Shown: positions 1 to 64,000 of the stretch, in pieces | Numbering within the stretch: position 1 is the first letter of the stretch | How the letters are laid out: every line of letters starts with the position of its first letter | NCBI GenBank assembly: GCA_003141835.1 | Contig: PLNR01000006.1 | Span: 142,558-206,557 of the forward strand | Direction of reading: 5' to 3' | Length of the DNA stretch: 64,000 bases | Origin: Candidatus Omnitrophota bacterium | GTDB lineage: Bacteria > Omnitrophota > Gorgyraeia > Pluralincolimonadales > Pluralincolimonadaceae | The notes under the pieces: generated by a model | What the model was told of the DNA's origin: nothing | Databases searched by the model: none | Seen by the model: the letters and a program-made list of their open reading frames with translations, nothing else | Made by a program: the position numbers and the translations under genes

Positions 1-1408
1 ACCTCCTCCCGGAATTGTCGCGCTGGATGAAATCCGCCTGTTTGAAATTCTTGTCTATCTCCTTGGCGCGCTTTAGCTGGTGGTCCCTGAAATATTCGGT
101 CTTCTCCAGCATAAAGTCCGAGTCTCCCGTCTTTTGGATATAAAGGCGGGTCGTAAGGTACGGCCAGATACCGTGATCCATCCAGACGCGGCTTATCCTG
201 TTGCGGTCGGCGATGAACCTGCCGTCTTTGGCGATGACCGTTGCGTTCGATCCGTCGAGCCGCACGCCGCGGAAACTGTCGAATATAAAATCCCTCGCCT
301 TCTCCGGCTCGGTCAATAAAAGCGTCAGCGCGTCCTGCCAGATATCGCGCCAGCCGCGGCCGCCCTTTCCGTAATCAAAGTGCGGCAGAAATGAGCAGCC
401 GAATAATTTCCTGAGGGTCGGCTGCATCTTGACCCACAGCAGCCAGTTGTTGAAATCGCCGTCGTTGAAATCGAATTCGAGCTTCGAAAGGTATTGCTGC
501 CAGTATTTCTTCGTCGCATCGAGGCTCTTATCGACCTTTGCCGGCGAATCCAGGCCCTTGAATATCTTTTTTACGCCTTTCCTGTCGTCGCTGATCCCCA
601 TGACGAGGATATAATCGACCTTCCCGCCTTTTTTCAGCTTCTTACGGTTGAACCTGAACGCGGCGCACGCTTCTTTCCCGTCGAAATCCGGGAGTTTTTT
701 AGAGGCGAGCTTCACGTATTTCTCTGTCGCGTCCGGGAATATCAGATCTCCCTCTCCGCAGAACATGCCGATCGTCGGGAATTGCCCTGCCGGCGCCTTG
801 CCCTTATCCTCGCATCCGAAGACGAAATAATTTGTCCTGTTCTCGATGTGGCCCTTCTCGTCGAATATCATCGTCGGCTTGAGGAAGATACCGTTTCTTT
901 CGAGGTCGACGCGGTTCAACAGCGAGCTCACGTGCCTGTGGTCGCGGATATTTTTTTCGCTGCGGCCGTATAGCGGGATGAAAGACGTCGGCGTTATCTC
1001 TACATCCTTGCCTCTTTTATTCGTGACGCGGACGCGCATGACTTCGACCGCCGTATTGAACGGGATGAAATTCAGCACCTCTATCTCGAGGCCGTGGGCC
1101 TGTTTCGTGACCTTATGGTACAGGAAACCCGCTTCGACGACATCGTCGTGCGGATAAGAGACCCTTATTATCTCATTTCCCACTTTGATGAAGAAATCGC
1201 GGCGGCAGAAGAGGTTGTTGCGGACGTCCTCGATGCTCGCCGGCGGCGTAAGGAAATGGTCATTATCGCGTTTTATGTCCCCGCCGAGGTTGGGGCTTAT
1301 CGAAGACAACAATTTTCCGTCTTTGTCGGCCAGCGGAAAATACAGGTTATACTTGTGCGGATCTTTTACGACGAATGTGCCCTTATCGTCAATGAATTTA
1401 TATATCAT
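1..1408 (-). CDS. 5'-anchored gene running off the left edge of the window (no stop in window). Glycoside phosphorylase-like protein (GH94-like).
   Basis: My hand translation of the minus strand from ATG at 1408 (RBS GGAAAGGA upstream) gives an uninterrupted frame of more than 460 codons to position 1. It begins MIYKFIDDKGTFVVKDPHKYNLYFPL and contains YGKGGRGWRDIWQDAL, reminiscent of GH94-type phosphorylases. It is not in the ORF track because the stop lies outside the window. Confidence 0.45.
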   Translation of the reverse strand, partial: MIYKFIDDKGTFVVKDPHKYNLYFPLADKDGKLLSSISPNLGGDIKRDNDHFLTPPASIEDVRNNLFCRRDFFIKVGNEIIRVSYPHDDVVEAGFLYHKVTKQAHGLEIEVLNFIPFNTAVEVMRVRVTNKRGKDVEITPTSFIPLYGRSEKNIRDHRHVSSLLNRVDLERNGIFLKPTMIFDEKGHIENRTNYFVFGCEDKGKAPAGQFPTIGMFCGEGDLIFPDATEKYVKLASKKLPDFDGKEACAAFRFNRKKLKKGGKVDYILVMGISDDRKGVKKIFKGLDSPAKVDKSLDATKKYWQQYLSKLEFDFNDGDFNNWLLWVKMQPTLRKLFGCSFLPHFDYGKGGRGWRDIWQDALTLLLTEPEKARDFIFDSFRGVRLDGSNATVIAKDGRFIADRNRISRVWMDHGIWPYLTTRLYIQKTGDSDFMLEKTEYFRDHQLKRAKEIDKNFKQADFIQRDNSGRR

Positions 1409-1419
1409 TTTCCTTTCCT

Positions 1420-1446
1420 GGGGGACGTCCCATTGGGGGACACCCT
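1420..1446. repeat. 27-bp REP-like palindromic element, copy 1 (GGGGGACGTCCCATTGGGGGACACCC; inverted relative to copies 3 and 4)
   Basis: Near-identical to the elements at 23422-23448 and 26467-26493. Contains the palindromic GGGACGTCCC half-site. Intergenic, between the phosphorylase-like start and the TrpB2 stop. Confidence 0.7.
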
Positions 1447-1447
1447 A

Positions 1448-2797
1448 TTATGCGTTGCCGATCTCCGGTATTTTCTTTATCGCCTCTTTTATCTTCTCTT
1501 CCGGATGCTCATAGTCCTCGAGCTTTCCGTCGAGGTACGCGTCGTATGCGGAGAGGTCGAAGTGGCCGTGTCCGCTGTAATTGAAGACGATGCATTTGCC
1601 GTCGTTCTTCTTCGCCTCGTCGATGACGCAGCGTATCGCGTGCGCCGTTTCGGGAGCAGGCAGGAATCCTTCTATTCTCGCCCACATCACAGCCGCCTCA
1701 AAGACCGGGTTCTGCGAATACGCCCTCGCCTCTATCACTTTCTTCTTCGCCAACAACGACACCTCAGGCGCCATGCCGTGATACCTCAACCCCCCTGCGT
1801 GTATCCCGGCCGGCACGAAACTGTGGCCCAGCGTGTACATCTTCACAAGCGGCGTAAGTTTCCCGGTATCGCCGAAATCGTACAGGTATTCGCCCTTCGT
1901 CAACGTCGGGCAGGCGGTCGGCTCGACCGCGATGAACTTTATATCCTTCCCCTTTAATTTATCCGGCACGAACGGGAACGTGAACCCGGCGAAATTGCTG
2001 CCGCCGCCGACGCACGCTATCATCGTGTCCGGCTTCTCGCCTATCATCTCGAGTTGTTTCTTCGTCTCGAGCCCGATGACAGACTGGTGCGTAAGCACGT
2101 GGTTTAATACGCTGCCGAGGGAATATTTAGTGTCGTCGTGGATGGCCGCGTCCTCGACCGCCTCTGAGATCGCGATGCCTAAACTGCCCGGCGTCTCCGG
2201 GTCATCGGCCAGAGCCTGCCTTCCGGAATTGGTCTTCGTTGTCGGAGACGGGAATATTTCCGCGCCCCAGACGCGCATCAAGGATTTGCGGTAAGGCTTC
2301 TGGTAATAGCTCGCCTTGACCATATAGACCGTGCATTTCAGGCCAAGGATATTGCAGGCGAACGATAACGCCGAACCCCATTGCCCAGCGCCTGTTTCGG
2401 TCGCTATGCGTTTTACGCCTTCCTTTTTATTGTAATATGCCTGGGCGATGGCCGTGTTCAATTTGTGGCTGCCGGCAGGCGAGGCGCTTTCATCTTTATA
2501 ATAAATGCGGCAATTCGTTTTCAGGGCCTTCTCGAGGCGGACCGCCCTCTTGAGAGGCGTCGGCCTGTAAATTTTATATACATCAAGGACTTCGTCGGGG
2601 ATATCTATCCAGCGCTGCTGGCTCATCTCCTGCTCAATCAACGCCATCGGGAATATCGGCGCCAGGTCGGCTGGCCCGAGCGGTTTCCCGGTCCCGGGAT
2701 TTAAAGGCGGGGGCAATTGTTCGGGCAAGTCAGGGGCAATGTTATACCAGGCTTTGGGGATGTCGTTCAACGACAAGATAACTCTGTCCTTGTCCAT
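1448..2797 (-). CDS. trpB: tryptophan synthase beta chain, TrpB2-type (PLP-dependent)
   Basis: 449-aa ORF. It has the long N-terminal extension typical of TrpB2 and PLP-fold motifs (HKLN, GGGSN); GAG RBS-like context. No trpA adjacent. Confidence 0.8.
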
Positions 2798-2861
2798 CTC
2801 GGTCTCCTTTTACTGGGGGTTATTATGCGGAATTAGGGGTATTTTAGCACAAAGCGTCCCC

Positions 2862-5138
2862 TTAGTATAGGGTTACCTCGTAAATGTCGCATTCACCCTT
2901 GCCGGTGTTGCCGGGGAAATAGAGGTCGAAGTTCCTGACGGCCTGCAGGTCGAGCGTCTTATTGCCGCCCTGGTTGCCGTACATATTCCTGATGGTGAAT
3001 TCCTCGAACGTAAATTCATACGTCTCGGTTTTGCCTGTGCCGTCACCCGTCTCCGAAGCGAAACCCTCGCCGTCGGCCCCGTTGACGCCGTCATACTTCA
3101 CCTTCCCGAGATCGGCCACGCCGGATTCATTTATGAAGACCGAGAACGGCATGCCGTTGGTCAGCGACATCTTTATCCTGATGCCCTTGAAACCCTGGAG
3201 GTCGAAAGAGCCGTCGCTGTTGACGGTCTTGACCTGGCAAGGCAGGCCGAAACCGCAGCCCCAACCGCTGCCGGTATCGATGACGCATTTCAAATAGGCC
3301 CTGCTGAACTTGATCCCGGCCGTTGTCGAGCTGTCCGCCCAGACGCCTAATTTTTCCACATCAATAGTCTTGACGTCGAAGAACGGCTCGGCCTCGCGCT
3401 TGACATCCTTATTGTTAACTTTTGCGTACCCGCCGACCTTGATCAATTTATCCGGATAAGGCATAATGGATTTCTTGTGCATGGAGTCGGCTGCGGCATT
3501 CATCTTCTTCATCTCGGCAGCCAGGAGAGCGTATTCATTATCATGGATGTCGACGAGCCCGTAATCGCTGTCTTCGCCGTCGAAGCTGCGGCCCTGCGGC
3601 GACTCGTCAAAATATTGGAACCAGTGGTAACCGACAAGGTACGGGAATTCCATCATCTGTGTCACGTATTTGTTGAACCCGGCCGCCCTGTCCTGCTGGG
3701 TCCGGACCGTGACATCGGCGCCTTTCCTGTTCTTGTCCCCGCTGCTGTTCTCCATCGCCCTGTAGGAGAACTCGGTTATCATCACCGGCTTCTGCCCGAG
3801 TAAGTAAAAATTATCGATCAGCTCTTTATTGACCTTCATGTCCTTGCAATAATAATTGACCGTCAGCACGTCGCAATACTTCCCGCACGCCCTCGCCACC
3901 TCATCCGGGGCGTTGCCGGCGAAACGGACGCCGAGTATCAGGTGGTTCGGGTCGTACTTTTTGATGAACCCGCATACCGTGGAAAAATACCGTTCGGCGA
4001 TGACGCCGGCAAAAAGCTCCCGCGCCTCTTTGGCCGAGGCGCCGCGCACGTGCATGAAGTCCTCGATGCTCTTGCCGTATTTCTGCTGCAGGAACTCGGC
4101 TAATTTCTGCCTGCCCGGCGCTTTTTCCGGAAGTTTGGCGTATTCATCGAGAAGCGTGGATGGGTGGCCGGTATACCAGCCATAATCCCCGTACCACGGC
4201 AGCTCATTCTCTATAAAATATCCCAAAAGGTATTTCGCGTCCTTGAACCGCTTGCATCTGCCCATAACGTTCTGTTCGGCCATCTCGTCGAACAACGGGT
4301 CAAAAACATCGACGAGCCTGTGGTCGCTAGTCGACGGGATGCCCAGCATGACGGTAAAAGGCATGTCATAATAGAACGTAGCCGGGTCGGACCATGAGCC
4401 TATCGTGTTAAAATCCAGATTTTTAAGGCGCTTTATAACGCTCTTGGCCCACTCGGCGTAATCCTTATACTTCGACGACACGTCATAATATTCGGAATTC
4501 GGAAGCACCGCGCCATCCTTGCTCAGGACCGCGTTGACCCCTTTCGAGATGAACCGCTCCCCGTCCGGAGTGATGAGCCAGTATTTGCCCTTATCCTGTT
4601 TCACGGTGAAAAACGTCTTGCCCTTCGTCAGCATTGCCCTCTTGGAAATATCCTTATACGGCCCGCCTGCCTTGAATTCCATCTCCCATATCGAGAAGCC
4701 CCACGCCGTCGCCCTCTCGATGCAGTCTATCTTCACGAATTTACAGGCTGCCTTCTCCTTAAAATTGATCTTTATATCTTCGCCTTCGTTGCCGTCGTTT
4801 ATCTCGGCGAGGGTCTGCCATGCGGCGCCGTCGGCCGAGCCCAGGACCTTATAACGGTAGGCTGAGGCCGTTTCCCATTTTATCTCGATGCCGTACAGGT
4901 CGACCGGCTGTTCGAATTCCACCTGTATCCACTGGTTATCCTTCAATTCCGATTCCCAGCGGGTGCGAAGATTCCCGTCGACCGCCTTCTCCGGCCTGTT
5001 GTTATCTTTATCGGATGATGCGGTGACGGCTTTGACCGCCGCTGCCGGCGCCGGTGCAGGCGTTTCGGCGCAATAGGCGGGGGTGATAAATATGGGCAAA
5101 AGTGATAACGACAAAATAACGGCGCTAACGGTTTTCAT
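2862..5138 (-). CDS. secreted F5/8 type C (discoidin) domain protein fused to a clan GH-A-like glycoside hydrolase domain
   Basis: Signal peptide MKTVSAVILSLSLLPIFITPAYCA. The N-terminal segment DGNLRTRWESELKDNQWIQVEFEQPVDLYGIEIKW is discoidin-like. The central segment has IENELPW and ITEFSY, which resemble GH-A acid/base and nucleophile motifs. A C-terminal beta-rich region follows. Confidence 0.6.
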   Translation of the reverse strand: MKTVSAVILSLSLLPIFITPAYCAETPAPAPAAAVKAVTASSDKDNNRPEKAVDGNLRTRWESELKDNQWIQVEFEQPVDLYGIEIKWETASAYRYKVLGSADGAAWQTLAEINDGNEGEDIKINFKEKAACKFVKIDCIERATAWGFSIWEMEFKAGGPYKDISKRAMLTKGKTFFTVKQDKGKYWLITPDGERFISKGVNAVLSKDGAVLPNSEYYDVSSKYKDYAEWAKSVIKRLKNLDFNTIGSWSDPATFYYDMPFTVMLGIPSTSDHRLVDVFDPLFDEMAEQNVMGRCKRFKDAKYLLGYFIENELPWYGDYGWYTGHPSTLLDEYAKLPEKAPGRQKLAEFLQQKYGKSIEDFMHVRGASAKEARELFAGVIAERYFSTVCGFIKKYDPNHLILGVRFAGNAPDEVARACGKYCDVLTVNYYCKDMKVNKELIDNFYLLGQKPVMITEFSYRAMENSSGDKNRKGADVTVRTQQDRAAGFNKYVTQMMEFPYLVGYHWFQYFDESPQGRSFDGEDSDYGLVDIHDNEYALLAAEMKKMNAAADSMHKKSIMPYPDKLIKVGGYAKVNNKDVKREAEPFFDVKTIDVEKLGVWADSSTTAGIKFSRAYLKCVIDTGSGWGCGFGLPCQVKTVNSDGSFDLQGFKGIRIKMSLTNGMPFSVFINESGVADLGKVKYDGVNGADGEGFASETGDGTGKTETYEFTFEEFTIRNMYGNQGGNKTLDLQAVRNFDLYFPGNTGKGECDIYEVTLY

Positions 5139-5154
5139 GCGGGCTCCTCCGTAA

Positions 5155-5850
5155 TTATTTATATGCTGCGAATATCTCGCCGGATTTCTTCTCGAGCGTT
5201 TTAAGGTCGACGCCGAAGGTTTTCGTAAATTTATCGCTGAAACTGCCGCTTTGCTTGTAGATATCCTTGAGTTTATCCTTGCCGTAAGTGTCCATCACAT
5301 ATGAGACGATAGCCCACGCATAGAGATACGAGGACTGTTCCGTCTTACCCGCGCCGAATTTCGCCCCGAGCCGCGTAAATGAAAAATCCGTGAAATCCGG
5401 GAGGGCCTTATGGTACACCTTCTTCATATCCCCGTTCTCTACATACATCGCCACGCCTTCGTGGAACCACCGCGGCGCGGTCGACAGCGGTTTGGAAATA
5501 AGGATGTGCGTGATCTCATGCTTGAGCACTCCTTCGTCGATCCTGCCGAGCGTAAGAAAGATAGTCGATGCGCTGGCAGCTGTCCTAAGGGCCCTGCCAT
5601 TTTCCGGCGTTACGTAGACCCGGATCTCTATCTTTCCCGAACTGGTGTATCCCGTGCCGACGGCCTCCGAGACCTCTTTATAAATACCCTCTACACTATC
5701 GCCTACATCCTTGAGGTCCTGCGCCTTGAGGCCCTGCCCGTTAGCGACGACCCTGAAATGCGCCGTTTCTACCGGCGAGACTGCACCGGCCGTTCCCGCA
5801 AATAACAGGATACAAAATGCAATGCTCACATACAAAGCGGGTCTTTTCAT
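5155..5850 (-). CDS. secreted HExxH zinc-metallopeptidase-like protein
   Basis: Signal peptide plus HEITH motif in a 231-aa ORF. Confidence 0.4.
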   Translation of the reverse strand: MKRPALYVSIAFCILLFAGTAGAVSPVETAHFRVVANGQGLKAQDLKDVGDSVEGIYKEVSEAVGTGYTSSGKIEIRVYVTPENGRALRTAASASTIFLTLGRIDEGVLKHEITHILISKPLSTAPRWFHEGVAMYVENGDMKKVYHKALPDFTDFSFTRLGAKFGAGKTEQSSYLYAWAIVSYVMDTYGKDKLKDIYKQSGSFSDKFTKTFGVDLKTLEKKSGEIFAAYK

Positions 5851-6449
5851 GGTCTCCTTAACGTTTCAAGCCATCTGTTTAATTTATCAATGAATTGCGC
5901 GTAGGCGGCTTTTTCGTCGGCGGTGTAGCGGCCACGGCATTCGGTCTCAAATTTTAACCGGTCCTCTGCGGACTCATGGATGATCTCCTGGATCGAATTG
6001 ACGGCATTTACCGTGTCCCTCTCACCATCCCATTTTTCATTGACCGAAAATCCCGCTTTTTTAAGCGGCAGGTCATAAGTCGCGTCGACCAGTACCCATT
6101 TGCTGTTGATATCCGCCTTGCAGGCGAGGTGATAACTCACAGGCATCCGGCTTAACAGGCCCTTTAGATCGGCGGGATATTTTATTTCGGAATCGCCCCA
6201 CCTGAAAACATACGTCACAAACCTGATGGGGATATTTAATTTTCCGAATAACCCGGCCATAAGATAATGCTTCGGCTGGCATGAACCCCTGTTCTGCTCG
6301 ATCAGGCCCGGCGGCCCGGAGACCGGATCTCTTAGTTCGGGAATGATGGCATACGGGATGTCGCGGATATGCTCATAGACCGAGATGCGGGCCTCTTTCG
6401 GCCCTTTCCCCGCGGTCCATTCGCTGAATTTTTGGGTTATGATATCCAT
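5847..6449 (-). CDS. transglutaminase-like domain protein
   Basis: Spacing of Cys (GSCQPKH), His (YHLACK) and Asp (VDATYD) matches a transglutaminase/cysteine-protease core. Overlaps the downstream gene by 4 nt. Confidence 0.45.
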   Translation of the reverse strand: MDIITQKFSEWTAGKGPKEARISVYEHIRDIPYAIIPELRDPVSGPPGLIEQNRGSCQPKHYLMAGLFGKLNIPIRFVTYVFRWGDSEIKYPADLKGLLSRMPVSYHLACKADINSKWVLVDATYDLPLKKAGFSVNEKWDGERDTVNAVNSIQEIIHESAEDRLKFETECRGRYTADEKAAYAQFIDKLNRWLETLRRP

Positions 6450-6670
6450 TATTCCTGCAGGTCTTTGAGCATTTCCTTGGCCGTTTTGGCGTCTTTCTCG
6501 GCAACCTGTATCTCGGGAACGCCGTCTATGGCTTCGAGGCCGATCATGCTCATTACATCCTCGCCCTTGACATAATACTCTATACCGGCGCTTCTAAGAA
6601 GCGATTTTGCAGTCGCTAACGAGGCGCGGTTACCGCTCGTAAATATTGTCACAAATTCTGATTTTTCCAT
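6449..6670 (-). CDS. DUF2007-like small putative signal-transduction protein
   Basis: 73-aa ORF with FVTIFTSGNRASLATAKSLLRSAGIEYYVKGED, typical of the DUF2007 family. Start overlaps the upstream stop. Confidence 0.45.
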   Translation of the reverse strand: MEKSEFVTIFTSGNRASLATAKSLLRSAGIEYYVKGEDVMSMIGLEAIDGVPEIQVAEKDAKTAKEMLKDLQE

Positions 6671-6705
6671 TTATACCTCCCTAATTAAGTGAGCTGTCAC
6701 CATAA

Positions 6706-7869
6706 TTATTTCGACCCCTGCATGACCCAATAATCCGAACCGTTGGTGTATTTCAAAAGGTAGAGGTGCCTGTTAATGTTCGGGTTCGTGTCAAGAATGC
6801 GCGTATAAAAATCATCATAAAATTCCGGGCATTCCAGGTAATAGCCGTGCTTGAAACTCGAGTTATTTATCGCGGTCACATCGATCGTCATGAAGCGCTC
6901 CGGGTCGAGGGATTTCAAATAAAGCACCCCTCTCGCTTCTTCGAGCTGCTCCGGCTCAGCCACCCTCAGTTTTTCGCGCCCGAGCTTCTTCTCCCCGGTG
7001 ATCATTCCGCTCATCAGCAAAGCGCCATCGTCGGAAGAGACGTATGCGGTCAATTTTTTCGATATGGCCTCAAACTCATTTTTGAATTTTTCATTGAATT
7101 TATTACTGCTGATGTCCGGGGCCGCAAGTATGACCTGGTCTATCTCGATATCCGCATCGGCAAAATCGGGATACGTATAAAGCGTGTCAAAAGCGTCGCA
7201 GACCACCTGGCAGCCGAGGCTCGACGCCTCTATCCAGAGTTTTTCCGGTTTGACTTCACGGACGACCTTCGCCAGCACATTCGCCAGGTACAGCCCGGAC
7301 TCGCCGGCCAGGGATTGCGCTTTCACATAGCCGCCGATGCTGACCGATTGGTCGCCGGGCCAGTCAAATAACAATACCGGGGTATTTACATCCAGCAGAT
7401 ACGCGAAATAGGCGGCCTTCATTGCCGTGGCCTCAAAACCGTCTTTATAACCGAAGACAAGCACGAGCAGGGACTTGTGCGGAGACGCCTGCACCGCTGC
7501 AGATAACTCCCTTGTGAAAACTTCAGGATCGAGTCTCGTTGTGTTTTGCAGCTCTATTATGCCGTTCTTCTTAAGCTGGTCCGGCAGCATCGTCCCTATC
7601 CTTACCCTCGGGTCCATCTTGATATCAAGTGTGCCATATGTCGTCTCGTTAGCCAGGTTGGCCTTGAAAACCGGGGAAGGCTTTGCGGTATAGTCAACTT
7701 CCCTGCTTGTCGCGTAGAAGATATTGACTACCCTGTAGCTGCCTTCTACTTTATAGTTCATGCGTTTATAAATGTCATCAAGGGAATAGGACGGGCCTTT
7801 CTTGACGGGAAGGGCCGCGCAGCCCGAGAGGACCGTGCAGCAGAACAACAGCATTAAATATTTACGCAT
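6706..7869 (-). CDS. lipoprotein, alpha/beta-hydrolase-like (DUF900-like)
   Basis: Lipobox LSGCAA. GxSxG-like SSLGC nucleophile elbow. Confidence 0.45.
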   Translation of the reverse strand: MRKYLMLLFCCTVLSGCAALPVKKGPSYSLDDIYKRMNYKVEGSYRVVNIFYATSREVDYTAKPSPVFKANLANETTYGTLDIKMDPRVRIGTMLPDQLKKNGIIELQNTTRLDPEVFTRELSAAVQASPHKSLLVLVFGYKDGFEATAMKAAYFAYLLDVNTPVLLFDWPGDQSVSIGGYVKAQSLAGESGLYLANVLAKVVREVKPEKLWIEASSLGCQVVCDAFDTLYTYPDFADADIEIDQVILAAPDISSNKFNEKFKNEFEAISKKLTAYVSSDDGALLMSGMITGEKKLGREKLRVAEPEQLEEARGVLYLKSLDPERFMTIDVTAINNSSFKHGYYLECPEFYDDFYTRILDTNPNINRHLYLLKYTNGSDYWVMQGSK

Positions 7870-7872
7870 TGG

Positions 7873-8313
7873 TTATTTTTTCCTTAATGTCCTTAGAGCC
7901 CATACGATGAAACGGATCAGCAATAATACCAGGTAAACGATGAGGACTTTTAAAACAAAGAATTTGCCGAAAAATGAGATGAATAATTTATACCAATAAA
8001 CCGCCGTGGAATTAACATAACGCGATCCTTTTAAACCGGATTTAATATGAGCCGTATCCGTAAATTCCTTTATCCGTTTTTCAATAAGTTTTGGCGGCGG
8101 GTTAAGGGCGTCTTCAATGACCTCATTAGAATTATAACCATTGCGGATCTCCGGATATACCTTTATTGTGTATGTTTCCCCGTTAAGGAACTCCAATTTA
8201 TACTTTGGGAATACAACGGGTATTTCGGGGAGGAAGTGCAGGACCGCATATAATACAATGGCTAATCCTATAACTATCAGCCCTTCTTTTGCTATTATTT
8301 TATTGATATTCAT
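7873..8313 (-). CDS. hypothetical membrane protein
   Basis: 146-aa ORF with two hydrophobic segments. AT-rich gene. Confidence 0.35.
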   Translation of the reverse strand: MNINKIIAKEGLIVIGLAIVLYAVLHFLPEIPVVFPKYKLEFLNGETYTIKVYPEIRNGYNSNEVIEDALNPPPKLIEKRIKEFTDTAHIKSGLKGSRYVNSTAVYWYKLFISFFGKFFVLKVLIVYLVLLLIRFIVWALRTLRKK

Positions 8314-8315
8314 TC

Positions 8316-8669
8316 CTATCTATCCACGGGATTATTTACGCTCTCGGTGCTTACGCTGCCTCCATCCGGGCCGTCAGGGTTGTTGACGCTTCCCTCGGCG
8401 GGCGAGTCGATATGCTTTCCCACGGGTTCGGTAGTCGGTTCCGGCGGGAGCGTATTGTCACCTGATTTGCCGATATCCTTATTGTCTTTATTCTCTATTA
8501 CCGGATTATCCGTAGCTTCCGGAGTATCTGCAGTTTCAGGATTATCGACGTTTTCTTGTGTTCCCGGATTATCGTTGGTGGTATCTGAATATTCACCTTC
8601 CGCGTAAGCGCAGCAAGTTGCAAATAACACGATCCCGATCAAGCTGATGAATAATTTTCTAATCTTCAT
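8316..8669 (-). CDS. secreted acidic low-complexity protein with (D/N)NP repeats
   Basis: Signal peptide then NDNPGT, VDNPET, TDNPVI, VNNPDG, VNNPVD. Confidence 0.4.
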   Translation of the reverse strand: MKIRKLFISLIGIVLFATCCAYAEGEYSDTTNDNPGTQENVDNPETADTPEATDNPVIENKDNKDIGKSGDNTLPPEPTTEPVGKHIDSPAEGSVNNPDGPDGGSVSTESVNNPVDR

Positions 8670-8679
8670 TCCCTCTCCT

Positions 8680-9192
8680 TTATGGATGGAATCCTATCTT
8701 CTTCTTTGGCTTTTCTTCCGGCGGCGCCATTAATTCATCAATAAGCTGGTAAATCGTTGTAATATGTCGACCATGTTCTCCAAGTATTTTACCATGTTCT
8801 TTTACCTGTTGCGCAAGTTCTTTATTTTCAGCTAACATTTCTCTTAACCTAACAAATACTCGCATTATTATGATATTTACCCGAATTGCTCTATCACTAT
8901 TTAAAACGCTCGAGAGCATAGCAACCCCTTGCTCTGTAAAAGCATTGAAATTGTATCTTCTGCCGCCCCATCTTGAGGTCGCAAATTGCGACCTCAAGTT
9001 CGTAACTTCTTGTCTTGTAAGAAGAAACATGAAATCAGCTGGAAATCTCTTTAGATTCCTTTTAACTTGTTCATTCGGCCTCTTCGTTGATACTCCGTAC
9101 AGCTGTGCAAGATCTTTATCAAACATCACCTTTTTACCCCTGATAATAAAGATCTTCTGCCGCACAACATCCTGCTCAACCAGATTTGACAT
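8680..9192 (-). CDS. ORF6N-domain DNA-binding protein (antirepressor-related)
   Basis: N-terminal IRGKKVMFDKDLAQLYGVSTKRPNEQVKRNLKRFPADFMF...RWGGRRYNFNAFTEQGVAMLSSVL matches the ORF6N/KilA-N-like family. RBS AAGGAGGG 6 nt upstream. Confidence 0.6.
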   Translation of the reverse strand: MSNLVEQDVVRQKIFIIRGKKVMFDKDLAQLYGVSTKRPNEQVKRNLKRFPADFMFLLTRQEVTNLRSQFATSRWGGRRYNFNAFTEQGVAMLSSVLNSDRAIRVNIIIMRVFVRLREMLAENKELAQQVKEHGKILGEHGRHITTIYQLIDELMAPPEEKPKKKIGFHP

Positions 9193-9199
9193 AAAAAAT

Positions 9200-9250
9200 C
9201 CCTCCTTTAGCTGTATAGACGCTAAAAGGAGGGATTTTCTTTCAACTATT
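9200..9250. repeat. about 50-bp hairpin repeat, copy A (hairpin with TATAGACG loop plus 18-bp tail GATTTTCTTTCAACTATT)
   Basis: The tail 9233-9250 is identical to 17693-17710, and the loop TATAGACGC is shared. On the minus strand it reads as stem-loop plus T-run plus RBS. It overlaps the SIMPL stop codon. Confidence 0.6.
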
Positions 9251-9998
9251 CCGTTATCGCAAAATCCGCATGGACGACCGCGAAGACCTTCTTCTCGAGC
9301 GATGAGGTGTCGTTACTGCCCCAGTCCGAGACCTCGGTCGAATTGACCGGCGTTATCTGGAAGACGCCCATATCCGCCGAGCGTATCCTGCCGACCTTGT
9401 TGCCGGACGCCGAGGCGATCCGTTCGGCCCGTTTCTTCGCGTCCGCGGAGGCCGCGCCGAGCATCTCGAGCTTCAGCTCGGCCAGCTTGGTGTAAAAATA
9501 CTGCGGCGGGTACGAAACGAACCGTATATCCTGCTCGATGAGCCCGGTCGATTCGCGCGACACGGCGGTTATCTTGGCGACGTCAGCCGAGCGCACTTCT
9601 ATCACCTGGCTGAGGTCGTAGGCCTCGATCTCGTTGGTGGCGATGCCCTTCTCGTTCTTCTTGTAGATGACTGTCGTCACCACCTGCGAAACGATCATCT
9701 CGCCCTCGGTTATCCCCTTGGACGCGAGGTAAGCCCTGACCTTGGCCGTGTCCTCTTTTAATTTGGCGAACGCGTCCTTCATCTGTGGGTCCCGCGCCGA
9801 GAACTCGGCCGTCCAGACCGCGTAATCCGATGTTATCCTCTTCTCGGCGGAGCCGGTTACGTTTATCACCTCGGCCGAGGCCTTCTTGAACTTCACCATC
9901 CCGTTGGTCAATATCACCGCGGAACCGATCGCCGCCACTACAAAACATATCCCCAAGATCACTATCTGCGCATTACGCAGGAAACCGTACTTCTCCAT
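9246..9998 (-). CDS. SIMPL-domain (DUF541) periplasmic protein
   Basis: 250 aa, N-terminal TM/signal segment, overall SIMPL-like architecture. Confidence 0.55.
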   Translation of the reverse strand: MEKYGFLRNAQIVILGICFVVAAIGSAVILTNGMVKFKKASAEVINVTGSAEKRITSDYAVWTAEFSARDPQMKDAFAKLKEDTAKVRAYLASKGITEGEMIVSQVVTTVIYKKNEKGIATNEIEAYDLSQVIEVRSADVAKITAVSRESTGLIEQDIRFVSYPPQYFYTKLAELKLEMLGAASADAKKRAERIASASGNKVGRIRSADMGVFQITPVNSTEVSDWGSNDTSSLEKKVFAVVHADFAITE

Positions 9999-10070
9999 CT
10001 CTCTCCCCTTTACATCTTTTTATTCCCGTTTTATCTTTACCGCTTGCCCGGCATCATTGTTTGATCTTCA

Positions 10071-10421
10071 TCACCTCCCCCATGCTATACCGGTGCAAAC
10101 AAAATCACGCAATCTTATATTCTCTTTTACAGGCACAGCCTCAAGTTTAATAGTAAAACCGACATAACGCAAGACCTTTTCCAGCGTCTCCATACTGCTG
10201 AATTCACCATTCTCGATCTTCGATATATGTTGTTGGGTAACACTGATCTTCTTCGCCAGTTGTCCCTGCGTGAGTTTGTGGTCGATGCGGTAGCGGATGA
10301 TGGGTATAACAATCTTTAATTTTTGCTGGCTTATCTCCCACCGCTTCCTGAAATCCGGATTTTTCTTCAGCTCCTCGATATGCTCATTAACACTCATTCC
10401 TAAATGAATATTTCTTTTCAT
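10071..10421 (-). CDS. HTH XRE-family antitoxin (HigA-like)
   Basis: LTQGQLAKKISVTQQHISKIENGE helix-turn-helix. Overlaps the upstream toxin gene by 4 nt. Confidence 0.65.
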   Translation of the reverse strand: MKRNIHLGMSVNEHIEELKKNPDFRKRWEISQQKLKIVIPIIRYRIDHKLTQGQLAKKISVTQQHISKIENGEFSSMETLEKVLRYVGFTIKLEAVPVKENIRLRDFVCTGIAWGR

Positions 10422-10816
10422 ATTCCCTCCCTTTGGCTACTAATAGATATCTTACGTCTTTGTCTGGCCAATGAAATTTCTTTAAGTGGCATTTTTGCGC
10501 TCTTCTTGACAAACGCGTTTGTCATAATGGCTCTGTTCTCCCAAAAGAAATATAATATTCTGATTGTGCCAGCTTCGCTTTGAAATCTTAATTCGAATAT
10601 ATCATCGCCGATATATTTTGAATACGGTTGTTTTAACTCCCTTCCTAATTCTTCGAGCAATCTTTGAATATAAGCAAATTTATCCTGTGTTTTTGATTCA
10701 AACGACTCTATGAATTCCTTTACCGGCATCCTTCCTGAACTTAAACTGTAATAGAAACAGTTAAATCTTCCCACTCTCGCCTCCTTAACTTTACAACCAT
10801 TTAGTTGTATTGTCAA
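10418..10816 (-). CDS. RelE/ParE-superfamily toxin (HigB / Gp49-like). True start possibly the internal Met (MPVKEF...).
   Basis: IFELRFQSEAGTIRILYFFWENRAIMTNAFVKKSAKMPLKEISLARQR matches addiction-module killer proteins. It sits upstream of the XRE antitoxin. Confidence 0.6.
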   Translation of the reverse strand: MTIQLNGCKVKEARVGRFNCFYYSLSSGRMPVKEFIESFESKTQDKFAYIQRLLEELGRELKQPYSKYIGDDIFELRFQSEAGTIRILYFFWENRAIMTNAFVKKSAKMPLKEISLARQRRKISISSQREGI

Positions 10817-10908
10817 TACGTCTTTTTACTGCCCTTATTGTAATAGACGTATAAAGAAGGCATTTTCTTTCAAAATTATTTTTATAAGGGCGTGGATGGA
10901 GGACTGCC

Positions 10909-12120
10909 CTAAACTTGGTATTCTTCGCCGTCAGTTAGGATTTTGACGTTCTGGAATAGTTTGGGATATCTCTCGGCTTCAAAGGTATGGATGGGGATAA
11001 GGACGCGGGGATTAAGGGCCTTGGCGAAGGCCTGGAGGTCCTCGATGATAGCGTGGCCGCTGGTATGTACCGGCTCGATTATCAGACCCTCGCGCTCACA
11101 ATATGCTTTGAATTCATCGGTCAGATATCCCTGCCACATCGAATAAATTATCTTGGCGCCGCGCGCGCCATCGAGTTCCTTCACCGCGATCGGGAAAAAG
11201 GAATTATCGCGCGCCAGCATAAGTATCCTGTTTTTCATGCGGGCGATCTCGAATAGATCGATCTTTCGCTTGTTATAGACAAAAAGCAAATCCCTGTACC
11301 CGGCGCTTTCTAAACATTTGGCATGGTACCCAAGGAATTTTACCCTGATATTCTTCCAATTAAACTGCGGTATATTTTTAGACACCTTTCTCAGCTTATC
11401 CAATATAAACGCGGTATAAAGGTCTATCACGAATACCGAATCCGTCTTCAAGCATGCCCTGTAAGCCGAAACGATCCTGTCGATGTTCTGGGACGAGGCA
11501 AATAGAAAGGTGATCTCCTTCCTCTCTTCCAATATCCGGGCGATCCGCGCCTCGACCTCTTTCTCGTCTTTATACTCCTGCGCGCCCCTGCCGAGCATCG
11601 AGCCCTCCATTATCAGGCAATCAATATCCTTCGGCGGGGCTTCTAACATCATCTTGAATAACGCGCTCTTCCTCCCGTGGCCGCGGAAATCGCCGGAATA
11701 GAATATCCTCTTGCCTTCGCCCTCCACAAGGAAAGTAAGCGCGTCAAACGCGGAATGGTCGACCTGATACGGCGTCACCGTCATGTCCCCAACGACAAAA
11801 GGCTTTTTTGGCTTTACGATGCGCGTGTTTATCTTGCCGGTCTTGTTCGGCGTGAATATATTGGACACCTCTATCAGCTCTTTTGCCCCCTGGCTCATAT
11901 AAACGGGGATATCCGGATGGATGTGGCCCAGCAAGCCATAATGGTCCATGTGGGAATGTGAGATAAGTACGGCATCCGGGAGGATTTTGGGATAGGATGG
12001 CTTTTCGATCTCTTCGTCCAGCGGCTGGCCGAAATCTATCAGGAGCCGCGTTTTATCTGTCTTTAACTCGACGCAGCTACCGCCGATTTCCTGAGTGCCG
12101 CGGTGGATTGTTACTTGCAC
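10909..12120 (-). CDS. MBL-fold metallo-hydrolase (possible nuclease)
   Basis: HSHMDHYG metallo-beta-lactamase motif near the N-terminus, 403 aa. Start overlaps the upstream gene by 1 nt. Confidence 0.65.
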   Translation of the reverse strand: MQVTIHRGTQEIGGSCVELKTDKTRLLIDFGQPLDEEIEKPSYPKILPDAVLISHSHMDHYGLLGHIHPDIPVYMSQGAKELIEVSNIFTPNKTGKINTRIVKPKKPFVVGDMTVTPYQVDHSAFDALTFLVEGEGKRIFYSGDFRGHGRKSALFKMMLEAPPKDIDCLIMEGSMLGRGAQEYKDEKEVEARIARILEERKEITFLFASSQNIDRIVSAYRACLKTDSVFVIDLYTAFILDKLRKVSKNIPQFNWKNIRVKFLGYHAKCLESAGYRDLLFVYNKRKIDLFEIARMKNRILMLARDNSFFPIAVKELDGARGAKIIYSMWQGYLTDEFKAYCEREGLIIEPVHTSGHAIIEDLQAFAKALNPRVLIPIHTFEAERYPKLFQNVKILTDGEEYQV

Positions 12121-12965
12121 TATTTAATCCTGCTAAAATCAATCTCGTTTTTTATATGTAATATTTTTATCTCGGGATGCTTTTTCTTAAGCCCATTTAT
12201 GCTCTGCTCAGCCAAACCTGAATACCCCCCAACGACAACAATTCCCAAAACACCTTCGACAATATCGATCTCCAAACCGTCTGGCAACAGCCCGAGTCCC
12301 CGCTTCTGTAATGCATTCTTTACGTAACACTCCTTATACTGCTGAAAGTTCTTTGTAATACGCTCAATATAGCCGCTAAGTTGCGTAAAGACCTCTTCCT
12401 TCAATTCCAAATTATTTCCCAGCTTAACTTCCAAGACGCAGAACTGATATTTGCCTGCATTATTCCTCTTGAGCGCAAGAAGATCCATCTTAGTAGAGCT
12501 GTCCCGGTCAACAACCTGCCGGTCGATTATTATCAAATCATCTCTGTTAGAATTGTCGGTCAAGATCATTTGCTCGAAAACGATCTCCTCTTGAAACTGA
12601 ACTTCTTTAACCTTTTGTCCCATCAATAATAAATTTCTCGTGCTAAAAAAGGAATGCAATTTCTTATGCCCAACGGTGAATAAATAGTACTCCTTCTCCA
12701 TAGCGTTCTTGAACCGTTTAACCGCAGGGCCCATACCTTCTACAAATTTACGATGGATTCTGATTTCGTACAGATTTTTTGACTTACGGTAGGATATTTT
12801 CCCAAGGCTGTTGCCTTTATAATAAAGATTTAGGTAATCGTCGCGTATCTGCAAACCATACTCAAAACCAGATTGCTTGATCTTATTAATCAAGAAGTCG
12901 AAATCCCTCTTCACGGCCTCGTATGTTTCCTGAGATAGATATCGGCTTATAACTTTATTTTTCAT
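12120..12965 (-). CDS. hypothetical protein with PD-(D/E)XK-like signature (candidate nuclease)
   Basis: 281 aa, AT-rich. MDLLAL...CVLEVK fits a D-x(n)-E-x-K pattern. Unrelated to anything I recognise. Confidence 0.4.
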   Translation of the reverse strand: MKNKVISRYLSQETYEAVKRDFDFLINKIKQSGFEYGLQIRDDYLNLYYKGNSLGKISYRKSKNLYEIRIHRKFVEGMGPAVKRFKNAMEKEYYLFTVGHKKLHSFFSTRNLLLMGQKVKEVQFQEEIVFEQMILTDNSNRDDLIIIDRQVVDRDSSTKMDLLALKRNNAGKYQFCVLEVKLGNNLELKEEVFTQLSGYIERITKNFQQYKECYVKNALQKRGLGLLPDGLEIDIVEGVLGIVVVGGYSGLAEQSINGLKKKHPEIKILHIKNEIDFSRIK

Positions 12966-12992
12966 TTTAGGTTTCCTGCGAACCTTTTATTT

Positions 12993-13053
12993 GGGGACAC
13001 TCTGCAGCCTGTCCCTTTTTGACACGCCCCTATTACCTACTATTACCTATTAC
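12993..13053. repeat. island repeat unit U1 (GGGGACAC...TGTCCCTTTTTGACACGCCCC plus TATTACC tandem)
   Basis: Shares the core GGGGMSKTKTCAAAAAGGGACA (reverse orientation) with U2, U3 and the helicase-gene element. It sits between the Dam-like MTase stop and the 281-aa gene start. Confidence 0.5.
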
Positions 13054-13101
13054 TTCTTCGTGATTTTGCCTTTTTTACGCCCATAAAATAGCAACCTTAG
13101 G

Positions 13102-13989
13102 TTATACAAATAATGTAAAACAATGTTTATTTTTGATTTTGGGTAAGATACAATTCTCGCTGGATATTAATAATTCCTTACCGATGCTAGCTTTATGAAT
13201 AGAATATCTTATTTTAAGATTATTCCGCTGAACGCCTTTGTAAATATTCTTAATAAATGCTATGTTATCATATGAAAGAACCCATTTTAGATCGCTATTT
13301 TCTTTCAAATAATTGCTTAGTCTTTCGTGTTCTTGGGCCTCCATGTAATATTTATATAAATCTCTTCCCTTTTGATAATACGGAGGATCCAAATATATTA
13401 AATAATTTGATTTATCAGGACTTTTTAACGCTAAGTAAGTTTTTAAAAAATCGACTCCATCCTTATTAAATAGCTCAATTTTACTTTTATATTTTGATAT
13501 CAGTTCGATTCTTTTAATTAAATTTATTTTATTAAACCTTGCGTCAATCTTCCATTCGCCATCCTGCTTCATGCCACCTACTGGACCTGACGATAGTATT
13601 CCAGAACGGTTGCAACGATTTAGATAGAAGCTAGCAAACCCAACATCAATATCTGAACCATGTTTTATAAATTCTTTGTCCTTCAATAAATCTCTTTGTA
13701 TTTTCCACTCGCTAATTTTAACAGGTGTAGAAATTACGCGCGCAATAAAACCATCTGTTTGATTTAAAACTGCTTTCCAGAATTTATATATTCGTTCATC
13801 CAAATCGTTAAGTACGATTTTGTCAACGAACCCTTTCGTCAACAAATTTAAAGCTGCGCCAGCTCCTCCAGCAAAAGGTTCAATATACGCTACGTTGACT
13901 AATTCATTGCTTTGGATCACTTTATTTAAATATTTCCACAAAGCTGTTTTTCCGCCGGGGTATCTCAAGGGACTTATATGATTATCCAT
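13102..13989 (-). CDS. DNA adenine methyltransferase, Dam-like (alpha class)
   Basis: EPFAGGAGAALN (motif I) near the N-terminus and YLDPPYY (motif IV, DPPY) in the C-terminal half. AT-rich. Confidence 0.8.
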   Translation of the reverse strand: MDNHISPLRYPGGKTALWKYLNKVIQSNELVNVAYIEPFAGGAGAALNLLTKGFVDKIVLNDLDERIYKFWKAVLNQTDGFIARVISTPVKISEWKIQRDLLKDKEFIKHGSDIDVGFASFYLNRCNRSGILSSGPVGGMKQDGEWKIDARFNKINLIKRIELISKYKSKIELFNKDGVDFLKTYLALKSPDKSNYLIYLDPPYYQKGRDLYKYYMEAQEHERLSNYLKENSDLKWVLSYDNIAFIKNIYKGVQRNNLKIRYSIHKASIGKELLISSENCILPKIKNKHCFTLFV

Positions 13990-15374
13990 TATTCGTTCTT
14001 TTTTAGAACATGTCTCAAATATTCAGATAATTTTTTCCACTTATCTGAAAGCACTGTTCTGTCAGGTATATAACTAGCGTTATGTACGAAAGAGTTCAAA
14101 TCGTCCAATATTGGTTCTTTTCCTTTAAAATCGACATATTTTTTAAGCGCTTTCTTAATTTGCGGATCCATCGCTATATCATTTTCACTAAGCCAAAGTA
14201 GCATTCCCTTAAGTGAGGGCCACGTATCTGGTAAACTTTTCCCGCTTTTTAACTTAGTTTCATCGCGGTTTTTATATTTTTTTAATTCCCCGCTTCTCTC
14301 CATGTAAATATACGTGCCCAATTCTACTAATAGTCTAAAAGTTACCGCATGGGCATTTGGATATGTTTTAGGGTTGAGCCCGTGCAGTTCTCTAAATATA
14401 TCTTTGATTCGCTCATTATTGATTTCACATATAATCGCATCTGGGATAATCGACTTAAACTGAAGTGTTTTAGGTATTTGGTTTTTTATGGCGGATTTTT
14501 TGAAATCTCCAGGATTTGAAAGATAATCTTCTATTGCATCTGCTGTACTTAAATTTCTTGAATTGACTTCTTTATTGGCAATATCCTCAACAATCTGTTT
14601 TAACTTTATATCAGTCTTTTTCTCATTTTCTATAAACTCAATATTTCCATTATCGTTGTAAGTAACTTTTAGATAATCTTTACCTGGCTTGCTTTGAACA
14701 ACTCTATCTAGGGTAGTAAATTCAAATTTTTCTTTTTCGTTTCCGTTTTCTAGACTTAATAATTGATCTTTAATTTTTTTCGAAATAGGTAGTTTGTGTG
14801 CTCTCTGAATGAAGTTGTAACTTACAATTAATTTTTTTATTTTATTAGCTTTGACACCAACGGATAGCGATAAATTATTGATTGTTTCTCCATCTCTAAT
14901 ACGCCGGTAATAAAATATGGCTTGATTTATCGGCAGCCACTTTTTAATAGGTATTTCTGTATGTCTACCTGCAATAATATAATCAGCATCTTTCCTGCTT
15001 GGAGCAAGTACCCCGTTTATTTTTTTAATACTACCTGATTTAGCATTTTTTGCAATTGCCTTAAATCGTTTTTGGTACTTATCAGGTGCGATGCTGGGAT
15101 TCAAAAGAAGCTTGCATGCTGCAAGCCGCCTATTTCCTTCTAATACATATAGTTTTCCTTCTATATCACAAACTATTATAACCTCTGTTGGTAAAAAACC
15201 TCTTTCTGCTATTCTTAACGATAGATCTATAATATTCTCATATTTAATTAGCTCTTCAAGAATGTTTTCTTCTGATAACTCTTCTAAATTAGCAAATCGC
15301 GGGTTTTCAGGGTCTAGTAACAAATTCTCTACATCATACTTATCTATCTTCCAATCCGAATAATTTGTTGGCAT
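13989..15374 (-). CDS. ParB N-terminal (ParB/Srx nuclease-like) domain protein, 461 aa
   Basis: LYVLEGNRRLAACKLLLN matches the ParB GxRR box. Long lysine-rich C-terminal region of unknown function. Its stop overlaps the MTase start (13989). Confidence 0.6.
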   Translation of the reverse strand: MPTNYSDWKIDKYDVENLLLDPENPRFANLEELSEENILEELIKYENIIDLSLRIAERGFLPTEVIIVCDIEGKLYVLEGNRRLAACKLLLNPSIAPDKYQKRFKAIAKNAKSGSIKKINGVLAPSRKDADYIIAGRHTEIPIKKWLPINQAIFYYRRIRDGETINNLSLSVGVKANKIKKLIVSYNFIQRAHKLPISKKIKDQLLSLENGNEKEKFEFTTLDRVVQSKPGKDYLKVTYNDNGNIEFIENEKKTDIKLKQIVEDIANKEVNSRNLSTADAIEDYLSNPGDFKKSAIKNQIPKTLQFKSIIPDAIICEINNERIKDIFRELHGLNPKTYPNAHAVTFRLLVELGTYIYMERSGELKKYKNRDETKLKSGKSLPDTWPSLKGMLLWLSENDIAMDPQIKKALKKYVDFKGKEPILDDLNSFVHNASYIPDRTVLSDKWKKLSEYLRHVLKKNE

Positions 15375-15427
15375 TTAAACCTCCTCAAGTAATAAAATAT
15401 CTTCCGCCCTTATTTGAAATTTAACTA

Positions 15428-15500
15428 GGGGGACGCATACCTTATGACACTGTGCAACCTGTCCCTTTTTGAAGAGTCCTCTATTCTACTTCTATTATTT
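15428..15500. repeat. island repeat unit U2
   Basis: GACACTGTGCAACCTGTCCCTTTTTGAAGAG...CTATTCTACTTCTATTATTT is collinear with U1. Confidence 0.45.
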
Positions 15501-15514
15501 GCTATGGGAACTTC

Positions 15515-15575
15515 GGGGACGTGTCATTTTGGGGCACCCTGCAATCTATTTCTTTTTGACACGTCACTAATATTT
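15515..15575. repeat. island repeat unit U3 (bounded by 9-bp inverted repeat GACGTGTCA / TGACACGTC)
   Basis: GGGGACGTGTCATTTTGGGGCACCCTGCAATCTATTTCTTTTTGACACGTCAC. Confidence 0.45.
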
Positions 15576-15619
15576 TGAATTGATCTGCTCAGAGCTTATC
15601 TAGATTGGAGTATTAGTAA

Positions 15620-16561
15620 TCAAATGCCTTTCAAAAGCTTAGAAAATCCTGCGGTATTAACGAAATAATTGCTCTTATTCTTTTTAAGATATTTATATAT
15701 ATCTTTTTTTGCTTTTGACATCTTATTGTCTGTTGATGCTTCAATTAGTTCGTTAAACATAATTCCATCCAAAAATGCTACATACGAAACATTTTTGTCT
15801 GTGTATTTCAATAAATCCACTATTTCTACAATTGCACCGTATTGCCCTCCACCGCCACCTTTTTTATGTTTATGCTCAACAACATACATATTAGGCCCTT
15901 TTTGAATATAACAATCTGGCATCTTACCTTGTTTTGATTTACTCCATTCAAATTTAATATTACGTTTGTTACAAATGTCTTTAAAATATTTTTTCTCTCC
16001 TTTATCAGGCAATAAATAAAACGAATCCTTTTTGATATCATCGCTTCTTTTATATCTTTTGAAACCTTCCCGCTCAACAAGCATAATAATCTTATTTGCT
16101 CCTGTTGAGCCCCCTCTTTTATGCGAATAATTGTCAGATAGTACTTGTAAAACAATATTAGAATATCCATGAGATGAATACATCGAATGCCTATCCTTAA
16201 TATATTTAATTAACAATTCCCGTAGTAATTTTTTTCTTTCTTGTTCTTTTTCGGCACGCAGTACAGAATATGGCATATCCCATACCATTAAATATTGCGA
16301 GAATGCCGTATAATTCATATGATGTATTTTGAATAATATTGAATCAATCTCCCTGATAATTTCATCATCCTGCTTCTTGGTGAGCTTACCATCCAAAGTA
16401 TGGTACGTTGTTATTAGATCAATTAACCTTTCATTGCTATTAATAATCTTGTTTTTATCTTTTGCGTTTTTCGTTATTACAATAATTTCTTTTTTATTAG
16501 CATCATCAAAAATCTGCTCTCTATTCTTTAACGAGTATTCGAATAAGAGGATGTTGTCCAT
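15620..16561 (-). CDS. hypothetical protein; candidate restriction endonuclease partner of the adjacent MTase
   Basis: 313 aa, AT-rich, no recognisable motifs. Overlaps the upstream NPPY methyltransferase gene by 34 nt. Confidence 0.35.
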   Translation of the reverse strand: MDNILLFEYSLKNREQIFDDANKKEIIVITKNAKDKNKIINSNERLIDLITTYHTLDGKLTKKQDDEIIREIDSILFKIHHMNYTAFSQYLMVWDMPYSVLRAEKEQERKKLLRELLIKYIKDRHSMYSSHGYSNIVLQVLSDNYSHKRGGSTGANKIIMLVEREGFKRYKRSDDIKKDSFYLLPDKGEKKYFKDICNKRNIKFEWSKSKQGKMPDCYIQKGPNMYVVEHKHKKGGGGGQYGAIVEIVDLLKYTDKNVSYVAFLDGIMFNELIEASTDNKMSKAKKDIYKYLKKNKSNYFVNTAGFSKLLKGI

Positions 16562-17613
16562 AATAATTCTTCTCCATAAATATTATTATACGCATTTTCG
16601 AGTATGGCCCTTGCAGTTTCATAATCTAGGCGCCTTCTTCTGCAACCATTTTTCATATTTCCTTTAAAGGGCGACAAAAGCACATCATTCGTTTTGTCTC
16701 TATAATCTGTAAGAATGTTATTGCATTTCTCCAAAAACAATTCTAGCTTATCATGCTTTAATTTATCCAATTTAATTATTGTTATTAGCCTAGAGCTTAT
16801 CTTAATCCCCTTTAAATCATAATCAAGTTCTTCCTTTTTCATGAATTTTATCATGGATTTAGGATTTGTTGTGTCGACCGCTCTTAAGGCAATATTTCCA
16901 CTAGTATCATTAAAAAATATCCTAAGGTATTTTGCGGGCCTTAATCTCAATTTTTCATAATAGTCCAGATTATTTAAATATTTATCATTTTTATACACCT
17001 TGATTTCCGAATATTCTTTTGCTCTGCCATCAAAGCAAAGAACACATACCGGCGTCTCTGTATCATCAAAACAATTTTCTTCTATTATAGTAATCGAATT
17101 TAATCGATATTTATGCTTAAAATTACTATTTATGAAAGTCTCTGGAACAATTGCTACAACGTATTCTTGCGCTTGCAGCATTTTTTCAAGTGCAATTAAA
17201 TATAAATCGCCATATTCAGAACTAATAAAATAATTTTCAGTACTATCATAGATACCTTTTCTTTTAGCACTATAATTACTTAGGTAGGGCGGATTTGTAA
17301 TTATTATGGCATTTTTTCTTGTGGGAATTTTTAATAAACTATCATTCACTGGGAAATTCTTTTTAGAGTCTATGTCCAAACCAAACGCTTTGGTAATTCC
17401 GAAATTATCGGAGAGTTTTAACAAATCGCCGTCTCCAGCATATGGATCATAAATCTCACTACAACCGCTGGATATCACGAATTCTTTAATATGAGTTTTT
17501 AGCCATTTATCTTTTTTAGTAAAATATTGTCCTAATATTTTTTGGTTCATATAATGCCTCTGACAATATTGCGTTTTTTCGTCTCTAACATGGACTTTTA
17601 TCTCGCTTGTCAT
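16528..17613 (-). CDS. N6-adenine (or N4-cytosine) DNA methyltransferase, gamma-class order (motif I then NPPY)
   Basis: DPYAGDGDLL (SAM-binding) followed about 40 residues later by IIITNPPY. Confidence 0.7.
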   Translation of the reverse strand: MTSEIKVHVRDEKTQYCQRHYMNQKILGQYFTKKDKWLKTHIKEFVISSGCSEIYDPYAGDGDLLKLSDNFGITKAFGLDIDSKKNFPVNDSLLKIPTRKNAIIITNPPYLSNYSAKRKGIYDSTENYFISSEYGDLYLIALEKMLQAQEYVVAIVPETFINSNFKHKYRLNSITIIEENCFDDTETPVCVLCFDGRAKEYSEIKVYKNDKYLNNLDYYEKLRLRPAKYLRIFFNDTSGNIALRAVDTTNPKSMIKFMKKEELDYDLKGIKISSRLITIIKLDKLKHDKLELFLEKCNNILTDYRDKTNDVLLSPFKGNMKNGCRRRRLDYETARAILENAYNNIYGEELLWTTSSYSNTR

Positions 17614-17661
17614 GTGTATTTTAACACCTCCCTATTCATGCGTCAATGCAAGGTTTCTTTG

Positions 17662-17710
17662 CTTCCTTACCTATATAGACGCAAGTTAGGAAGATTTTCT
17701 TTCAACTATT
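17662..17710. repeat. about 50-bp hairpin repeat, copy B (partner of 9200-9250)
   Basis: CTTCCTTACCTATATAGACGCAAGTTAGGAAGATTTTCTTTCAACTATT. Identical 18-bp tail and TATAGACGC loop. Confidence 0.6.
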
Positions 17711-17764
17711 TTTTAGAGTTTCCCCTATAACTCCTCACCTTTCATCGGCGTTGCACTCGGGTCC

Positions 17765-17992
17765 CTAATAATTAAAAATATCTTTAATAGCAAAATTATC
17801 TTCCGGCTTTAGCGCGCGAAGGGCATTCAGAATCTTATGTTGGATATTAAGGGTTAATCGCCTTCCCTTGCGCCCCTTTTGCACCATCTTATGCGACAAC
17901 TGCTCAGTGGAAATCTTAACAAGGTCAGAGTTTGAAAAACCTAGCCGCACCATGATCCTGTCAAGCGGCTGGATGCCTAATTCTTCCTTCAT
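17765..17992 (-). CDS. small hypothetical protein (75 aa), basic, possibly DNA-binding
   Basis: Its ATG overlaps the TGA of the upstream NYN gene (ATGA). Flanked by a roughly 30-bp direct repeat. Confidence 0.35.
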   Translation of the reverse strand: MKEELGIQPLDRIMVRLGFSNSDLVKISTEQLSHKMVQKGRKGRRLTLNIQHKILNALRALKPEDNFAIKDIFNY

Positions 17993-18360
17993 ATTTTACT
18001 CCAAAACTCCTCGCATTTCATCGGCGTTGCACGCGCATCCTTCGCATAAAAATACAGCGAGCGGTCGGAGGAGACGACACGCAGGTTGCGGCGCTGGCGC
18101 GGCGGGATCTGGTCGATGTGTTTCTTTATGTAAGAGTCGGCGTTCCGGGCCGCGACGATATGCAGTTTCGCCGTGCTCCTGTTCGGTATATCGAGATATT
18201 CATTCTTGCTGTCGAATACAAGGGTGATGGGGTCGGCGTGGGTCTCCTGGAACTTCTCCAGGATAGCGATCAGGTGCATGGCGCCGGCCAGGGCGTCGTC
18301 ATGATCTATCCCTGAGCCTTCGTGGCGGACCATGTTCCAACCGTCTATAAGTATAGGCAT
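17989..18360 (-). CDS. NYN/PIN-like (YacP-like) domain protein
   Basis: N-terminal ILIDGWNMV and acidic residues are typical of YacP/NYN nucleases. Confidence 0.5.
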   Translation of the reverse strand: MPILIDGWNMVRHEGSGIDHDDALAGAMHLIAILEKFQETHADPITLVFDSKNEYLDIPNRSTAKLHIVAARNADSYIKKHIDQIPPRQRRNLRVVSSDRSLYFYAKDARATPMKCEEFWSKI

Positions 18361-18373
18361 GGCTCCCTAGCAC

Positions 18374-19516
18374 CTAAACCTTTTCGTGGCTAAATTGGCG
18401 CAGATAATCACTGTACATAAACTTGCGATTGCGCTCTTTTCCGGTTATTTCATATAATATGTCTGCCTTAACAAACTTTTCTATCAACTGAAGGATATTC
18501 GCTTTAGAGGATATTCCGGTAATCCGCGAGGCAATCCCTGAATCTACTATAGGGGTTGAATATAGTTTGTTTAACAGTTTTAAGGCTGTTGCGGAATTTC
18601 TGCCCATGCCGGAAACCTTCCTGATGTGCTCCTCCCTTAATTTTGTGATCTTTTGGGCAGTTATCACGGCTTCCTCAGAAACTTCGCGTACGCCTACAAG
18701 AAAATATTTTAGCCAATCTTCTATACCTTTATTAAACCTATATCCGTTTAATTTATCGTAATAATTTGTACGGTGTTTTTTAAAATACTCCGAAATATAC
18801 AAAAGTGGCCGGGACAGCACCTGTTCTTTGTAAAGATAAAAAGTAATCAAGAGTCTCCCCATCCTTCCGTTACCGTCAAGGAACGGATGGATGGTTTCAA
18901 ATTGAGCGTGTATAATGCCGGCTTTTATTAAAGGCGGAAGTTTCGTGGTTTCATCGTGCAAGAACTTTTCCAGATCAGACAAAGATTCATGCATTTGGTG
19001 AGCGGGCGGAGGAACAAAAAAAGCTGTTTCTATAGTAGGGCCTCCTATCCAATTTTGGGAAGTCCTGAATTCCCCCGGATTTCTGTGCTGCCCACGCACT
19101 CCTTTAAGCAAGGCGGAATGCATTTCTCTTATCAAACGCCAGGAGAGAGGAAAGGTCTTTAGCCTTTCTATGCCATGATCCATTGCGGTTATGTAGTTTT
19201 TTATCTCATCGACATCCGAAGGGGAATCCTTATCCTTTAGTTTCGCCTCCGCTTTTATGTAATCGATGAATGTCGCCTGAGTACCTTCTATCTGGCTTGA
19301 TAACGCGGCTTCTTTCGTAACGTACATGTAGATAAAGAAATTAACGTCGGGGACAAGCTGGTCTATGGCATTGAGACTACCTATAGCGCGATCTGCCTTT
19401 GAGAGAAGCATGATTAAATTGTCATCCCAGTTTATGAGATGCTCAGGTGGAAATTTTGCCGGTATAAACGCCTTGTAACCTGTAGGTTGCTGTTGATAAA
19501 AACCTATTTTTCCCAT
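18374..19516 (-). CDS. Fic family protein (probable AMPylase) with C-terminal winged-helix
   Basis: Canonical Fic motif HPFLDGNGRMGR within a 380-aa ORF. Confidence 0.85.
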   Translation of the reverse strand: MGKIGFYQQQPTGYKAFIPAKFPPEHLINWDDNLIMLLSKADRAIGSLNAIDQLVPDVNFFIYMYVTKEAALSSQIEGTQATFIDYIKAEAKLKDKDSPSDVDEIKNYITAMDHGIERLKTFPLSWRLIREMHSALLKGVRGQHRNPGEFRTSQNWIGGPTIETAFFVPPPAHQMHESLSDLEKFLHDETTKLPPLIKAGIIHAQFETIHPFLDGNGRMGRLLITFYLYKEQVLSRPLLYISEYFKKHRTNYYDKLNGYRFNKGIEDWLKYFLVGVREVSEEAVITAQKITKLREEHIRKVSGMGRNSATALKLLNKLYSTPIVDSGIASRITGISSKANILQLIEKFVKADILYEITGKERNRKFMYSDYLRQFSHEKV

Positions 19517-19688
19517 TTCATCCTCCCAGAACTACTGTTTTGGTTAGTTCTGGATAAGTAGTATATCCGATACTTACGCAATATGCAAGTTTTAATTTCA
19601 ATGATTCCAACGTGTTAGAGTAGCTCAATAATTAGTTCTGGTTAATGCCATTATCCAGAACTTGATATTTTCTAAGTTCTGGCTACAG

Positions 19689-22600
19689 TTACCCCCAGCA
19701 GATATCGTAAAAATCGCATTTATTGTTGCCCTGGCCGCATTTGCCGGGTTTCTCGTCGATCTCCGGCAGTTTGGCGAAGTCGAGCTTCCTGATGCGGCGG
19801 CTAACGTCCTTTATGAGCGACTCGAGCTCGGCGACCATATCCTCGGTCAGCTCGACCTTCTTCTTGACGAATTCGCCTTCCTTGAGGTCGTGCTTTATGA
19901 CCGTCTCTTTAGCCGGGTCGAGGAAGACGAGCACCCCCTCCTTTACCTTGCGGCCCTGTGATTCCTTCTTGTCCCTGTCGAAGAGGAGTTTATACGCGAT
20001 GAGCTGGCGCAGGTACCCCTCGAACTCATCACTTGATACCGGTATCTTTTTCGCGAGAGAATTATTGATCCCTTTGACATGTCTATCCGGTTCACCCGTT
20101 TTATAATCTATCACACGAACGGCGGCGGTGCCCGCGGGTTCGGTTTTATCATATTTTCCGGTAAATTTCAGGTCGTCATCGAGCATGACCATCAGGTTTT
20201 TCTCGAGGCCGAGCGGCTTTATCGGCGCGCGTGATTCTTCCTTGAACCAGGCCTTGAACGTCTCGACCTGGCGCAGGCAGGCGGTCTTTATCGCCGCTTC
20301 CGGGGCTTCGTGGCTTAATTCCCTGGTGAACGCCTCCTTGAAGAACGCGAAATCCGGGAATTTGCCGGTCTTCATGAATTTATCATAGGTATTTTCCAGC
20401 GCCTTGTGGGTGCAGTTACCGAAGACGAGCGGCTGCTTCTTGCCCGACGGCAGCATCAGGGCGTTATCATAGAGATATTTGCGCGGGCAATTTATATAAT
20501 TGTTGAGCGATGTGGGGTTGAGCGAGATGCCGGCGACGAGGTCTTTCAATATCTTGTCGGTGCCGATGAACGGGTCTTCTGCGTCGGTTATCTCGAGCGC
20601 GGCTTTGAGCAGGTCCTCTTCTTTATTTGCGGAGGCCTCCCCATCGGCCACGCCCGTAAGATACGAGCTCGGGATCGCGCTCTCGGTCGGGCTGGCGGTG
20701 TAGATGAGGTTCGCCTTGGCGCGCGTCGAGGCGACGTAGAACAGGCGCGTCTCGTCGTAATAATCGAGTTGCTTTAAGATATCCTTGTCGGGCGGGATCT
20801 CCTTCGACTTGTAGACCTCGGGCGGGAGCGGGATCGAGACGCCCTGCGGCCGCTTCGGCCAGCGCTTCTTTTCGAGGCAGAACGGGATGAATACCGTGTG
20901 GAATTCGAGGCCTTTCGAGCCGTGGGCCGTGTAGATGCGCACGCCTTCCTGCGTGGCCGTGACGAGCTCGCCCTTCAGGGACATGCCGTGGGCCTTGCGG
21001 GTCTCGAGCTCATCGATGAATTCCTTGAGCGTGATGCCCGGGCGCGCGATGTCGGATTCCTTGACCATGTTGACGAATGACGTTAGCGCGCGCAGGTCGC
21101 GGATGCGCAGGAGATCATTATCATCATATTTATCCAAGATGAACTTCAAAACCCCTGCATCTTTGATAAATTGCATCAAAATTGCATGCACTGGTCTACT
21201 TTCGGCTTCAAAAAGCAAAGCAGAAATCGAAGCTAAATTTGGGGACGTTTCAAAAAGGGACACTTCACCCACTGAAGTATTAGCAGGGGTGAAATGTAAC
21301 CCTTTTTGAAACGTCCCCAAGCGCATTAGCTCGCTGAACATCGAAATCGTCGGGGCTTCGCCCTTCTTGCGCTGGTCATATTTTTTCACCCGGACTTCGG
21401 CGATGAAGCGCAGGACGTCGCTCATCGGGATGTGCATGTAATCGGCGGTCAAAATGCGGTAGAGATAGGCGTCTTTCTGCTCTATATCGATGTCGGGCGT
21501 GTGCGCGAAATAGAGCACGTCGAGCATCTGGCGGACGCGCTTCTCGCCGGCGATGTCCTCCTTGCCGTCGGTTGCGTACGGGATACCGGCGCGCAGGAAA
21601 GTGTCGACTATTTTGAGGATATCGTCGCGCTGGCGCACGAGGACGGCGACTTCATCAAGCGGGACCTCCTCCTTCTTCGCGATCTCCTTTATGCGGCGCG
21701 CGATAAAGAGCAACTCCTCGGTCTCGGTCGTGAATTCGTCATATTCGATGGTCTTTTTCTTGAAATCTGTCTCCGGCGCGAGTTCTTTGGCGTGGACGCG
21801 CTCTTTAACCGGAAGGTTATTTATTATGCGGCCTGCGAGCGAGATTATCTCTTTTGTCGAGCGGTAGTTCTTTTCGAGCGGGATCTCTTTTAATTTCGGA
21901 AATCTCTTCTTTAGTTCGCGGAAATTCGCTACCGACGCCCCCTGGAACCTAAAAATAGATTGGTCGTCGTCCCCTACGCAGCAAATATTCGTGCCGCCTA
22001 GCTCGAATAATAAGTCCATCTGCGCGCCGTTGGTGTCCTGGAACTCATCAACCATGATGTAGGTGTACTGCTTCTGGAGGGCGGATTTGAGCTCCGGTTC
22101 ATTGCGGATCGCCTCGACCGCGAAAAGTATCATATCATCGTAATCGTAGCGGCCCCGGTCATCGAAAAGTGCCTTATTTTTGCCCGCTTTGTACTCTTCA
22201 TACAGCTTATATACGGTGGCGAGGGCCTTGAGACGTTCTATGTGCTTTTCTTCAATGTAGGCGCCGTCAGGCTCGGTTTTTTCTATTATCTCAGCGAACT
22301 GCGCCGGCGAAACACCTTCGCGCTTAAGCTCGGTTATCCGCTGGCTTATCTCGCGCTCAAAAGCGTACGGCGCGCGGAACGGCCGGATCTTATCGATGCC
22401 GTCAGTATTATCCAAAATATATTCGAGGAGCTTTATCTGCTCGATATCGGTTATCTGGACGCGTTCCTGGATGTATTCGGCCGCCTCTTCGGACTCCAAC
22501 ACGACAGAATTCGCGAAACTGTGGAATGTCGCCGTTTCAATATTGTAAGCGGCGGCTCCAAGGAGTTTCACGAGGCGCTCTTTCATCGCCTTCGCGGCGG

Positions 22601-22775
22601 CATTCGTGTATGTTAGGATGAGGATATTCTCGGGGCGGGCCTTCTTTGCCTTAATTATGTTCGCCGCGCGGACGGAAAGCAGCTCGGTCTTGCCTGTTCC
22701 GGGTCCGGCTAGGACTAAAACGGGGCCATCGAGGGTCTCGGCGGCTAATTTTTGCTTGGTATTCAGATTGATCAT
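19689..22775 (-). CDS. UvrD/PcrA-like SF1 helicase fused to a C-terminal PD-(D/E)XK Cas4/AddB-like nuclease with Cys cluster
   Basis: Walker A LAGPGTGKT and helicase motifs in the N-terminal 650 aa. C-terminal segment VIDYKTGEPDR...QLIAYKLL plus Cys residues (NCPRKY...CGQGNNKCDFYDIC). Start taken at MINLN (ATG 22775). The track ORF extends to 22823. Confidence 0.8.
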   Translation of the reverse strand: MINLNTKQKLAAETLDGPVLVLAGPGTGKTELLSVRAANIIKAKKARPENILILTYTNAAAKAMKERLVKLLGAAAYNIETATFHSFANSVVLESEEAAEYIQERVQITDIEQIKLLEYILDNTDGIDKIRPFRAPYAFEREISQRITELKREGVSPAQFAEIIEKTEPDGAYIEEKHIERLKALATVYKLYEEYKAGKNKALFDDRGRYDYDDMILFAVEAIRNEPELKSALQKQYTYIMVDEFQDTNGAQMDLLFELGGTNICCVGDDDQSIFRFQGASVANFRELKKRFPKLKEIPLEKNYRSTKEIISLAGRIINNLPVKERVHAKELAPETDFKKKTIEYDEFTTETEELLFIARRIKEIAKKEEVPLDEVAVLVRQRDDILKIVDTFLRAGIPYATDGKEDIAGEKRVRQMLDVLYFAHTPDIDIEQKDAYLYRILTADYMHIPMSDVLRFIAEVRVKKYDQRKKGEAPTISMFSELMRLGTFQKGLHFTPANTSVGEVSLFETSPNLASISALLFEAESRPVHAILMQFIKDAGVLKFILDKYDDNDLLRIRDLRALTSFVNMVKESDIARPGITLKEFIDELETRKAHGMSLKGELVTATQEGVRIYTAHGSKGLEFHTVFIPFCLEKKRWPKRPQGVSIPLPPEVYKSKEIPPDKDILKQLDYYDETRLFYVASTRAKANLIYTASPTESAIPSSYLTGVADGEASANKEEDLLKAALEITDAEDPFIGTDKILKDLVAGISLNPTSLNNYINCPRKYLYDNALMLPSGKKQPLVFGNCTHKALENTYDKFMKTGKFPDFAFFKEAFTRELSHEAPEAAIKTACLRQVETFKAWFKEESRAPIKPLGLEKNLMVMLDDDLKFTGKYDKTEPAGTAAVRVIDYKTGEPDRHVKGINNSLAKKIPVSSDEFEGYLRQLIAYKLLFDRDKKESQGRKVKEGVLVFLDPAKETVIKHDLKEGEFVKKKVELTEDMVAELESLIKDVSRRIRKLDFAKLPEIDEKPGKCGQGNNKCDFYDICWG
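21241..21319. mobile_element. MITE-like structured element inside the helicase-nuclease CDS (perfect 19-bp terminal inverted repeats GGGGACGTTTCAAAAAGGG / CCCTTTTTGAAACGTCCCC plus nested hairpin)
   Basis: It is embedded in an AT-rich stretch of about 200 bp (21125-21330) within an otherwise GC-rich gene. The reading frame is maintained. Its core is related to the island repeats U1-U3. Confidence 0.45.
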
Positions 22776-22822
22776 ATTTATGCTATAATTGGATGGTATA
22801 ATTATACCCCAAGGAGGACGCA
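22776..22822. promoter_or_regulatory. divergent promoter region (two TATAAT boxes, RBS AAGGAGGA for the plus-strand gene)
   Basis: TATAAT at 22784-22789 and 22797-22802. AAGGAGGA 5 nt upstream of ATG 22823. Confidence 0.35.
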
Positions 22823-23155
22823 ATGAAAACTGCTATTATTATGTTATCTGTTCTCTCTTTTACCCTTTTCGTGAGCCCGGCAACGGTCAAGGCCGAAGGC
22901 ACCAGCGGCACGCTCGCCGCGCAGGTAGATACGGTCACTGTGGCACAGACCGAGGGCGAGGATTCCACCGTTTCAGTTGTAGATGAATCCGGCGTCACGA
23001 TACTCTTTTATGTGACAGCCGCAACCGTCATCTCCGGCCCGATAGGCGAGCCGATAAGCCTCGGCAATATCAACCAGAACGACCCGGTCGAGATAGAATA
23101 CGATAATCTCGAGGGCGGGGTCGGGCTGGCGAAGTCAATAAAACTAACAGAGTAA
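22823..23155 (+). CDS. small secreted protein, paralog 1 of 3 (possible OB-fold periplasmic protein)
   Basis: Signal peptide. Shares the C-terminal pattern of hydrophobic and Gly positions with 25322-25636 and 25662-26000. Confidence 0.5.
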   Translation: MKTAIIMLSVLSFTLFVSPATVKAEGTSGTLAAQVDTVTVAQTEGEDSTVSVVDESGVTILFYVTAATVISGPIGEPISLGNINQNDPVEIEYDNLEGGVGLAKSIKLTE

Positions 23156-23160
23156 ATATA

Positions 23161-23207
23161 GGGTGTCCCCCACTGAGGTGGGACCTTGCCCCAATGGGAC
23201 GTCCCCC
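23161..23207. repeat. REP-like element copy 2 (split by a 19-bp internal insert)
   Basis: GGGTGTCCCCC / ACTGAGGTGGGACCTTGCC / CCAATGGGACGTCCCCC. Confidence 0.6.
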
Positions 23208-23215
23208 AGGAAAAA

Positions 23216-23896
23216 ATGCGCATACTTGTAGTCGAAGACGAAAAAAAGATAGCAAATTTCATAAAACGCGGCCTGAAGGAAGAGGGCTACGCTGTCGACG
23301 CGGCTGAAGACGGCGAGCAGGGATATTTTATGGCCACAACGCAGGATTACGACCTCATCGTCCTCGACCTGATGCTGCCGAAGATGGATGGCCTCACCCT
23401 TTGCAGGAAGTTGCACGAAATGGGGTGTCCCCCAATGGGACGTCCCCCAGTATTGATACTCACGGCCAAGGACACGGTAAAAGACAAGGTCTCCGGCCTC
23501 GACTCCGGCGCGGACGATTACATCACCAAGCCGTTCGCTTTCGAGGAGTTCCTGGCGCGGGTGCGGGCGCTTTTGCGCAAACGCGAAGGCAGTGCGTCGA
23601 CGAAACTCACGGCCGGCGAACTCACGCTCGACCTCGTCACGCACAAGGTATCGCGCGGCGGCAAAGAGATCGAGCTTACGGCCAAGGAATACGCGCTCCT
23701 TGAATATTTCATGCGCAACGCCGGCACGTGCGTCACCAGGACGATGATATCCGAGCACGTCTGGGACATGAATTTCGATAGTTTTACAAACGTCATAGAC
23801 GTCTATGTGAACTATCTACGAAAAAAACTGGACAACGGCCCCGGCAAAAAACTCATCCAGACCGTCCGCGGCAGGGGTTATATCCTCAAAGGTTAA
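23216..23896 (+). CDS. OmpR-family response regulator
   Basis: Receiver domain (VVEDE, D..LDLMLP, LTAKD) plus winged-helix effector (LTAKEYALLEYF...RTVRGRGY). Confidence 0.85.
   Translation: MRILVVEDEKKIANFIKRGLKEEGYAVDAAEDGEQGYFMATTQDYDLIVLDLMLPKMDGLTLCRKLHEMGCPPMGRPPVLILTAKDTVKDKVSGLDSGADDYITKPFAFEEFLARVRALLRKREGSASTKLTAGELTLDLVTHKVSRGGKEIELTAKEYALLEYFMRNAGTCVTRTMISEHVWDMNFDSFTNVIDVYVNYLRKKLDNGPGKKLIQTVRGRGYILKG
23422..23448. repeat. REP-like element copy 3, inside the response-regulator CDS (encodes GCPPMGRPP in frame)
   Basis: GGGGTGTCCCCCAATGGGACGTCCCCC. Confidence 0.7.
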
Positions 23897-23897
23897 T

Positions 23898-25247
23898 ATG
23901 AATATCAAGTCTATCCGCGTCAAACTGATCCTCTGGTACATGATGTTGCTCGCGCTGACTCTTATATTCTTCAGCGTGCTTCTCTACAACATCTTCAGCG
24001 GCAGCATAAGAAGCAGCGCCGACGCCCTCCTGCGGTCGAGGGCCGAGGGCATCGCGAACTCTATAGACACCTATTGGGAGACCGAGCGGCTCGAGGCGAT
24101 AAAAGACGGCGTTGTCATCGAGGAATTCAGCAAGATAGACAACATCAATTTCGCCAAGGTAGCCCAGCGCTGGGTCGAGGAAAAAAGCAACGACCCCCAG
24201 CTCATAGGGACTATCGTCCAGATATACGACGCCGACGGGAACCGCATCGCGTATTCAAAGAACATCCCGAAGATATCCATCCTTTCGCAAAAGACTTTTG
24301 CTCACATCCTCAAGGGAAAGGGCATATTTGAAAAAATAGATATTGACCTGCCGGGAAGCAAGCCGGTAGACCTGAGGACACTCACGATGCCGGTGATGGA
24401 AAATCACAAGGTCGCCTATATCGTGCAGGTGGCAAGGCCCCTTGCCCTGGTGACCTCGGCGCGGCAGAATTTGAAGTTCCTCCTCTTCATCCTCCTCCCC
24501 CTGACCGTCCTCCTGACCGGGTTGATCGGGTCGATACTGGCGAAATTCGCCAACCTGGAACGGTCATTCATGATGCAGAAGCAATTCATCGAGGACCTTT
24601 CGCACGAATTGAAGACCCCTCTCTCCGTTTTAAAGGGCGAGATGGAGGTCACATTAAAGAAGTTGCGCTCGCCCGAGGATTACGAGTCGATATTAAAGAG
24701 CGGCCTCGATGAGACGAATACCCTCATCCGGATCGTCGAGAACCTTTTGATGCTGGCGAGGTTCGACAGCAATGCTATCCCGCTTGAAATGAAGACGCTC
24801 GATGCCGCGGAAATAATACGTAACGCCGCGCGTGATGTCAAAGTCCTCGCCGACCAGAAAAATATAACCATATCCCTACCCCCGGCCGCGGTGGCCGGAG
24901 CCACGAAAATAAAAGGCGACGAAGGCCAGATACGCCGGCTCTTTTTGAACCTGTTCGACAACGCCGTCAAATACACCCCTGAGGGGGGAAGCGTGACGGT
25001 GGATATCGCCGAAGACCATCCTTACGTGAAGATCTCGGTTACCGACACGGGCGTGGGCATCCCCCCTGCCGAGCTGCCGCATATATTCGACAGATTCTTC
25101 CGCGTAGACAAATCCCGCGGGTCGGTCGGCTTCGGCCTGGGGCTAAGCATATCGAAAGCCATCGCAGAAGCGCACAAGGGCCGCATCGAAGTTAAGAGCG
25201 AGCCGGGCCGCGGCGCCACATTCACGGTATTCATTAGAAATTTTTAA
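23898..25247 (+). CDS. sensor histidine kinase (HisKA + HATPase_c), two TM segments
   Basis: H-box SHELKTPL. N, G1 and G2 boxes (NLFDNAVKYT, DTGVGI, GLGLSI). Confidence 0.85.
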   Translation: MNIKSIRVKLILWYMMLLALTLIFFSVLLYNIFSGSIRSSADALLRSRAEGIANSIDTYWETERLEAIKDGVVIEEFSKIDNINFAKVAQRWVEEKSNDPQLIGTIVQIYDADGNRIAYSKNIPKISILSQKTFAHILKGKGIFEKIDIDLPGSKPVDLRTLTMPVMENHKVAYIVQVARPLALVTSARQNLKFLLFILLPLTVLLTGLIGSILAKFANLERSFMMQKQFIEDLSHELKTPLSVLKGEMEVTLKKLRSPEDYESILKSGLDETNTLIRIVENLLMLARFDSNAIPLEMKTLDAAEIIRNAARDVKVLADQKNITISLPPAAVAGATKIKGDEGQIRRLFLNLFDNAVKYTPEGGSVTVDIAEDHPYVKISVTDTGVGIPPAELPHIFDRFFRVDKSRGSVGFGLGLSISKAIAEAHKGRIEVKSEPGRGATFTVFIRNF

Positions 25248-25321
25248 TCATCTACTAATGATGGTTTAACCGCCGTTATTGTATACTTCCTCCTAGATAC
25301 AATAAAAAGGAGGTGAAACAA

Positions 25322-25636
25322 ATGAAGAAGATAGCGATCCTGTTGGTAGCATTGATGTCTCTTGGCATGATATCCGGGACGGTAATGGCGGCAGATACGA
25401 AAGCTGCGGATACAGCGAAGGCCGGCATGGAGACTATAAAGGGCAAAATAACCTCGATCGACACGACAAAGAACGTAATCGTCCTCAAAGAAATGAAGAC
25501 GAAGGTAGAGAAGACCATAACGGTCGATCCTAAGGTCATCGCAACACTGAAGGTCGGCGACGCGGTTAAGATCGAGTCGAAGACAGGCAGCAACGTGGCT
25601 GATAGCGTTAAAGTTGTACCCCCGAAGAAGAAGTAA
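25322..25636 (+). CDS. small secreted protein, paralog 2 of 3
   Basis: Strong RBS AAAGGAGGTG, signal peptide, KGKITSIDTTKNVIVLKE...LKVGDAVKIE pattern. Start moved to ATG 25322. Confidence 0.5.
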   Translation: MKKIAILLVALMSLGMISGTVMAADTKAADTAKAGMETIKGKITSIDTTKNVIVLKEMKTKVEKTITVDPKVIATLKVGDAVKIESKTGSNVADSVKVVPPKKK

Positions 25637-25661
25637 GATATTCGGGATGGAAGGAGCGGGA

Positions 25662-26000
25662 ATGAAAAAGATAGTTTTAGCGGTATTGTTGATCGCAGTC
25701 ATGCTTTCTTTGACTGCCAACGCGATAGCGGCGAAAAAAGTCGAATCGGAGAACGTCGAGGGTAAGGTGACTTCCGTGATGTCAGCCGATCCGGCCAGAG
25801 GCATGAAACCGACGATCGCAGTCACCGATAAGAAGGGTGAAAGGACTTTATTCGAGATCACCCCCACCACCACTCTTTACGGGATCGATATGAAGCCGGT
25901 TACGTTAGAGGTAATAAAAAAGGGTGCCTCGGTTAAGGTAAAAGGCACCTCTATAGTAGAAGGCATCGGCTCAGCGACTTCGATAAGATTACTGAAATAG
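25662..26000 (+). CDS. small secreted protein, paralog 3 of 3
   Basis: RBS GGAAGGAG, signal peptide, shared C-terminal pattern. Confidence 0.5.
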   Translation: MKKIVLAVLLIAVMLSLTANAIAAKKVESENVEGKVTSVMSADPARGMKPTIAVTDKKGERTLFEITPTTTLYGIDMKPVTLEVIKKGASVKVKGTSIVEGIGSATSIRLLK

Positions 26001-26014
26001 ATCCAAAGCAGTAA

Positions 26015-26069
26015 AGAGGACATCTGTAGTTTAAGAGGGCCACCCCCTCCAGGATGTCCTCTTTTTTTT
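26015..26069. terminator. bidirectional rho-independent terminator between convergent genes
   Basis: AGAGGACATC...GATGTCCTCT stem followed by TTTTTTTT. Confidence 0.65.
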
Positions 26070-26451
26070 ACCGCAATACTGCGTTTATTTCGGGATTGCC
26101 GTGCAGGGTGTTGTGGACGGGGCAATTATTGATGAAGCGCATGAGGTTGTCCTTTTTTGCCTGGTCTAACGGCGCGTCTTTCAGGTCTATCACGACGTTT
26201 ATCTTCCTGAAACTCATTACCGGGGTCTTTTCGAGCTCGGCCTCGACGCTGATGCTGAATTCCTTGATCGGGAGCTTCATGTTATCGGCGTACCTGCGCA
26301 GGAAGACGCCCATGCACGAGCCCAAAGCCGCCAAAAGCGTCGGCAGCGGACCGAGGTTCTCTTTTTCGGCCATGTCTATCGTGGATTTCGCCTCACCCGA
26401 CGTCACATTAAACACGCTGCCCTCTTTGCATGAAATGTCGACTTTATACAT
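26068..26451 (-). CDS. OsmC/Ohr-family peroxiredoxin-like protein
   Basis: 127 aa with LAALGSCMG and NCPVHNTL motifs. Confidence 0.7.
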   Translation of the reverse strand: MYKVDISCKEGSVFNVTSGEAKSTIDMAEKENLGPLPTLLAALGSCMGVFLRRYADNMKLPIKEFSISVEAELEKTPVMSFRKINVVIDLKDAPLDQAKKDNLMRFINNCPVHNTLHGNPEINAVLR

Positions 26452-26466
26452 GTTTTCCTCCGGAAT

Positions 26467-26493
26467 GGGGTGTCCCCCAATGGGACGTCCCCT
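26467..26493. repeat. REP-like element copy 4 (intergenic)
   Basis: GGGGTGTCCCCCAATGGGACGTCCCC, between the OsmC start and the YhaM-like stop. Confidence 0.7.
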
Positions 26494-27433
26494 AGGTTTT
26501 TTTGAGAAGATATTTGCGGCCTTTGAGGCTTACATACGAGGACCAGACCTTGTCTCCGCCGGACTGCTGGACGATGATCTCCTTGACCGCGTTCGCCTGC
26601 GAGACGAGCTCGTCGGCCTGGTAGACGATCGTCGCCTCGAGCGTCTTCGGGAGTATCGGCGACTGCTGTTCGTATTCGCCGTGGTGGCTTAAGATGATAT
26701 GCTTGAGGCGCAGGGCGAGGTCCTTCGGGAAGTTCTTGATATTTTTTATCTTCTCGGAGACCATCTCGTAGCCGAGCGTCAGGTGGCCGATCAGCCCGCC
26801 GTCGACCGTGTATTCGAAGGTGCTGATGTCGAGCTCGACGGTCTTGCCGATGTCGTGGGCGAACGCGCCGATCATCACGATGTCGCGGTCGGCGTCGGGA
26901 TAAAGGTCGCAGACCACGCCGCTGATGCGCATCACCTCGTACGTGTGCTCCATCAGCCCGCCGATGTAGGCGTTGTGCCAATTCTGGGCGCCGGGCGATT
27001 TTTTGAATTTCGCCATCAGTTCGTCATCGGAGAGGAACTCCTTCGCCAGCGCCGCGAGCCATTTTTCGGAGATCCCGTCAAGTGCCTCTTTGATATTCTT
27101 GAATATCTCTTCGGGCTTTTCGACGGAGCGGACGAGCTCCTCGAATTTGTATTCTTTCGGCTCGGCAAGGCGTATCTGGTCGACGCGTATCTGCAGGTCG
27201 CCCTTGAATGAATCGACGCGGCCGTTGACGAAGACCGCTTCGCCTGTCGCGACCATTTCGTCGGCGGCCCCGGCATTCTCCCAGACCTTCGCTTCCATCC
27301 GGCCGGTCTTATCCGAGAGCGTTAATTTAAGGAACGGCTTTCCGCCTTGCGTGAGCGCAAGTTCTTTCTTCTTGAGGAAATACACGTCCTCGATCGTATC
27401 GTTTGTCTTGAGGTTTTTTATGAATTTAGGCAT
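26492..27433 (-). CDS. OB-fold + HD-domain phosphohydrolase (YhaM-like 3'-5' exoribonuclease family)
   Basis: N-terminal OB-fold region then an HD-domain motif (FAHDIGK...H...D). Confidence 0.6.
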   Translation of the reverse strand: MPKFIKNLKTNDTIEDVYFLKKKELALTQGGKPFLKLTLSDKTGRMEAKVWENAGAADEMVATGEAVFVNGRVDSFKGDLQIRVDQIRLAEPKEYKFEELVRSVEKPEEIFKNIKEALDGISEKWLAALAKEFLSDDELMAKFKKSPGAQNWHNAYIGGLMEHTYEVMRISGVVCDLYPDADRDIVMIGAFAHDIGKTVELDISTFEYTVDGGLIGHLTLGYEMVSEKIKNIKNFPKDLALRLKHIILSHHGEYEQQSPILPKTLEATIVYQADELVSQANAVKEIIVQQSGGDKVWSSYVSLKGRKYLLKKT

Positions 27434-27451
27434 GTGCTTATTATACCACCC

Positions 27452-28504
27452 TTATGCCGGGCAGGCTATCTTCCTGCGGTACGCGTTTATCATGAGGATG
27501 ATGAGCAGCGGACCCGCGATCAGGCTCGCGTCATGCGCCATATGAGAATGCGAACCCTTGCCAAGGCCCGTCATTATATTTATATTGAAAGTCTTGTAGA
27601 CATAATTTAAAAGTAACCCCATGCCGACCGCGCATACCGATATGGCCAAAAGATAGATAGCGACTGTCCTCTTCCCCATAAATTTGGCGACCGTGATTAT
27701 CCCCGCGGTATTCGTCGCCGGCCCTGCCAGCAAAAATACGAGTGCCACGCCCGGGCTCATCCCCTTCGCGATCAGCGCCGCCGCGATAGGCGTCGAGGCC
27801 GACGCGCAGATATAAAGCGGGATGCCGATCAAGAGCATTATGAACATCGCGGGCAAGTCGTATCCGAGATAATTTTTTATCAGGTCCGCCGGCACGAAAT
27901 ACGATATCACGCCCCCGGCGATTATGCCCAAGGCAAGCCAGGCGGCTATGTCCCCGAGAAGGTCCACAAAGGCGTATTCCATCGAGTGGATGAACTTGTT
28001 GAAGAAAGAATGCGAGTGCGCGTGTCCGTGGCCTTCCTCCTCGCAGAATACGCATTTTTCTTCTTTAGGCGCCGCAACCGGCTTTTCTTTCTTCCCGAAG
28101 AGGTTTTCCGATATGCCTGCCGTCAGGGCGGTAATAAGGGCCGCGAAAGGCCGGAATACCGTCATCAGCGGGTCGAGCAGCGCGTATGACAGGAATATCG
28201 AGTCTACGCCTGTCTCAGGCGTCGATATCAAAAATGAAAGCGTGGCCCCCTTCGATGCGCCGTTCTTGCGCAGGGACATCGCCGTCGGCAGTACGCCGCA
28301 CGAACAGAGCGGCAGCGGTATGCCGAAGAGCGCCGCCAGGAATACCGACTTGAACCTCGGCTTGCCGAGGTGTTTCACCACTTTTTCGCGGTCGAAGAAA
28401 ATATGGATAAACCCCGCCACGAAAGTCCCGAAAAGTATATACGGCGCGGCGGTGCTGAACGTTTTCCATATCTCTTTTATAAGACCGGTAAGTATTTCAA
28501 CCAT
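27452..28504 (-). CDS. permease (DUF318/ArsP-like family) with His-rich cytoplasmic loop
   Basis: Multiple TM segments, LPLCSCGVLP motif, EEEGHGHAHSHSF loop. Confidence 0.55.
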   Translation of the reverse strand: MVEILTGLIKEIWKTFSTAAPYILFGTFVAGFIHIFFDREKVVKHLGKPRFKSVFLAALFGIPLPLCSCGVLPTAMSLRKNGASKGATLSFLISTPETGVDSIFLSYALLDPLMTVFRPFAALITALTAGISENLFGKKEKPVAAPKEEKCVFCEEEGHGHAHSHSFFNKFIHSMEYAFVDLLGDIAAWLALGIIAGGVISYFVPADLIKNYLGYDLPAMFIMLLIGIPLYICASASTPIAAALIAKGMSPGVALVFLLAGPATNTAGIITVAKFMGKRTVAIYLLAISVCAVGMGLLLNYVYKTFNINIMTGLGKGSHSHMAHDASLIAGPLLIILMINAYRRKIACPA

Positions 28505-28580
28505 GGGAACGGGACGGCTCCTTTGCCATATTCTAATATAGTCGGTGAGTTATTTCCATAAGTATTGTATAATAGTGGCC

Positions 28581-29012
28581 ATGGGCAAGATGAATAAAAT
28601 AATTACATTCCTGTCCGGCATATACCTGGCTGTATTCGGGGCGTTCCAGCTCGTCCGCCTCTTACCGCGTTATAATTTCATAATGGGGTTGACCCCCAGC
28701 CCGCATCACACGTTCCTGGCGGTGAACTTCGGCATCTTCTCGACCTTAGGCCTTTTATGCGTGATCATTGGATTGGGGCTCATATACAGGCAGGCCTGGG
28801 CGAGGAGCATGGTGATAATCGCGTCTATATTCTCGCTTTTCTTCGGGATAACTATCGTGGTATGCATGACATGGTTGTATTTTATGCTCCCTTACGGCGG
28901 GGTCGCGGTGAGCGAGACATACACCCTTTATTATTGGGTTTATCTTCTAATATGCCTCATCATAATGCCGGCGTTTTTTCTTATATTTTTTTCCAGGGAA
29001 AAGACGCTGTAA
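28581..29012 (+). CDS. hypothetical membrane protein (4 TM)
   Basis: Hydrophobic 143-aa ORF. Start placed at MGKMNK. Confidence 0.35.
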   Translation: MGKMNKIITFLSGIYLAVFGAFQLVRLLPRYNFIMGLTPSPHHTFLAVNFGIFSTLGLLCVIIGLGLIYRQAWARSMVIIASIFSLFFGITIVVCMTWLYFMLPYGGVAVSETYTLYYWVYLLICLIIMPAFFLIFFSREKTL

Positions 29013-29024
29013 GCCTGTTTTAAA

Positions 29025-30758
29025 CTACCAGCCCCCGCCTCCCCCTCCGCCGCCGCCACCTCCCCCGCCTCCCCCTCCGCCGCTGAAACCGGAGCTTGAA
29101 CCCGGAGCGACCGAAGAAGAAGATATGGAACTTGCGAGCGAACCTCCTAATGACGAAAAACCGGTGATGCCTCCGAACCTCGTTACGCCGATACCCGGCC
29201 CTCTATACCAAACCGGCGAGTATCCTTCGCCTCCCGTACCGGCGCGCGATAACACATCGGTGAATTTTTTCGCCCAGGCGTTCTCCAGGTCGAGCGCGAC
29301 AGCGTACGGCAGGTATTTCTCGAAAAGTTCCGGCGTCTTCGCCGGCGCGGCCATGCCTGCTATCTCGTCCTTTTCCGCCGTGCGGAGGTACATTCCGAAA
29401 CCTTCTATCTGGTCCATGACGGTCCTGCCTGCAAGCGTCGGCGCCTTAAGCAGCTGGTAGAAGATAAAATTAAGCGCGGCGAGAATAATAGATGATGCGA
29501 AAGTGCTTAAAGTATCCATGGACGATAATAACGCGACGGAGAGGATGGTAATAATAGATATCACCATGCCGGGGACAAAATATTGCGCGTTGGTCAGGAA
29601 ATATGTCTTCTCGAACTCCGTCTTTAGGGTATCCTTGAGCGAATCTATCGCCCCCGCTACTTCATCGTGATTGGCGTTCTCGAATTTGAAGTACTTCCGC
29701 TCCCCCATAAGCTCATCGGCTATGACCTTTTCTTCCGGGCTTAAGTTCGACGGATCCGCGGGACCGCGGTCTACGGAATAAGTTCCGTCCTCTTCAATTA
29801 TGGTGAAATACCTTTTGACCGCCATATTTATTACTGCCGAGGAGAAACACTTGGCATCATAACCCATATTTTTTATATAACGGATCGCGGACGGAGATAC
29901 GCCTTTCGGCGGCGCAAATAACGGGATTATGGTCCCTTTCGGCGGATTTTTGCCGAAGAGAGCCCAGGTAATGATGAAGTAAACAAAAAGCACGACGACA
30001 CCCAGCGCGCCGGCAGCCAAGCCGGGATTATCACTCAGGAAATACATCCATTTCTCCCGGGCGGTCAGCTCATGCACAAAACCTTTCGGCCAACCGACCA
30101 CGATCGTTAAGCCCTCGCGGGGGGCAAGCGGCCGTGTCGTCACAAAAACCGGCCTGCCCTCATTATCGAAGGATACATTAGAATCTTTCGCGTGCGAACC
30201 TAGCGGCCCGGTGTATTCATCTGTCTTTATCACGTCCCGGGCGATCCCCGCAGGGAGGACCACGGTCGCGGACGCGTTGAGGATCGGGAAATCCCACCCG
30301 TTACCCGTGACATTCCAATAGAGTTCATCGTGGTCCTTGAAAAATCCCAGCTGGCGGTTGGTGTCATATTTTATCGTATATGTATGGACTCCGGGCTGGA
30401 CATAAGTATTTTCGTTGCCTATGTAGACCCTTTCCCCGTTCGAGAGCGCGGCAGTATGATACGGCTCGGGCGTCCCGTCGCGCAGGACCTCTTTCACAGT
30501 AAAACCTACGGAATACCGGAGCGAGGTGCCGTTTTTGTAGATCGTATATTTTGTCGGGAAATCGCGGTATATGCCGTGCCTTATCCGGTAATTCTCGGCG
30601 TTTACCTTTATAGCCTCGATCACCGACATCGTCGAGTCCTGATGTACGGTAATGAGGCTGTCAAAGGAGAGTATGCTTTCGGAGGCACGGGAAACAGGCA
30701 AAGCAAAAAGGATAGCTATGAGGAAGAATACCGCGAAAAGGGATCTTTTCCCAAACAT
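29025..30758 (-). CDS. DUF2207-family membrane protein with C-terminal poly-glycine tail
   Basis: Signal peptide, large extracytoplasmic domain, TM region, then a run of about 17 Gly ending in W. LemA gene adjacent. Confidence 0.6.
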   Translation of the reverse strand: MFGKRSLFAVFFLIAILFALPVSRASESILSFDSLITVHQDSTMSVIEAIKVNAENYRIRHGIYRDFPTKYTIYKNGTSLRYSVGFTVKEVLRDGTPEPYHTAALSNGERVYIGNENTYVQPGVHTYTIKYDTNRQLGFFKDHDELYWNVTGNGWDFPILNASATVVLPAGIARDVIKTDEYTGPLGSHAKDSNVSFDNEGRPVFVTTRPLAPREGLTIVVGWPKGFVHELTAREKWMYFLSDNPGLAAGALGVVVLFVYFIITWALFGKNPPKGTIIPLFAPPKGVSPSAIRYIKNMGYDAKCFSSAVINMAVKRYFTIIEEDGTYSVDRGPADPSNLSPEEKVIADELMGERKYFKFENANHDEVAGAIDSLKDTLKTEFEKTYFLTNAQYFVPGMVISIITILSVALLSSMDTLSTFASSIILAALNFIFYQLLKAPTLAGRTVMDQIEGFGMYLRTAEKDEIAGMAAPAKTPELFEKYLPYAVALDLENAWAKKFTDVLSRAGTGGEGYSPVWYRGPGIGVTRFGGITGFSSLGGSLASSISSSSVAPGSSSGFSGGGGGGGGGGGGGGGGGW

Positions 30759-30768
30759 GGGACCTCCT

Positions 30769-31326
30769 TTATATTTTTACTTCGGGGGCCTGGCGCTCCG
30801 TCGCTAATTCTATTTCAAAAAATTCAGCTTTGCCAAAATGGAAAGAGCCGGCTATCATGCTGCTGGGAAAGGTCTGCGACAGGATATTATAATCGCGGAC
30901 CGTGCCGTTGTAATAACGGCGGGCCATCTGGAGGTTGTCCTCTATATCAACAAGGTTCTTGTGCAGGTCGAGGAAACTCTGGCTGGCTTTAAGTTCGGGG
31001 TACGCTTCTACTACTGCAAAAATTGATTTTAATGAGCGGGAGATCGCATTCTCCGGGCCGGCTTTATCCTGCGGCCCTTCCGCGGCTGTGGCTTTGGAAC
31101 GCAAAGCGGTGACTTCTTCTAGGGTCTTCCTTTCGAATTGCTTGTATCCTTTGACGGCCTCTACGAGGTTCGGGATGAGGTCTGCGCGGCGCTTAAGCTG
31201 GACGTCTATCCCGCTCCAGGCCTCTTTCATCAGGTTCTTGTATTTGATAAGGAGATTATAAGTAAAAACAGTCCATATTACCAGCCCGGCTAAAAGCAAT
31301 AACCCTGCGGTCCCGTATCCCAGCAT
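30769..31326 (-). CDS. lemA: LemA family protein
   Basis: N-terminal TM plus LemA-like helical region (NLLIKYKNLMKEAWSGIDVQLKRRADLIPNLVEAVKGY). Confidence 0.7.
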   Translation of the reverse strand: MLGYGTAGLLLLAGLVIWTVFTYNLLIKYKNLMKEAWSGIDVQLKRRADLIPNLVEAVKGYKQFERKTLEEVTALRSKATAAEGPQDKAGPENAISRSLKSIFAVVEAYPELKASQSFLDLHKNLVDIEDNLQMARRYYNGTVRDYNILSQTFPSSMIAGSFHFGKAEFFEIELATERQAPEVKI

Positions 31327-31335
31327 TTTTGCCTC

Positions 31336-32232
31336 CTACTTAGTAAGCGGTTTGCCGTCCAGCGGCGGGCTGATCTTCCCCACGTCCACACCAAACCTGT
31401 CGAGGATAGTCGGGGTGACGTCTGATTGGAAACCCTGCCTTATCCCCCTCGGGTCGTTCGTGGCCATGAAGACGTACGGTGCATAACCGTGGCCCTTTTG
31501 CCCCTCATCAAAACCGTGGTCGGCGGTCACATAGATGATCGTCGTATCGTATAATTTCAGGTCTTTAAGCTTTTTGACGATGTCGCCTGTCAACTTATCG
31601 CAGGCGATGAGCGCGTCGTTGTATTCTTTCGAATTCTCGCCGAATTCATGGCCCTTGCTGTCGATCGCGGCGAACTGCAGGAAAAAGAAGAACGGCCTTC
31701 CTTTGTATTCCTCGAGAAGCCTCTCCGCCTCGCTCGCGACCCTCTGGTCTTCGTTGAGGCCGTTCTTGAATACGTCGGTCTCCTTGGCGGCATTGTAATA
31801 CGGCTTATCGGGGCTGTCGGATTTAAAACGATGGCCCTTATTATAAAGTGCCACCGTCACGAATTTATCGTGCCCGAAATGGTCCTCGAGCCGCTCGAAT
31901 ATCGTATAGCCTTTCGGTATCGCCTGATATTTTTCGTTACTGCGGACGCCCGAGGTCTCGGCTTTATATCCGGTGAGTATCTGCGCGAAACCGGGCTCGG
32001 TCTCGGTCTGGTGGCCCTGGACGTCTATCTCGACGAACGAACCTTCTGACGATAATTTTTTGAGGTACGGGAGTTCGCCGCGGCCGAGGCATTCCTTCAC
32101 GTGGTTCAATTGCGCCCCGTCCCAGCCGATGAGTACTATATCTTTCGGCCGCTCGTTTAATCCCAGCGCATATGATGGGACCGTAATACAGAGCGCGGCG
32201 CAAAACGCCAGGAAAAGCGCAAACCTCTTCAT
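31336..32232 (-). CDS. secreted alkaline-phosphatase-superfamily enzyme (nucleotide pyrophosphatase/phosphodiesterase-like)
   Basis: Signal peptide. LIGWDGAQ and VTADHGFDE metal-binding motifs. Confidence 0.55.
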   Translation of the reverse strand: MKRFALFLAFCAALCITVPSYALGLNERPKDIVLIGWDGAQLNHVKECLGRGELPYLKKLSSEGSFVEIDVQGHQTETEPGFAQILTGYKAETSGVRSNEKYQAIPKGYTIFERLEDHFGHDKFVTVALYNKGHRFKSDSPDKPYYNAAKETDVFKNGLNEDQRVASEAERLLEEYKGRPFFFFLQFAAIDSKGHEFGENSKEYNDALIACDKLTGDIVKKLKDLKLYDTTIIYVTADHGFDEGQKGHGYAPYVFMATNDPRGIRQGFQSDVTPTILDRFGVDVGKISPPLDGKPLTK

Positions 32233-34010
32233 TTATTTACCAGTCCGCGTTTGGTGTATGTCGTGTGCAGGAGATGGTGCGACTTCTCCCCGAGCGGCTC
32301 GACCAGGAATTCCTTGTAGATAGCTGTGATCGAGGGGTTCTCGTGCGATTTCCTTATCGGTTTGCCCAGGTCTTCCCTGTATATCGCTTCAGCCCTCTTC
32401 TTTCTCACTTCGGTATTCGTGGGGATGGGCTGTCCGCCGCCGCCGAGGCATCCGCCCGGGCAGCACATTATCTCTATGAAATGGTACGGGGACTTGCCGG
32501 CCTTGACCTCGTCCAGCAATTTCCGCGCGTTCGCCAGGCCGCTCGCGACCGCGACCTTTACCTTCAGCCCGTCGACGTCTACCTCTGCGGATTTTATCCC
32601 TTCGAAGCCGCGGACGGCCTGAAAATCGAGCTTGTCGAGCTTCTTCTTCGTGATGACTTCATACGCGGTCCTTAACGCGGCTTCCATGACGCCGCCTGTC
32701 GCGCCGAATATTACGGCCGCGCCGGTCGACTCGCCGAGCGGATTGTCAAAATCCTCATCGGGAAGTTTATTGAAATCGATGCCCGCTTCTTTTATCATCT
32801 GGGCGGCTTCCCTCGTCGTAAGGACGTAATCGACGTCCGGGAACTTGTCGCTCTCCTTGTATGCCTTCTTGTCTTTCCAGTATTCGAAGGCACTGTCCAT
32901 CTCCGGGCGTTTCGCCTCGAATTTCTTCGCGGTGCAAGGCATTATCGAGACGACTACCATATCTTTCGCGTCTACGCCGGCCTTCTCCGCGTAATAGGTC
33001 TTCGCGACCGCGCCGAACATCTGCTGCGGCGATTTGCAGGTCGAAAGATGGTCGAGGAGATCCGGGAAAAAATGCTCGCTGAACTTTATCCATCCCGGGG
33101 AGCACGATGTTATAAGGGGAAGCACGCCTTTATTCTTTATCCTGTCGATGAGCTCGAAGCCCTCCTCCATAATGGTGAGGTCTGCGGTAAACTGCGTGTC
33201 GAAGACTTTATTGTACCCGAGCCTGCGGAGCGCCGCGGTCATCTTTCCGGTAACAAGCGTCCCGGCAGGCAGGCCGAATTCCTCGCCTATCGCGGCCCTT
33301 ACAGCCGGCGCGGTCTGGACTACGACGGTCTTCTTCGGATCGTGTATAGCCTTCCATACGTCGTCTATCGAGCTCTTCTCTGTCAATGCGCCTGTCGGGC
33401 AGACGAGTACGCACTGGCCGCAGTTAGCGCATTCGACCTTGCCGAGCCCTTCGTTAAAAAATGTCGAGACGATCGTCTTGCTGCCCCTGTTCACGAAATC
33501 GATAGCATTGACCGACTGGACCTGCGAGCAGACCGCGATGCAGCGTCCGCAAAGTATGCATTTGTTGGGGTCGCGTATGATCGACGGGGAGCTCAGGTCG
33601 ACGTCGAAGTCGCGTTTCCGCGTCTTCGCGAACCTGACATCCCTTATGCCGAGGTCCGAGGCCAAGATGCGCAATTCGCAGGTCTCGTTTTTGTCGCAGG
33701 TCGGGCATTCTTTCGGATGGCCCGCAAGGAGGAGTTCGACGTTCATCCTGCGCGCGCCGCGGACTGCCGGCGTGTTTGTGTATATCTCCATACCTTCGGA
33801 GACCTTCGTTATGCACGCCCTCAAAAGGCTCTTGGCGTTCCTGACTTCGACGCAGCAGACGCCGCACGAAGCGTTCTCGGATATCCCCTCGAGATAGCAG
33901 AGCGTCGGTATATCGATCCCCGCTTCCCTGGCCGCCTTAAGTATCGTCGTCCCTTCGGCCGCTTTGTATTCTTTCCCGTCTATCTTTATGTTCATTATCC
34001 TGTCGGCCAT
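32229..34010 (-). CDS. hydA: [FeFe]-hydrogenase catalytic subunit HydA (N-terminal 2Fe-2S and 4Fe-4S ferredoxin domains plus H-cluster domain)
   Basis: H-cluster motifs MPCTAKKFE and EIMCCPGGCLGGGGQP are present. Motif 1 reads TSCSPGW instead of TSCCPxW. Start taken at MADRIM, overlapping the hydB stop. Confidence 0.8.
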   Translation of the reverse strand: MADRIMNIKIDGKEYKAAEGTTILKAAREAGIDIPTLCYLEGISENASCGVCCVEVRNAKSLLRACITKVSEGMEIYTNTPAVRGARRMNVELLLAGHPKECPTCDKNETCELRILASDLGIRDVRFAKTRKRDFDVDLSSPSIIRDPNKCILCGRCIAVCSQVQSVNAIDFVNRGSKTIVSTFFNEGLGKVECANCGQCVLVCPTGALTEKSSIDDVWKAIHDPKKTVVVQTAPAVRAAIGEEFGLPAGTLVTGKMTAALRRLGYNKVFDTQFTADLTIMEEGFELIDRIKNKGVLPLITSCSPGWIKFSEHFFPDLLDHLSTCKSPQQMFGAVAKTYYAEKAGVDAKDMVVVSIMPCTAKKFEAKRPEMDSAFEYWKDKKAYKESDKFPDVDYVLTTREAAQMIKEAGIDFNKLPDEDFDNPLGESTGAAVIFGATGGVMEAALRTAYEVITKKKLDKLDFQAVRGFEGIKSAEVDVDGLKVKVAVASGLANARKLLDEVKAGKSPYHFIEIMCCPGGCLGGGGQPIPTNTEVRKKRAEAIYREDLGKPIRKSHENPSITAIYKEFLVEPLGEKSHHLLHTTYTKRGLVNK

Positions 34011-37000
34011 TAGATTGCCTCCTTCACATCGCATCTCAAGCAGCGGGTAGTCTCAGTTTTTACGTCATCCCAGCACAATCCGAGCGATACTTCTTTAAAG
34101 TTCTTCTTCCTGGCTTTCACCGAGAGCGTCTTCGGATACCTCCTGCCCTCAGGGCTCGGCTCGAGCGGGACAATGTTCTTATATTTGAATTTCTTCGACA
34201 GCATCTCTATCCTCTTCTCCCCCATGAGGTCAAGGTCGATCGCCTCGGCAGCTTTTCTGCCTTGGGCCATCGCCTCGACCGCGGTCGCAGGCCCCATGAC
34301 AAGGTCGCCGCCCGCATAAATTTTAGGATCGACGGTCTGGAGCGTGGATTTATCTACTTTTATCGTACCGTCCTCGTTGGCGTCGATGCCGACATTGCGT
34401 ATGAAGCCCGAGTCGACGCGCTCGCCTATGGCGAGTATGACCGAGTTGCAGGTGATCGCCTCGTATGTATCGGTCGCGACAGGCCTTCTCCTGCCGGATA
34501 GGTCGAATTCACCCGGCTTCATCTTGCTTATCTCTATGCCCTTCACTTTTCCTTTTTCGCCGATGATGGATTTCGGAGCGGCAAGGAAGATGAATTTAAT
34601 TCCTTCATGCTCGGCTTCTTTGATCTCTTCTTTATTCGCAGGCATATCCGCTTTCTCGCGGCGGTAGACTACCGTGACGTCGCTGCCGAACCTGAAAGCG
34701 GTCCTGGCCGCGTCTATGGCGACGTTACCGGCGCCGATTATCGCTACTTTCTTGCCTATCGCCGGTTTCTTTCCGGTTGCCACCTGCTCTAAGTATTCGG
34801 TCCCGCGCAGGACTCCTTTAAGGTCCCTGCCGGGGATGTCGAGGTCCATCTCTTTATACGCGCCCGTCGCGAGGAAGATCGTGTCGAACGAACTCTCGAG
34901 TTCACGCAATTTCTTCTCGCTGACTTTAGAGTTAAAAATGAACTTCACCCCGAAGTCCTTGATGAACTTAATCTCCCTTTCAAGGACGTCCTTCGGCAGC
35001 CTGTATGACGGTATGCCGTACATCAGGACGCCGCCGGCCTTCGGTTTCTCTTCGTACACTGTCACCGAATGGCCGAGCCGCGCCAGGTAATAAGCCGCGG
35101 TAAGTCCGGCCGGGCCAGCGCCGACTACGGCGATCTTTTTCCCGGTCGCAGGCAGTTTCTCTTTCAATAACCTGCGCATGACCGGCTTGTCCTTGCCGTA
35201 TTTGTGCATATTATCGGCGACGAAGCGGTGTATCTCGCCCTGGGATACCGGATCGTCGATATCCTCCCTCCTGCAGCGCATCTTGCAATGGAAATGGCAT
35301 ATCCTTCCCGAACTTGCCGGGAAAGGATTGTCGCGCAGGATAAGGTCATACGCGTCGTCCATCTGCTTTTCGTTCACCAATTCGAGGAAGCCCGGGATGT
35401 TCATATGGAGCGGGCAGCTGTTCTCGCACGGAGATAGGAACAGCGACTGGCAAACGCCTGCGTCGCATCTCTTGTCCCTTATGTGCTCCTCGTATTCGTC
35501 CCTGAAATATTTCAGCGTCGTAAGGACCGGGTTCGGCGCTGTCTGGCCGAGGCCGCATATCGCCGTATCCTTTATGACCTTGCCGAGGTCTTCGAGGGTC
35601 TTGATGTTTTCCATCTTGCCCCTTCCCTCGGTTATGTCCTTTAAGATCTTCAACGCCTGCTGTAGCCCCTCGCGGCACGGCGTGCACTTGCCGCACGACT
35701 CGGAAGTGGTGAATTCTATGAAATAGCGGGCGACATCGACCATGCAATTGTCCTGGTCCATGACGACCATACCGCCTGAGCCGAGTATCGCGCCGAGCTG
35801 CGCGAGGTTCTCGTAATCTATCTTGGAATTAAAAAGCGACGCCGGGATGCATCCGCCTGAAGGGCCGCCTGACTGGACCGACTTGATGACCTTATTCTTG
35901 CCGCTACCCTCGCCCATCTGGTAGATGAGAGAAAGTATCGGCGAGCCGAATGGCAGTTCCACAAGCCCCGTATTCTTCACCTTGCCTACGAGCGAAAATA
36001 CTTTTGTGCCGGCGCTCGCCGACGTGCCTGTCTGCGCGAACCACTGGCCGCCCCTGGCGATTATCGCCGGGACGTTGCTTAATGTCTCGACATTATTTAT
36101 GGTCGTGGGTTTGTCCCATAATCCCTTCTCCGCCGGGAAAGGAGGCCTGGGCCTCGGACGGCCGGGCTTGCCTTCGAGCGAGAATATGAGCGCCGTCTCC
36201 TCGCCGCAGACGAACGCGCCCGCGCCCTCGACTATCTGGATGTCAAAACTAAAATTTGTCCCCATTATATTCTTCCCGAGGAAACCCCACTCCTCGGCCT
36301 GGACGAGCGCCTTCTTTATCCTCTGGACCGCCAATGGGTATTCGGCGCGGATGTAGATTATCCCGGCGGTAGCGCCCATCGTATAAGCGGCTATCGCGAT
36401 GCCCTCTATCAGCATGTGCGGGTCGCTCTCTATCTCGTTGCGGTTCATGTAAGCGCCCGGGTCGCCTTCGTCGGCGTTGCACGCTACAAATTTTTGGTCG
36501 GCCTTTATGCCGCGCATGATCTCCCATTTCCTCCACGGCGGAAAACCCGCGCCGCCCCTGCCCCTCAACTTCGAGATCTTGAGCTCTTCTATGATCTTCT
36601 CAGGGGTCATGCTAGTGATGGCTTTATATAACGACTGGTAACCGCCGACCGCTATGTAATCGTCTATGTTCTCGGGGTCTATGAGTCCGCAGTCCCTCAG
36701 GACTATCTTCTTTTGCCCCTTAAAGAACGGCACCTCGTTCCAGATCGGGACTCCTGGCCAACCACGCCCGTATATCACCTTTCCGGTGATGTGGTCCCAT
36801 TCCTCGATCTTGCATAATACCCTTTCCTCATATATGTCGCCCTTCATAGTTTTTTCAACTATCTTCGCGGCGTCCTTCGGTTTGACCTTAGAGAGGATGA
36901 TAAGCGGTTTCCCGGGCATATAAATATTTACCACCGGCTCGTCGGCGCAGAAACCGAAACAGCCGACCTTTCCGAGGGATATCTCGGCCTTCTTCCTGCG

Positions 37001-37153
37001 CAGCGATTTCTCGAGTTCCTTATATACCTCGTCGGCGCCGTTCCCGATGCCGCAGGTGCCCATGCCCACGGAGATCCGCGGCCTGTGCGACAATATCTGC
37101 CTTAGCCTTTTATCGCGTTCGCTGTTCAATTGTTCAAGATTGGCTATGTTCAT
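34010..37153 (-). CDS. hydB: HydB (NuoF-like flavoprotein, Complex1_51K) fused to a GltD-like FAD/NAD(P)H oxidoreductase domain, 1047 aa
   Basis: N-terminal thioredoxin-like 2Fe-2S region, GGAGFP FMN/NADH site, FeS Cys motifs. Then C-x-C-rich linker, VAVVGAGPAGLTAAYYLARLG and a second AIIGAGNVAIDAART Rossmann motif typical of GltD/NfnB. Confidence 0.8.
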   Translation of the reverse strand: MNIANLEQLNSERDKRLRQILSHRPRISVGMGTCGIGNGADEVYKELEKSLRRKKAEISLGKVGCFGFCADEPVVNIYMPGKPLIILSKVKPKDAAKIVEKTMKGDIYEERVLCKIEEWDHITGKVIYGRGWPGVPIWNEVPFFKGQKKIVLRDCGLIDPENIDDYIAVGGYQSLYKAITSMTPEKIIEELKISKLRGRGGAGFPPWRKWEIMRGIKADQKFVACNADEGDPGAYMNRNEIESDPHMLIEGIAIAAYTMGATAGIIYIRAEYPLAVQRIKKALVQAEEWGFLGKNIMGTNFSFDIQIVEGAGAFVCGEETALIFSLEGKPGRPRPRPPFPAEKGLWDKPTTINNVETLSNVPAIIARGGQWFAQTGTSASAGTKVFSLVGKVKNTGLVELPFGSPILSLIYQMGEGSGKNKVIKSVQSGGPSGGCIPASLFNSKIDYENLAQLGAILGSGGMVVMDQDNCMVDVARYFIEFTTSESCGKCTPCREGLQQALKILKDITEGRGKMENIKTLEDLGKVIKDTAICGLGQTAPNPVLTTLKYFRDEYEEHIRDKRCDAGVCQSLFLSPCENSCPLHMNIPGFLELVNEKQMDDAYDLILRDNPFPASSGRICHFHCKMRCRREDIDDPVSQGEIHRFVADNMHKYGKDKPVMRRLLKEKLPATGKKIAVVGAGPAGLTAAYYLARLGHSVTVYEEKPKAGGVLMYGIPSYRLPKDVLEREIKFIKDFGVKFIFNSKVSEKKLRELESSFDTIFLATGAYKEMDLDIPGRDLKGVLRGTEYLEQVATGKKPAIGKKVAIIGAGNVAIDAARTAFRFGSDVTVVYRREKADMPANKEEIKEAEHEGIKFIFLAAPKSIIGEKGKVKGIEISKMKPGEFDLSGRRRPVATDTYEAITCNSVILAIGERVDSGFIRNVGIDANEDGTIKVDKSTLQTVDPKIYAGGDLVMGPATAVEAMAQGRKAAEAIDLDLMGEKRIEMLSKKFKYKNIVPLEPSPEGRRYPKTLSVKARKKNFKEVSLGLCWDDVKTETTRCLRCDVKEAI

Positions 37154-37671
37154 TTCTTCTTACCTCCCCGGCTGAGCTCTTTTACCATCCTTGATAATCT
37201 CCCTGTGTCCATATGGACAAATATTTTGCCGTCCAGGACAACGACCGGCGCGAGCGCGCATTGGCCGAAGCAGGCGACCGTCCTCACCGTGAATTTATTA
37301 TCGGGCGTCGTATAGAACGACTCGCCCTCGTCAAAAACCCCTTTTATCTTCAATATGCTTTCGAGATGCTCTAACAATGCCTTTGAACCCTTCGTGTGGC
37401 AGGCCGTCCCCCTGCATACTATTATCGAATGCTCGCCCTGCGGTTTAAGGTTAAAAAATGCGTAAAAAGTGGCGACGCTGTAGATCTTCGAGGCCGGCAG
37501 GTCGAGGCTCCCGGCTATGTATTCAAGCGTCTCCCTTGGGAGATATTTATGCCTGTGGAGCTCCTGCGCCTCTTCGAGGATACAAAGGACGTCGCCCGGC
37601 CCTCCCTTATATTTCTCGATTATCCTGTCCAGCGATTTCGTATCGACGTCTTTTTCCAAAGTTGCTTTCAT
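37150..37671 (-). CDS. hydC: HydC / NuoE-like thioredoxin-fold [2Fe-2S] subunit
   Basis: CRGTACH...CFGQCALAP motifs. Confidence 0.75.
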   Translation of the reverse strand: MKATLEKDVDTKSLDRIIEKYKGGPGDVLCILEEAQELHRHKYLPRETLEYIAGSLDLPASKIYSVATFYAFFNLKPQGEHSIIVCRGTACHTKGSKALLEHLESILKIKGVFDEGESFYTTPDNKFTVRTVACFGQCALAPVVVLDGKIFVHMDTGRLSRMVKELSRGGKKK

Positions 37672-38306
37672 ACACGTTCTCCTTTTAATTTATATATCAG
37701 GCCCTGAAGCTCTGAGGCCATATCTACGTTCGAGACTGAAATTTTTTTGGGTAACATGAGGTTTACCGGCGCGAAGTTCAATATCGCCTTTACGCCGCAG
37801 GCTGCGAGCTCCTCGCCGACTTCCTGCGCCTTATCGGCCGGGACCGCGAGGATAGCTATCTTTATCCCCTTTTTCCTTAATACGCCCCTCATCGACTTGG
37901 CGTCTTCTATCGTTATGCCCTTGCGGACCTTGCCTATCCTTTCAGGGTCATTATCGAATGCGGCGTTGATCTGGAGGTTAGATTCCGTGAAACCGGGGTA
38001 TCCCAGGAGGGCTGAGCCGAGCTTGCCGGCCCCGACGATGGCTATCTTCCACGCTACGTCGGCGCCGAGGATCTTTTCTATCTCTTTTGTAAGCGCGCTT
38101 GTGCCGTAGCCGACGCCGCGCTTTCCGAAGCCGCCGAAATAAGAGAGGTCCTTCCTGAACTGGACTGACGAGACATTGAGGAACTCGGTGATGTCCTCAG
38201 ATGAGGCGACGTCCACTCTCTTCTTCTCAAGCATCCTTAAGCTTCTAAGGTATAGGCTTAAACGGCTTGCTGTATCCTGGGGAATGTACTTTTTAGTTTT
38301 GGGCAT
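37668..38306 (-). CDS. rex: redox-sensing transcriptional repressor Rex
   Basis: N-terminal winged helix (RLSLYLR) plus Rossmann GAGKLG. Overlaps hydC by 4 nt. Confidence 0.8.
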   Translation of the reverse strand: MPKTKKYIPQDTASRLSLYLRSLRMLEKKRVDVASSEDITEFLNVSSVQFRKDLSYFGGFGKRGVGYGTSALTKEIEKILGADVAWKIAIVGAGKLGSALLGYPGFTESNLQINAAFDNDPERIGKVRKGITIEDAKSMRGVLRKKGIKIAILAVPADKAQEVGEELAACGVKAILNFAPVNLMLPKKISVSNVDMASELQGLIYKLKGERV

Positions 38307-38317
38307 TCAAAAATACT

Positions 38318-38335
38318 TTGTTACGATTTTCACAA
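38318..38335. promoter_or_regulatory. candidate Rex operator (TTGTTACGATTTTCACAA)
   Basis: Close match to the TTGTGAA-N4-TTCACAA Rex box consensus, immediately upstream of the rex start. Confidence 0.55.
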
Positions 38336-38410
38336 TCTAATTAATTATACCATATAATCCTTAAATGTCACGAAAATTATTTGCTGCGGGAGGGCTGCGG
38401 CGGGACCGGC

Positions 38411-39484
38411 TTAGACGTTAAATCTTATGTTTATTATATCCCCGTCCTCTACTATATATTCTTTGCCCTTGAGGTAGAGCTTTCCGGCTTCCTTGACCTT
38501 CTCCTCGCTGCCGAGCCCTTCGAGGTCGGCGAATTTAATGACCTCTGCGCGGATGAAGCCCTTCTGCAGGTCGGAATGTATCGCGCCTGCCGCCTCGGGC
38601 GCCGAGGAATTGCGCTTTACCGGCCATTGCCTTACCTCGTCCTCACCTACGGTGAAGAACGATATGAGGTTGAGCGCCTGTATGCAAAGGCGGCTGAGCA
38701 TATTTATTGCCGGCTCCTCTATCCCGAGCGCGGAAAGGAACTCCTGCTGCTCCTTCTCCGTCTCTAGGGAGGCGATCTCGGATTCGACCTTGGCCGAGAC
38801 GAGCATCACCTCGATCTTTAAATGTTCGTATCTTTTCTTCAGTTCGTCCAGGAGCGCCTTGTTCTTCAGGTCGTCTTCCGAGACGTTCACGGCCAGTATC
38901 ATCTCCTTTAACGTCACGAAAGGATAGCTGGCGATCACCCTCTTCTCCTCGGGTTTAAGTTCAAGGAGCCTGAGCGGAAGTTCTTTTTCGATATGGGCTT
39001 TTATGTGAGCCACGACCTCCCTCTCCTTCGCCTTTACCTCGTCCTTGGCCTTCCTGAGGTCCAGGTCAAGTTTTTCGAGGCGTTTCTCCGCGAAGATGAG
39101 GTCATGGAGGATGAGTTCGGAATTGACGCTGTCTATGTCGCGCTTGGGGTCGACCGTGCCGTTTATGTGGTAGACCGAATCGTCCTTAAAGCCCCTTACG
39201 ACATGGCATATGGCGTCGGTTTCGGCGATATCTTTAAATATGTCACCTTTGGTTATGGCGTCTTTTTCTATTTTAGGGAGGAGCTCTATCTCTATCCTGG
39301 CCCTGACGTTCTTCTTGGGCTTATAGAGCGCGACGAGCTTGTCGTAACGGGGATCCTTGATCTCGGCGATGCTCTTGATGTTCTTGTTCGAGGCAAGGTC
39401 CTTCTCCGAGATCTTGTGGTTTGTCAGGAGTTCGAATAAGGTCTTCTTGCCGGTCTGTGGCAGGCCTATAATACCGATCTTCAT
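38411..39484 (-). CDS. YchF/Obg-family GTPase-like protein with C-terminal TGS-like domain
   Basis: G1 GLPQTGKKT, coiled-coil insertion, C-terminal YIVEDGDIINIRFNV. Confidence 0.55.
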   Translation of the reverse strand: MKIGIIGLPQTGKKTLFELLTNHKISEKDLASNKNIKSIAEIKDPRYDKLVALYKPKKNVRARIEIELLPKIEKDAITKGDIFKDIAETDAICHVVRGFKDDSVYHINGTVDPKRDIDSVNSELILHDLIFAEKRLEKLDLDLRKAKDEVKAKEREVVAHIKAHIEKELPLRLLELKPEEKRVIASYPFVTLKEMILAVNVSEDDLKNKALLDELKKRYEHLKIEVMLVSAKVESEIASLETEKEQQEFLSALGIEEPAINMLSRLCIQALNLISFFTVGEDEVRQWPVKRNSSAPEAAGAIHSDLQKGFIRAEVIKFADLEGLGSEEKVKEAGKLYLKGKEYIVEDGDIINIRFNV

Positions 39485-39500
39485 AGCTAGGGATTATATC

Positions 39501-40793
39501 TTAAACGGGAGCGGAAGACAACCACGAAAACTTGCGGTTGTTCCACTTCCATTCTTTTACGATGAAATATCCCATGAAGCGCAGCATCCCGTTCCTGAAA
39601 TGCATCCTCATGAGCAAGGAGAGTGACGTCCATACCGAATAATACTTGGTATAGGCCTTTAGGACGCTTAACTGCAGGTCCCTGGCCGATATCAGTTTCG
39701 GCTTAAAGACTATGTGCTGGCCGTCGTAGAGGTTCCAGTCCTTTGTGAATATCCTTTTCTGGGCTTCCAGGTCGTGATAGACCTTCGTCCCCGGGAAAGG
39801 GGTCAATACCATCATCTGGATGGTGTCTATCTTCTGTTTCACCGCGAACCTGAGCGTCTCCCATACGGTCTTAATGCTGTCGTCATCGCCGCCCAGGACG
39901 AACATCCCGTGGACCTTGATATTCCTTTTATGGAACGCGCGGATAGCGTCTATGATCTGCGCTACCGTCTGTTTCTTGTCATAGGCGGCGAGGGTCTTCT
40001 CGTTGACCGACTCGATGCCCACGCATACGCCGATGCACCCGGCGTCGGACATGAGTTTGAGCATCCGGTCGTCCCTGGTGACGTCGCAGCGGACCTGGCA
40101 TGTCCAGTTCCTTATATTGCTCTTGAGCAAAAGCTCAAGCAATTTGTATGTGCGCGAAGGTTTGGCGGCGAAATTGTCGTCGCAGAAAAATATCGACTTC
40201 TTGTCCCTGTTCTTTAACTCGCCCATCACGTTCTCGGCGCTCCTGAAACGGTATTCGCGCCCGAACATCTTCGTGACCGAGCAGAAACTGCAGTCGTAAG
40301 GGCAGCCCCTGGACGTCGAGATGGGCCTCGCCAAAGAGCGCGACTTGTCGCCCATTATCAATGAAAAATCCGGGTACGGCAGGGCGTCGAGGTCCTTTAC
40401 CGGCCTGCCCTTTACGATCGGTTCCGTTATCCTGCCTTCGGCGATATCGACGATGACCTCTTCGGCCTCGCCGACAACGACCTGCCTGGCGTATTTTATG
40501 GCCTCTTCCGGGATAAGGCTGGCGTGCACCCCGCCCATTATCACTTTTTCCCTGGGAAATTGGGCCGCTATCTCGTATCCGCGCTTGGCGGTCGAGGTCA
40601 GGATCGAGATCCCTACCAGGTCCGCTTCCAGCTTGGAGTAATCCGGCTTGAATATATCCTCATTATATATCTCGACCTCATGCCCGCGGGCTTTAAGTAT
40701 GGTACCCAGATATATCGGTCCCAAAAGTGGCATGGATACTTTGCTGTATACATTCGCTTCTGTCGAGCGCGGTTCGATAAATACTATCTTCAT
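39501..40793 (-). CDS. B12-binding-domain radical SAM protein
   Basis: N-terminal B12-binding-like domain plus radical SAM motif CPYDCSFC. Confidence 0.75.
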   Translation of the reverse strand: MKIVFIEPRSTEANVYSKVSMPLLGPIYLGTILKARGHEVEIYNEDIFKPDYSKLEADLVGISILTSTAKRGYEIAAQFPREKVIMGGVHASLIPEEAIKYARQVVVGEAEEVIVDIAEGRITEPIVKGRPVKDLDALPYPDFSLIMGDKSRSLARPISTSRGCPYDCSFCSVTKMFGREYRFRSAENVMGELKNRDKKSIFFCDDNFAAKPSRTYKLLELLLKSNIRNWTCQVRCDVTRDDRMLKLMSDAGCIGVCVGIESVNEKTLAAYDKKQTVAQIIDAIRAFHKRNIKVHGMFVLGGDDDSIKTVWETLRFAVKQKIDTIQMMVLTPFPGTKVYHDLEAQKRIFTKDWNLYDGQHIVFKPKLISARDLQLSVLKAYTKYYSVWTSLSLLMRMHFRNGMLRFMGYFIVKEWKWNNRKFSWLSSAPV

Positions 40794-40811
40794 TTTACGC
40801 CTGTTCTTTCT

Positions 40812-40850
40812 ATGCCCGGAATAAAAAAGGGCCCGCGCTTTGACGCGGGC
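40812..40850. terminator. rho-independent terminator downstream of csp (GC-rich stem GGGCCCGCG...CGCGGGCCC flanked by T/A runs on both strands)
   Basis: Perfect 9-bp GC stem with T-run. Confidence 0.6.
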
Positions 40851-40866
40851 CCGTTGTTTTCGGGTC

Positions 40867-41067
40867 TTACGCCTTTGTTACATTTTTAGCTTGTTCGCCT
40901 TTGTCGCCTTTTTCGATGTCGAAATTGACTGCCTGGCCCTCTTCTAGGGTCTTGTAACCGTCGCCCTGGATGGCGCTGTAATGCACAAACACATCATTAC
41001 CCGACTCAGGGGTTATGAAGCCATAACCCTTCTGGTTGCTGAACCACTTCACCTTGCCTGTAGCCAC
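40867..41067 (-). CDS. csp: cold-shock protein (CspA family), GTG start
   Basis: [18 protein letters not shown]1-like motif. AGGAGG RBS 7 nt upstream of the GTG. Confidence 0.8.
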
Positions 41068-41245
41068 TGTACTACCTCCTTTCGATAAAAATTGTAGATA
41101 AGGGCAGAACAAAAAAAAGCCGCAAGGTTAGACTATCTTGCCTTACGGCTCAATCTTTCTAAACCCTCACTTACTCTTAAAACACTTCTTAATCGTAAAA
41201 CCATGACTACCTAATTATACCTGAACTTTCGTTATTGTCAACTGA

Positions 41246-42223
41246 TTATTTGAAACTGTATTTCTTTATGAACTTCACGATCTCGGAAACGCTCGCCTCG
41301 GCCATGCCTATGCAGGTGTCGGCGCAGCCGTAATACAGCCTCAGGCGGTCGCCATCGACCACGGCAGAGCTCGGGAAGAGGACGTTCGGGACGTCGCCTA
41401 CGCGCTCGTACATCTCGGACGGATACATCAGGTAATCCCGCGTCCTGTAAAGCACCTTCCATGGCTTTTTAAGGTCCAAAAGCGCGCCGCCGGCCGAGTA
41501 GATATAGCCGTTACAGCTCGTCCAGACGCCGTGGTATATGAGCAGCCAACCGTCTTTTGTCCTTATGGGATGCGGCCCGGGGCCAACCTTTGTCGATTGC
41601 CAGCCGCCTTTGGGCCCGAATACGAACCTGTGGTGGCCCCAGTGGACCAGGTCCGGGCTCTCGGCGTAGAATACGTCGCCGAACGGGGTATGCCCCCTGT
41701 CGCTCGGCCTGTGGAGCATCGCGAACTTGCCGTCTATCTTCTCCGGGAAGATGACGCAGTTGCGGTTGGCCGGGGGGAGCGGGTTCTCCAGCTGCTTGAA
41801 CGCCTTGAAATCCTTGGTCGTGGCAAGGCCTATGCACGGGCCCTGGGCGCCGGCGTTGCACCATGTAATGTAATAGGTGTCGCCTAACTTTGTGACGCGC
41901 GGGTCGTAGCTATGGTCGGTCACGAAGACCTCGGGATCGCCGCTCTTCATCTTTATGGGAGCGGCTTCTATGTCCCACTTGATCCCGTCCTTGCTCCTGC
42001 CGAGATGGAGGGTGTAGTTCAAGTCGATCTCATCGACGCGGAATATGCCCCGGTATTCGGCGCCGAAGGCGATGATGGCGCTATTGTGGATGGAGTTAGC
42101 GCGGGGAACGGCTTTCGCCGTTATGATAGGATTGCCTCTGTAACGCTTAAAAACTGTATCGTTAGCCATTAACTTCTCCTCGTATGGCTCCCTTACCCGA
42201 ATTGTTTTAAAGTATACTAGCAA
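41246..42223 (-). CDS. GH130-family glycoside phosphorylase/hydrolase
   Basis: YRGNPIIT, beta-propeller-like repeats, about 325 aa, consistent with GH130. Confidence 0.65.
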   Translation of the reverse strand: MLVYFKTIRVREPYEEKLMANDTVFKRYRGNPIITAKAVPRANSIHNSAIIAFGAEYRGIFRVDEIDLNYTLHLGRSKDGIKWDIEAAPIKMKSGDPEVFVTDHSYDPRVTKLGDTYYITWCNAGAQGPCIGLATTKDFKAFKQLENPLPPANRNCVIFPEKIDGKFAMLHRPSDRGHTPFGDVFYAESPDLVHWGHHRFVFGPKGGWQSTKVGPGPHPIRTKDGWLLIYHGVWTSCNGYIYSAGGALLDLKKPWKVLYRTRDYLMYPSEMYERVGDVPNVLFPSSAVVDGDRLRLYYGCADTCIGMAEASVSEIVKFIKKYSFK

Positions 42224-42382
42224 ATACCGGAAATGTCAATGACGGCAGGCTGGCGGCTGATAAGCGCCGAGGTGGAGTTTCAGAAGATCTAAGATGTGAT
42301 GGGGCGAAACTCCACCGCCGGAGCCGGATCCTTCTCCTCCCCCGAGAAATACGTAGGAGCGCCTTCATCTCCCCCGATTGAA

Positions 42383-42634
42383 TCAAGACGAAAGCGCTCC
42401 AAAATCCAGTTCATTGTCCAAAGCCTTACGGATGACCCGCAAAGGAAGGCCCGCGTTTATGAGTTGGGTTATCTTCGCGAGGCGCGCGGCGGTATCATCT
42501 CCGTCATAAAGGCGGATGTTCCCCTTCCTTGAAACGACGTTTATCAAGCCGATATTGGTATAGTGGTTGACAGTCTGGTAGGTAAGGCTGTGTTTCGTGG
42601 CTATCTCCTTGGCTGATATGAGGTCCTTCTTCAT
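42383..42634 (-). CDS. small MerR-family HTH regulator
   Basis: ISAKEIATKHSLTYQTVNHYTNIGLI...RLYDGDDTAARLAKITQL fits a MerR N-terminal domain. Start at MKKDL (ATG 42634). Confidence 0.5.
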   Translation of the reverse strand: MKKDLISAKEIATKHSLTYQTVNHYTNIGLINVVSRKGNIRLYDGDDTAARLAKITQLINAGLPLRVIRKALDNELDFGALSS

Positions 42635-42756
42635 ATCCCCCCGTTTATTATAGTTACAATAACTATGATACTTATTATTGTTATCAAACTTATCATAATC
42701 ACAATAACTTGTCAACAAAAAAAGAAGGGCTGCCCTTTTCCGGCCGCCCGTCTTAA

Positions 42757-43380
42757 TTATTTATATGATTCTTTTGGTATGATCGAGGTCGCGATAAGCG
42801 CTGCGATGACGGATTTAATTATGTCCCCGGGTATGAACGGTATGAAGCCCATCCATAAAACCTCGCCTAACGAGGCCCCTTGCCCTTTCACGGCGCTTAG
42901 CCATATCCAGAGATAGGCCGAACCTAACGCGAGGATTAAAGCGCTCGAGATGAGCATCAGGTTGAACATCGGCAGGAATTTCCTCGCCTTCGCGTAATTG
43001 TCCGTTACATAACCGATGAGGAACGAGACCGCTATTATTCCGATAAGGTATCCGGCCGTAGGCCCGAATAAAATGGCCGCGCCGCCTTTAAGCCCTGTGA
43101 ATACCGGAAGGCCTGCAGCGCCGAGGGTTACATATATGAGCATGCTTATCCCGCCCCATACATTCCCTAGGAGGACGCCGGCGAATATCGCGCCGAACGT
43201 CGAGCCGGTTATCGGGACAGGCGTCCACGGCAGCGGTATCCTTACCTGCGCAAGTATCACCATAACGCCGGCCATCAAAAAGGCAAGTGTCAGCTTCTCG
43301 GCCTCAGCCAAATGGTACCGCCACTTGAATACTTCGTATCTTGTCCTTGCGTATCTTTCGCCCAGAGTTATCGCGGTCAT
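42757..43380 (-). CDS. bioY: biotin transporter BioY
   Basis: Membrane protein with VPITGSTFG and GAAGLPVF motifs typical of BioY. Confidence 0.7.
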   Translation of the reverse strand: MTAITLGERYARTRYEVFKWRYHLAEAEKLTLAFLMAGVMVILAQVRIPLPWTPVPITGSTFGAIFAGVLLGNVWGGISMLIYVTLGAAGLPVFTGLKGGAAILFGPTAGYLIGIIAVSFLIGYVTDNYAKARKFLPMFNLMLISSALILALGSAYLWIWLSAVKGQGASLGEVLWMGFIPFIPGDIIKSVIAALIATSIIPKESYK

Positions 43381-43463
43381 CGTCTACCTCCGTTAATTTT
43401 ATCGTTTACGATTATCCCGCAAATATATATATTTGCGGGATACGATTATACCACATTACGGTA

Positions 43464-44588
43464 TTAAAGCAACTCACTTGAGACCGTGTCGCAGAAGAGG
43501 AACCCTTTCTTCGTGAGCGATACCGCGGCGGCCCTGCCTTTGGCTTTCTTATATTTTATGAGGCCCGCGCCGGTAAGTTTCCGCAGGGCATCCGCCTCAA
43601 GCTCGCCCAGGGCGAACCCGGTCTTCTTTTTGAACCAGCTGAAATCTATCCCTTCGGCAGTCCTTATCTTTACCGCCGCAGTTTCTTTCGCCTTGCGCTC
43701 GCCGGTAAGCCGCTCGGATGAAACGATAGTGCTCTTCCCGGCATTGGCCCTATTGATGTACTCCCAGACATCGGGCACATGCCTCTTCCTGATCCCGCCG
43801 ATATACGAGACAGCCGACGGTCCGAGGCCTATATATTCATCGTTGCGCCAATAATTGAGGTTGTGCCTGCATTCAAAACCTTTTTTGGCGAAATTCGACA
43901 CTTCGTAATGCCGGAAACCGTGCCTGGGGAGATACCCGATCGCGAAGGAATACATCTGGGCGGTGCATTCCTCGTCGACAGGGATGATATTCCCGCATTT
44001 CCTCGCGTTATAAAGCGTTGTCCCTTTTTCATAGGTCAGGCCGTAGCATGAGATATGCGTGACCGGTAATTTTACTGCCCGCGCCAATTCGGAGTAACAG
44101 TCATTAAGTGTTTCGCCGGGCGCGCCGAAGATAAGGTCTATGTTGAGGTCGGCGAAACCTTTCTTCTTTGCCAGCATAACCGAGTCGACCGCCTTTTTGG
44201 CGCTATGGATCCTGCCCAGCCTCTTTAGCTTCCTGTCGTCGAAAGACTGGACCCCGATGCTCAACCTGTTGGCCCCTTCGTCCAATAAGAGGCGCAGCTT
44301 CCCGGCGTCAAGGCTTTCAGGGTTCGCCTCGACCGTGAACTCGGCTCCTTCGGCGGCCAATCTTCGGGCGGCGCGCAGAAGTTTTTTCAACAACGGACTA
44401 CCAAGCGCGCTGGGGGTGCCTCCGCCGATAAATACGGTAGAGACGCTGCTGTTAATGCCGTTTATTTGCGCGGCAAGCGCGTCAACGTAAGCGGCTGCCG
44501 GGCCTTCTTCGTAAGCGATGCTGTAGAAATCGCAATAACCGCATTTTTTCGCGCAAAAGGGTATGTGCACATATAATGAAGGCGTCAT
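43464..44588 (-). CDS. hemW: radical SAM heme chaperone HemW (HemN-like)
   Basis: HIPFCAKKCGYCDF. Start taken at the internal Met MTPSLYVHIPF. Confidence 0.7.
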   Translation of the reverse strand: MTPSLYVHIPFCAKKCGYCDFYSIAYEEGPAAAYVDALAAQINGINSSVSTVFIGGGTPSALGSPLLKKLLRAARRLAAEGAEFTVEANPESLDAGKLRLLLDEGANRLSIGVQSFDDRKLKRLGRIHSAKKAVDSVMLAKKKGFADLNIDLIFGAPGETLNDCYSELARAVKLPVTHISCYGLTYEKGTTLYNARKCGNIIPVDEECTAQMYSFAIGYLPRHGFRHYEVSNFAKKGFECRHNLNYWRNDEYIGLGPSAVSYIGGIRKRHVPDVWEYINRANAGKSTIVSSERLTGERKAKETAAVKIRTAEGIDFSWFKKKTGFALGELEADALRKLTGAGLIKYKKAKGRAAAVSLTKKGFLFCDTVSSELL

Positions 44589-44659
44589 TTTATTTTTCTC
44601 TTGCATTATACCGTATTTCCTATATAATTGTAAACCATAAAACATCAAGGAGGTTTACA

Positions 44660-45472
44660 ATGCGTAAAGCCAGGATGGCTGCCGTTTTCTCCCTGCTGAT
44701 CATTATACCAAATATTGCTGCAGCCATAAACTTCTATGACGGGGTGCGCGCGGCCAAAGGGCTCTACTTCCTCACCTACTCCACCGTCTATGCCGCCGAC
44801 AAGGTGACCGACTCAAAGGGCAGGACAGCCATAAAGGATTACGACCTCCTTAAGGTCGAGGAGTTGCTGCGTTTTTGCTATTACTCGCCCGATTTCGTCT
44901 TCACCGCGCTCCTGCCGGCTGGAGGCGTCCATGTCGGGTCGACGGACAAAAATTCATTCGGCCTCGGCGACGCCTCGATAGGCGCCGGCTGGTTCCTGCC
45001 TGTCAAGGAAGTCGATATCCTGCCGATGCTCTTTGTCAAGGCGCCTACCGGGCAATACGCCTCGGACAAGAGCACAAATTACGGTACGCACCAGGTAGAC
45101 ATCAAGCCCGTCGTATTCTTCCATAAGACGATAAACGATTTCAGCATGGATGCGGCCGCGAAATATTTTTTCAGGCTGGAGAATGATAAGAATATCGCTC
45201 CGGGCGACGAGCTCCACCTGGAATATCTCCTCGGATATAACGTCACGAAAAACTTCAAGCTCGGCCCCTCGGTAAGCTGGATGATAAGCCGGGACAAGCG
45301 GGTGGACGGGGCCAGGGTGCCGGGCAGCGCGCGCCAGACGCTTTCGGCCGGGGCGGAATTTTACACGAAGTTCTCGGGGATGAGTTTTGATTTCAGCTAT
45401 CTTTACGACGCCTTCGCGGAGAACTCGCCGAAAGGCCATTTCTTCCAATTGAAAAGCTGCTACAAGTTTTAG
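44660..45472 (+). CDS. putative outer-membrane beta-barrel protein (MetA-pathway/phenol-degradation-like family)
   Basis: RBS AAGGAGG. Signal peptide, alternating beta-strand pattern, C-terminal F. Confidence 0.45.
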   Translation: MRKARMAAVFSLLIIIPNIAAAINFYDGVRAAKGLYFLTYSTVYAADKVTDSKGRTAIKDYDLLKVEELLRFCYYSPDFVFTALLPAGGVHVGSTDKNSFGLGDASIGAGWFLPVKEVDILPMLFVKAPTGQYASDKSTNYGTHQVDIKPVVFFHKTINDFSMDAAAKYFFRLENDKNIAPGDELHLEYLLGYNVTKNFKLGPSVSWMISRDKRVDGARVPGSARQTLSAGAEFYTKFSGMSFDFSYLYDAFAENSPKGHFFQLKSCYKF

Positions 45473-46206
45473 AATTTACCGCTCAATAATTCCGATACGG
45501 TCACGAACTTATAGCCCTTTTCCTCCAACCTCTTTACAAGCCGCGGGATGGTCTTGACGGTTTGGCTGCGGTCCCCTCCCTCGGTGCTGAAGACCCCTCC
45601 GCTGTCATGGAACAGGATGATGTCCCCGGGCTTGATATGCCTCGCTATGAATGAGGTGATCTGTTTATCGTGGAACGTGACCCAATCCTTGGAGTTCAAG
45701 GACCACAGGACCACCCCGTATCCCATATCCTTGACCTTTTGTTTCTCCGTATCGTTAAGCCAGGCTTTGGGGGGCCTGAAATACTTTGTCGTCCGGCCGG
45801 TGACGTCCTTAATGACCTTCTCCGTCTCATCTATCTCTTTCTTAAGCTCATCTGTTTTATAATAGATCATGACCTTGTGGTCATATCCGTGGTTCTCTAT
45901 ATCGTGCCCCTCGCGCGCGACGCGCCTGGCGATCTCGGGATACTGTTCCACGTGTTTTCCTATCATGAAAAAAGTCGCCTTGATGCCGGCCTTTTTAAGC
46001 TCGTCCAGGACTTGCGGCGTCCATAACGGCGAAGGGCCGTCGTCGAAGGTCAACGCGACGACTTTCTCGTCGGTTTTAAGGCGGTAGATGGTGGATTTGC
46101 GCACGAGGACTGCCTGGTCAAAAAAGACGCAAAAAGCCATTATCGCCGTCGCGGCAATGATGACCGCTATCGTCGAGATCCAGATATATCTTTTAAGGTT
46201 TCGCAT
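45469..46206 (-). CDS. polysaccharide deacetylase (NodB homology domain), membrane-anchored
   Basis: LTFDDGP and HGYDH motifs. Confidence 0.75.
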   Translation of the reverse strand: MRNLKRYIWISTIAVIIAATAIMAFCVFFDQAVLVRKSTIYRLKTDEKVVALTFDDGPSPLWTPQVLDELKKAGIKATFFMIGKHVEQYPEIARRVAREGHDIENHGYDHKVMIYYKTDELKKEIDETEKVIKDVTGRTTKYFRPPKAWLNDTEKQKVKDMGYGVVLWSLNSKDWVTFHDKQITSFIARHIKPGDIILFHDSGGVFSTEGGDRSQTVKTIPRLVKRLEEKGYKFVTVSELLSGKF

Positions 46207-46214
46207 ATCCGATC

Positions 46215-48773
46215 CTAATCATAACCGAATTTCTTTACGAACCAGGTTTTCACGACCTGCACCAGCAGCATATATGTCACGACCATGACAAAAAGGATCA
46301 CGAAGAATAATGGCGGTGGCGCCACGAACCCGAAGGACTTGGCCAGTGGAGACAAGGGAATTAATATGCCCATCGCGACTATGGCTATTGACGTCATAAT
46401 AAGGAACTTGCTCGGCCTGCTCTCGATGAACGGTATCTTTCCGGTGCGTATGACGTGGATGATGAGCGTCTGGGTGCAAAGAGACTCTATAAACCAGCCC
46501 GTGTGGAACAATTCCGGGTTGTTCCAGGTATTGAATACGAAAAGCATCACGCCGTAAGTCAGGAAATCATAGATAGAGCTCAGCGGGCCTATAAACACCA
46601 TGAAATTCCTTATCGACTTGATGTTCCAGGCGCGAGGTTTCACGAGGTACTCCTTGTCCACTTCGTCGGTGGGTATGGCTACCTGCGACAGGTCGTAAAG
46701 GAAGTTATTAAGCAGGATCTGTATCGGCAGCATCGGCAGGAACGGCAGGAAGATGGTACCGCCGGTCATGCTGAGCATATTCCCGAAGTTCGAGCTGGAA
46801 CCCATTTTTATATATTTTATTATATTGCCAAAAGTCTTCCTCCCTTCTACGACCCCGTCCTCGAGGACTAGAAGATTTTTTTTGAGGAGTATTATATCCG
46901 CGGATTCCTTCGCTATGTCCACGGCGTTATCCACGGAGATGCCGACGTCTGACGCCTTCAGCGCCGGCGCGTCGTTTATGCCGTCGCCGAGGTAACCTAC
47001 TATATGTTTATTCCGGTGGAGAGCCCGGATCACCCGCTCTTTCTGGAGGGGCGACATTCGCGCGAAGACGTTCGAGGTCTCGGCCGCAGCCTGGAGTTCG
47101 GCATCGGACATCTTTTCCAATTGTTCGCCTATGATAAGGCCCGTGATATTGAGGCCTACCTCATTGCATATCTTTTTCGTGACGAGCTCGTTATCGCCCG
47201 TCAGGACCTTGAACTGTATCCCCTGCTTAGTAAGCGCCTCGATAGCCTCTTTCGCGTCCGCCTTCGGAGGGTCAAGGAAAGCGACATAGCCCTTCAGGAC
47301 GAGCTCCTGCTCGTCATCCCGCGAATAGGCCTCTTTCTTTGTCTCCTCATCCTTATAGGCGATGGCGAGGACCCTGAAACCGTCGGTGCTCAGCCTGTCG
47401 TATTCTTCCCTCAGATCCGCCAAAAGCCACTGCTCCATCTCGAATATCTCGCCGTCAAGCTCATAGTGCGTGCAGCGTTTGAATATCTCTTCCGGCGCGC
47501 CTTTCGCGATAAGCGTATGCTTGCCGTCCATCCCCACAACGACCGACATGATCTTCCTCGAAAAATCGAACGGCATCTCGTCTATTTTTTTGAACTCCTT
47601 GACAGGCATCTTCTTGTACTTCAGGATGGCCTTATCGAGGAGGTTCTTAAGCCCTGTCTGGTAGTAGCTGTTAAGGTACGCGTACTTCAGGACGGTCTCG
47701 TCGTCTTTCCTGACCACGTCGCAATGCTTCTCCAGGATGATGTGGTCCATGGTCAAGGTGCCGGTCTTATCGGTGCAGATGACGTCCATGGCGCCGAAGT
47801 TCTGGATCGAGTTCAAGCGCTTTACTATGACGTCTTTCTTGGACATCGCGATAGCGCCCTTTGAAAGGTTAAGGGTGATGAGCATAGGCAGCATCTCCGG
47901 AGTCAAGCCTACCGCCACGCCGAGAGAGAAAAGGAAAGCCTCCCTGAAAGGGCGCCCGCGCAACGCGTTTATCCCGAAGATGACTATTACCATGAATATC
48001 ATCGCCCGGATCATGAGCCACGTGAAACTGTTCACGCCCTTGTCGAAGCTCGTCTCGATCCTCATGGTAGCCAGCCTGCGCGATATTTCGCCGAACTGCG
48101 TCGAGATGCCTGTCTTTACGACCACCGCCAGCGCAGTGCCGCTTACCACGCTTGAGCCCATGAACGCGATATTGCGCAATTCCGAATTAGCGGAGGATTT
48201 TGCCTGTACCGGCCCGGCGACTTTCTCTATAGGGAAAGATTCCCCTGTCAAAGAGGCCTGGTTGATAAAAAGGTCCTTGCACGAGATTATCCTTAAGTCG
48301 GCAGGGATCATGTCGCCGGCGAAAAGGTCTACGATATCGCCCGGGACGATTTCGCGGATATTTATCTCTTTCGGCCTGCCGTTCCTGTAAACGGTCGCGG
48401 TCGTGTGTACCATCTCGCTGAGTTTTTCGACGGCTTTTTCGGAACGGTGCTCCTGTATGAACGAAAGGAACACGCTAAGGACGATCATCAGGAAGACAAG
48501 GAAGGCGCTCACCGTAGAGCCGGAATAGAGGGAAAATCCGCAGATGATTATAAGGACGATCACGAGCGGGTTTACGAACTTGGAGAGGATCTGGGTAAAG
48601 ATAGTCCTCTTCTTCTTCCTGGCGGGCTCATTTAACCCGTAATACTCGAGGCGTTTTTTCGCTTCTTTCTCGGAAAGGCCCTTCTGGGAGGTTTTAAGCT
48701 TTAAAAAGACCTCCTCGATGGGGGTGCTGATATAATTAAAAGACGGGCTAGATATTTTCGGTAAGGACTTCAT
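46215..48773 (-). CDS. mgtA: magnesium-translocating P-type ATPase (MgtA-like)
   Basis: DKTGTLT, TGES and GDGINDAPAL motifs. 852 aa with 10 TM segments. Confidence 0.8.
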   Translation of the reverse strand: MKSLPKISSPSFNYISTPIEEVFLKLKTSQKGLSEKEAKKRLEYYGLNEPARKKKRTIFTQILSKFVNPLVIVLIIICGFSLYSGSTVSAFLVFLMIVLSVFLSFIQEHRSEKAVEKLSEMVHTTATVYRNGRPKEINIREIVPGDIVDLFAGDMIPADLRIISCKDLFINQASLTGESFPIEKVAGPVQAKSSANSELRNIAFMGSSVVSGTALAVVVKTGISTQFGEISRRLATMRIETSFDKGVNSFTWLMIRAMIFMVIVIFGINALRGRPFREAFLFSLGVAVGLTPEMLPMLITLNLSKGAIAMSKKDVIVKRLNSIQNFGAMDVICTDKTGTLTMDHIILEKHCDVVRKDDETVLKYAYLNSYYQTGLKNLLDKAILKYKKMPVKEFKKIDEMPFDFSRKIMSVVVGMDGKHTLIAKGAPEEIFKRCTHYELDGEIFEMEQWLLADLREEYDRLSTDGFRVLAIAYKDEETKKEAYSRDDEQELVLKGYVAFLDPPKADAKEAIEALTKQGIQFKVLTGDNELVTKKICNEVGLNITGLIIGEQLEKMSDAELQAAAETSNVFARMSPLQKERVIRALHRNKHIVGYLGDGINDAPALKASDVGISVDNAVDIAKESADIILLKKNLLVLEDGVVEGRKTFGNIIKYIKMGSSSNFGNMLSMTGGTIFLPFLPMLPIQILLNNFLYDLSQVAIPTDEVDKEYLVKPRAWNIKSIRNFMVFIGPLSSIYDFLTYGVMLFVFNTWNNPELFHTGWFIESLCTQTLIIHVIRTGKIPFIESRPSKFLIMTSIAIVAMGILIPLSPLAKSFGFVAPPPLFFVILFVMVVTYMLLVQVVKTWFVKKFGYD

Positions 48774-49326
48774 AAAACGCCTGCGGGTGTTTGCAGGCCG
48801 GGCATTCTTTGGGGGCTTCAGCCCCTTCGAACACGTAGCCGCAGTTTATGCAATGCCATTTGACCGGCGCCTTCTTCTTGAAGACTTCGCCATTCGCTAT
48901 GTTATTGATCAGCTTCCTGTACCTGGATTCGTGGAATTTTTCCACTTTAGAGATATTGTCGAAGGACCTTGCGACCTCCGGAAATCCCTCGTTCTCGGCT
49001 ACCCTCGAAAAATCGGAATACAACGTAGTCCACTCGAGGTTCTCCCCCGCGGCGGCAGCCTCAAGGTTCGCCTTCGTGTTATTTATCGTGCCGGCCGGAT
49101 AGGTAGCGGTTATCTCGACGTCCCCGCCCTCAAGATACTTGAAAAATACCTTGGCGTGCTCCTTCTCATTCTCCGCGGTCTCGATGAATATATTCGCTAT
49201 CTGCTCGTAACCTTCCTTCCGCGCGGCGCTTGCGAAATATGTGTACCTGTTCCTCGCCTGCGATTCACCCGCGAACGAGGCAAGCAGGTTCTTCTCGGTC
49301 TGTGTGCCCTTCAGTGATTTGCCCAT
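48748..49326 (-). CDS. rbr: rubrerythrin (ferritin-like diiron domain plus C-terminal rubredoxin-like CxxC...CxxC)
   Basis: EXXH motifs and CINCGYVF...CPACKHP. RBS GAGGAGG. Start at MGKSLKG. Confidence 0.8.
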   Translation of the reverse strand: MGKSLKGTQTEKNLLASFAGESQARNRYTYFASAARKEGYEQIANIFIETAENEKEHAKVFFKYLEGGDVEITATYPAGTINNTKANLEAAAAGENLEWTTLYSDFSRVAENEGFPEVARSFDNISKVEKFHESRYRKLINNIANGEVFKKKAPVKWHCINCGYVFEGAEAPKECPACKHPQAFYEVLTENI

Positions 49327-49357
49327 TTTTGATTTCCTCCTCGGTGGGATGACTATA

Positions 49358-49391
49358 TATATACCATAAATATATATATTTATGGTGTTAT
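49358..49391. promoter_or_regulatory. AT-rich perfect palindrome CCATAAATATATATATTTATGG upstream of rbr (candidate PerR/Fur-type operator)
   Basis: 22-bp perfect inverted repeat located 35-60 bp upstream of the rbr start. Confidence 0.4.
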
Positions 49392-49406
49392 ACCACAAAC
49401 GGCGCG

Positions 49407-50345
49407 TTATTTCAACGGCCTAATGTCAAATACGGTTATCTCCGGCCTGACCAGGAACCTTACCCTGATGCCGAACTTCCCTTCGGTCCCTATGCCGCGG
49501 TTCACATAGAGGACCGTATTCCCGACCTTGTATTCCCCTGCTTCGTATCTCTTGCCGTATTTTGAAAGCGTGATTATGGCCCCGTAAAAAGGCAGCGCCA
49601 CCTGGCCGCCGTGCGTGTGGCCGGCAAGATACAAGTCGACATTCGAGTTCTTCACATCTTCGATGAGGTCTGGCCTATGATACAGGAATATGCTGTAATA
49701 CCCGCGCGGCACATTCTTCAACACGGGGAACCAATACATGCCATGCTCGAAGTTTACCCCCGAGATGAAAACGGTATCACCGTCCTTGTTTATCTTCTCG
49801 ATCCTGCCGTCCAGGACGCTAAAATCGGTGCCGCCGAAAAGGTCAATGCCGCGCAGGAACCAGTAATCATAATTCCCTGTCACGGCGTATTTCCCTATAC
49901 CCGCCTTCAGGCTCTTCATGGTCTTCTTAAATACGGGCAGCGCCTTCGAGGCATTTACCGTATCCCCGGTAAAAACTATGATGTCGGGTTTCAGGGCGTT
50001 GACTATCTCTACTATTTTTTTCTCGTTTATTCCTTTAGGGTCGGTATGCAAGTCCGACAGCTGGACTATGCGGAGGCTGGCGTGGGATAGTTTTGGGGTC
50101 TTTATCTCTACCGTCTTCACGTCTATCCAATGCGGTTCTATGAGGAGGCCATACAGGAAACAAAGGATGCCGGCTGCCGCAACTATGTGTACGGCTATCG
50201 CAGGCTTGGTCAGGAAACCTGAAGGGCCTTCTTTGCGCCCTAACTTATGGAGGAGCAGCTTTGATATCAGCTGCCCCTCCTTGATGTATATTGCGAGGAC
50301 AAACGCCAGAAAAACGCTGAGCGATACGAATTCCCGGATCAGCAT
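49407..50345 (-). CDS. membrane-anchored metallophosphoesterase (calcineurin-like)
   Basis: GDTVN, GNYDYW and GHTHGG motifs. Confidence 0.7.
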   Translation of the reverse strand: MLIREFVSLSVFLAFVLAIYIKEGQLISKLLLHKLGRKEGPSGFLTKPAIAVHIVAAAGILCFLYGLLIEPHWIDVKTVEIKTPKLSHASLRIVQLSDLHTDPKGINEKKIVEIVNALKPDIIVFTGDTVNASKALPVFKKTMKSLKAGIGKYAVTGNYDYWFLRGIDLFGGTDFSVLDGRIEKINKDGDTVFISGVNFEHGMYWFPVLKNVPRGYYSIFLYHRPDLIEDVKNSNVDLYLAGHTHGGQVALPFYGAIITLSKYGKRYEAGEYKVGNTVLYVNRGIGTEGKFGIRVRFLVRPEITVFDIRPLK

Positions 50346-52855
50346 TAAAGCAATTTGCCGTTTTGGAGCGTAAATGCCCCTTTGAGCTTGATATCCCTGG
50401 ACGAACTGCCTACCAGGATTTCAAATTGCCCGGGTTTCACGGCCCAGTCCTTTTTCCCGGCGTCATAAAATGCGAGGGACCTCTTATCGAGCCTGATCGT
50501 CACCCTTACCGTCTCGCCGGGCTTCACGTCGACCCTCTTGAATCCCTTGAGTTCCATCACCGGCCTCTCGACGCCGGGCGCGACTTCCCTTATATAAAGC
50601 TGGGCCACTTCGGCGCCGGCCCTCTGGCTCGTGTTCTTGAGGTCGAAAGACGCCTCGAGATCGATATTGCCGGCCTGCACCGTGCCGGGCGTTATCGTGA
50701 GGTTGCTGTATTCAAACGTGCTGTAAGAAAGGCCGTGTCCGAACGGGAAGAGGACTTTCATCCCGTGCTTGTCGAAATAACGGTAGCCGACGAAGATGCC
50801 TTCCGCATAAATCACCTTGCCGTTTTTCCCGGGATAATTCGAATACGCGGGACAATCCTCCCACTTCAGGGGGAAGGTCGTGGGCAATTTGCCCGACGGG
50901 TTATAATCACCGAGGAGCACGTCCGCGATAGCGTTGCCGCCCTCCTGCCCGGGGAACCACATCTCGATCAGCGCGGGGACTTTATCCCCCCAGTCGTTCA
51001 TGACGACAGGGGCGCCGGTATTCAGCACGACGACTGTATTTTTGTTCGCCGCAACGACCTTCTTGACGAGATCGTTCTGGTTCTCGGGAAGGCTCATGTC
51101 CTTCCTGTCGAAATTTTCCGACTCAATACGGCCGGAAAGGCCGATGAATACGATCGCGATATCGGATCTCTTAGCGACCTCGGCTGCCTGGTTTGCCAGC
51201 TCACCGGGAATGTCCCATCCCAGCTTGCAGGTTGCGTTGCCGGTATTCTCGTAAAATTCCACGCGCACGCCGTACTCTTTTCCCGCCTCAAGAGTTACCC
51301 ATGTGCTTTTAGTATCTTCACCGTGGTCCTTCCAGTTGCTTATGACTTCCTTGCCGTCTATGAAGAGGCGGGAACCGTCATCGCTCATAACGCTTAGCTC
51401 GTACGTCCCGGTCTTCGGCGGCGCAAGCTTCGCCGTCCATCTTACGGAGAAATGGTCTTTCGGGATGCCGTCTGCCGGCGACGCTTCGCCCCAGTTGAAA
51501 TTTACCTGTTTATCCACCCTCGACAGGACGGGTGAGCCCGAAAGCTGCTGGTTATTGAAATATTCCCCCAGGAAACCGTTCACTTTCTTGCCCTCAAAGA
51601 CCGTATGTGCCGCCGAAGATTCGATAGGCGTCATTTCCCCGTCAAGCTTGCAGCCTAACGCGTAATTGATCGCGACCTTATCCCCGAGCTTTTTCTTCAA
51701 GCCGTCAAGCGGGCTCACGGCATAAGCCGGCGTCACCTCTGAGCTGCCGCCGCCTCCGAACCTGTTGATGGCGGCATTCGGACCTATTACCGCGATCGAT
51801 TTGACCTTATTTATGTCTATAGGAAGGATCCCGCCGGAATTTTTAAGCAGGACTATGCCTTCCCTGGATACCTGGAGTGCGGCCTGTTTGTGTTCCGAAG
51901 TATTAAGGACGCCATGGACCGGCGCCGGATTGGCGTCAAAAAGTCCGAGCCAGAACATAGCCCTAAGGATGCGCCTTACTTTGTCGTCTATTACCGATTC
52001 CTTTACCTGGCCGTTATTAACCGCGCTCACCAGGTTCGCGTTGAAATTATCCCCTTTCGGCATCTCGAGATCGAGGCCGTAATTCGCCGCGTTGACCGTG
52101 CTGTGCGTGGCTCCCCAGTCCGAGACGACAAATCCCTTGAATCCCCATTCTTTCTTAAGGATATCGTTAAGCAGGTGGTCGTTCTCGCTCGCATGATAGC
52201 CGTTTATTTTATTATAGGAGCACATCACCGACCACGAACCGCCCTCTTTTACCGCCGCCTCGAACGCAGGGAGGTATATCTCCCTGAGCGCGCGCTCGTC
52301 GATGACCACATCTATCGTGCCGCGGTCCCATTCCTGGTTATTGCAGGCGTAGTGTTTTACCGTCGCGACGACTTTATTGTCCTGAAGGCCCTTTACATAC
52401 GCTACGGCCAGCCGGGATGATAGATAGGGATCTTCCCCAAAGCTCTCAAAATTCCTTCCGCCCATCGGGACCCTGTGGATATTCACGCACGGGCCCAGGG
52501 ACATATTATTGTCCTTCGCCTTGACTTCTTCGGCAAGCGCCGTTGACATCTTGTAGGCCGCATCCGGATCCCATGTCGCCGCCAGGCATACCGACGACGG
52601 GAAAGACGTCACCGGGCCGCTCCTGGCGACGCCGACCGGGCCGTCGCACATCTTCAATTTCGGGATACCCAGCCGCCCGATAGTATACGTCTCCATGCCG
52701 TTTCCACCGATAAGGGTCACCTTCTCACTGAGTGTCATCTTATTTATCAATTCGTCTATCTTCTTTTCCACCTGTGAATCCTCGCCGTAAAGTATCGTGC
52801 CCGAAAGCAAAAAAACCGAAACAAGGGAGACCATAAAAACAACGGGCTTATTCAT
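50345..52855 (-). CDS. secreted GH3 beta-glucosidase with PA14 insertion
   Basis: KHYACNNQE, VVSDWGA and a PA14-like segment (FSVRWTAKL...TYELSVMSDDGSRLFIDGK). Confidence 0.85.
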   Translation of the reverse strand: MNKPVVFMVSLVSVFLLSGTILYGEDSQVEKKIDELINKMTLSEKVTLIGGNGMETYTIGRLGIPKLKMCDGPVGVARSGPVTSFPSSVCLAATWDPDAAYKMSTALAEEVKAKDNNMSLGPCVNIHRVPMGGRNFESFGEDPYLSSRLAVAYVKGLQDNKVVATVKHYACNNQEWDRGTIDVVIDERALREIYLPAFEAAVKEGGSWSVMCSYNKINGYHASENDHLLNDILKKEWGFKGFVVSDWGATHSTVNAANYGLDLEMPKGDNFNANLVSAVNNGQVKESVIDDKVRRILRAMFWLGLFDANPAPVHGVLNTSEHKQAALQVSREGIVLLKNSGGILPIDINKVKSIAVIGPNAAINRFGGGGSSEVTPAYAVSPLDGLKKKLGDKVAINYALGCKLDGEMTPIESSAAHTVFEGKKVNGFLGEYFNNQQLSGSPVLSRVDKQVNFNWGEASPADGIPKDHFSVRWTAKLAPPKTGTYELSVMSDDGSRLFIDGKEVISNWKDHGEDTKSTWVTLEAGKEYGVRVEFYENTGNATCKLGWDIPGELANQAAEVAKRSDIAIVFIGLSGRIESENFDRKDMSLPENQNDLVKKVVAANKNTVVVLNTGAPVVMNDWGDKVPALIEMWFPGQEGGNAIADVLLGDYNPSGKLPTTFPLKWEDCPAYSNYPGKNGKVIYAEGIFVGYRYFDKHGMKVLFPFGHGLSYSTFEYSNLTITPGTVQAGNIDLEASFDLKNTSQRAGAEVAQLYIREVAPGVERPVMELKGFKRVDVKPGETVRVTIRLDKRSLAFYDAGKKDWAVKPGQFEILVGSSSRDIKLKGAFTLQNGKLL

Positions 52856-53429
52856 TTTCTTTCATTCCTTTCATCATATTGCCGATATCCGGCATGTCCA
52901 TGGAGAATTTTTTGTAATCCGACGGTACCTCGAACAGCGAGTCCGGCTGCGGCCCGGTCTTTATGTTCCTGTATTCGACGCTCCAGCTGCCGTCTAACGC
53001 AGCCGATTTAAGGGGGAGGCTCGAACCGCTCTCCACCCATTGCAGCATCTCGTTCTTGATCCCGTCTATCTCGTAAGTCACTTTATATTTGTCCGCCGTC
53101 TTCCCGTCGACCGTATCCTTGCCGAGGGGCGTGCGCTCAAGCTCGCCTTCGACCTTTTCTGCGGCGGTCGTCATTTTCTTAGGGTCAAAAGGCTGCTCCA
53201 TATACATCTTCTGGCCCGGCATAAGTATCCACACGACCTTCTTGTCCACCCTTGATATGGATATGCTCTCGGGGGCTTCCATCCTGCTCTTCTCCCCGCT
53301 GACGAAAACCCTGGCACTAAAGGTCTTGCCACCCTGGGTGGTGACTACATCAGCGGAAAAGTCCACCGCGAAGGCGGGTACGGCCAGCGAAAAAACCAGC
53401 ATGACCGCAAAACAAAAAGGAACCCTCAT
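52848..53429 (-). CDS. secreted hypothetical protein (LolA-like / DUF4412-like)
   Basis: Signal peptide. 193 aa. Confidence 0.35.
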   Translation of the reverse strand: MRVPFCFAVMLVFSLAVPAFAVDFSADVVTTQGGKTFSARVFVSGEKSRMEAPESISISRVDKKVVWILMPGQKMYMEQPFDPKKMTTAAEKVEGELERTPLGKDTVDGKTADKYKVTYEIDGIKNEMLQWVESGSSLPLKSAALDGSWSVEYRNIKTGPQPDSLFEVPSDYKKFSMDMPDIGNMMKGMKENE

Positions 53430-53512
53430 TATTTTTCCTCCTCATTTATACAAAAGGGGCACAACATCAATTATATATTGTGCCCCTCCATTTATCCAGT
53501 AAATATTCGGTC

Positions 53513-55651
53513 CTATTCCGTTATCTTATAACACCCTCCGTCCAGGACGACGATGACGTTCTTTGCGATCGCGAAATATTTCGCGGCCTGGGGATTCTGC
53601 TTGAGCAGTTCGAAATACTTGCCGCTCAAATATTTAACCTCGGCCGTCTTCATGCTCTCCTTATATTTCGCGTCTATCCAAACGTTCCCGTTCAGGTAAA
53701 AGGTCTTGTCGCCGACATGTTTGACCGTATCGAGCGACGGCTGGGAAGCGGACATCTTTTCCTTCATGCCCTTTATGTCCACTGAGGCATATACCGCATC
53801 GGCTCCGACTTCCCGCTGCATCGAATCCTTGAACACCATACCGTTAAACTCTAATTTCTTGGCCTCTTCGCCCCTTATCCCCCACCGTCCGGAATCCTGC
53901 TCGTTCTCCAGGACGAGGAAAGACGTGTACGGCGTCATGATCCCGTGCTCCTTGCTCAGTTTTACTATCTCATCGACAAGCTCCTTATTCTCGCCCTTGA
54001 GGCGTATCTCGCTCATAAGGTAACCGATCTTGCGCGTAGCCCAGATGCGCGGGATGAAATCATTCTCGGTGCTCGCCTCCGGGAACCTGTCTTCAAATGT
54101 CATCCTCTTCTCGGAGCCGTTGACATTTCCCGTAAGGGTGATAGCGACAGCTCCGGCGCCTTCATACCTGCCGAATAATACGAGCTGCGATCCCTTGAAT
54201 ATATCGGGAAGCGCCGTTGGATACATATCCTTCACTTTGATCTTCCCGAAATCAAGCTTTATGTCCGAGAGGACCGGCTCGCTTATCTTCGAGTAGAAAG
54301 ACGAGACTTTTACCTCTATATCCTCTCCCGGGACGACGTATTCGCACACGCCGCGCTGGACTTCGGCCATCTTATCGAGAAGATGCGTGTTCACGTCGCT
54401 TCCTACCCCGAAGATGAATATCCTCGCCTTGACCCCGTTGGCATCCGCGACATTCTTGAGGATATCGTTGGGGTTCGTCGTGCCGACAGTCGGCTCCCCG
54501 TCGGTAAGGAAGACCACCATCCGCGGCCTTTTAGAGTCCCCGAACATCCTGAGGGACGTGAGAAGGGCATTATTTATGTCAGTCCCTCCCCTCGCCTGGA
54601 ACTTGCCGACAAATTCGGAAGCGCTGCTTATATTATCCTTCGTGGCGTCGACAAGGGTATCCCTGAATGTATTCACGTCTGAAGCGAAGTTCACGATATT
54701 GAACCTGTCGCCTTCGCCGAGCCTGTTGACGCAGAACCGCAGCGCCGCTTTCGCCTGGTCTATCTTATCCCCGGCCATGCTCCCCGACGTGTCGAGGACG
54801 AATATTATGTCCTTCTCTATCGCGCGCGCGTCGAGCTGGCCCGGGGAAAGCAGCATTATGAAGTAACCGTCCTCGCCGGCCTTTTCGCGGTAAGTGAGGA
54901 GGTTCAGGCCCATCTCTTTCTCGGAGACCGTATAATACATGACGAAGTCCTTGTCCGGCCTGACATTCTTCGCCTCGAAACCGCAGCTGGCAGTGAACCG
55001 GTCCAGCTTCGTATCCACTTCATGGCTGGGCGAATAGATGCTCTTTATGGCGACCTTCGAGGTGACCTTGGCAGATATCGTCACTTCCTCAAGCGGCTTG
55101 GGAGAGAACTTCTCGGTATTGAGCGGATAGACGTATTTGTATACGCCCGCGTCGTAATTAAGTGTTTGCTGGTAGACTATCTCGATGCGGGTCTCCCCGT
55201 GTTTCGGGACGGGATATACCCGCGCCTTGAACATGTTGCGCCCGGCGTATTCCAGCAGCCCCGGGTCCTTCATGCGCCTTACGATATCCTCGTATATCTG
55301 CCGCGCCTTGTCTTTATCCAGGAGTTCGCCGCTTACCCTTTTGCCGTTCATGTAAAGCGCAAAATCCTTTATCGCCGCCTCTTCCGGTATCGGGAACATA
55401 TATGTCGCCTCAAGGTCGGCGTCATAATCGTTCCTGAATACCTGGTCGATGGATGTGGTCGCTACCCCGTTATTGATATCGACCTTGACCCTGTGGTATT
55501 TGACAGGCAGGGGCTGGGGATTCACGAACCTTTCGATGCGGATACCAATGGGAGGTTCGGCTATCAATACACCGTCCGCGAATGCGGTATTCAACGCAAA
55601 AAACAGGCCTAACACTGACAACATTACCGGTAAAAACGCTTTGGTCTTCAT
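53513..55651 (-). CDS. secreted VIT (vault/inter-alpha-trypsin) + von Willebrand factor A domain protein
   Basis: vWA MIDAS motif FVLDTSGSM. N-terminal VIT-like region. Confidence 0.7.
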   Translation of the reverse strand: MKTKAFLPVMLSVLGLFFALNTAFADGVLIAEPPIGIRIERFVNPQPLPVKYHRVKVDINNGVATTSIDQVFRNDYDADLEATYMFPIPEEAAIKDFALYMNGKRVSGELLDKDKARQIYEDIVRRMKDPGLLEYAGRNMFKARVYPVPKHGETRIEIVYQQTLNYDAGVYKYVYPLNTEKFSPKPLEEVTISAKVTSKVAIKSIYSPSHEVDTKLDRFTASCGFEAKNVRPDKDFVMYYTVSEKEMGLNLLTYREKAGEDGYFIMLLSPGQLDARAIEKDIIFVLDTSGSMAGDKIDQAKAALRFCVNRLGEGDRFNIVNFASDVNTFRDTLVDATKDNISSASEFVGKFQARGGTDINNALLTSLRMFGDSKRPRMVVFLTDGEPTVGTTNPNDILKNVADANGVKARIFIFGVGSDVNTHLLDKMAEVQRGVCEYVVPGEDIEVKVSSFYSKISEPVLSDIKLDFGKIKVKDMYPTALPDIFKGSQLVLFGRYEGAGAVAITLTGNVNGSEKRMTFEDRFPEASTENDFIPRIWATRKIGYLMSEIRLKGENKELVDEIVKLSKEHGIMTPYTSFLVLENEQDSGRWGIRGEEAKKLEFNGMVFKDSMQREVGADAVYASVDIKGMKEKMSASQPSLDTVKHVGDKTFYLNGNVWIDAKYKESMKTAEVKYLSGKYFELLKQNPQAAKYFAIAKNVIVVLDGGCYKITE

Positions 55652-55711
55652 GGGACCCTCCTTTCCTTTACACCAGTTTAGACAGGAAAGGGGGCAAAAA
55701 GTTCCCGGATA

Positions 55712-56584
55712 TTATTTTACGGCGAGCTTGATGCGGACCCGGACGGTTTCCAGGCCCTGGGGCGCTTCTTTCAGGATAGGTTCTTGGAGGACGCCGATGC
55801 CGGCGAGCTTCCCTATAAATGCCGGGTAACCGGCCGCGGGTATCTCGGCATCGATGTATTGCGGCATGCCTGTATCTTTATTCATTTCGACATTCGTGAC
55901 CTTGCCCTGCGCCAGTTCTACCTGGTTCTTAACCTTCGAAAGGGCTTCGGTTAAATAGGGTCTCCTGGCTTGCGCCATTTCCGCTTGAGGAACTGATTTT
56001 CCCTTTTCAAGGGCCCTCTCTTCGTAGACCCTCTCTTCGGAGGCTTTTTCTTCACGCCCTCTCTCCGTAAATACATTCCCTTTTACCGCACCTACCAGGA
56101 GGGCAAGTTCTACGGGTTTGCTTTCCGCGGCCGGCGCCTGGGCAGCGATCTTATCGCTAAACTCAAGACTTGCCGAAATACGTTCTTTATTTGCATAGAC
56201 GTTTTCGGCGTCGCCCCTGCCGCCTTCCGCCTCGGCTAACTTCTTATCGGCAACCGGTTGATTCGCGAATCCGTTAAACGCCATTTCTGATTTAGGCGCA
56301 TGATCAGGTTTAGGCGCATAAGCGAGCTGTTCAGCCGGTTTCTTTATTCCGATAGTAGAGACGATCAGGATGACCGCCGCGGCCATTGCGGCGACTTCCA
56401 GCGGGACCTTGATCTTTACCGGGACGAATAAAGTCCGCATTATCTTTTCAAACGCGGAACGCCTTTCGATGCGCTCGTGCACCTTCTTAAGGAAGTCTTC
56501 GGGCGCTTTTACCTTCGGCAGGGAATTCATCTGCTTCAGGTACTCTTCTTCCGGCATCATGTTTTTCTTGTCTTCGCGTTCCAT
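55712..56584 (-). CDS. putative anti-sigma factor (single TM)
   Basis: Immediately downstream of the ECF sigma gene. Central TM, Ala/Glu-rich periplasmic part. Confidence 0.45.
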   Translation of the reverse strand: MEREDKKNMMPEEEYLKQMNSLPKVKAPEDFLKKVHERIERRSAFEKIMRTLFVPVKIKVPLEVAAMAAAVILIVSTIGIKKPAEQLAYAPKPDHAPKSEMAFNGFANQPVADKKLAEAEGGRGDAENVYANKERISASLEFSDKIAAQAPAAESKPVELALLVGAVKGNVFTERGREEKASEERVYEERALEKGKSVPQAEMAQARRPYLTEALSKVKNQVELAQGKVTNVEMNKDTGMPQYIDAEIPAAGYPAFIGKLAGIGVLQEPILKEAPQGLETVRVRIKLAVK

Positions 56585-57127
56585 CTATACCAGCCCCTTT
56601 AATTTCTCTCTCAATTCCTGCCTCGCCCTCGCGAGTTTCGATTTCACGGTCCCGAGGTTATAACCGGTCACTTCCGATATCTCCTCATACGGCAGCCCTT
56701 CAACGTCGCGCAGCACCACGACCGACTTCTGGTCGGCCGGAAGGGAATTTATCGCGGCCTGTATAAGCTCGCCCTTCTCTTTCCTGTCCAATTCGCCGGA
56801 CGGGGACAATGACCTCCCCGCAACCTCGACCGCCCGCTCGCCGTCTTCCGTCTCTTTGGGCTCATCCAGCCGGACCATATTCCTGCTGCCGCGGTACTGC
56901 GCGGACTTGAGCCTGTTCTTGCATGTGTTCACCGCTATCCTGTATATCCAAGTCGAGACGGACGACTCGGCCCTGAAATCTTTCAAAGACCGGTAGACCT
57001 TTACGAACGTCTCCTGCGCGCAATCGTCGGCTTCACCGTGATCACCCATAAAACGGTAGCACAAATTGAAGACCTTGTCCTTATGCTTAAGGACCAGCTC
57101 GTCGAAATTTACGCTCTCTTCATCCAT
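56585..57127 (-). CDS. ECF-type RNA polymerase sigma-70 factor
   Basis: Region 2 (FVKVYRSL, WIYRIAVN) and region 4 HTH. Confidence 0.8.
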   Translation of the reverse strand: MDEESVNFDELVLKHKDKVFNLCYRFMGDHGEADDCAQETFVKVYRSLKDFRAESSVSTWIYRIAVNTCKNRLKSAQYRGSRNMVRLDEPKETEDGERAVEVAGRSLSPSGELDRKEKGELIQAAINSLPADQKSVVVLRDVEGLPYEEISEVTGYNLGTVKSKLARARQELREKLKGLV

Positions 57128-57523
57128 TTAGACAATCTTCAGTTTGGAAAGTTCCGCAGCCGGAATAGGCTTTGTCTTGAGGTTTGTATCCACGCACGCG
57201 CATACGACCTTCGCTTTCAATAAAAGGGTGCCGCCCTTCCTTATCTCCTGCTCGAAATCAATGGAGGCGTGGCCGACCTTCCCGATCGAGGTAGCCACCT
57301 CGATAGTGTCCCCGTAAACCGCGGGGAACTTGTAGTCCACCTCGATATGGATGACCGGGAATATCGTTCCGCTGCGGGCCAGCTCCCCGACGTCGATACC
57401 CTTCTCGCGGAGGAATTCGGTCCTTCCCTCCTCCAGGTGGTTAAGGTATGCGGCGTGATAGACTACGCCGCCGCAATCGGTATCATGGTAATATATCTTT
57501 TTTTTGAGGATCCCGGCCGCCAT
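57128..57523 (-). CDS. acyl-CoA thioesterase (YbgC/4HBT hotdog fold)
   Basis: YHDTDCGGVVYHAAYL motif. Confidence 0.7.
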   Translation of the reverse strand: MAAGILKKKIYYHDTDCGGVVYHAAYLNHLEEGRTEFLREKGIDVGELARSGTIFPVIHIEVDYKFPAVYGDTIEVATSIGKVGHASIDFEQEIRKGGTLLLKAKVVCACVDTNLKTKPIPAAELSKLKIV

Positions 57524-57535
57524 CCTATCCCCCTG

Positions 57536-58033
57536 TTAAAACTTTTTCATCAGCCACTTTCCCACAAATTCGCTCGCTATGATGACAACGATCGCGATGG
57601 AAAAGTGCTCGAGTATCGACTGGTACGGGTTCAGTCCCCTGCCCCTGGCTATGGAATAGCTTATTGCGGCAAGCAGGCCCATTCCCCAGATCACGGAGCA
57701 CGGTACGGCAAGGTTAAGCGGGAGGAATGCGACCAGAGCGACGAATGATAAGGAGACGAAAAGCCGCGTAAAGAAATTCGTAACGGTCGACAGCCAGACC
57801 TCTTTCTTGTCTACGCATTCCGATTCCTGGAAGATGTGTATCCCCAGGGAATCCGAGATGTTATCGGCCAGCGCTATTACCAATATGCCGCTTATTATCA
57901 CTACTTTGGGATTGGCCGTGCCGTCCAGGCCTATTATAAGCCCCAGGATGGTGATGATAGCCGAGGTCCCGCCGAAACTGAATTTGGTCTGGTTGGGCCG
58001 GCACTTTCCTTTCGTCTCAACGTTTTTTTGCAT
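57536..58033 (-). CDS. VIT1/CCC1-family-like membrane protein (short)
   Basis: GGTSAIITILGLIIGLDG and subsequent TM helices resemble the VIT family membrane domain. Confidence 0.4.
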   Translation of the reverse strand: MQKNVETKGKCRPNQTKFSFGGTSAIITILGLIIGLDGTANPKVVIISGILVIALADNISDSLGIHIFQESECVDKKEVWLSTVTNFFTRLFVSLSFVALVAFLPLNLAVPCSVIWGMGLLAAISYSIARGRGLNPYQSILEHFSIAIVVIIASEFVGKWLMKKF

Positions 58034-58124
58034 GGCTACATTTTACCTTAAAGACGAAACCTCTGCAAGACTATTGAAATCTTCGGCTGTTTATGTAAAA
58101 ATGGCCTTAACAAAGGAGGGTGCC

Positions 58125-58763
58125 ATGTCCAAGACAAGTGTTGTTTTAATGGCGGTTTGCATCTCTGTCTTTTCTTTGTTTTCCGGCAAAACATACGCCG
58201 CCGTAAAAGCTGCCGCCGCGCCGTCAGCCACGCTCAGCAATCTTTTAGCCGCTTATAACGGCGAAAAGAACGCCCAGATGCGTTATATGCTATTCGCCCA
58301 ACAGGCTGACAAGGAAGGCTATAACGGCGTAGCCAGCCTTTTCAGGGCAGCAGCGCGCTCCGAGCAGGTCCATTACGAAGGACACGCCAAGGCAATAAAT
58401 GAACTGGGCGGCGCTCCTCCGGCGATAAAGATGGCGACACCGGTAGTAAAGAGCACTAAAGAGAACCTTGAGGCGGCCATAAACGGCGAAAATTACGAAT
58501 TCGGGAAGATGTACCCGGAATTCCTGAAGCAGGCGGAGAAAGATAAGGTCAAATCCGCGATCGTTTCGTTCAAAGGCGCCTTGAAGATCGAGGGGATCCA
58601 CGCCCAATTATTCAAGAAGGCCCTAAAGGACATGGAAACGTGGAAGGGACAGAAGAAAGATTTCTTCGTCTGCCTGGTATGCGGCAACGTAGTGGAGAAT
58701 AAGCCGCCGATGGTCTGCCCTATTTGCGCAGCTCCCAGGGAAAAATTCACGGCCGTTAACTAA
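58125..58763 (+). CDS. rubrerythrin-like protein with N-terminal signal peptide (ferritin-like plus C-terminal rubredoxin-like CxxC x2)
   Basis: RBS AAGGAGGG. Signal-like N-terminus MSKTSVVLMAVCISVFSLFSG. CLVCGN...CPICAAP. Confidence 0.6.
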   Translation: MSKTSVVLMAVCISVFSLFSGKTYAAVKAAAAPSATLSNLLAAYNGEKNAQMRYMLFAQQADKEGYNGVASLFRAAARSEQVHYEGHAKAINELGGAPPAIKMATPVVKSTKENLEAAINGENYEFGKMYPEFLKQAEKDKVKSAIVSFKGALKIEGIHAQLFKKALKDMETWKGQKKDFFVCLVCGNVVENKPPMVCPICAAPREKFTAVN

Positions 58764-58767
58764 ACTT

Positions 58768-59337
58768 TTATTTTGCGGCCTTTAGGTACGCCTTGATGAT
58801 CTTTTGTTCGGCCTTAGGTTTGTCGTTCCTGCCGACGGCCGAGTTCTCTATCTTCTCGACCGCGTCGTAGCCCGATACCACCTTGCCGAATATGGTATGC
58901 TTCCCGTTCAACCAAGGGGTCTTGGCGGTCGTAATGAAGAACTGGCTCCCGTTGGTGCTGGGCCCGGAATTCGCCATGGCCAGCAGGCCCGGTGCGTCAA
59001 ATTGGACTTTCGGATCGATCTCGTCCCCGAACGATTTTCCCCAGCATGATTGCCCTCCCATCCCGGTCCCGGTCGGGTCGCCGCCCTGTATCATGAAACC
59101 TTTTATGACCCTGTGGAATATCAGGCCGTTATAATACCCTTTCCCTACCAGCGTGGTGAAATTTTCGCAAGCCTTCGGCGCTACTTCAGGCATAAGTTTT
59201 ATCTCGATGATCCCCTGGTTAGTCTCTAAGACAACGACCTGGTCATCCATGGCAAAAAGGCCTCCGTTGGTGTTAATACAGGTTATACAGAAAAACAGGA
59301 CGGTAATAAAGACAAATATCCTCTCCATTGTCCGCAT
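58768..59337 (-). CDS. secreted cyclophilin-type peptidyl-prolyl cis-trans isomerase
   Basis: FHRVIKGFMIQGGDP and WLNGKHTIFG motifs. Confidence 0.85.
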   Translation of the reverse strand: MRTMERIFVFITVLFFCITCINTNGGLFAMDDQVVVLETNQGIIEIKLMPEVAPKACENFTTLVGKGYYNGLIFHRVIKGFMIQGGDPTGTGMGGQSCWGKSFGDEIDPKVQFDAPGLLAMANSGPSTNGSQFFITTAKTPWLNGKHTIFGKVVSGYDAVEKIENSAVGRNDKPKAEQKIIKAYLKAAK

Positions 59338-59406
59338 CTCCTTTTTTCTTATTTTACCATATCTTGCGGAAAATTATCTTACTCTTTCTTTTTGCCCATG
59401 GCGTTC

Positions 59407-59934
59407 TTACCTGCCATACAAGGCCCTCAATTGGTCCACGGTCGGATTGCCCGGGTAAAATTCACCCTGCGGCCCTTTGTATCCGTTCCCGTGCTTAAAC
59501 AGCGTTATCTTGGTAAAAGTTCCGTCTGAATTCGGGACATTTACTTCCACCGGTTGCCCCTCTGCGGCAGGAGCCTGCACGACGACAGGAGCCGCCGGCG
59601 CAACGTAATAATTTGTCGCAGGCGCGGCTACCACGACAGGCTGCTGGACGATCATATAGCCCTGGGGCACTTGCTGGTAGTAGCTGCCGTCGCAATAGTA
59701 GTAAGTCTGCCCGTTCATCACCATATATCGCCCGTTATCCGGCCTGGACGCCAATATTGCGCCTATGGCAAGCGTGGTAACACCGAAATCAAGCCAGGCG
59801 CCTTCACGGTAATAACGATGGTTGCGGTAAGTATACCTGCCGCCGCCACGCCCGCCGCGGCCCCAATCCGCGAACGCGGGAGCGCACGACAAAGTCAGAA
59901 AAACAACTGCCATTAACATACACAGCTTCTTCAT
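59407..59934 (-). CDS. secreted hypothetical protein (Tyr/Gln-rich)
   Basis: Signal peptide. YYYCDGSYYQQVPQGY. Confidence 0.4.
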   Translation of the reverse strand: MKKLCMLMAVVFLTLSCAPAFADWGRGGRGGGRYTYRNHRYYREGAWLDFGVTTLAIGAILASRPDNGRYMVMNGQTYYYCDGSYYQQVPQGYMIVQQPVVVAAPATNYYVAPAAPVVVQAPAAEGQPVEVNVPNSDGTFTKITLFKHGNGYKGPQGEFYPGNPTVDQLRALYGR

Positions 59935-60002
59935 CTCTCTACCTCCTCTTTTAACATATTAGACGCGATATGTCCTGAGAAGGTTTACTCGATAATTATT
60001 CC

Positions 60003-60581
60003 TTATAGGGACGCTATTTTCTTGCCGAATGCGAACGCTTTACCGCGGATACCCTTAAGCTTTACGATATCCCCGGATTCGCGGGCGTTGGGAACGAGCA
60101 GGGAGAAGAATTTCATTTCACTGTAATCGGCTATGATCTTGAAAGATCTTTTAACGTTATCCAGCCCTATATCCTCATAAGCGCTCAGGAGCAGGGCCAT
60201 AGCCTTACCCTTCAACGGGGATTCGAAGGTGTCGGTCGTATTGTCCCATTTGTACAGGGAGAACATCCGGTCGATGATCACCTTCAGCTGCGCGCTGGGG
60301 CCGTAGAAATAGAGCGGCGTAGCGAAAACAATGACGTCCGCTTTGGCCATTTTCTTGAGGACGGCCTTCGCGCCGTCATTTATCACGCACTCGTATTCCT
60401 TGATCTTCTGGCACGTCCTGCAGGATGTGCAGCCGCTGGACTTGTACTTAAGGAAAGCGGCATTTATGACCTCGACACCGGCGCCTTTAGAGCGCGCGCC
60501 GGCCGCGAACCAGCAGGAAAGCTTTGCGGTGTTCCCGTTCTTTTTAGGGCTTCCGTTGAGGACCAGGATCTTCTTGGGCAT
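60003..60581 (-). CDS. iron-sulfur flavoprotein (NADPH-dependent FMN reductase fold with compact Cys motif)
   Basis: KILVLNGSPKKNGNT flavodoxin-like start. CTSCRTCQKIKEYEC. Confidence 0.6.
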   Translation of the reverse strand: MPKKILVLNGSPKKNGNTAKLSCWFAAGARSKGAGVEVINAAFLKYKSSGCTSCRTCQKIKEYECVINDGAKAVLKKMAKADVIVFATPLYFYGPSAQLKVIIDRMFSLYKWDNTTDTFESPLKGKAMALLLSAYEDIGLDNVKRSFKIIADYSEMKFFSLLVPNARESGDIVKLKGIRGKAFAFGKKIASL

Positions 60582-60659
60582 GGCGTTATTTTACGGCAAA
60601 CAAAAATCCCCTGCAAGTTAAATTGCAGGGGATCTCTGGTGTACCTATCGAATCTCTAA

Positions 60660-60833
60660 TTAACGTCCTTCGTTCTTGCGCTTCGAAAAACAATCCTTGC
60701 AATATACGGGACGGTCATCTCTCGGTTTGAAAGGGACTTCGCATTCCTTCTTGCAATCCGCGCAAGTCGCTTTGTGCATTTCCCTAGGCCCGCCGAACCC
60801 GCCACCACCACCGCCACCACCTTGGTACCCCAT
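60660..60833 (-). CDS. unannotated 57-aa CxxC-x17-CxxC zinc-ribbon mini-protein with N-terminal Gly8 run
   Basis: Hand translation gives MGYQGGGGGGGGFGGPREMHKATCADCKKECEVPFKPRDDRPVYCKDCFSKRKNEGR. Too short for the 60-aa ORF track. Confidence 0.5.
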   Translation of the reverse strand: MGYQGGGGGGGGFGGPREMHKATCADCKKECEVPFKPRDDRPVYCKDCFSKRKNEGR

Positions 60834-60908
60834 GTTACCTCCTTTTTATTGAACTACACTCTAGGTGTGATTCTACCCTAAATCAGGGCCCAGCGCAACA
60901 TATTTTTA

Positions 60909-61271
60909 TCAGTACCCCGGTGAAGGTTGTACGGGCTTTGAGGACGTAATGCTTTCGGCGACGCTTGAGTCGCTCTTATATTTGACCTCGACAGTATCTC
61001 CGAGCCTGAGCGAATTGATCTCTTCGGGCTTTACCGTAAATTGTCTCTCGGTGAGCTTATTCGGGTCCTTGACCGTGATCTGGTTGAACGACCTCTTGAT
61101 CGAGACTACTTCGCCGGACAATGTCATGAGGGGCGCTCCTTCCCCGGAGATCCCTGCCGACTGGTCATCTCCCACCAAAGCTTCACGTGCCGCTTTTTGC
61201 TGGGAAGGGCTCACTGCGAAACAACTCGCCGCAAGGCATAATATCGCGGCCGCGGCCATTATCCGTTTCAT
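60909..61271 (-). CDS. secreted hypothetical protein
   Basis: Signal peptide. 120 aa. Confidence 0.35.
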   Translation of the reverse strand: MKRIMAAAAILCLAASCFAVSPSQQKAAREALVGDDQSAGISGEGAPLMTLSGEVVSIKRSFNQITVKDPNKLTERQFTVKPEEINSLRLGDTVEVKYKSDSSVAESITSSKPVQPSPGY

Positions 61272-61522
61272 CTTTTTCCCCTTTCGCTTTTTACCAATGC
61301 CAGTTTTTTCTCGCGGGGCCAGGTCTTGATCCGGGATTCGCGCTTCTGGGCTATCGACCTGTTAGGATGGACTTCTTTGTATAACAATTCGACAGGCCTG
61401 TGCATCCTGGTATACTTTCCGCCTTTACCGGAATTATGCTCTTTCAGGCGGCGGCCTACGTCGGAACTGGCGCCGGTATAAAAACTTCCGTCAAGGCAGC
61501 GTAATATATATACGTACCACAT
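61268..61522 (-). CDS. GIY-YIG nuclease-domain protein (UPF0213-like)
   Basis: YVYILRC...GSFYTGAS...RLKEHNSGKG GIY-YIG motif. Confidence 0.7.
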   Translation of the reverse strand: MWYVYILRCLDGSFYTGASSDVGRRLKEHNSGKGGKYTRMHRPVELLYKEVHPNRSIAQKRESRIKTWPREKKLALVKSERGKR

Positions 61523-61525
61523 AAA

Positions 61526-62098
61526 TTAGAACGACCAGTTTACCAGGACCATGAACTCAAACGGTTTCTTGTTGCCGTTATAGTTTCCGAGGCCTATCTG
61601 CAGGCCGTCGAGGGATTTCGTATAGTTGACGAACCCGAACTGGAGCCCGTGCATCTCTTTGGCATAATTAACGCCGCCGAACTGGAGGCCCTTGAACGAT
61701 CCTTCGCTATAATTCACCATGCCAAGTTCCATTCCCGCAGATTGCCCTTTCGAAACGTTCAGGAACCCGTACTGGAGGCCATGCATAAATCCTTCATCCC
61801 AGTTCACGAAACCCAGCTGCACGCCGCTGAAATCGCCTTCCGTAATATTTGCGGCGCCCCATTGCAGGCCTACGCCGCGCCCCTTGGTGCGGTTGATGAG
61901 GCCGAGGCTTATGCCGCCAACATCCTGGTTGGCGCCGTAGATAAGGCTCAGGCTCAGGCCATTTATCGACTCATTCTCCGGGACGAGCTGGATGGGATCG
62001 AAAATAGCCAACTGGATAGGCTTTGCTTCTGCGGCTTGCGCTAACTGCGGCATTAACACCATTACCGATAATACAAAAAACAGTACCTTTTTTGTCAT
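61526..62098 (-). CDS. secreted repeat protein with about 19-aa periodic GLQ(F/Y)G-x-(V/L)N motifs
   Basis: Signal peptide. At least 7 repeats (GVGLQWGAANI, GVQLGFVNW, GLQYGFLNV, GMELGMVNY, GLQFGGVNY, GLQFGFVNY, GLQIGLGNY). Confidence 0.5.
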   Translation of the reverse strand: MTKKVLFFVLSVMVLMPQLAQAAEAKPIQLAIFDPIQLVPENESINGLSLSLIYGANQDVGGISLGLINRTKGRGVGLQWGAANITEGDFSGVQLGFVNWDEGFMHGLQYGFLNVSKGQSAGMELGMVNYSEGSFKGLQFGGVNYAKEMHGLQFGFVNYTKSLDGLQIGLGNYNGNKKPFEFMVLVNWSF

Positions 62099-62137
62099 GG
62101 CTGGTCCTTTCTGTTTGGGAAACCGGCTTGCGATTAA

Positions 62138-62731
62138 CTATGCGGCTCCCCGCTTCTCCCGTTTCTTGTGTTTATAGAGAGTGGTGTAAGATACGCCGAT
62201 AATGATGCAGAGCGGGCTGAGGTAAGAATAGAAAGAACCCGGTAAGGCAGCGGGATAGAATAACCGGAAAGCGCTGAAAGCTGTCGGGATTAAAAGCAGC
62301 GCTCCCCAGAAAATGGCGATGAACCGGCAACCGCTGATCATATCTTCATTATTCCATTGATCTTTCGGCAGTTCTTCCCGCGCATATTGCAATGTGAACG
62401 GTTTGCCTGTCAGCACCGTGAACCAAATAACACCGGTCAGGAAGCCGTTTGAAATGATCGCCATATGTTGTGCCAGCCACATCCACTTGAATCCGTAGAA
62501 TGATATTGTGCAAACAAGAAAAAACATTATGGTAGCCCACTGCAAAATGAAGCCCCTGCGCAGCTCTTTCCAGCCGAAAATAACGGACATGACCAGGCAT
62601 ATCGCTACTGCTCTCTCTAAATGGCCCCAGCTATCTGTCGGCAGGATCAAAAACAGGATCCAGGGCAAGAACCCCAGGAGGAATTTCGCGATGTCCAATA
62701 ATTCATTAACCATTCGGATCTCCTTTTTCAA
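62138..62731 (-). CDS. hypothetical membrane protein (5-6 TM)
   Basis: Hydrophobic 197-aa ORF. Preceded by a terminator hairpin plus RBS. Confidence 0.4.
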   Translation of the reverse strand: MKKEIRMVNELLDIAKFLLGFLPWILFLILPTDSWGHLERAVAICLVMSVIFGWKELRRGFILQWATIMFFLVCTISFYGFKWMWLAQHMAIISNGFLTGVIWFTVLTGKPFTLQYAREELPKDQWNNEDMISGCRFIAIFWGALLLIPTAFSAFRLFYPAALPGSFYSYLSPLCIIIGVSYTTLYKHKKREKRGAA

Positions 62732-62813
62732 TCATTTTACTCCAAACAAAAACCCTCCGCAATGTTTAATTGCAGAGGGTAACTATAACGGCAATGCCGC
62801 TAGCTGTCATAGG

Positions 62814-63203
62814 TCAATCGAGCGCTTTAATCGATTCGGCCCCGTTCTTACCATTAGTTATGCTCGAGCCGTCCGTTATGGTAGAGTATTTAACTTCAAC
62901 GCGTTCGCCCATCTTGAGAAGCATGGCTCCGTGCGTTTTTCCGCCATCGTTCAGGTCTTTGCCGGAAGCGTCGGTCACGGACGTGGTCCCCATCACAAAA
63001 AATTCGACTTTCTCGCCGCTGTCGGGAGCTACCGTCATTTTGCAATACGGTCCGCTCGGTGACCTGCTCATAGTCATCTTCTTAGATTCTATTTTGCCTG
63101 CAAGGGTCTTGGCCTCATCGGCAGCCTTTAGGGACGGCTGGCTGATGAAACACAAGGACCCGGAAAATGCGACAGCGATTAATGCAAAAACTATTTTTTT
63201 CAT
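62814..63203 (-). CDS. secreted hypothetical protein
   Basis: Signal peptide MKKIVFALIAVAFSGS. 129 aa. Confidence 0.4.
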   Translation of the reverse strand: MKKIVFALIAVAFSGSLCFISQPSLKAADEAKTLAGKIESKKMTMSRSPSGPYCKMTVAPDSGEKVEFFVMGTTSVTDASGKDLNDGGKTHGAMLLKMGERVEVKYSTITDGSSITNGKNGAESIKALD

Positions 63204-63435
63204 TCCTCCCTCCTTTTCCTAATTTTACTCCAAACAATACCCCGCTCGGGTCGCTTCGCTCCCTGAGAGAAAACCCTGATGGTTTTCTCTCAGCGCCGCA
63301 CAACCTTTAGCGGGACTGCTCTCTTTCCTTCCGCCGGGATGCTTACGGGACAGAGGGAAAACGGTCTTTTCCCTCTGTAACTCCCTATTTCTCGGCGGTG
63401 TCGCCAAATTTTATTACTCTTGGCGCGAGAAAATT

Positions 63436-63475
63436 TGGCTCCCCCGCCTGGGCTCGAACCAGGGACACGTGGATT
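63436..63475 (-). other. tRNA-like 3' fragment (T-arm GGTTCGAGCC plus 7-nt acceptor strand plus discriminator plus encoded CCA) with no recognisable 5' half
   Basis: Minus-strand read ...GTGTCCCTGGTTCGAGCCCAGGCGGGGGAGCCA. I could not find a matching 5' acceptor strand (TCCCCCG), D-arm or paired anticodon stem within 170 nt upstream. Confidence 0.35.
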
Positions 63476-63648
63476 ACAAGTACCCCGGTATTGCTACCGG
63501 ACTTGGACTATATCATCTCCTACGGCTTTACGTTTAGGAGGCAGGTGCATAGTCTCTGAACCTTCCCTTTATTTCTAAAGGGCTCGGCTGCTGATTACCC
63601 CAGAGGGGCTTCCAGGATGCCACAATGTGGCATCTCCGTCAGCTAATA

Positions 63649-63999
63649 CTACGCTGCGGACAATTCTCCTGCTTTTTCAATCCCGATTTCTCGGGAAAGC
63701 TGCGCTTGGACATGAGTCTCTCGGTGACAATTGGCGCACAGCAATACACATTTGTCCAATTCTTCTTTTACTTTCGTCCAACTTCTCGTATATCCTTTTG
63801 AGGATATGCTGAAGTCTTTCTTGGAAGAATCGACGTGATGGAACTCCAAAGCATCGCTGCAACGGTCGTAACCGCATACTTCACAGCGACCGCCTTTATA
63901 CTCAATAGCCATTTGCCTTATCTTTCTCCGTCTTTTATGGACGGCGGCTATTATGTATTGCCGGCGATCTTTGTAAGTCCGCGTATCGCGTTTTGCCAT
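63649..63999 (-). CDS. HNH endonuclease
   Basis: CEVCGY...HHVD...CANCH HNH/zinc-finger motif. 116 aa. Confidence 0.7.
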   Translation of the reverse strand: MAKRDTRTYKDRRQYIIAAVHKRRRKIRQMAIEYKGGRCEVCGYDRCSDALEFHHVDSSKKDFSISSKGYTRSWTKVKEELDKCVLLCANCHRETHVQAQLSREIGIEKAGELSAA

Positions 64000-64000
64000 T

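Follow-up and report, generated by a model that had tools for sequence, protein, structure and literature searches.

The hydA gene on the minus strand of the analysed window, a 64,000-nucleotide stretch of a Candidatus Omnitrophota genome, very probably encodes the catalytic subunit of an [FeFe]-hydrogenase of the HydABC/Bfu type, a multimeric enzyme of the cytoplasm that is linked to pyridine nucleotides. Judged from its sequence and from characterized homologs, this enzyme would possess a complete H-cluster, in which S312 serves as the fourth ligand of the [4Fe-4S]H cluster, and would turn over H2. The analysis established the sequence of HydA, the register of its motifs, the conservation of the serine, the family membership and the operon. 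The features of hydA are as follows, with residues numbered throughout along the 601-aa open reading frame.

32229..34034, minus strand: hydA, catalytic subunit of an [FeFe]-hydrogenase with M3 architecture (Pfam, NCBIfam, PDB)
33090..33110, minus strand: L1 motif TSCSPGW, aa 309-315
33102-33104, minus strand: C311, proton-relay cysteine, equivalent to CpI C299
33099-33101, minus strand: S312, codon TCC, where CpI has the [4Fe-4S]H ligand C300
32916..32942, minus strand: L2 motif MPCTAKKFE, aa 365-373, canonical
L2 residues, by alignment: C367 and K370, corresponding to CpI C355 (ligand) and K358
32427..32474, minus strand: L3 motif EIMCCPGGCLGGGGQP, starting from aa 521
L3 residues, by alignment: C525 and C529, corresponding to CpI C499 and C503; C524, corresponding to CpI A498
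Proton pathway, by alignment: E291, E294, R298 and S331, corresponding to CpI E279, E282, R286 and S319

The ATG at position 34010 is likely the true start codon of hydA and would give a protein of 593 aa. It follows the Shine-Dalgarno sequence GAAGGAGG at a distance of 7 nt and shares bases with the stop codon of the preceding gene; a HydA homolog of 96% identity (P0001) is also 593 aa long.

The reverse complement of positions 33085-33110 reads ACA TCG TGC TCC CCG GGA TGG ATA AA and translates into TSCSPGWI; the initial annotation had read and placed this L1 motif correctly. Compared to the HydA consensus TSCCPxW, which comprises a relay cysteine and a ligand cysteine, the relay cysteine is kept and the ligand cysteine is replaced by serine. 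The register was derived from HMMER alignments to solved structures, which have no gaps around L1 and contain a gap-free stretch of 163 residues. In these alignments, S312 corresponds to C300 of CpI, Ser301 of Acetobacterium woodii (A. woodii) HydA1, Cys299 of Thermoanaerobacter kivui (T. kivui) HydA and C170 of Chlamydomonas reinhardtii HydA1 (CrHydA1), and the number Ser301, counted along the alignment, agrees with the residues named in the A. woodii paper. A shifted register that would restore both cysteines, which had been considered as a refutation, does not exist in the gap-free alignment to CpI. The exchange had been expected to alter either proton transfer or cluster ligation; the serine indeed sits at the ligand position of [4Fe-4S]H, but the relay cysteine is retained. 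The proton-transfer pathway defined in CpI (E279, E282, R286, S319 and C299) is fully present, including C311. The L2 motif matches the consensus MPCxxKxxE and is canonical, as annotated. L3 agrees with ExMxCxxGCxxGGGxP in both cysteines; its description as canonical holds for these two ligands, but not for the preceding residue, at which the usual alanine is a cysteine.

The serine is conserved without exception among the close relatives. All of the 120 best protein homologs, which are 68-96% identical to HydA and annotated as Omnitrophota, Cryosericota, Caldisericota, Elusimicrobiota, Deltaproteobacteria and Deferrimicrobium, possess TSCSP in the form [LM][IV]TSCSPGW. A scan of genomic loci, restricted to one genome per species and using six peptide seeds, none of which covers L1, yielded TSCSP in 80 of 80 loci at 57-96% identity. 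Cultured organisms are represented among these loci by Moorella thermoacetica, M. mulderi, Neomoorella, Desulfofundulus, Desulfotruncus, Desulforamulus, Thermoanaerobacterium and Cryosericum. The survey of close relatives that had been proposed in the initial annotation therefore ends in a variant common to them all, and the relay cysteine is likewise invariant across the TSCSP loci. A sequencing or assembly error, by which a true TGC codon in a canonical TSCCPGW motif would be read as TCC, has in its favor that the two codons are one base apart; yet the serine recurs in the closest locus, an independent Omnitrophica metagenome-assembled genome of 96% identity (L001), in the remaining loci and in the 120 homologs. 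Moreover, it is encoded by all six serine codons (AGC 47, AGT 13, TCA 11, TCG 10, TCT 2 and TCC 2). As the two serine codon families cannot be interchanged by a single base without passing through another amino acid, the use of both indicates a long-standing selection for serine. Conservation of this extent places the serine far beyond chance or error, and the probability that a misread codon accounts for it is practically nil.

Of 150 representatives of clusters at 50% identity, 131 had a readable L1. Among these, 24 have [TS]SCSP and about 100 have a TSCCP-like motif. The [TS]SCSP representatives are concentrated near the query, and the seven closest full-length ones (P0122-P0128) are all of the serine type. 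Fitch mapping of Cys and Ser onto a neighbor-joining tree gave about 16 changes, on a tree and an alignment (781 columns, 340-residue fragments) that are both rough; this mapping suggests that serine occurs beyond a single tight clade. Across the whole clade of the query, serine is probably the ancestral and selected state, and it would not abolish catalysis.

The serine of TSCSPGW is already known from the literature, where it characterizes a large clade of multimeric hydrogenases that are active, and the novelty implied in the initial annotation is not supported for a variant that is both clade-wide and published. Di Rienzi et al. (2013) noted TSCSPGW in the trimeric confurcating hydrogenases of Melainabacteria (PMC3787301). 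Katsyv et al. (2023) described Ser301 of A. woodii HydA1 as a replacement cluster ligand in an active enzyme with normal FTIR signatures (PMC10021017). A. woodii HydA1 is a full-length homolog of the same M3 architecture, with an identical ITSCSPGWIKF segment and Ser301 at the ligand position, and it also works with NuoE- and NuoF-like partners, HydC and HydB. It differs from the present system in L3, which reads ELMACPGGC there and EIMCCPGGC here, and in HydB, which has 599 aa and a C-terminal ferredoxin-like domain in A. woodii, compared to 1047 aa and a GltD-like FAD/NADPH module here. Since A. woodii HydA1, validated by structure and function, deviates from the consensus in the identical way, the textbook form of L1 is too narrow, and the protein is still a member of the family.

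The structures of CpI from Clostridium pasteurianum (3C8Y/4XDC) and T. kivui HydA (8A6T) share with HydA the fold, the domain order, the proton pathway and the cysteines of L2 and L3. However, both have the canonical TSCCP, with cysteine (C300 in CpI, C299 in T. kivui HydA) in the place of S312; CpI is in addition monomeric and ferredoxin-dependent. The same exchange at the same ligand position was introduced artificially in CrHydA1. Kertess et al. (2017) found that the C170S variant keeps the [4Fe-4S] cluster and takes up the [2Fe] subsite slowly, that it is the most active of the ligand variants (231 compared to 728 µmol H2 per min per mg for the wild type, after 30 h of maturation), and that its catalytic bias is moved toward H2 evolution; they concluded that the C170 position is highly tolerant of exchange (PMC5855289). 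An enzyme with serine at this position can thus bind [4Fe-4S], take up [2Fe] and turn over H2. In contrast to this mutant of a minimal algal enzyme, with its reduced activity and slow maturation, the serine of the present HydA is natural and co-adapted.

By analogy with these enzymes, the [4Fe-4S]H cluster of HydA would be held by C367, C525 and C529, with S312 standing in for the usual fourth cysteine, and C529 would bridge to the diiron site. The A. woodii structure and CrHydA1 C170S suggest that the oxygen of S312 ligates a cluster iron and that the diiron subsite would be installed normally. Of the options raised in the initial annotation, a serine-ligated cluster was the right one, as indicated by the aligned ligand position and the published cryo-EM work with HydABC of A. 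woodii (PMC10021017). Catalysis would proceed via the H-cluster and C311, the probable proton relay in which the conserved pathway E291, E294, R298 and S331 ends, and H2 would be turned over as in A. woodii HydA1, with its natural serine, and in CrHydA1 C170S. At most, the oxygen ligand might tune the potential of the cubane or the catalytic bias. A bias toward H2 evolution, as in C170S, could speculatively suit a fermentative, NAD(P)H-reoxidising hydrogenase under the control of Rex.

The L3 motif reads EIMCCPGGC compared to the usual ExMACxxGC, with an extra cysteine, C524, at the position of CpI A498. A cysteine at this position, directly before the first L3 ligand, is present in 75 of 79 TSCSP loci. 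Where the L1 ligand is cysteine, the residue before the first L3 cysteine is Ala in 84 cases, Ser in 12, Thr in three and Cys in one; where the ligand is serine, it is Cys in 10, Thr in eight, Ala in seven, Gly in four and Ser in one. C524 thus co-varies with the ligand serine, and this coupling, drawn from the alignments, suggests a second-sphere adjustment. With the extra cysteine beside the L3 ligand, compared to ELMACPGGC in A. woodii, the exact ligation could differ between the two enzymes. The strong enrichment of the L3 cysteine in the serine state would also agree with C524 itself as the fourth [4Fe-4S]H ligand and S312 as a permissive second-sphere residue. We consider such an arrangement unlikely: many serine-type enzymes carry Ala, Thr or Gly at this position, Ser301 of A. 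woodii was modelled as a ligand, and two successive residues would seldom both reach one cluster. Alanine at this position in A. woodii HydA1 further indicates that the extra cysteine is not needed for a working serine enzyme, and S312 remains the preferred fourth ligand.

Domain analysis assigned HydA to the catalytic [FeFe]-hydrogenases. The Pfam matches comprise Fe_hyd_lg_C (PF02906, 3.4e-101), Fe_hyd_SSU (PF02256, 4.5e-25), Fer2_4 and NADH-G_4Fe-4S_3, the first two of which represent the H-domain fold and the small-subunit-like C-terminus. Together they give the M3 layout, in which a [2Fe-2S] domain, a NuoG-type [4Fe-4S] domain and a 2x[4Fe-4S] F-domain are followed by the H-domain and the small-subunit-like tail. 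The NCBIfam model NF040763 (NADH-dependent [FeFe] hydrogenase, group A6) matches with 907 bits against a cut-off of 765, over profile positions 1-571 of 571, and NCBI names the close HydA homologs likewise. Among solved structures, the best match is A. woodii HydA1 (7Q4V/8A5E, chain 7q4v_A), with an E-value of 2e-207 and 694 bits. According to the HydDB rule, an [FeFe]-hydrogenase belongs to group A3 if its neighbour contains NuoF (PMC5037454), and the NuoF-containing neighbour of hydA therefore places HydA in this group.

The genes next to hydA form an operon in the order rex-hydC-hydB-hydA, with the following features.

34010..37153, minus strand: hydB-gltD fusion, 1047 aa (Pfam Complex1_51K, NADH_4Fe-4S, Fer4_20 and Pyr_redox_2)
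37150..37671, minus strand: hydC, NuoE-like thioredoxin-like [2Fe-2S] subunit (Pfam 2Fe-2S_thioredx, 1.1e-39; NCBIfam HoxE/NuoE-like)
37668..38306, minus strand: rex, redox-sensing transcriptional repressor, first gene of the operon (NCBIfam NF003995, 253 bits, cut-off 126)
38318..38335, no strand assigned: inverted repeat TTGTTACGATTTTCACAA resembling a Rex operator, 12 bp ahead of the rex start codon

The operon is tightly packed on the minus strand, with overlapping start and stop codons of neighbouring genes and hydA in the last position. The NuoF-like HydB and the NuoE-like HydC adjoining hydA are the partners found in HydABC hydrogenases (A3/Bfu).

A deviant L1 is one of the hallmarks used for flagging sensory [FeFe]-hydrogenases, and it speaks to this extent for a sensory or regulatory enzyme (HydS-like, group C/D) whose active site is attenuated, as had been suggested in the initial annotation together with an otherwise atypical hydrogenase. 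Nevertheless, such a role is extremely improbable for HydA. Sensory HydS proteins of groups C/D are marked by a signalling domain and a non-conserved proton pathway, whereas Pfam revealed no signalling domain in HydA, be it PAS, kinase, phosphatase or any other, and the relay cysteine and the entire proton pathway are conserved. In addition, hydA shares its operon with NuoE- and NuoF-type subunits, and its top matches are catalytic HydABC enzymes and the curated group A6 model, the cut-off of which it passes.

The HydB subunit has an unusual architecture. An N-terminal thioredoxin-like region is followed by a NuoF-type FMN/NADH module with a [4Fe-4S] cluster and then by a GltD/NfnB-like module, which consists of a 2x[4Fe-4S] domain, the FAD motif VVGAGPAGL and the motif IIGAGNVAID of the NADPH-type GxGxxA. 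Residues 23-572 of the fusion match the B subunits of Bfu enzymes (7t2r_B, 9n5u_B and 7q4v_B), whereas residues 573-1044 match GltD modules, namely NfnA (9n5u_A), StnC of S. ovata (8oh5_C) and NfnI-L of P. furiosus (5jca_L). HydB usually ends in a ferredoxin-like 2x[4Fe-4S] domain, which has been proposed as the ferredoxin site; this C-terminal domain was not found here: neither Pfam nor the PDB alignments revealed a Fer4 dicluster after the NuoF [4Fe-4S] domain. The alignments to HydB chains end at about residue 572 of the query, equivalent to about residue 540 of the ~600 in the chain, and the GltD-like Fer4_20 and Pyr_redox_2 domains stand where the ferredoxin-like tail would be. In 36 of the 80 loci, including those of Moorella, Pelotomaculum, Ignavibacteria and Syntrophales, the fused open reading frame immediately precedes hydA. 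No published description of this HydB-GltD architecture was found in the literature searched, a limited search that is no proof of novelty.

StnABC and NfnABC (8OH5, 9N5U) resemble the present system in combining a NuoE/NuoF-like bifurcating core with a GltD-like NADPH/FAD module bearing two [4Fe-4S] clusters (PMC7483475, PMC10482914). However, in the Stn/Nfn-Bfu enzymes the GltD module is fused to the N-terminus of a NuoG-like subunit that has no H-domain. In the present system, it is the NuoF-like subunit that carries the module, at its C-terminus, and its NuoG-like partner is a hydrogenase with all parts in place. An assignment of the locus as StnABC with an H-cluster-less StnC was rejected, as Stn carries GltD on the H-domain-free NuoG-like subunit (Kremp 2020, Kumar 2023).

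With every building block of Stn at hand (NuoE-, NuoF-, NuoG- and GltD-like), and with Stn-family enzymes descending from HydABC-like ancestors (PMC7483475, PMC10482914), HydA might be viewed as a dead scaffold in an Stn/Nfn-Bfu-like NADH:NADPH(:Fd) transhydrogenase, its H-domain being vestigial. This is very unlikely, because every residue specific to the H-cluster (relay Cys, Cys and Lys of L2, both Cys of L3 and the proton pathway) is kept down to 57% identity, which would be unexpected for a vestigial site, and StnC is altogether devoid of an H-domain. Furthermore, HydA proteins of the same clade are paired with an ordinary HydB of ~600 aa in many genomes, and the related HydABC of A. woodii is active. 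A catalytic HydA is the reading that we retain.

In a more tentative proposal, which we regard as possible but doubtful, S312 and C524 would represent a co-evolved coordination that tunes the potential of [4Fe-4S]H and the catalytic bias, serving a HydABC variant in which an NfnB/GltD-type NADPH-FAD module replaces the ferredoxin tail. If so, this hydrogenase would link H2 to NAD(H) as well as NADP(H), perhaps with no involvement of ferredoxin. The HydB-GltD fusion may mark a branch of NADPH-linked Bfu hydrogenases that has yet to be studied and that occurs in cultivable acetogens, and the extra cysteine of L3 and this fusion could matter more than the serine of L1.

For annotation, the L1 consensus TSCCPxW is too strict, with serine as the fourth ligand in about one sixth of the divergent group-A representatives and in an entire HydABC clade. 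Caution is warranted with motif screens, which miss genuine hydrogenases when they drop TSCSP sequences.

No maturase genes (hydE, hydF or hydG) were found within the 64-kb window. The inverted repeat TTGTTACGATTTTCACAA is the best match of the window to TTGTGAANNNNTTCACAA, with two mismatches; five matches to TTGTGAANNNNTTCACAA were observed compared to 1.95 expected, a total without significance, and TTGTTACGATTTTCACAA is suggestive of a Rex operator by its position only. The rex gene also adjoins in three Omnitrophota loci (L002, L003 and L005).

The hydB gene encodes a fusion protein, in which the ferredoxin-like tail usual for HydB is replaced by a GltD/NfnB-like module comprising 2×[4Fe-4S], FAD and NADPH parts. 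The features of the rex-hydC-hydB-hydA operon considered here are:
38318-38335, Rex-operator-like palindrome TTGTTACGATTTTCACAA, 12 bp upstream of the rex start codon
34010-37153, minus strand, hydB fusion gene, NuoF-like HydB with a C-terminal GltD/NfnB-like module, 1047 aa
33995-34034, minus strand, hydA start region with two candidate ATGs (34034 and 34010)
32427-32474, minus strand, L3 motif EIMCCPGGC, aa 521-536 of HydA

A fused hydB ORF lies directly upstream of hydA in 36 of the 80 related loci (L001-L005, L017, L018, L021-L025, L027-L030, L032, L033, L040-L045 and others), including those of cultured Moorella species. No description of this HydB-GltD architecture was found in the searchable literature.

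The longest hydA ORF starts at the ATG at 34034 and overlaps hydB by 25 nt. By sequence, the ATG at 34010 is more likely the start, because it shares TAATG with the hydB stop, is preceded by a Shine-Dalgarno sequence (GAAGGAGG), and yields a 593-aa protein as in the 96%-identical homolog P0001. At the other end of the operon, the palindrome near the rex start codon represents a putative Rex operator, and thus suggests autoregulation of rex-hydCBA in response to NADH/NAD+.

Within L3 of HydA, C524 is an extra cysteine at the position where Ala usually precedes the first ligand Cys. Of 79 TSCSP loci, 75 have this residue, and its occurrence co-varies with Ser in L1. A. woodii HydA1 does not have it.

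P0121, a 4122-aa protein of the representative set, contains seven HydA H-domain-like stretches with L2 MPCTVKKTE and L3 EIMMCEGGC; an L1 of the TSCCP/TSCSP type is not recognisable in it. Either a giant fusion of several hydrogenases or a mis-assembly could account for this protein.

Elsewhere, the window encodes:
10909-22823, minus strand, defence or mobile-type run with a metallo-beta-lactamase-fold protein, D12 adenine methyltransferase, Eco57I-like methylase, Fic/DOC protein and a 1044-aa UvrD-helicase/PD-(D/E)XK nuclease
29025-31326, minus strand, LemA and DUF2207 membrane-protein pair
48748-49398, minus strand, rubrerythrin-family gene
57807-58763, plus strand, rubrerythrin-family gene

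Several ORFs of the run lack a family match (12120-12965, 13989-15374 and 15620-16561). The two rubrerythrin-family genes, one encoding a 318-aa protein with an N-terminal extension, are consistent with an oxygen-stressed strict anaerobe; a Mg2+ P-type ATPase and GH3/GH130 glycoside-active enzymes are encoded nearby. At its C-terminus, the DUF2207 protein has ~17 consecutive glycines and then a Trp.

Follow-up and report, generated by a model that had tools for sequence, protein, structure and literature searches.

A tRNA-Asn(GUU) gene split by a group I intron with a predicted HNH endonuclease reading frame in an Omnitrophota genome

Introduction

Among the introns known from bacterial tRNA genes, a class named Asn.4Ug, which lies between nucleotides 4 and 5 of the anticodon loop of tRNA-Asn with U-1 and omegaG, has already been listed (Williams 2020, bioRxiv). 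The intron that we describe here, from a genome of Candidatus Omnitrophota, belongs to that class: it interrupts tRNA-Asn after nucleotide 4 of the anticodon loop (CUGU/UAA) and has both U-1 and omegaG. The closest described member is Pam37 (Williams 2020), which likewise has the guide GCAGCC followed by a P2 hairpin, and whose P7 insert (gaggagcc..aaccaauaa) recurs in those introns of the present family that come from Nitrospira and Acidobacteria. Pam37 is, however, a short form, picked by its author to avoid loop insertions, whereas the copy studied here has a 116-aa HNH reading frame in L1, and its P4 is interrupted by 45 inserted nucleotides. Our search of the literature on this HNH family, and on tRNA-Asn introns in Omnitrophota and Nitrospira, returned nothing beyond the Williams preprint.

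The IC3 introns of Azoarcus tRNA-Ile and Anabaena tRNA-Leu resemble this one in being small introns of bacterial tRNA genes in which bases of the anticodon loop make up a short P1. In all of them P2 and P9 are capped by GNRA loops, and the core sequences of J6/7-P7 (GGU.CAGAGACUA) and J8/7-P7' (GAUAUAGUCC) are the same. The Azoarcus and Anabaena introns have no reading frame and a P1 loop of only a few nucleotides, while here P1 closes across roughly 350 nt of coding sequence.

Two further kinds of system bear on how such an intron may move. The group I intron in tRNA-fMet of Synechocystis PCC 6803 encodes the endonuclease I-Ssp6803I (Bonocora and Shub 2001, as cited in PMC3984707). That system concerns tRNA-fMet rather than tRNA-Asn, and the activity of I-Ssp6803I was shown experimentally while that of the HNH protein here is predicted. 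The enzyme itself is of the PD-(D/E)XK type and not an HNH protein. Homing endonucleases can also be free-standing, as in the 'intronless homing' of phage T4 SegB (PMC2330249, PMC2988022), and a free-standing endonuclease acting together with an intron that lacks a reading frame defines collaborative, or trans, homing (PMC2988022, PMC2790892). The phage homologues of the HNH protein studied here resemble segB in being free-standing genes within phage tRNA arrays; SegB, in contrast, is a GIY-YIG enzyme that cuts a tRNA intergenic region, whereas this family is of the HNH type and is tied specifically to tRNA-Asn.

Results

A tRNA-Asn gene whose 5' exon lies beyond the window

We analyse a stretch of 64,000 nt (the window) close to one end of which an earlier note had read, on the minus strand, the 3' end of a tRNA with no 5' partner. 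The string quoted there corresponds to 63468..63436, and its assignment to a T arm, acceptor 3' strand, discriminator and CCA is borne out: a variable loop GUGUC is followed by the T arm CCUGG-UUCGAGC-CCAGG, the acceptor 3' strand CGGGGGA, G73 and the CCA at 63438-63436. The 5' partner is indeed missing inside the window, where ARAGORN in its default mode finds no tRNA and no Rfam family matches at its gathering threshold. A 25-nt probe from the 3' end has a single match in the window even with 3 mismatches allowed, against 0 expected.

The missing 5' exon, of 35 nt, is present on the source contig (L001; source sample ERZ27254250), where it occupies the positions 62-96 nt beyond the end of the window. 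The reverse complement of the window matches this contig with 0 mismatches over 10,352 nt. The 3' exon (41 nt) contributes the anticodon-loop UAA, the 3' strand of the anticodon stem (UCCAC), the variable loop, the T arm, the acceptor 3' strand, G73 and an encoded CCA. When the two exons are joined, ARAGORN reports a perfect 76-nt tRNA-Asn(gtt), whose U1-A72 pair and G73 match those of E. coli tRNA-Asn. Two of the checks that the earlier note had proposed, ARAGORN in intron mode and a group I intron model, bear on the interrupted gene. With the option -i, ARAGORN calls the split tRNA-Asn directly, at L001 [9904,10564] with intron i(36,585), and the Rfam family Intron_gpI (RF00028) matches the DNA between the exons at 48.8 bits (E 4.6e-11), just under its gathering score of 50. 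The first of three explanations offered there, a tRNA interrupted by an intron that carries the HNH gene, with the 5' exon beyond the window, is therefore the right one, and a tRNA-derived structured RNA is not needed. Overall, we put the probability at about 0.9 that a tRNA-Asn(GUU) gene, of which the region holds the 3' two-thirds, is split by an HNH-bearing group I intron that works by the mechanism proposed below. The coordinates of all features are collected in Table 1.

Two other tRNA-like candidates were tried and rejected. A two-piece or permuted tmRNA, which the T arm and CCA had brought to mind, is called by neither ARAGORN nor Rfam, and the acceptor stem belongs to tRNA-Asn. A tRNA-Thr(UGU) built on the apparent loop CUUGUAA at 63474-63480 would have an anticodon stem with only 3/5 positions paired; the real 5' exon gives CUGU|UAA.

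Table 1. Features of the split tRNA-Asn locus (window positions unless marked L001)
Feature	Position	Strand	Evidence or remark
tRNA-Asn 5' exon, TCCCCTGTAGCTCAGTTGGTAGAGCAGTGGACTGT	L001 9904-9938 (equivalent of 64062-64096)		outside the window
Group I intron, in-window part, 524 nt	63477..64000	(-)	Rfam RF00028, joined-exon boundaries, covariation, homologues
Predicted HNH endonuclease ORF, 116 aa	63649..63999	(-)	P1 loop (L1)
P1 3' strand, internal guide GCGCAG	63700..63705	(-)	invariance, pairing, covariation
P2 hairpin UCCCGA-GAAA-UCGGGA, GNRA tetraloop	63681..63696	(-)	6/6 pairs compensatory, 99.1% paired
P3 5' strand GCAGGAG	63666..63672	(-)	pairs with CACCUGC 63541-63547; 5/7 compensatory, 90% paired
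45-nt two-hairpin insertion in P4 5' strand	63616..63660	(-)	between UG (63661-63662) and CUGG (63612-63615)
P4 5' part 2 CUGG, J4/5, P5 CCCC-UCU-GGGG, J5/4 UAA, P4 3' UCAGCA	63589..63615	(-)	comparative alignment
P6/P6a GCC ... CCCUUUA-GAAA-UAAAGGG ... GGU	63560..63588	(-)	97% and 92% paired, compensatory changes
Catalytic core	63506..63559	(-)	Rfam alignment with high posterior probability, covariation
J6/7 and P7 5' strand, UCAGAGACUA	63550-63559	(-)	P7 invariant
P3 3' strand	63541-63547	(-)	pairs with GCAGGAG
P8	63517-63540	(-)	5/6 compensatory
J8/7	63511-63516	(-)	
P7 3' strand UAGUC	63506-63510	(-)	
P9 hairpin CCGGUA-GCAA-UACCGG	63485-63500	(-)	6/6 compensatory, 99.6% paired
P9 and 3' tail, GGUACUUG	63477..63500	(-)	tail ends in omegaG at 63477
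tRNA-Asn(GUU) 3' exon	63436..63476	(-)	quoted string, joined exons, ARAGORN intron mode
Trailer hairpin 1	63394..63448	(-)	tRNA acceptor 3' strand, CCA and AAAUUUU with AAAAUUUGGCGACACCGCC
Trailer hairpin 2	63350..63378	(-)	perfect 12 bp, 5-nt loop, no U tail
Trailer hairpin 3	63263..63293	(-)	perfect 13 bp, 5-nt loop, no U tail

The intron has a covarying group I core

The intron is 585 nt long (L001 9939-10523). Its first 61 nt lie past the window end and include the 5' strand of P1 and the Shine-Dalgarno sequence that the HNH reading frame has of its own. Homologous introns at the same site score between 52 and 94 bits against Intron_gpI, above the gathering score in 20/20 cases. The score below 50 coincides with the insertion in P4, and the homologues with comparable insertions in L002 and L069 score lowest.

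To judge the fold we use an alignment of 76 loci, in which 89% of the cells are paired as compared with 72% in shuffles, and 600 cells against 180 show double changes. These values are reached by 0/500 shuffles, 33 of the 46 pairs show double changes, and in a control in which the helix partners are slid against each other the pairing falls to 33-45%. Covariation is strong in P2, P3, P6, P8 and P9. Guide bases GCAG pair with the exon CUGU, with a U-G wobble at the 5' splice site, and the adjoining GC of the guide pairs with the first two bases of the intron. The guide GCAGC, U-1 and omegaG are invariant in 76/76 loci, and the extension of P1 covaries (GC/GC, AA/UU, AG/CU, GU/AC). Six exon pairs form in P1 in 72 of the 76 loci; this copy has four exon pairs and two intron pairs, the reason for the smaller number being that position 31 of its tRNA is an A.

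The same alignment guides the placement of P3 and P4. In P4, one pair is UA in 76/76 loci and another is CG in 61 and GC in 15; insertions comparable to the 45-nt one are found only in L002, L008 and L069. A first manual version of P4 (GCUGA at 63639-63643 with UCAGC) was given up, as the alignment puts that segment in the lineage-specific insertion and forms P4 from UG^CUGG with UCAGCA. An alternative 5' strand for P3, the GCAG of the last codons, would make only 4 pairs and finds no comparative support, whereas GCAGGAG is supported.

The reading frame in the P1 loop encodes a probable HNH protein under purifying selection

The earlier note had placed the HNH gene correctly and had misjudged its spacing to the tRNA part, given as about 110 nt: from the stop codon down to where that part begins the distance is 172 nt. 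The last ~19 codons traverse P1', P2, J2/3, P3 and J3/4 into the P4 insertion, where the stop codon (63649-63651) falls in the loop of the first hairpin. Residues C39, C42, H54, H55, C88, C91, H92 and H96 (CxxC, HH, CxxCH..H) are invariant in 27/27 sequences. Aligned with 6me0, the protein has an invariant Lys (K83) where the HNH motif has its middle Asn, and N90 is invariant.

The family assignment draws on several searches. With the Pfam HNH profile the protein reaches 19.9 bits, below the cut-off of 21.4, a search of NCBIfam with it gives no match, and two HNH families in PHROG match at E 4e-30 and 6.5e-25. The best sequence match in the PDB is 6me0, the HNH domain of a group II maturase (E 0.003). 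An AlphaFold model (pLDDT 82) shows the beta-beta-alpha elements, and in a fold search the top PDB matches are all HNH nucleases; these matches are weak (E at least 0.024, none reaching 0.001), and we therefore use them as consistency evidence only. Purifying selection acts on the reading frame, with dN/dS between 0.03 and 0.10, or 0.025 against the closest relative, L002, and the protein is 60-80% conserved across phyla. Several database records label its homologues 'restriction endonuclease' or 'McrA'.

The HNH family is associated with one tRNA-Asn site

We examined 80 genome loci with homologues of the HNH protein, spread over more than 10 phyla, and 80/80 are tied to tRNA-Asn. Among the 77 split genes called by ARAGORN, 76 hold the HNH gene in the intron at the same site; the other, L042, has a free-standing HNH gene ~120 nt upstream of tRNA-Asn, and an intron at the same site that lacks a reading frame. 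The last 3 of the 80 are at contig ends and retain the 5' exon of tRNA-Asn. All 76 analysable loci are split at the CUGU|UAA site; in these genomes the HNH gene is associated exclusively with this site in tRNA-Asn. The confirmed HNH loci among species-representative genomes number 559, and homologues of the protein come to roughly 2,100 in total. CP070684.1, CP070807.1, OY970063.1 and OY970389.1 are complete genomes with the element.

Between related genomes the intron is precisely present or absent. The syntenic, intron-less alleles L110, L131 and L106 jump from the equivalent of L001 9938 to that of 10524 and thus miss exactly 9939-10523, and the flanks of L002, where the intron is present, are 92.8% identical to those of L110, where it is absent. 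Between L001 and L002 the exons are identical at 76/76 positions, the 3' part of the ribozyme at 159/172. Synonymous divergence of the same two (pS) is 0.36 in the HNH gene, slightly below the 0.46-0.62 of the flanking genes. A recent horizontal transfer between these two lineages was considered and not retained, since 0.36 is not clearly below the flanks; vertical descent with precise loss fits the divergence equally well.

In phages the homologues are free-standing genes in tRNA arrays, and in 51 of 80 such loci the nearest tRNA is an intact tRNA-Asn. Free-standing HNH genes abut an intact tRNA-Asn in KVP40-like vibriophages, in Bastille and in many jumbo-phage contigs. These phage proteins are without the C-terminal tail, the stretch in which the intron-borne genes encode RNA elements of the intron.

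Proposed splicing and mobility

Drawing on the exon boundaries and the covarying core, we propose the following mechanism. The tRNA-Asn gene would be transcribed as a precursor of ~661 nt, consisting of the 35-nt 5' exon, the 585-nt intron and the 41-nt 3' exon with its CCA, in which the intron breaks the anticodon loop between positions 35 and 36. On folding of the ribozyme, P1 would form between the exon CUGU with the first two intron bases and the guide GCGCAG, ~357 nt downstream, setting the U-G wobble at the 5' splice site, with P2 to P9 as the core. An external guanosine is expected to attack the 5' splice site, the terminal G (63477) would then dock in P7, and ligation of the exons would restore the anticodon loop CUGUUAA. 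Self-splicing is thus the predicted activity of this intron.

The 116-aa HNH gene housed in the P1 loop, translated from its own Shine-Dalgarno sequence, would most likely cut or nick intron-less tRNA-Asn genes near the anticodon-loop sequence, and repair off the intron-bearing copy would insert the intron (homing). The putative target is the junction sequence of the uninterrupted tRNA-Asn, GCAGTGGACTGTTAATCCACGTGTCCC. Translation and splicing may interfere with each other where the reading frame overlaps P1', P2 and P3.

Alternative readings of the locus

Several other accounts of the fragment, the intron and the reading frame can be weighed against this one. The earlier note had also suggested an att-site remnant of an integrated element. 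On this account the 3' end of the tRNA would be a duplicate that marks the border of the element, with the HNH gene as the last gene inside. The fragment begins in the anticodon loop, where integrases that target tRNA genes commonly cross over, synteny with L002 ends precisely at the CCA, and relatives vary in the sequence beyond the tRNA. Yet the 5' half of this tRNA, an exact match, is present 585 nt upstream, the DNA between the two is a group I intron, the window holds no second copy of the 3' end, and syntenic relatives have the uninterrupted gene between the same flanks; we reject this option, whose probability is close to nil. One could instead regard the intron as a decayed relic that does not splice, with this tRNA-Asn copy a pseudogene and the HNH gene a mere passenger, and point to the Rfam score under the gathering threshold, the reduction of P1 to 4+2 bp and the 45-nt insertion in P4. 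Decay of this kind is very improbable: all core helices are intact in this copy, the P4 insertion is common to L002 with its second hairpin kept despite sequence differences that include an indel, and comparison with L002 finds the exons unchanged, the ribozyme largely conserved and the HNH dN/dS at 0.025. A different possibility accepts a working intron and holds that homing is not the main reason why the HNH gene is retained; its product might serve, for example, as a splicing cofactor (maturase) or as a nuclease of benefit to the host, with the intron now essentially vertical in its inheritance. The unusually strong purifying selection, with conservation across phyla where a fixed homing endonuclease is expected to decay, would agree with this, as would a synonymous divergence resembling that of the flanking genes and the physical interweaving of the C-terminus with P1', P2 and P3. 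Patchy presence and absence among close relatives, occupation of the same site in more than 10 phyla, and tail-less phage homologues adjoining an intact tRNA-Asn, where there is no intron in need of a maturase, speak for homing instead, and we judge the non-homing role unlikely.

The sequence downstream of the tRNA raises a separate question. Of the three perfect hairpins of 10-13 bp noted there earlier, two are perfect, the coordinates given for these being off by 3-8 nt, and the first is perfect only in a 9-bp core (63430-63438 with 63404-63412, extending to 16/19 pairs between 63394-63412 and 63430-63448). The remark that they lack U-tails stands, with no U tract after any of the three, and no terminator-like site is called at them. 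They are more than chance would give: the 64 kb contain only 6 distinct perfect hairpins of 10 bp or longer, as compared with 0.2 in shuffles, and two of the 6 are these; folding of the 237-nt trailer has z = -6.3. The two perfect stems (12 and 13 bp) that lack U tails, this folding score, and a weak, sub-threshold match to the Rfam family Clostridiales-2 (21 bits against 58.6) could suggest that a REP-like repeat, dispersed in the genome, has copies here, or that the region encodes a structured non-coding RNA of a separate kind. The hairpins have no further copies within the 64 kb, however, no Rfam family reaches its threshold, and L002, L110, L131 and L106 have no counterparts, with unrelated hairpins and canonical terminators at that position. 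Within the window they do not behave as the ordinary REP sequences that the earlier note had allowed for, and either form of this idea is quite unlikely. The hairpins are lineage-specific stem-loops of the 3' trailer or intergenic region; they are outside the intron and not part of the mobile element, and probably act in termination, processing or stability. We also considered a genomic island attached at the tRNA 3' end and dropped it, as the window contains no repeat of the 3' end and the downstream genes are partly syntenic in L131.

Discussion

The split tRNA-Asn gene is a clean new example of a kind of mobile element that is already catalogued, not a new type of system, and the known framework for group I introns is unchanged by it. 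What it adds is an endonuclease-bearing bacterial tRNA intron at one site in more than 10 phyla. Its HNH proteins may be a family of compact (~110 aa) nucleases that recognise one specific site, in DNA whose sequence is conserved universally.

The range of arrangements also allows a more tentative interpretation, to which we give somewhat less than even odds: this HNH clade could consist of homing endonucleases dedicated to tRNA-Asn and caught in all three stages by which collaborative homing would lead to a mobile intron. Free-standing genes beside an intact tRNA-Asn in phage tRNA arrays may represent its beginning. The middle stage may be L042, with its free-standing gene and an intron in tRNA-Asn that has no reading frame; this gene arrangement is the intermediate predicted by collaborative homing. 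Its end may be the HNH gene in the P1 loop, with a C-terminal tail dual-coded with P1', P2 and P3. On the same interpretation, phages that carry tRNAs would have spread the intron across more than 10 bacterial phyla, and, with reading frame and ribozyme overlapping, translation would preclude splicing and splicing would preclude translation. Together, the free-standing and the intron-borne relatives form a natural series for testing how a mobile intron is assembled.

The locus matters for annotation as well. Default tRNA finders miss this split gene, as does Rfam at its gathering thresholds, and therefore the genome would seem to be without a tRNA-Asn while the HNH gene would enter the annotation as a stray 'restriction endonuclease' or 'McrA'. 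Even in intron mode, ARAGORN assigns about one third of these split genes wrongly to Thr, Pro or Tyr, because the last bases of the intron together with the 3' exon mimic an anticodon loop.

A split tRNA-Asn gene at the window end

On the minus strand, 63468 to 63436 reads GTGTCCCTGGTTCGAGCCCAGGCGGGGGAGCCA, in which we recognise directly the tRNA 3' fragment that the earlier note had described: the end of the variable loop, a 5-bp T stem with the loop UUCGAGC, the 7-nt 3' strand of the acceptor, G73 and CCA. ARAGORN in its default mode calls no tRNA in the whole 64 kb, the window has no Rfam match at gathering thresholds, and a 25-nt probe of the tRNA 3' end, with 3 mismatches allowed, has its 1 occurrence here and no second copy in the window. 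From tRNA numbering, the 3' exon is predicted to start at UAAUCCAC, directly after G63477; this start would give an NUU anticodon which, together with U1-A72 and G73, points to tRNA-Asn.

The 5' partner that could not be found in the window lies 62-96 nt past its end. An exact copy of the HNH protein encoded next to the fragment occurs on a 128-kb ENA metagenome contig (L001), which in reverse complement matches the window without a difference over 10,352 nt and also carries the 5' exon, TCCCCTGTAGCTCAGTTGGTAGAGCAGTGGACTGT. Joined to 63476-63436, this exon makes a 76-nt tRNA-Asn(GTT) that ARAGORN accepts, and the intron mode of ARAGORN recognises the split gene as it stands and puts a 585-nt intron at position 36. 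The joined exons and this call place the intron at L001 9939-10523 (equivalent to window 64061-63477), inserted between CUGU and UAA with U-1 and omegaG. The 5' exon, ARAGORN and Rfam (below) thus agree on what had been offered as the first of several options, a tRNA gene split by an HNH-carrying intron with its 5' exon outside the window: the tRNA-Asn gene contains a group I intron that encodes an HNH protein.

Coordinates of the HNH gene, the P4 insertion and the trailer hairpins in the window
Feature	Position	Strand	Detail
HNH ORF	63649-63999	minus	116 aa
P4 insertion	63616-63660	minus	45 nt, two hairpins, inside P4 5' strand
Trailer hairpin	63394-63412 with 63430-63448		9-bp perfect core, 16/19 pairs extended
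Trailer hairpin	63350-63378		perfect 12-bp stem
Trailer hairpin	63263-63293		perfect 13-bp stem

The group I intron core

Run in E-value mode, the Rfam group I intron model matches 63484-63757 on the minus strand with 48.8 bits (E 4.6e-11) against a gathering score of 50, and aligns the P4'-P6-P7-P3'-P8-P7'-P9 portion with high posterior probability. All 20 homologous loci tested exceed the gathering score (52-94 bits). The copies with the lowest model scores are those that carry an insertion in P4; comparable insertions at this site occur in L002 (an intron-bearing syntenic relative), L008 and L069, and are absent from the other 72 loci. In the window copy, the first hairpin of this insertion has the HNH stop codon in its loop.

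We counted base pairs of a hand-drawn structure on an alignment of 76 intron cores. Paired cells make up 89.1% (72.2% in shuffles) and double-change cells number 600 (180 in shuffles), values reached by none of 500 shuffles, and shifting the pairing partners by 1-3 columns lowers pairing to 33-45%. Compensatory changes are found at 6/6 pairs in P2, 6/6 in P9, 5/7 in P3, 5/6 in P8 and 4/6 in P6/P6a; P7 is invariant, and the low scores of distal P4 and of P5 arise only because MAFFT misplaces both around an insertion that the reference row carries. Invariant among the 76 loci, the guide GCAGC pairs with exon GGCUGU, over 6 bp in 72 of them, and in the P1 extension two bases on each side of the splice site covary (GC/GC, AA/UU, AG/CU, GU/AC). 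It follows that P1 closes across the entire ORF, which places the HNH gene in L1. Because tRNA position 31 is A in the window copy, its P1 has just four exon pairs and two intron pairs.

The HNH protein and its overlap with the ribozyme

The stop codon of the HNH gene lies 172 nt from the tRNA part, rather than the roughly 110 nt estimated earlier. The protein scores 19.9 bits with Pfam HNH (cut-off 21.4) and has no NCBIfam match; PHROG HNH families match it at E 4e-30. Among proteins of solved structure, the closest to it in sequence is a group II intron maturase through its HNH domain (6me0, E 0.003), in which the middle Asn of the motif aligns with a Lys that is invariant in the present family. 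Invariant residues of the family include C39, C42, H54, H55, C88, C91, H92 and H96. In an AlphaFold model (pLDDT 82), a long N-terminal helix precedes a beta-beta-alpha unit; the PDB neighbours of the model are all HNH nucleases, with weak scores. Over 78 core codons, in six pairs with unsaturated synonymous sites, dN/dS is 0.03-0.10, which indicates purifying selection on the protein.

The last ~19 codons of the ORF also form the P1' strand, P2, J2/3, P3 and J3/4, so that in our alignments of relatives the C-terminus is dual-coded with P1', P2, J2/3 and P3 (63649-63705, minus strand). A subset of relatives, one subfamily, reads the RNA AGCGCAGCUUCC... in another frame, giving ...SAAS.GNRG vs ...QLPRE... 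(its proteins end in ...AQSAASTGNRG and a stop in place of ...AQLPRETVVEKAGE...); this frame switch over conserved RNA shows that the RNA, not the peptide, constrains the 3' stretch of the ORF. Some relatives have long read-through tails that span the whole ribozyme.

Distribution, mobility and phage relatives

The protein collection holds 2,124 HNH homologues, the best 120 of which are 67-100% identical, and a scan of species-representative genomes gives 559 confirmed loci. The best 80 of these 559 are labelled Omnitrophota, 'Planctomycetia', Nitrospirota, Elusimicrobiota, Acidobacteriota, Deltaproteobacteria, Aerophobetes, Edwardsbacteria, Melainabacteria, Patescibacteria, Clostridia, Binatia and others. 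In its intron mode, ARAGORN calls split tRNAs at 77 of these 80; the remaining 3 are interrupted by contig ends, yet the tRNA-Asn 5' exon is present. At all 76 analysable loci the 5' exon ends in ...G(G/A)CUGU and the 3' exon starts with UAA(C/U)C, after G. About a third of the loci (among L003-L081) are labelled Thr, Pro or Tyr by the intron mode, because the intron 3' end plus UAA imitates a 7-nt anticodon loop (CUUG then UAA in the window, 63474-63480, minus strand; GUG or UCG then UAA in relatives). In an Aerophobetes MAG (L013 1-2735), 23S and 5S rRNA genes stand immediately before the intron-bearing tRNA-Asn, and at another locus (L022 3142-3224) a c-di-GMP-I-GGC riboswitch lies immediately downstream of the tRNA.

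The uninterrupted junction GCAGTGGACTGTTAATCCACGTGTCCC is found in 54 metagenome contigs. Upstream of the tRNA, three of them (L110, L131 and L106) share synteny with L001, at 83-84% identity across 2.3-3.2 kb; homology then skips from L001 9938 to 10524, and in L110 and L131 the 3' exon is identical to that of L001 at 41/41 positions. Over 2.2 kb of flanking sequence, the intron-bearing L002 shares 92.8% identity with the intron-less L110 and 82.9% with the intron-bearing L001, so that the intron was gained or precisely lost inside the clade. Synonymous divergence between L001 and L002 is 0.36 for the HNH ORF and 0.46-0.62 for flanking genes; as the former is not clearly below the latter, we do not claim a recent transfer between these two lineages.

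Viral contigs hold 559 confirmed homologues, the best 80 of which are 50-72% identical over residues ~19-96. Among these best 80 (L136-L215), 77 lie inside tRNA arrays, with 514 tRNAs overall; the nearest tRNA is an intact tRNA-Asn(GTT) in 51, usually 9-22 nt downstream of the match, and a tRNA-Asn stands at most 400 nt away in 61. The free-standing phage homologues lack the C-terminal tail that P1', P2 and P3 encode in the intron form; the full intron arrangement occurs in one viral contig, L136. Among cultured phages, an HNH homologue adjoins tRNA-Asn in a KVP40-like vibriophage (Vibrio phage VH1_2019; L216, 1201-1554) and is annotated as an HNH endonuclease between two tRNA-Asn genes in Bacillus phage Bastille (L217, 850-1678), free-standing within a tRNA array in both; one E. 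coli jumbo phage departs from this pattern. In an Omnitrophica MAG (L042 2501-3294), the tRNA-Asn has at this same site a group I intron of only 312 nt that contains no ORF and scores 61 bits with Rfam, and the HNH homologue is a free-standing gene ~120 nt upstream of the tRNA. Judged from gene arrangement alone, this is the putative intermediate that the collaborative-homing model predicts.

Relation to known tRNA introns

The classical bacterial tRNA introns, in Leu, fMet, Ile and Arg, have been widened to a list of 21 settings (Williams, bioRxiv 2020), whose seed alignment contains Pam37.Asn.4Ug. This entry and the window intron are alike in gene, site, U-1 and omegaG, and it also has the GCAGCC guide and the P7 insert found in part of the HNH-intron family; the window element therefore belongs to an already catalogued class. 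No encoded protein is described there. The Synechocystis tRNA-fMet intron (PMC3984707) is the only characterised endonuclease-bearing bacterial tRNA intron that we found cited. In the literature that we searched, neither the HNH family nor a link between it and tRNA-Asn is described, which does not prove that no description exists. The added interest is modest and lies in the dual-coded overlap of ORF and ribozyme and in the free-standing phage relatives beside tRNA-Asn.

Downstream hairpins and neighbouring features

Three perfect hairpins without U-tails had been reported downstream of the tRNA fragment. All three are real, with neither a U tract nor a sigma-70-like promoter detected at them, but the third is perfect over 9 bp only, and one of its arms is the tRNA acceptor strand plus CCA. 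Counting perfect hairpins with stems of 10 bp or longer, the window has only six distinct ones (0.2 in shuffles), and the trailer folds with z = -6.3. That the three downstream hairpins are ordinary REP sequences is unlikely, as no other copy occurs within the window. They lie outside the intron and are unconserved: homology to L002 ends at the CCA end, that to L131 11 nt beyond it, and L110 and L106 have no trailer homology to the window past a few bases. After the tRNA, these relatives have unrelated hairpins and canonical hairpin-and-U-run terminators. The most economical, though unproven, reading takes the window hairpins as stem-loops of a trailer or insulating kind, placed between the tRNA transcript and the transcription unit that follows it. 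DNA downstream of tRNA-Asn is variable among otherwise syntenic relatives (window 63436 and below; L002 3065 onward, an AT-rich segment; L131 2710 onward), and synteny resumes at a 190-aa gene (window 61526-62098) after ~3.6 kb in L131 vs 1.35 kb in the window.

Within this stretch a 22-nt direct repeat (63222-63243 and 62734-62755, 91% identical; minus strand GGG.T.TTGTTTGGAGTAAAAT) has its copies ~20 nt ahead of the start codons of two small genes in succession (62814-63203 and 62138-62731), neither of which has a Pfam match; a canonical terminator stands immediately before the second copy. A shared promoter or leader is a possible role of the repeat. Past the window end, in the gap between an oxidoreductase operon and the tRNA, L001 9836-9865 carries one copy of the 30-nt GTCGAAATCCCGCCTCAGCGGGATTGAAAC, which resembles a CRISPR repeat in its 8-bp hairpin and ATTGAAAC end. 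Far from the intron, window ~10000-18000 is a low-GC island (31-41% GC vs about 52% elsewhere) that encodes a D12-class adenine methyltransferase, a protein with an Eco57I-like methylase domain, a metallo-beta-lactamase-fold protein and several ORFs that match nothing in Pfam; a Fic protein lies at the edge. We regard it as a probable acquired island for restriction-modification or defence.
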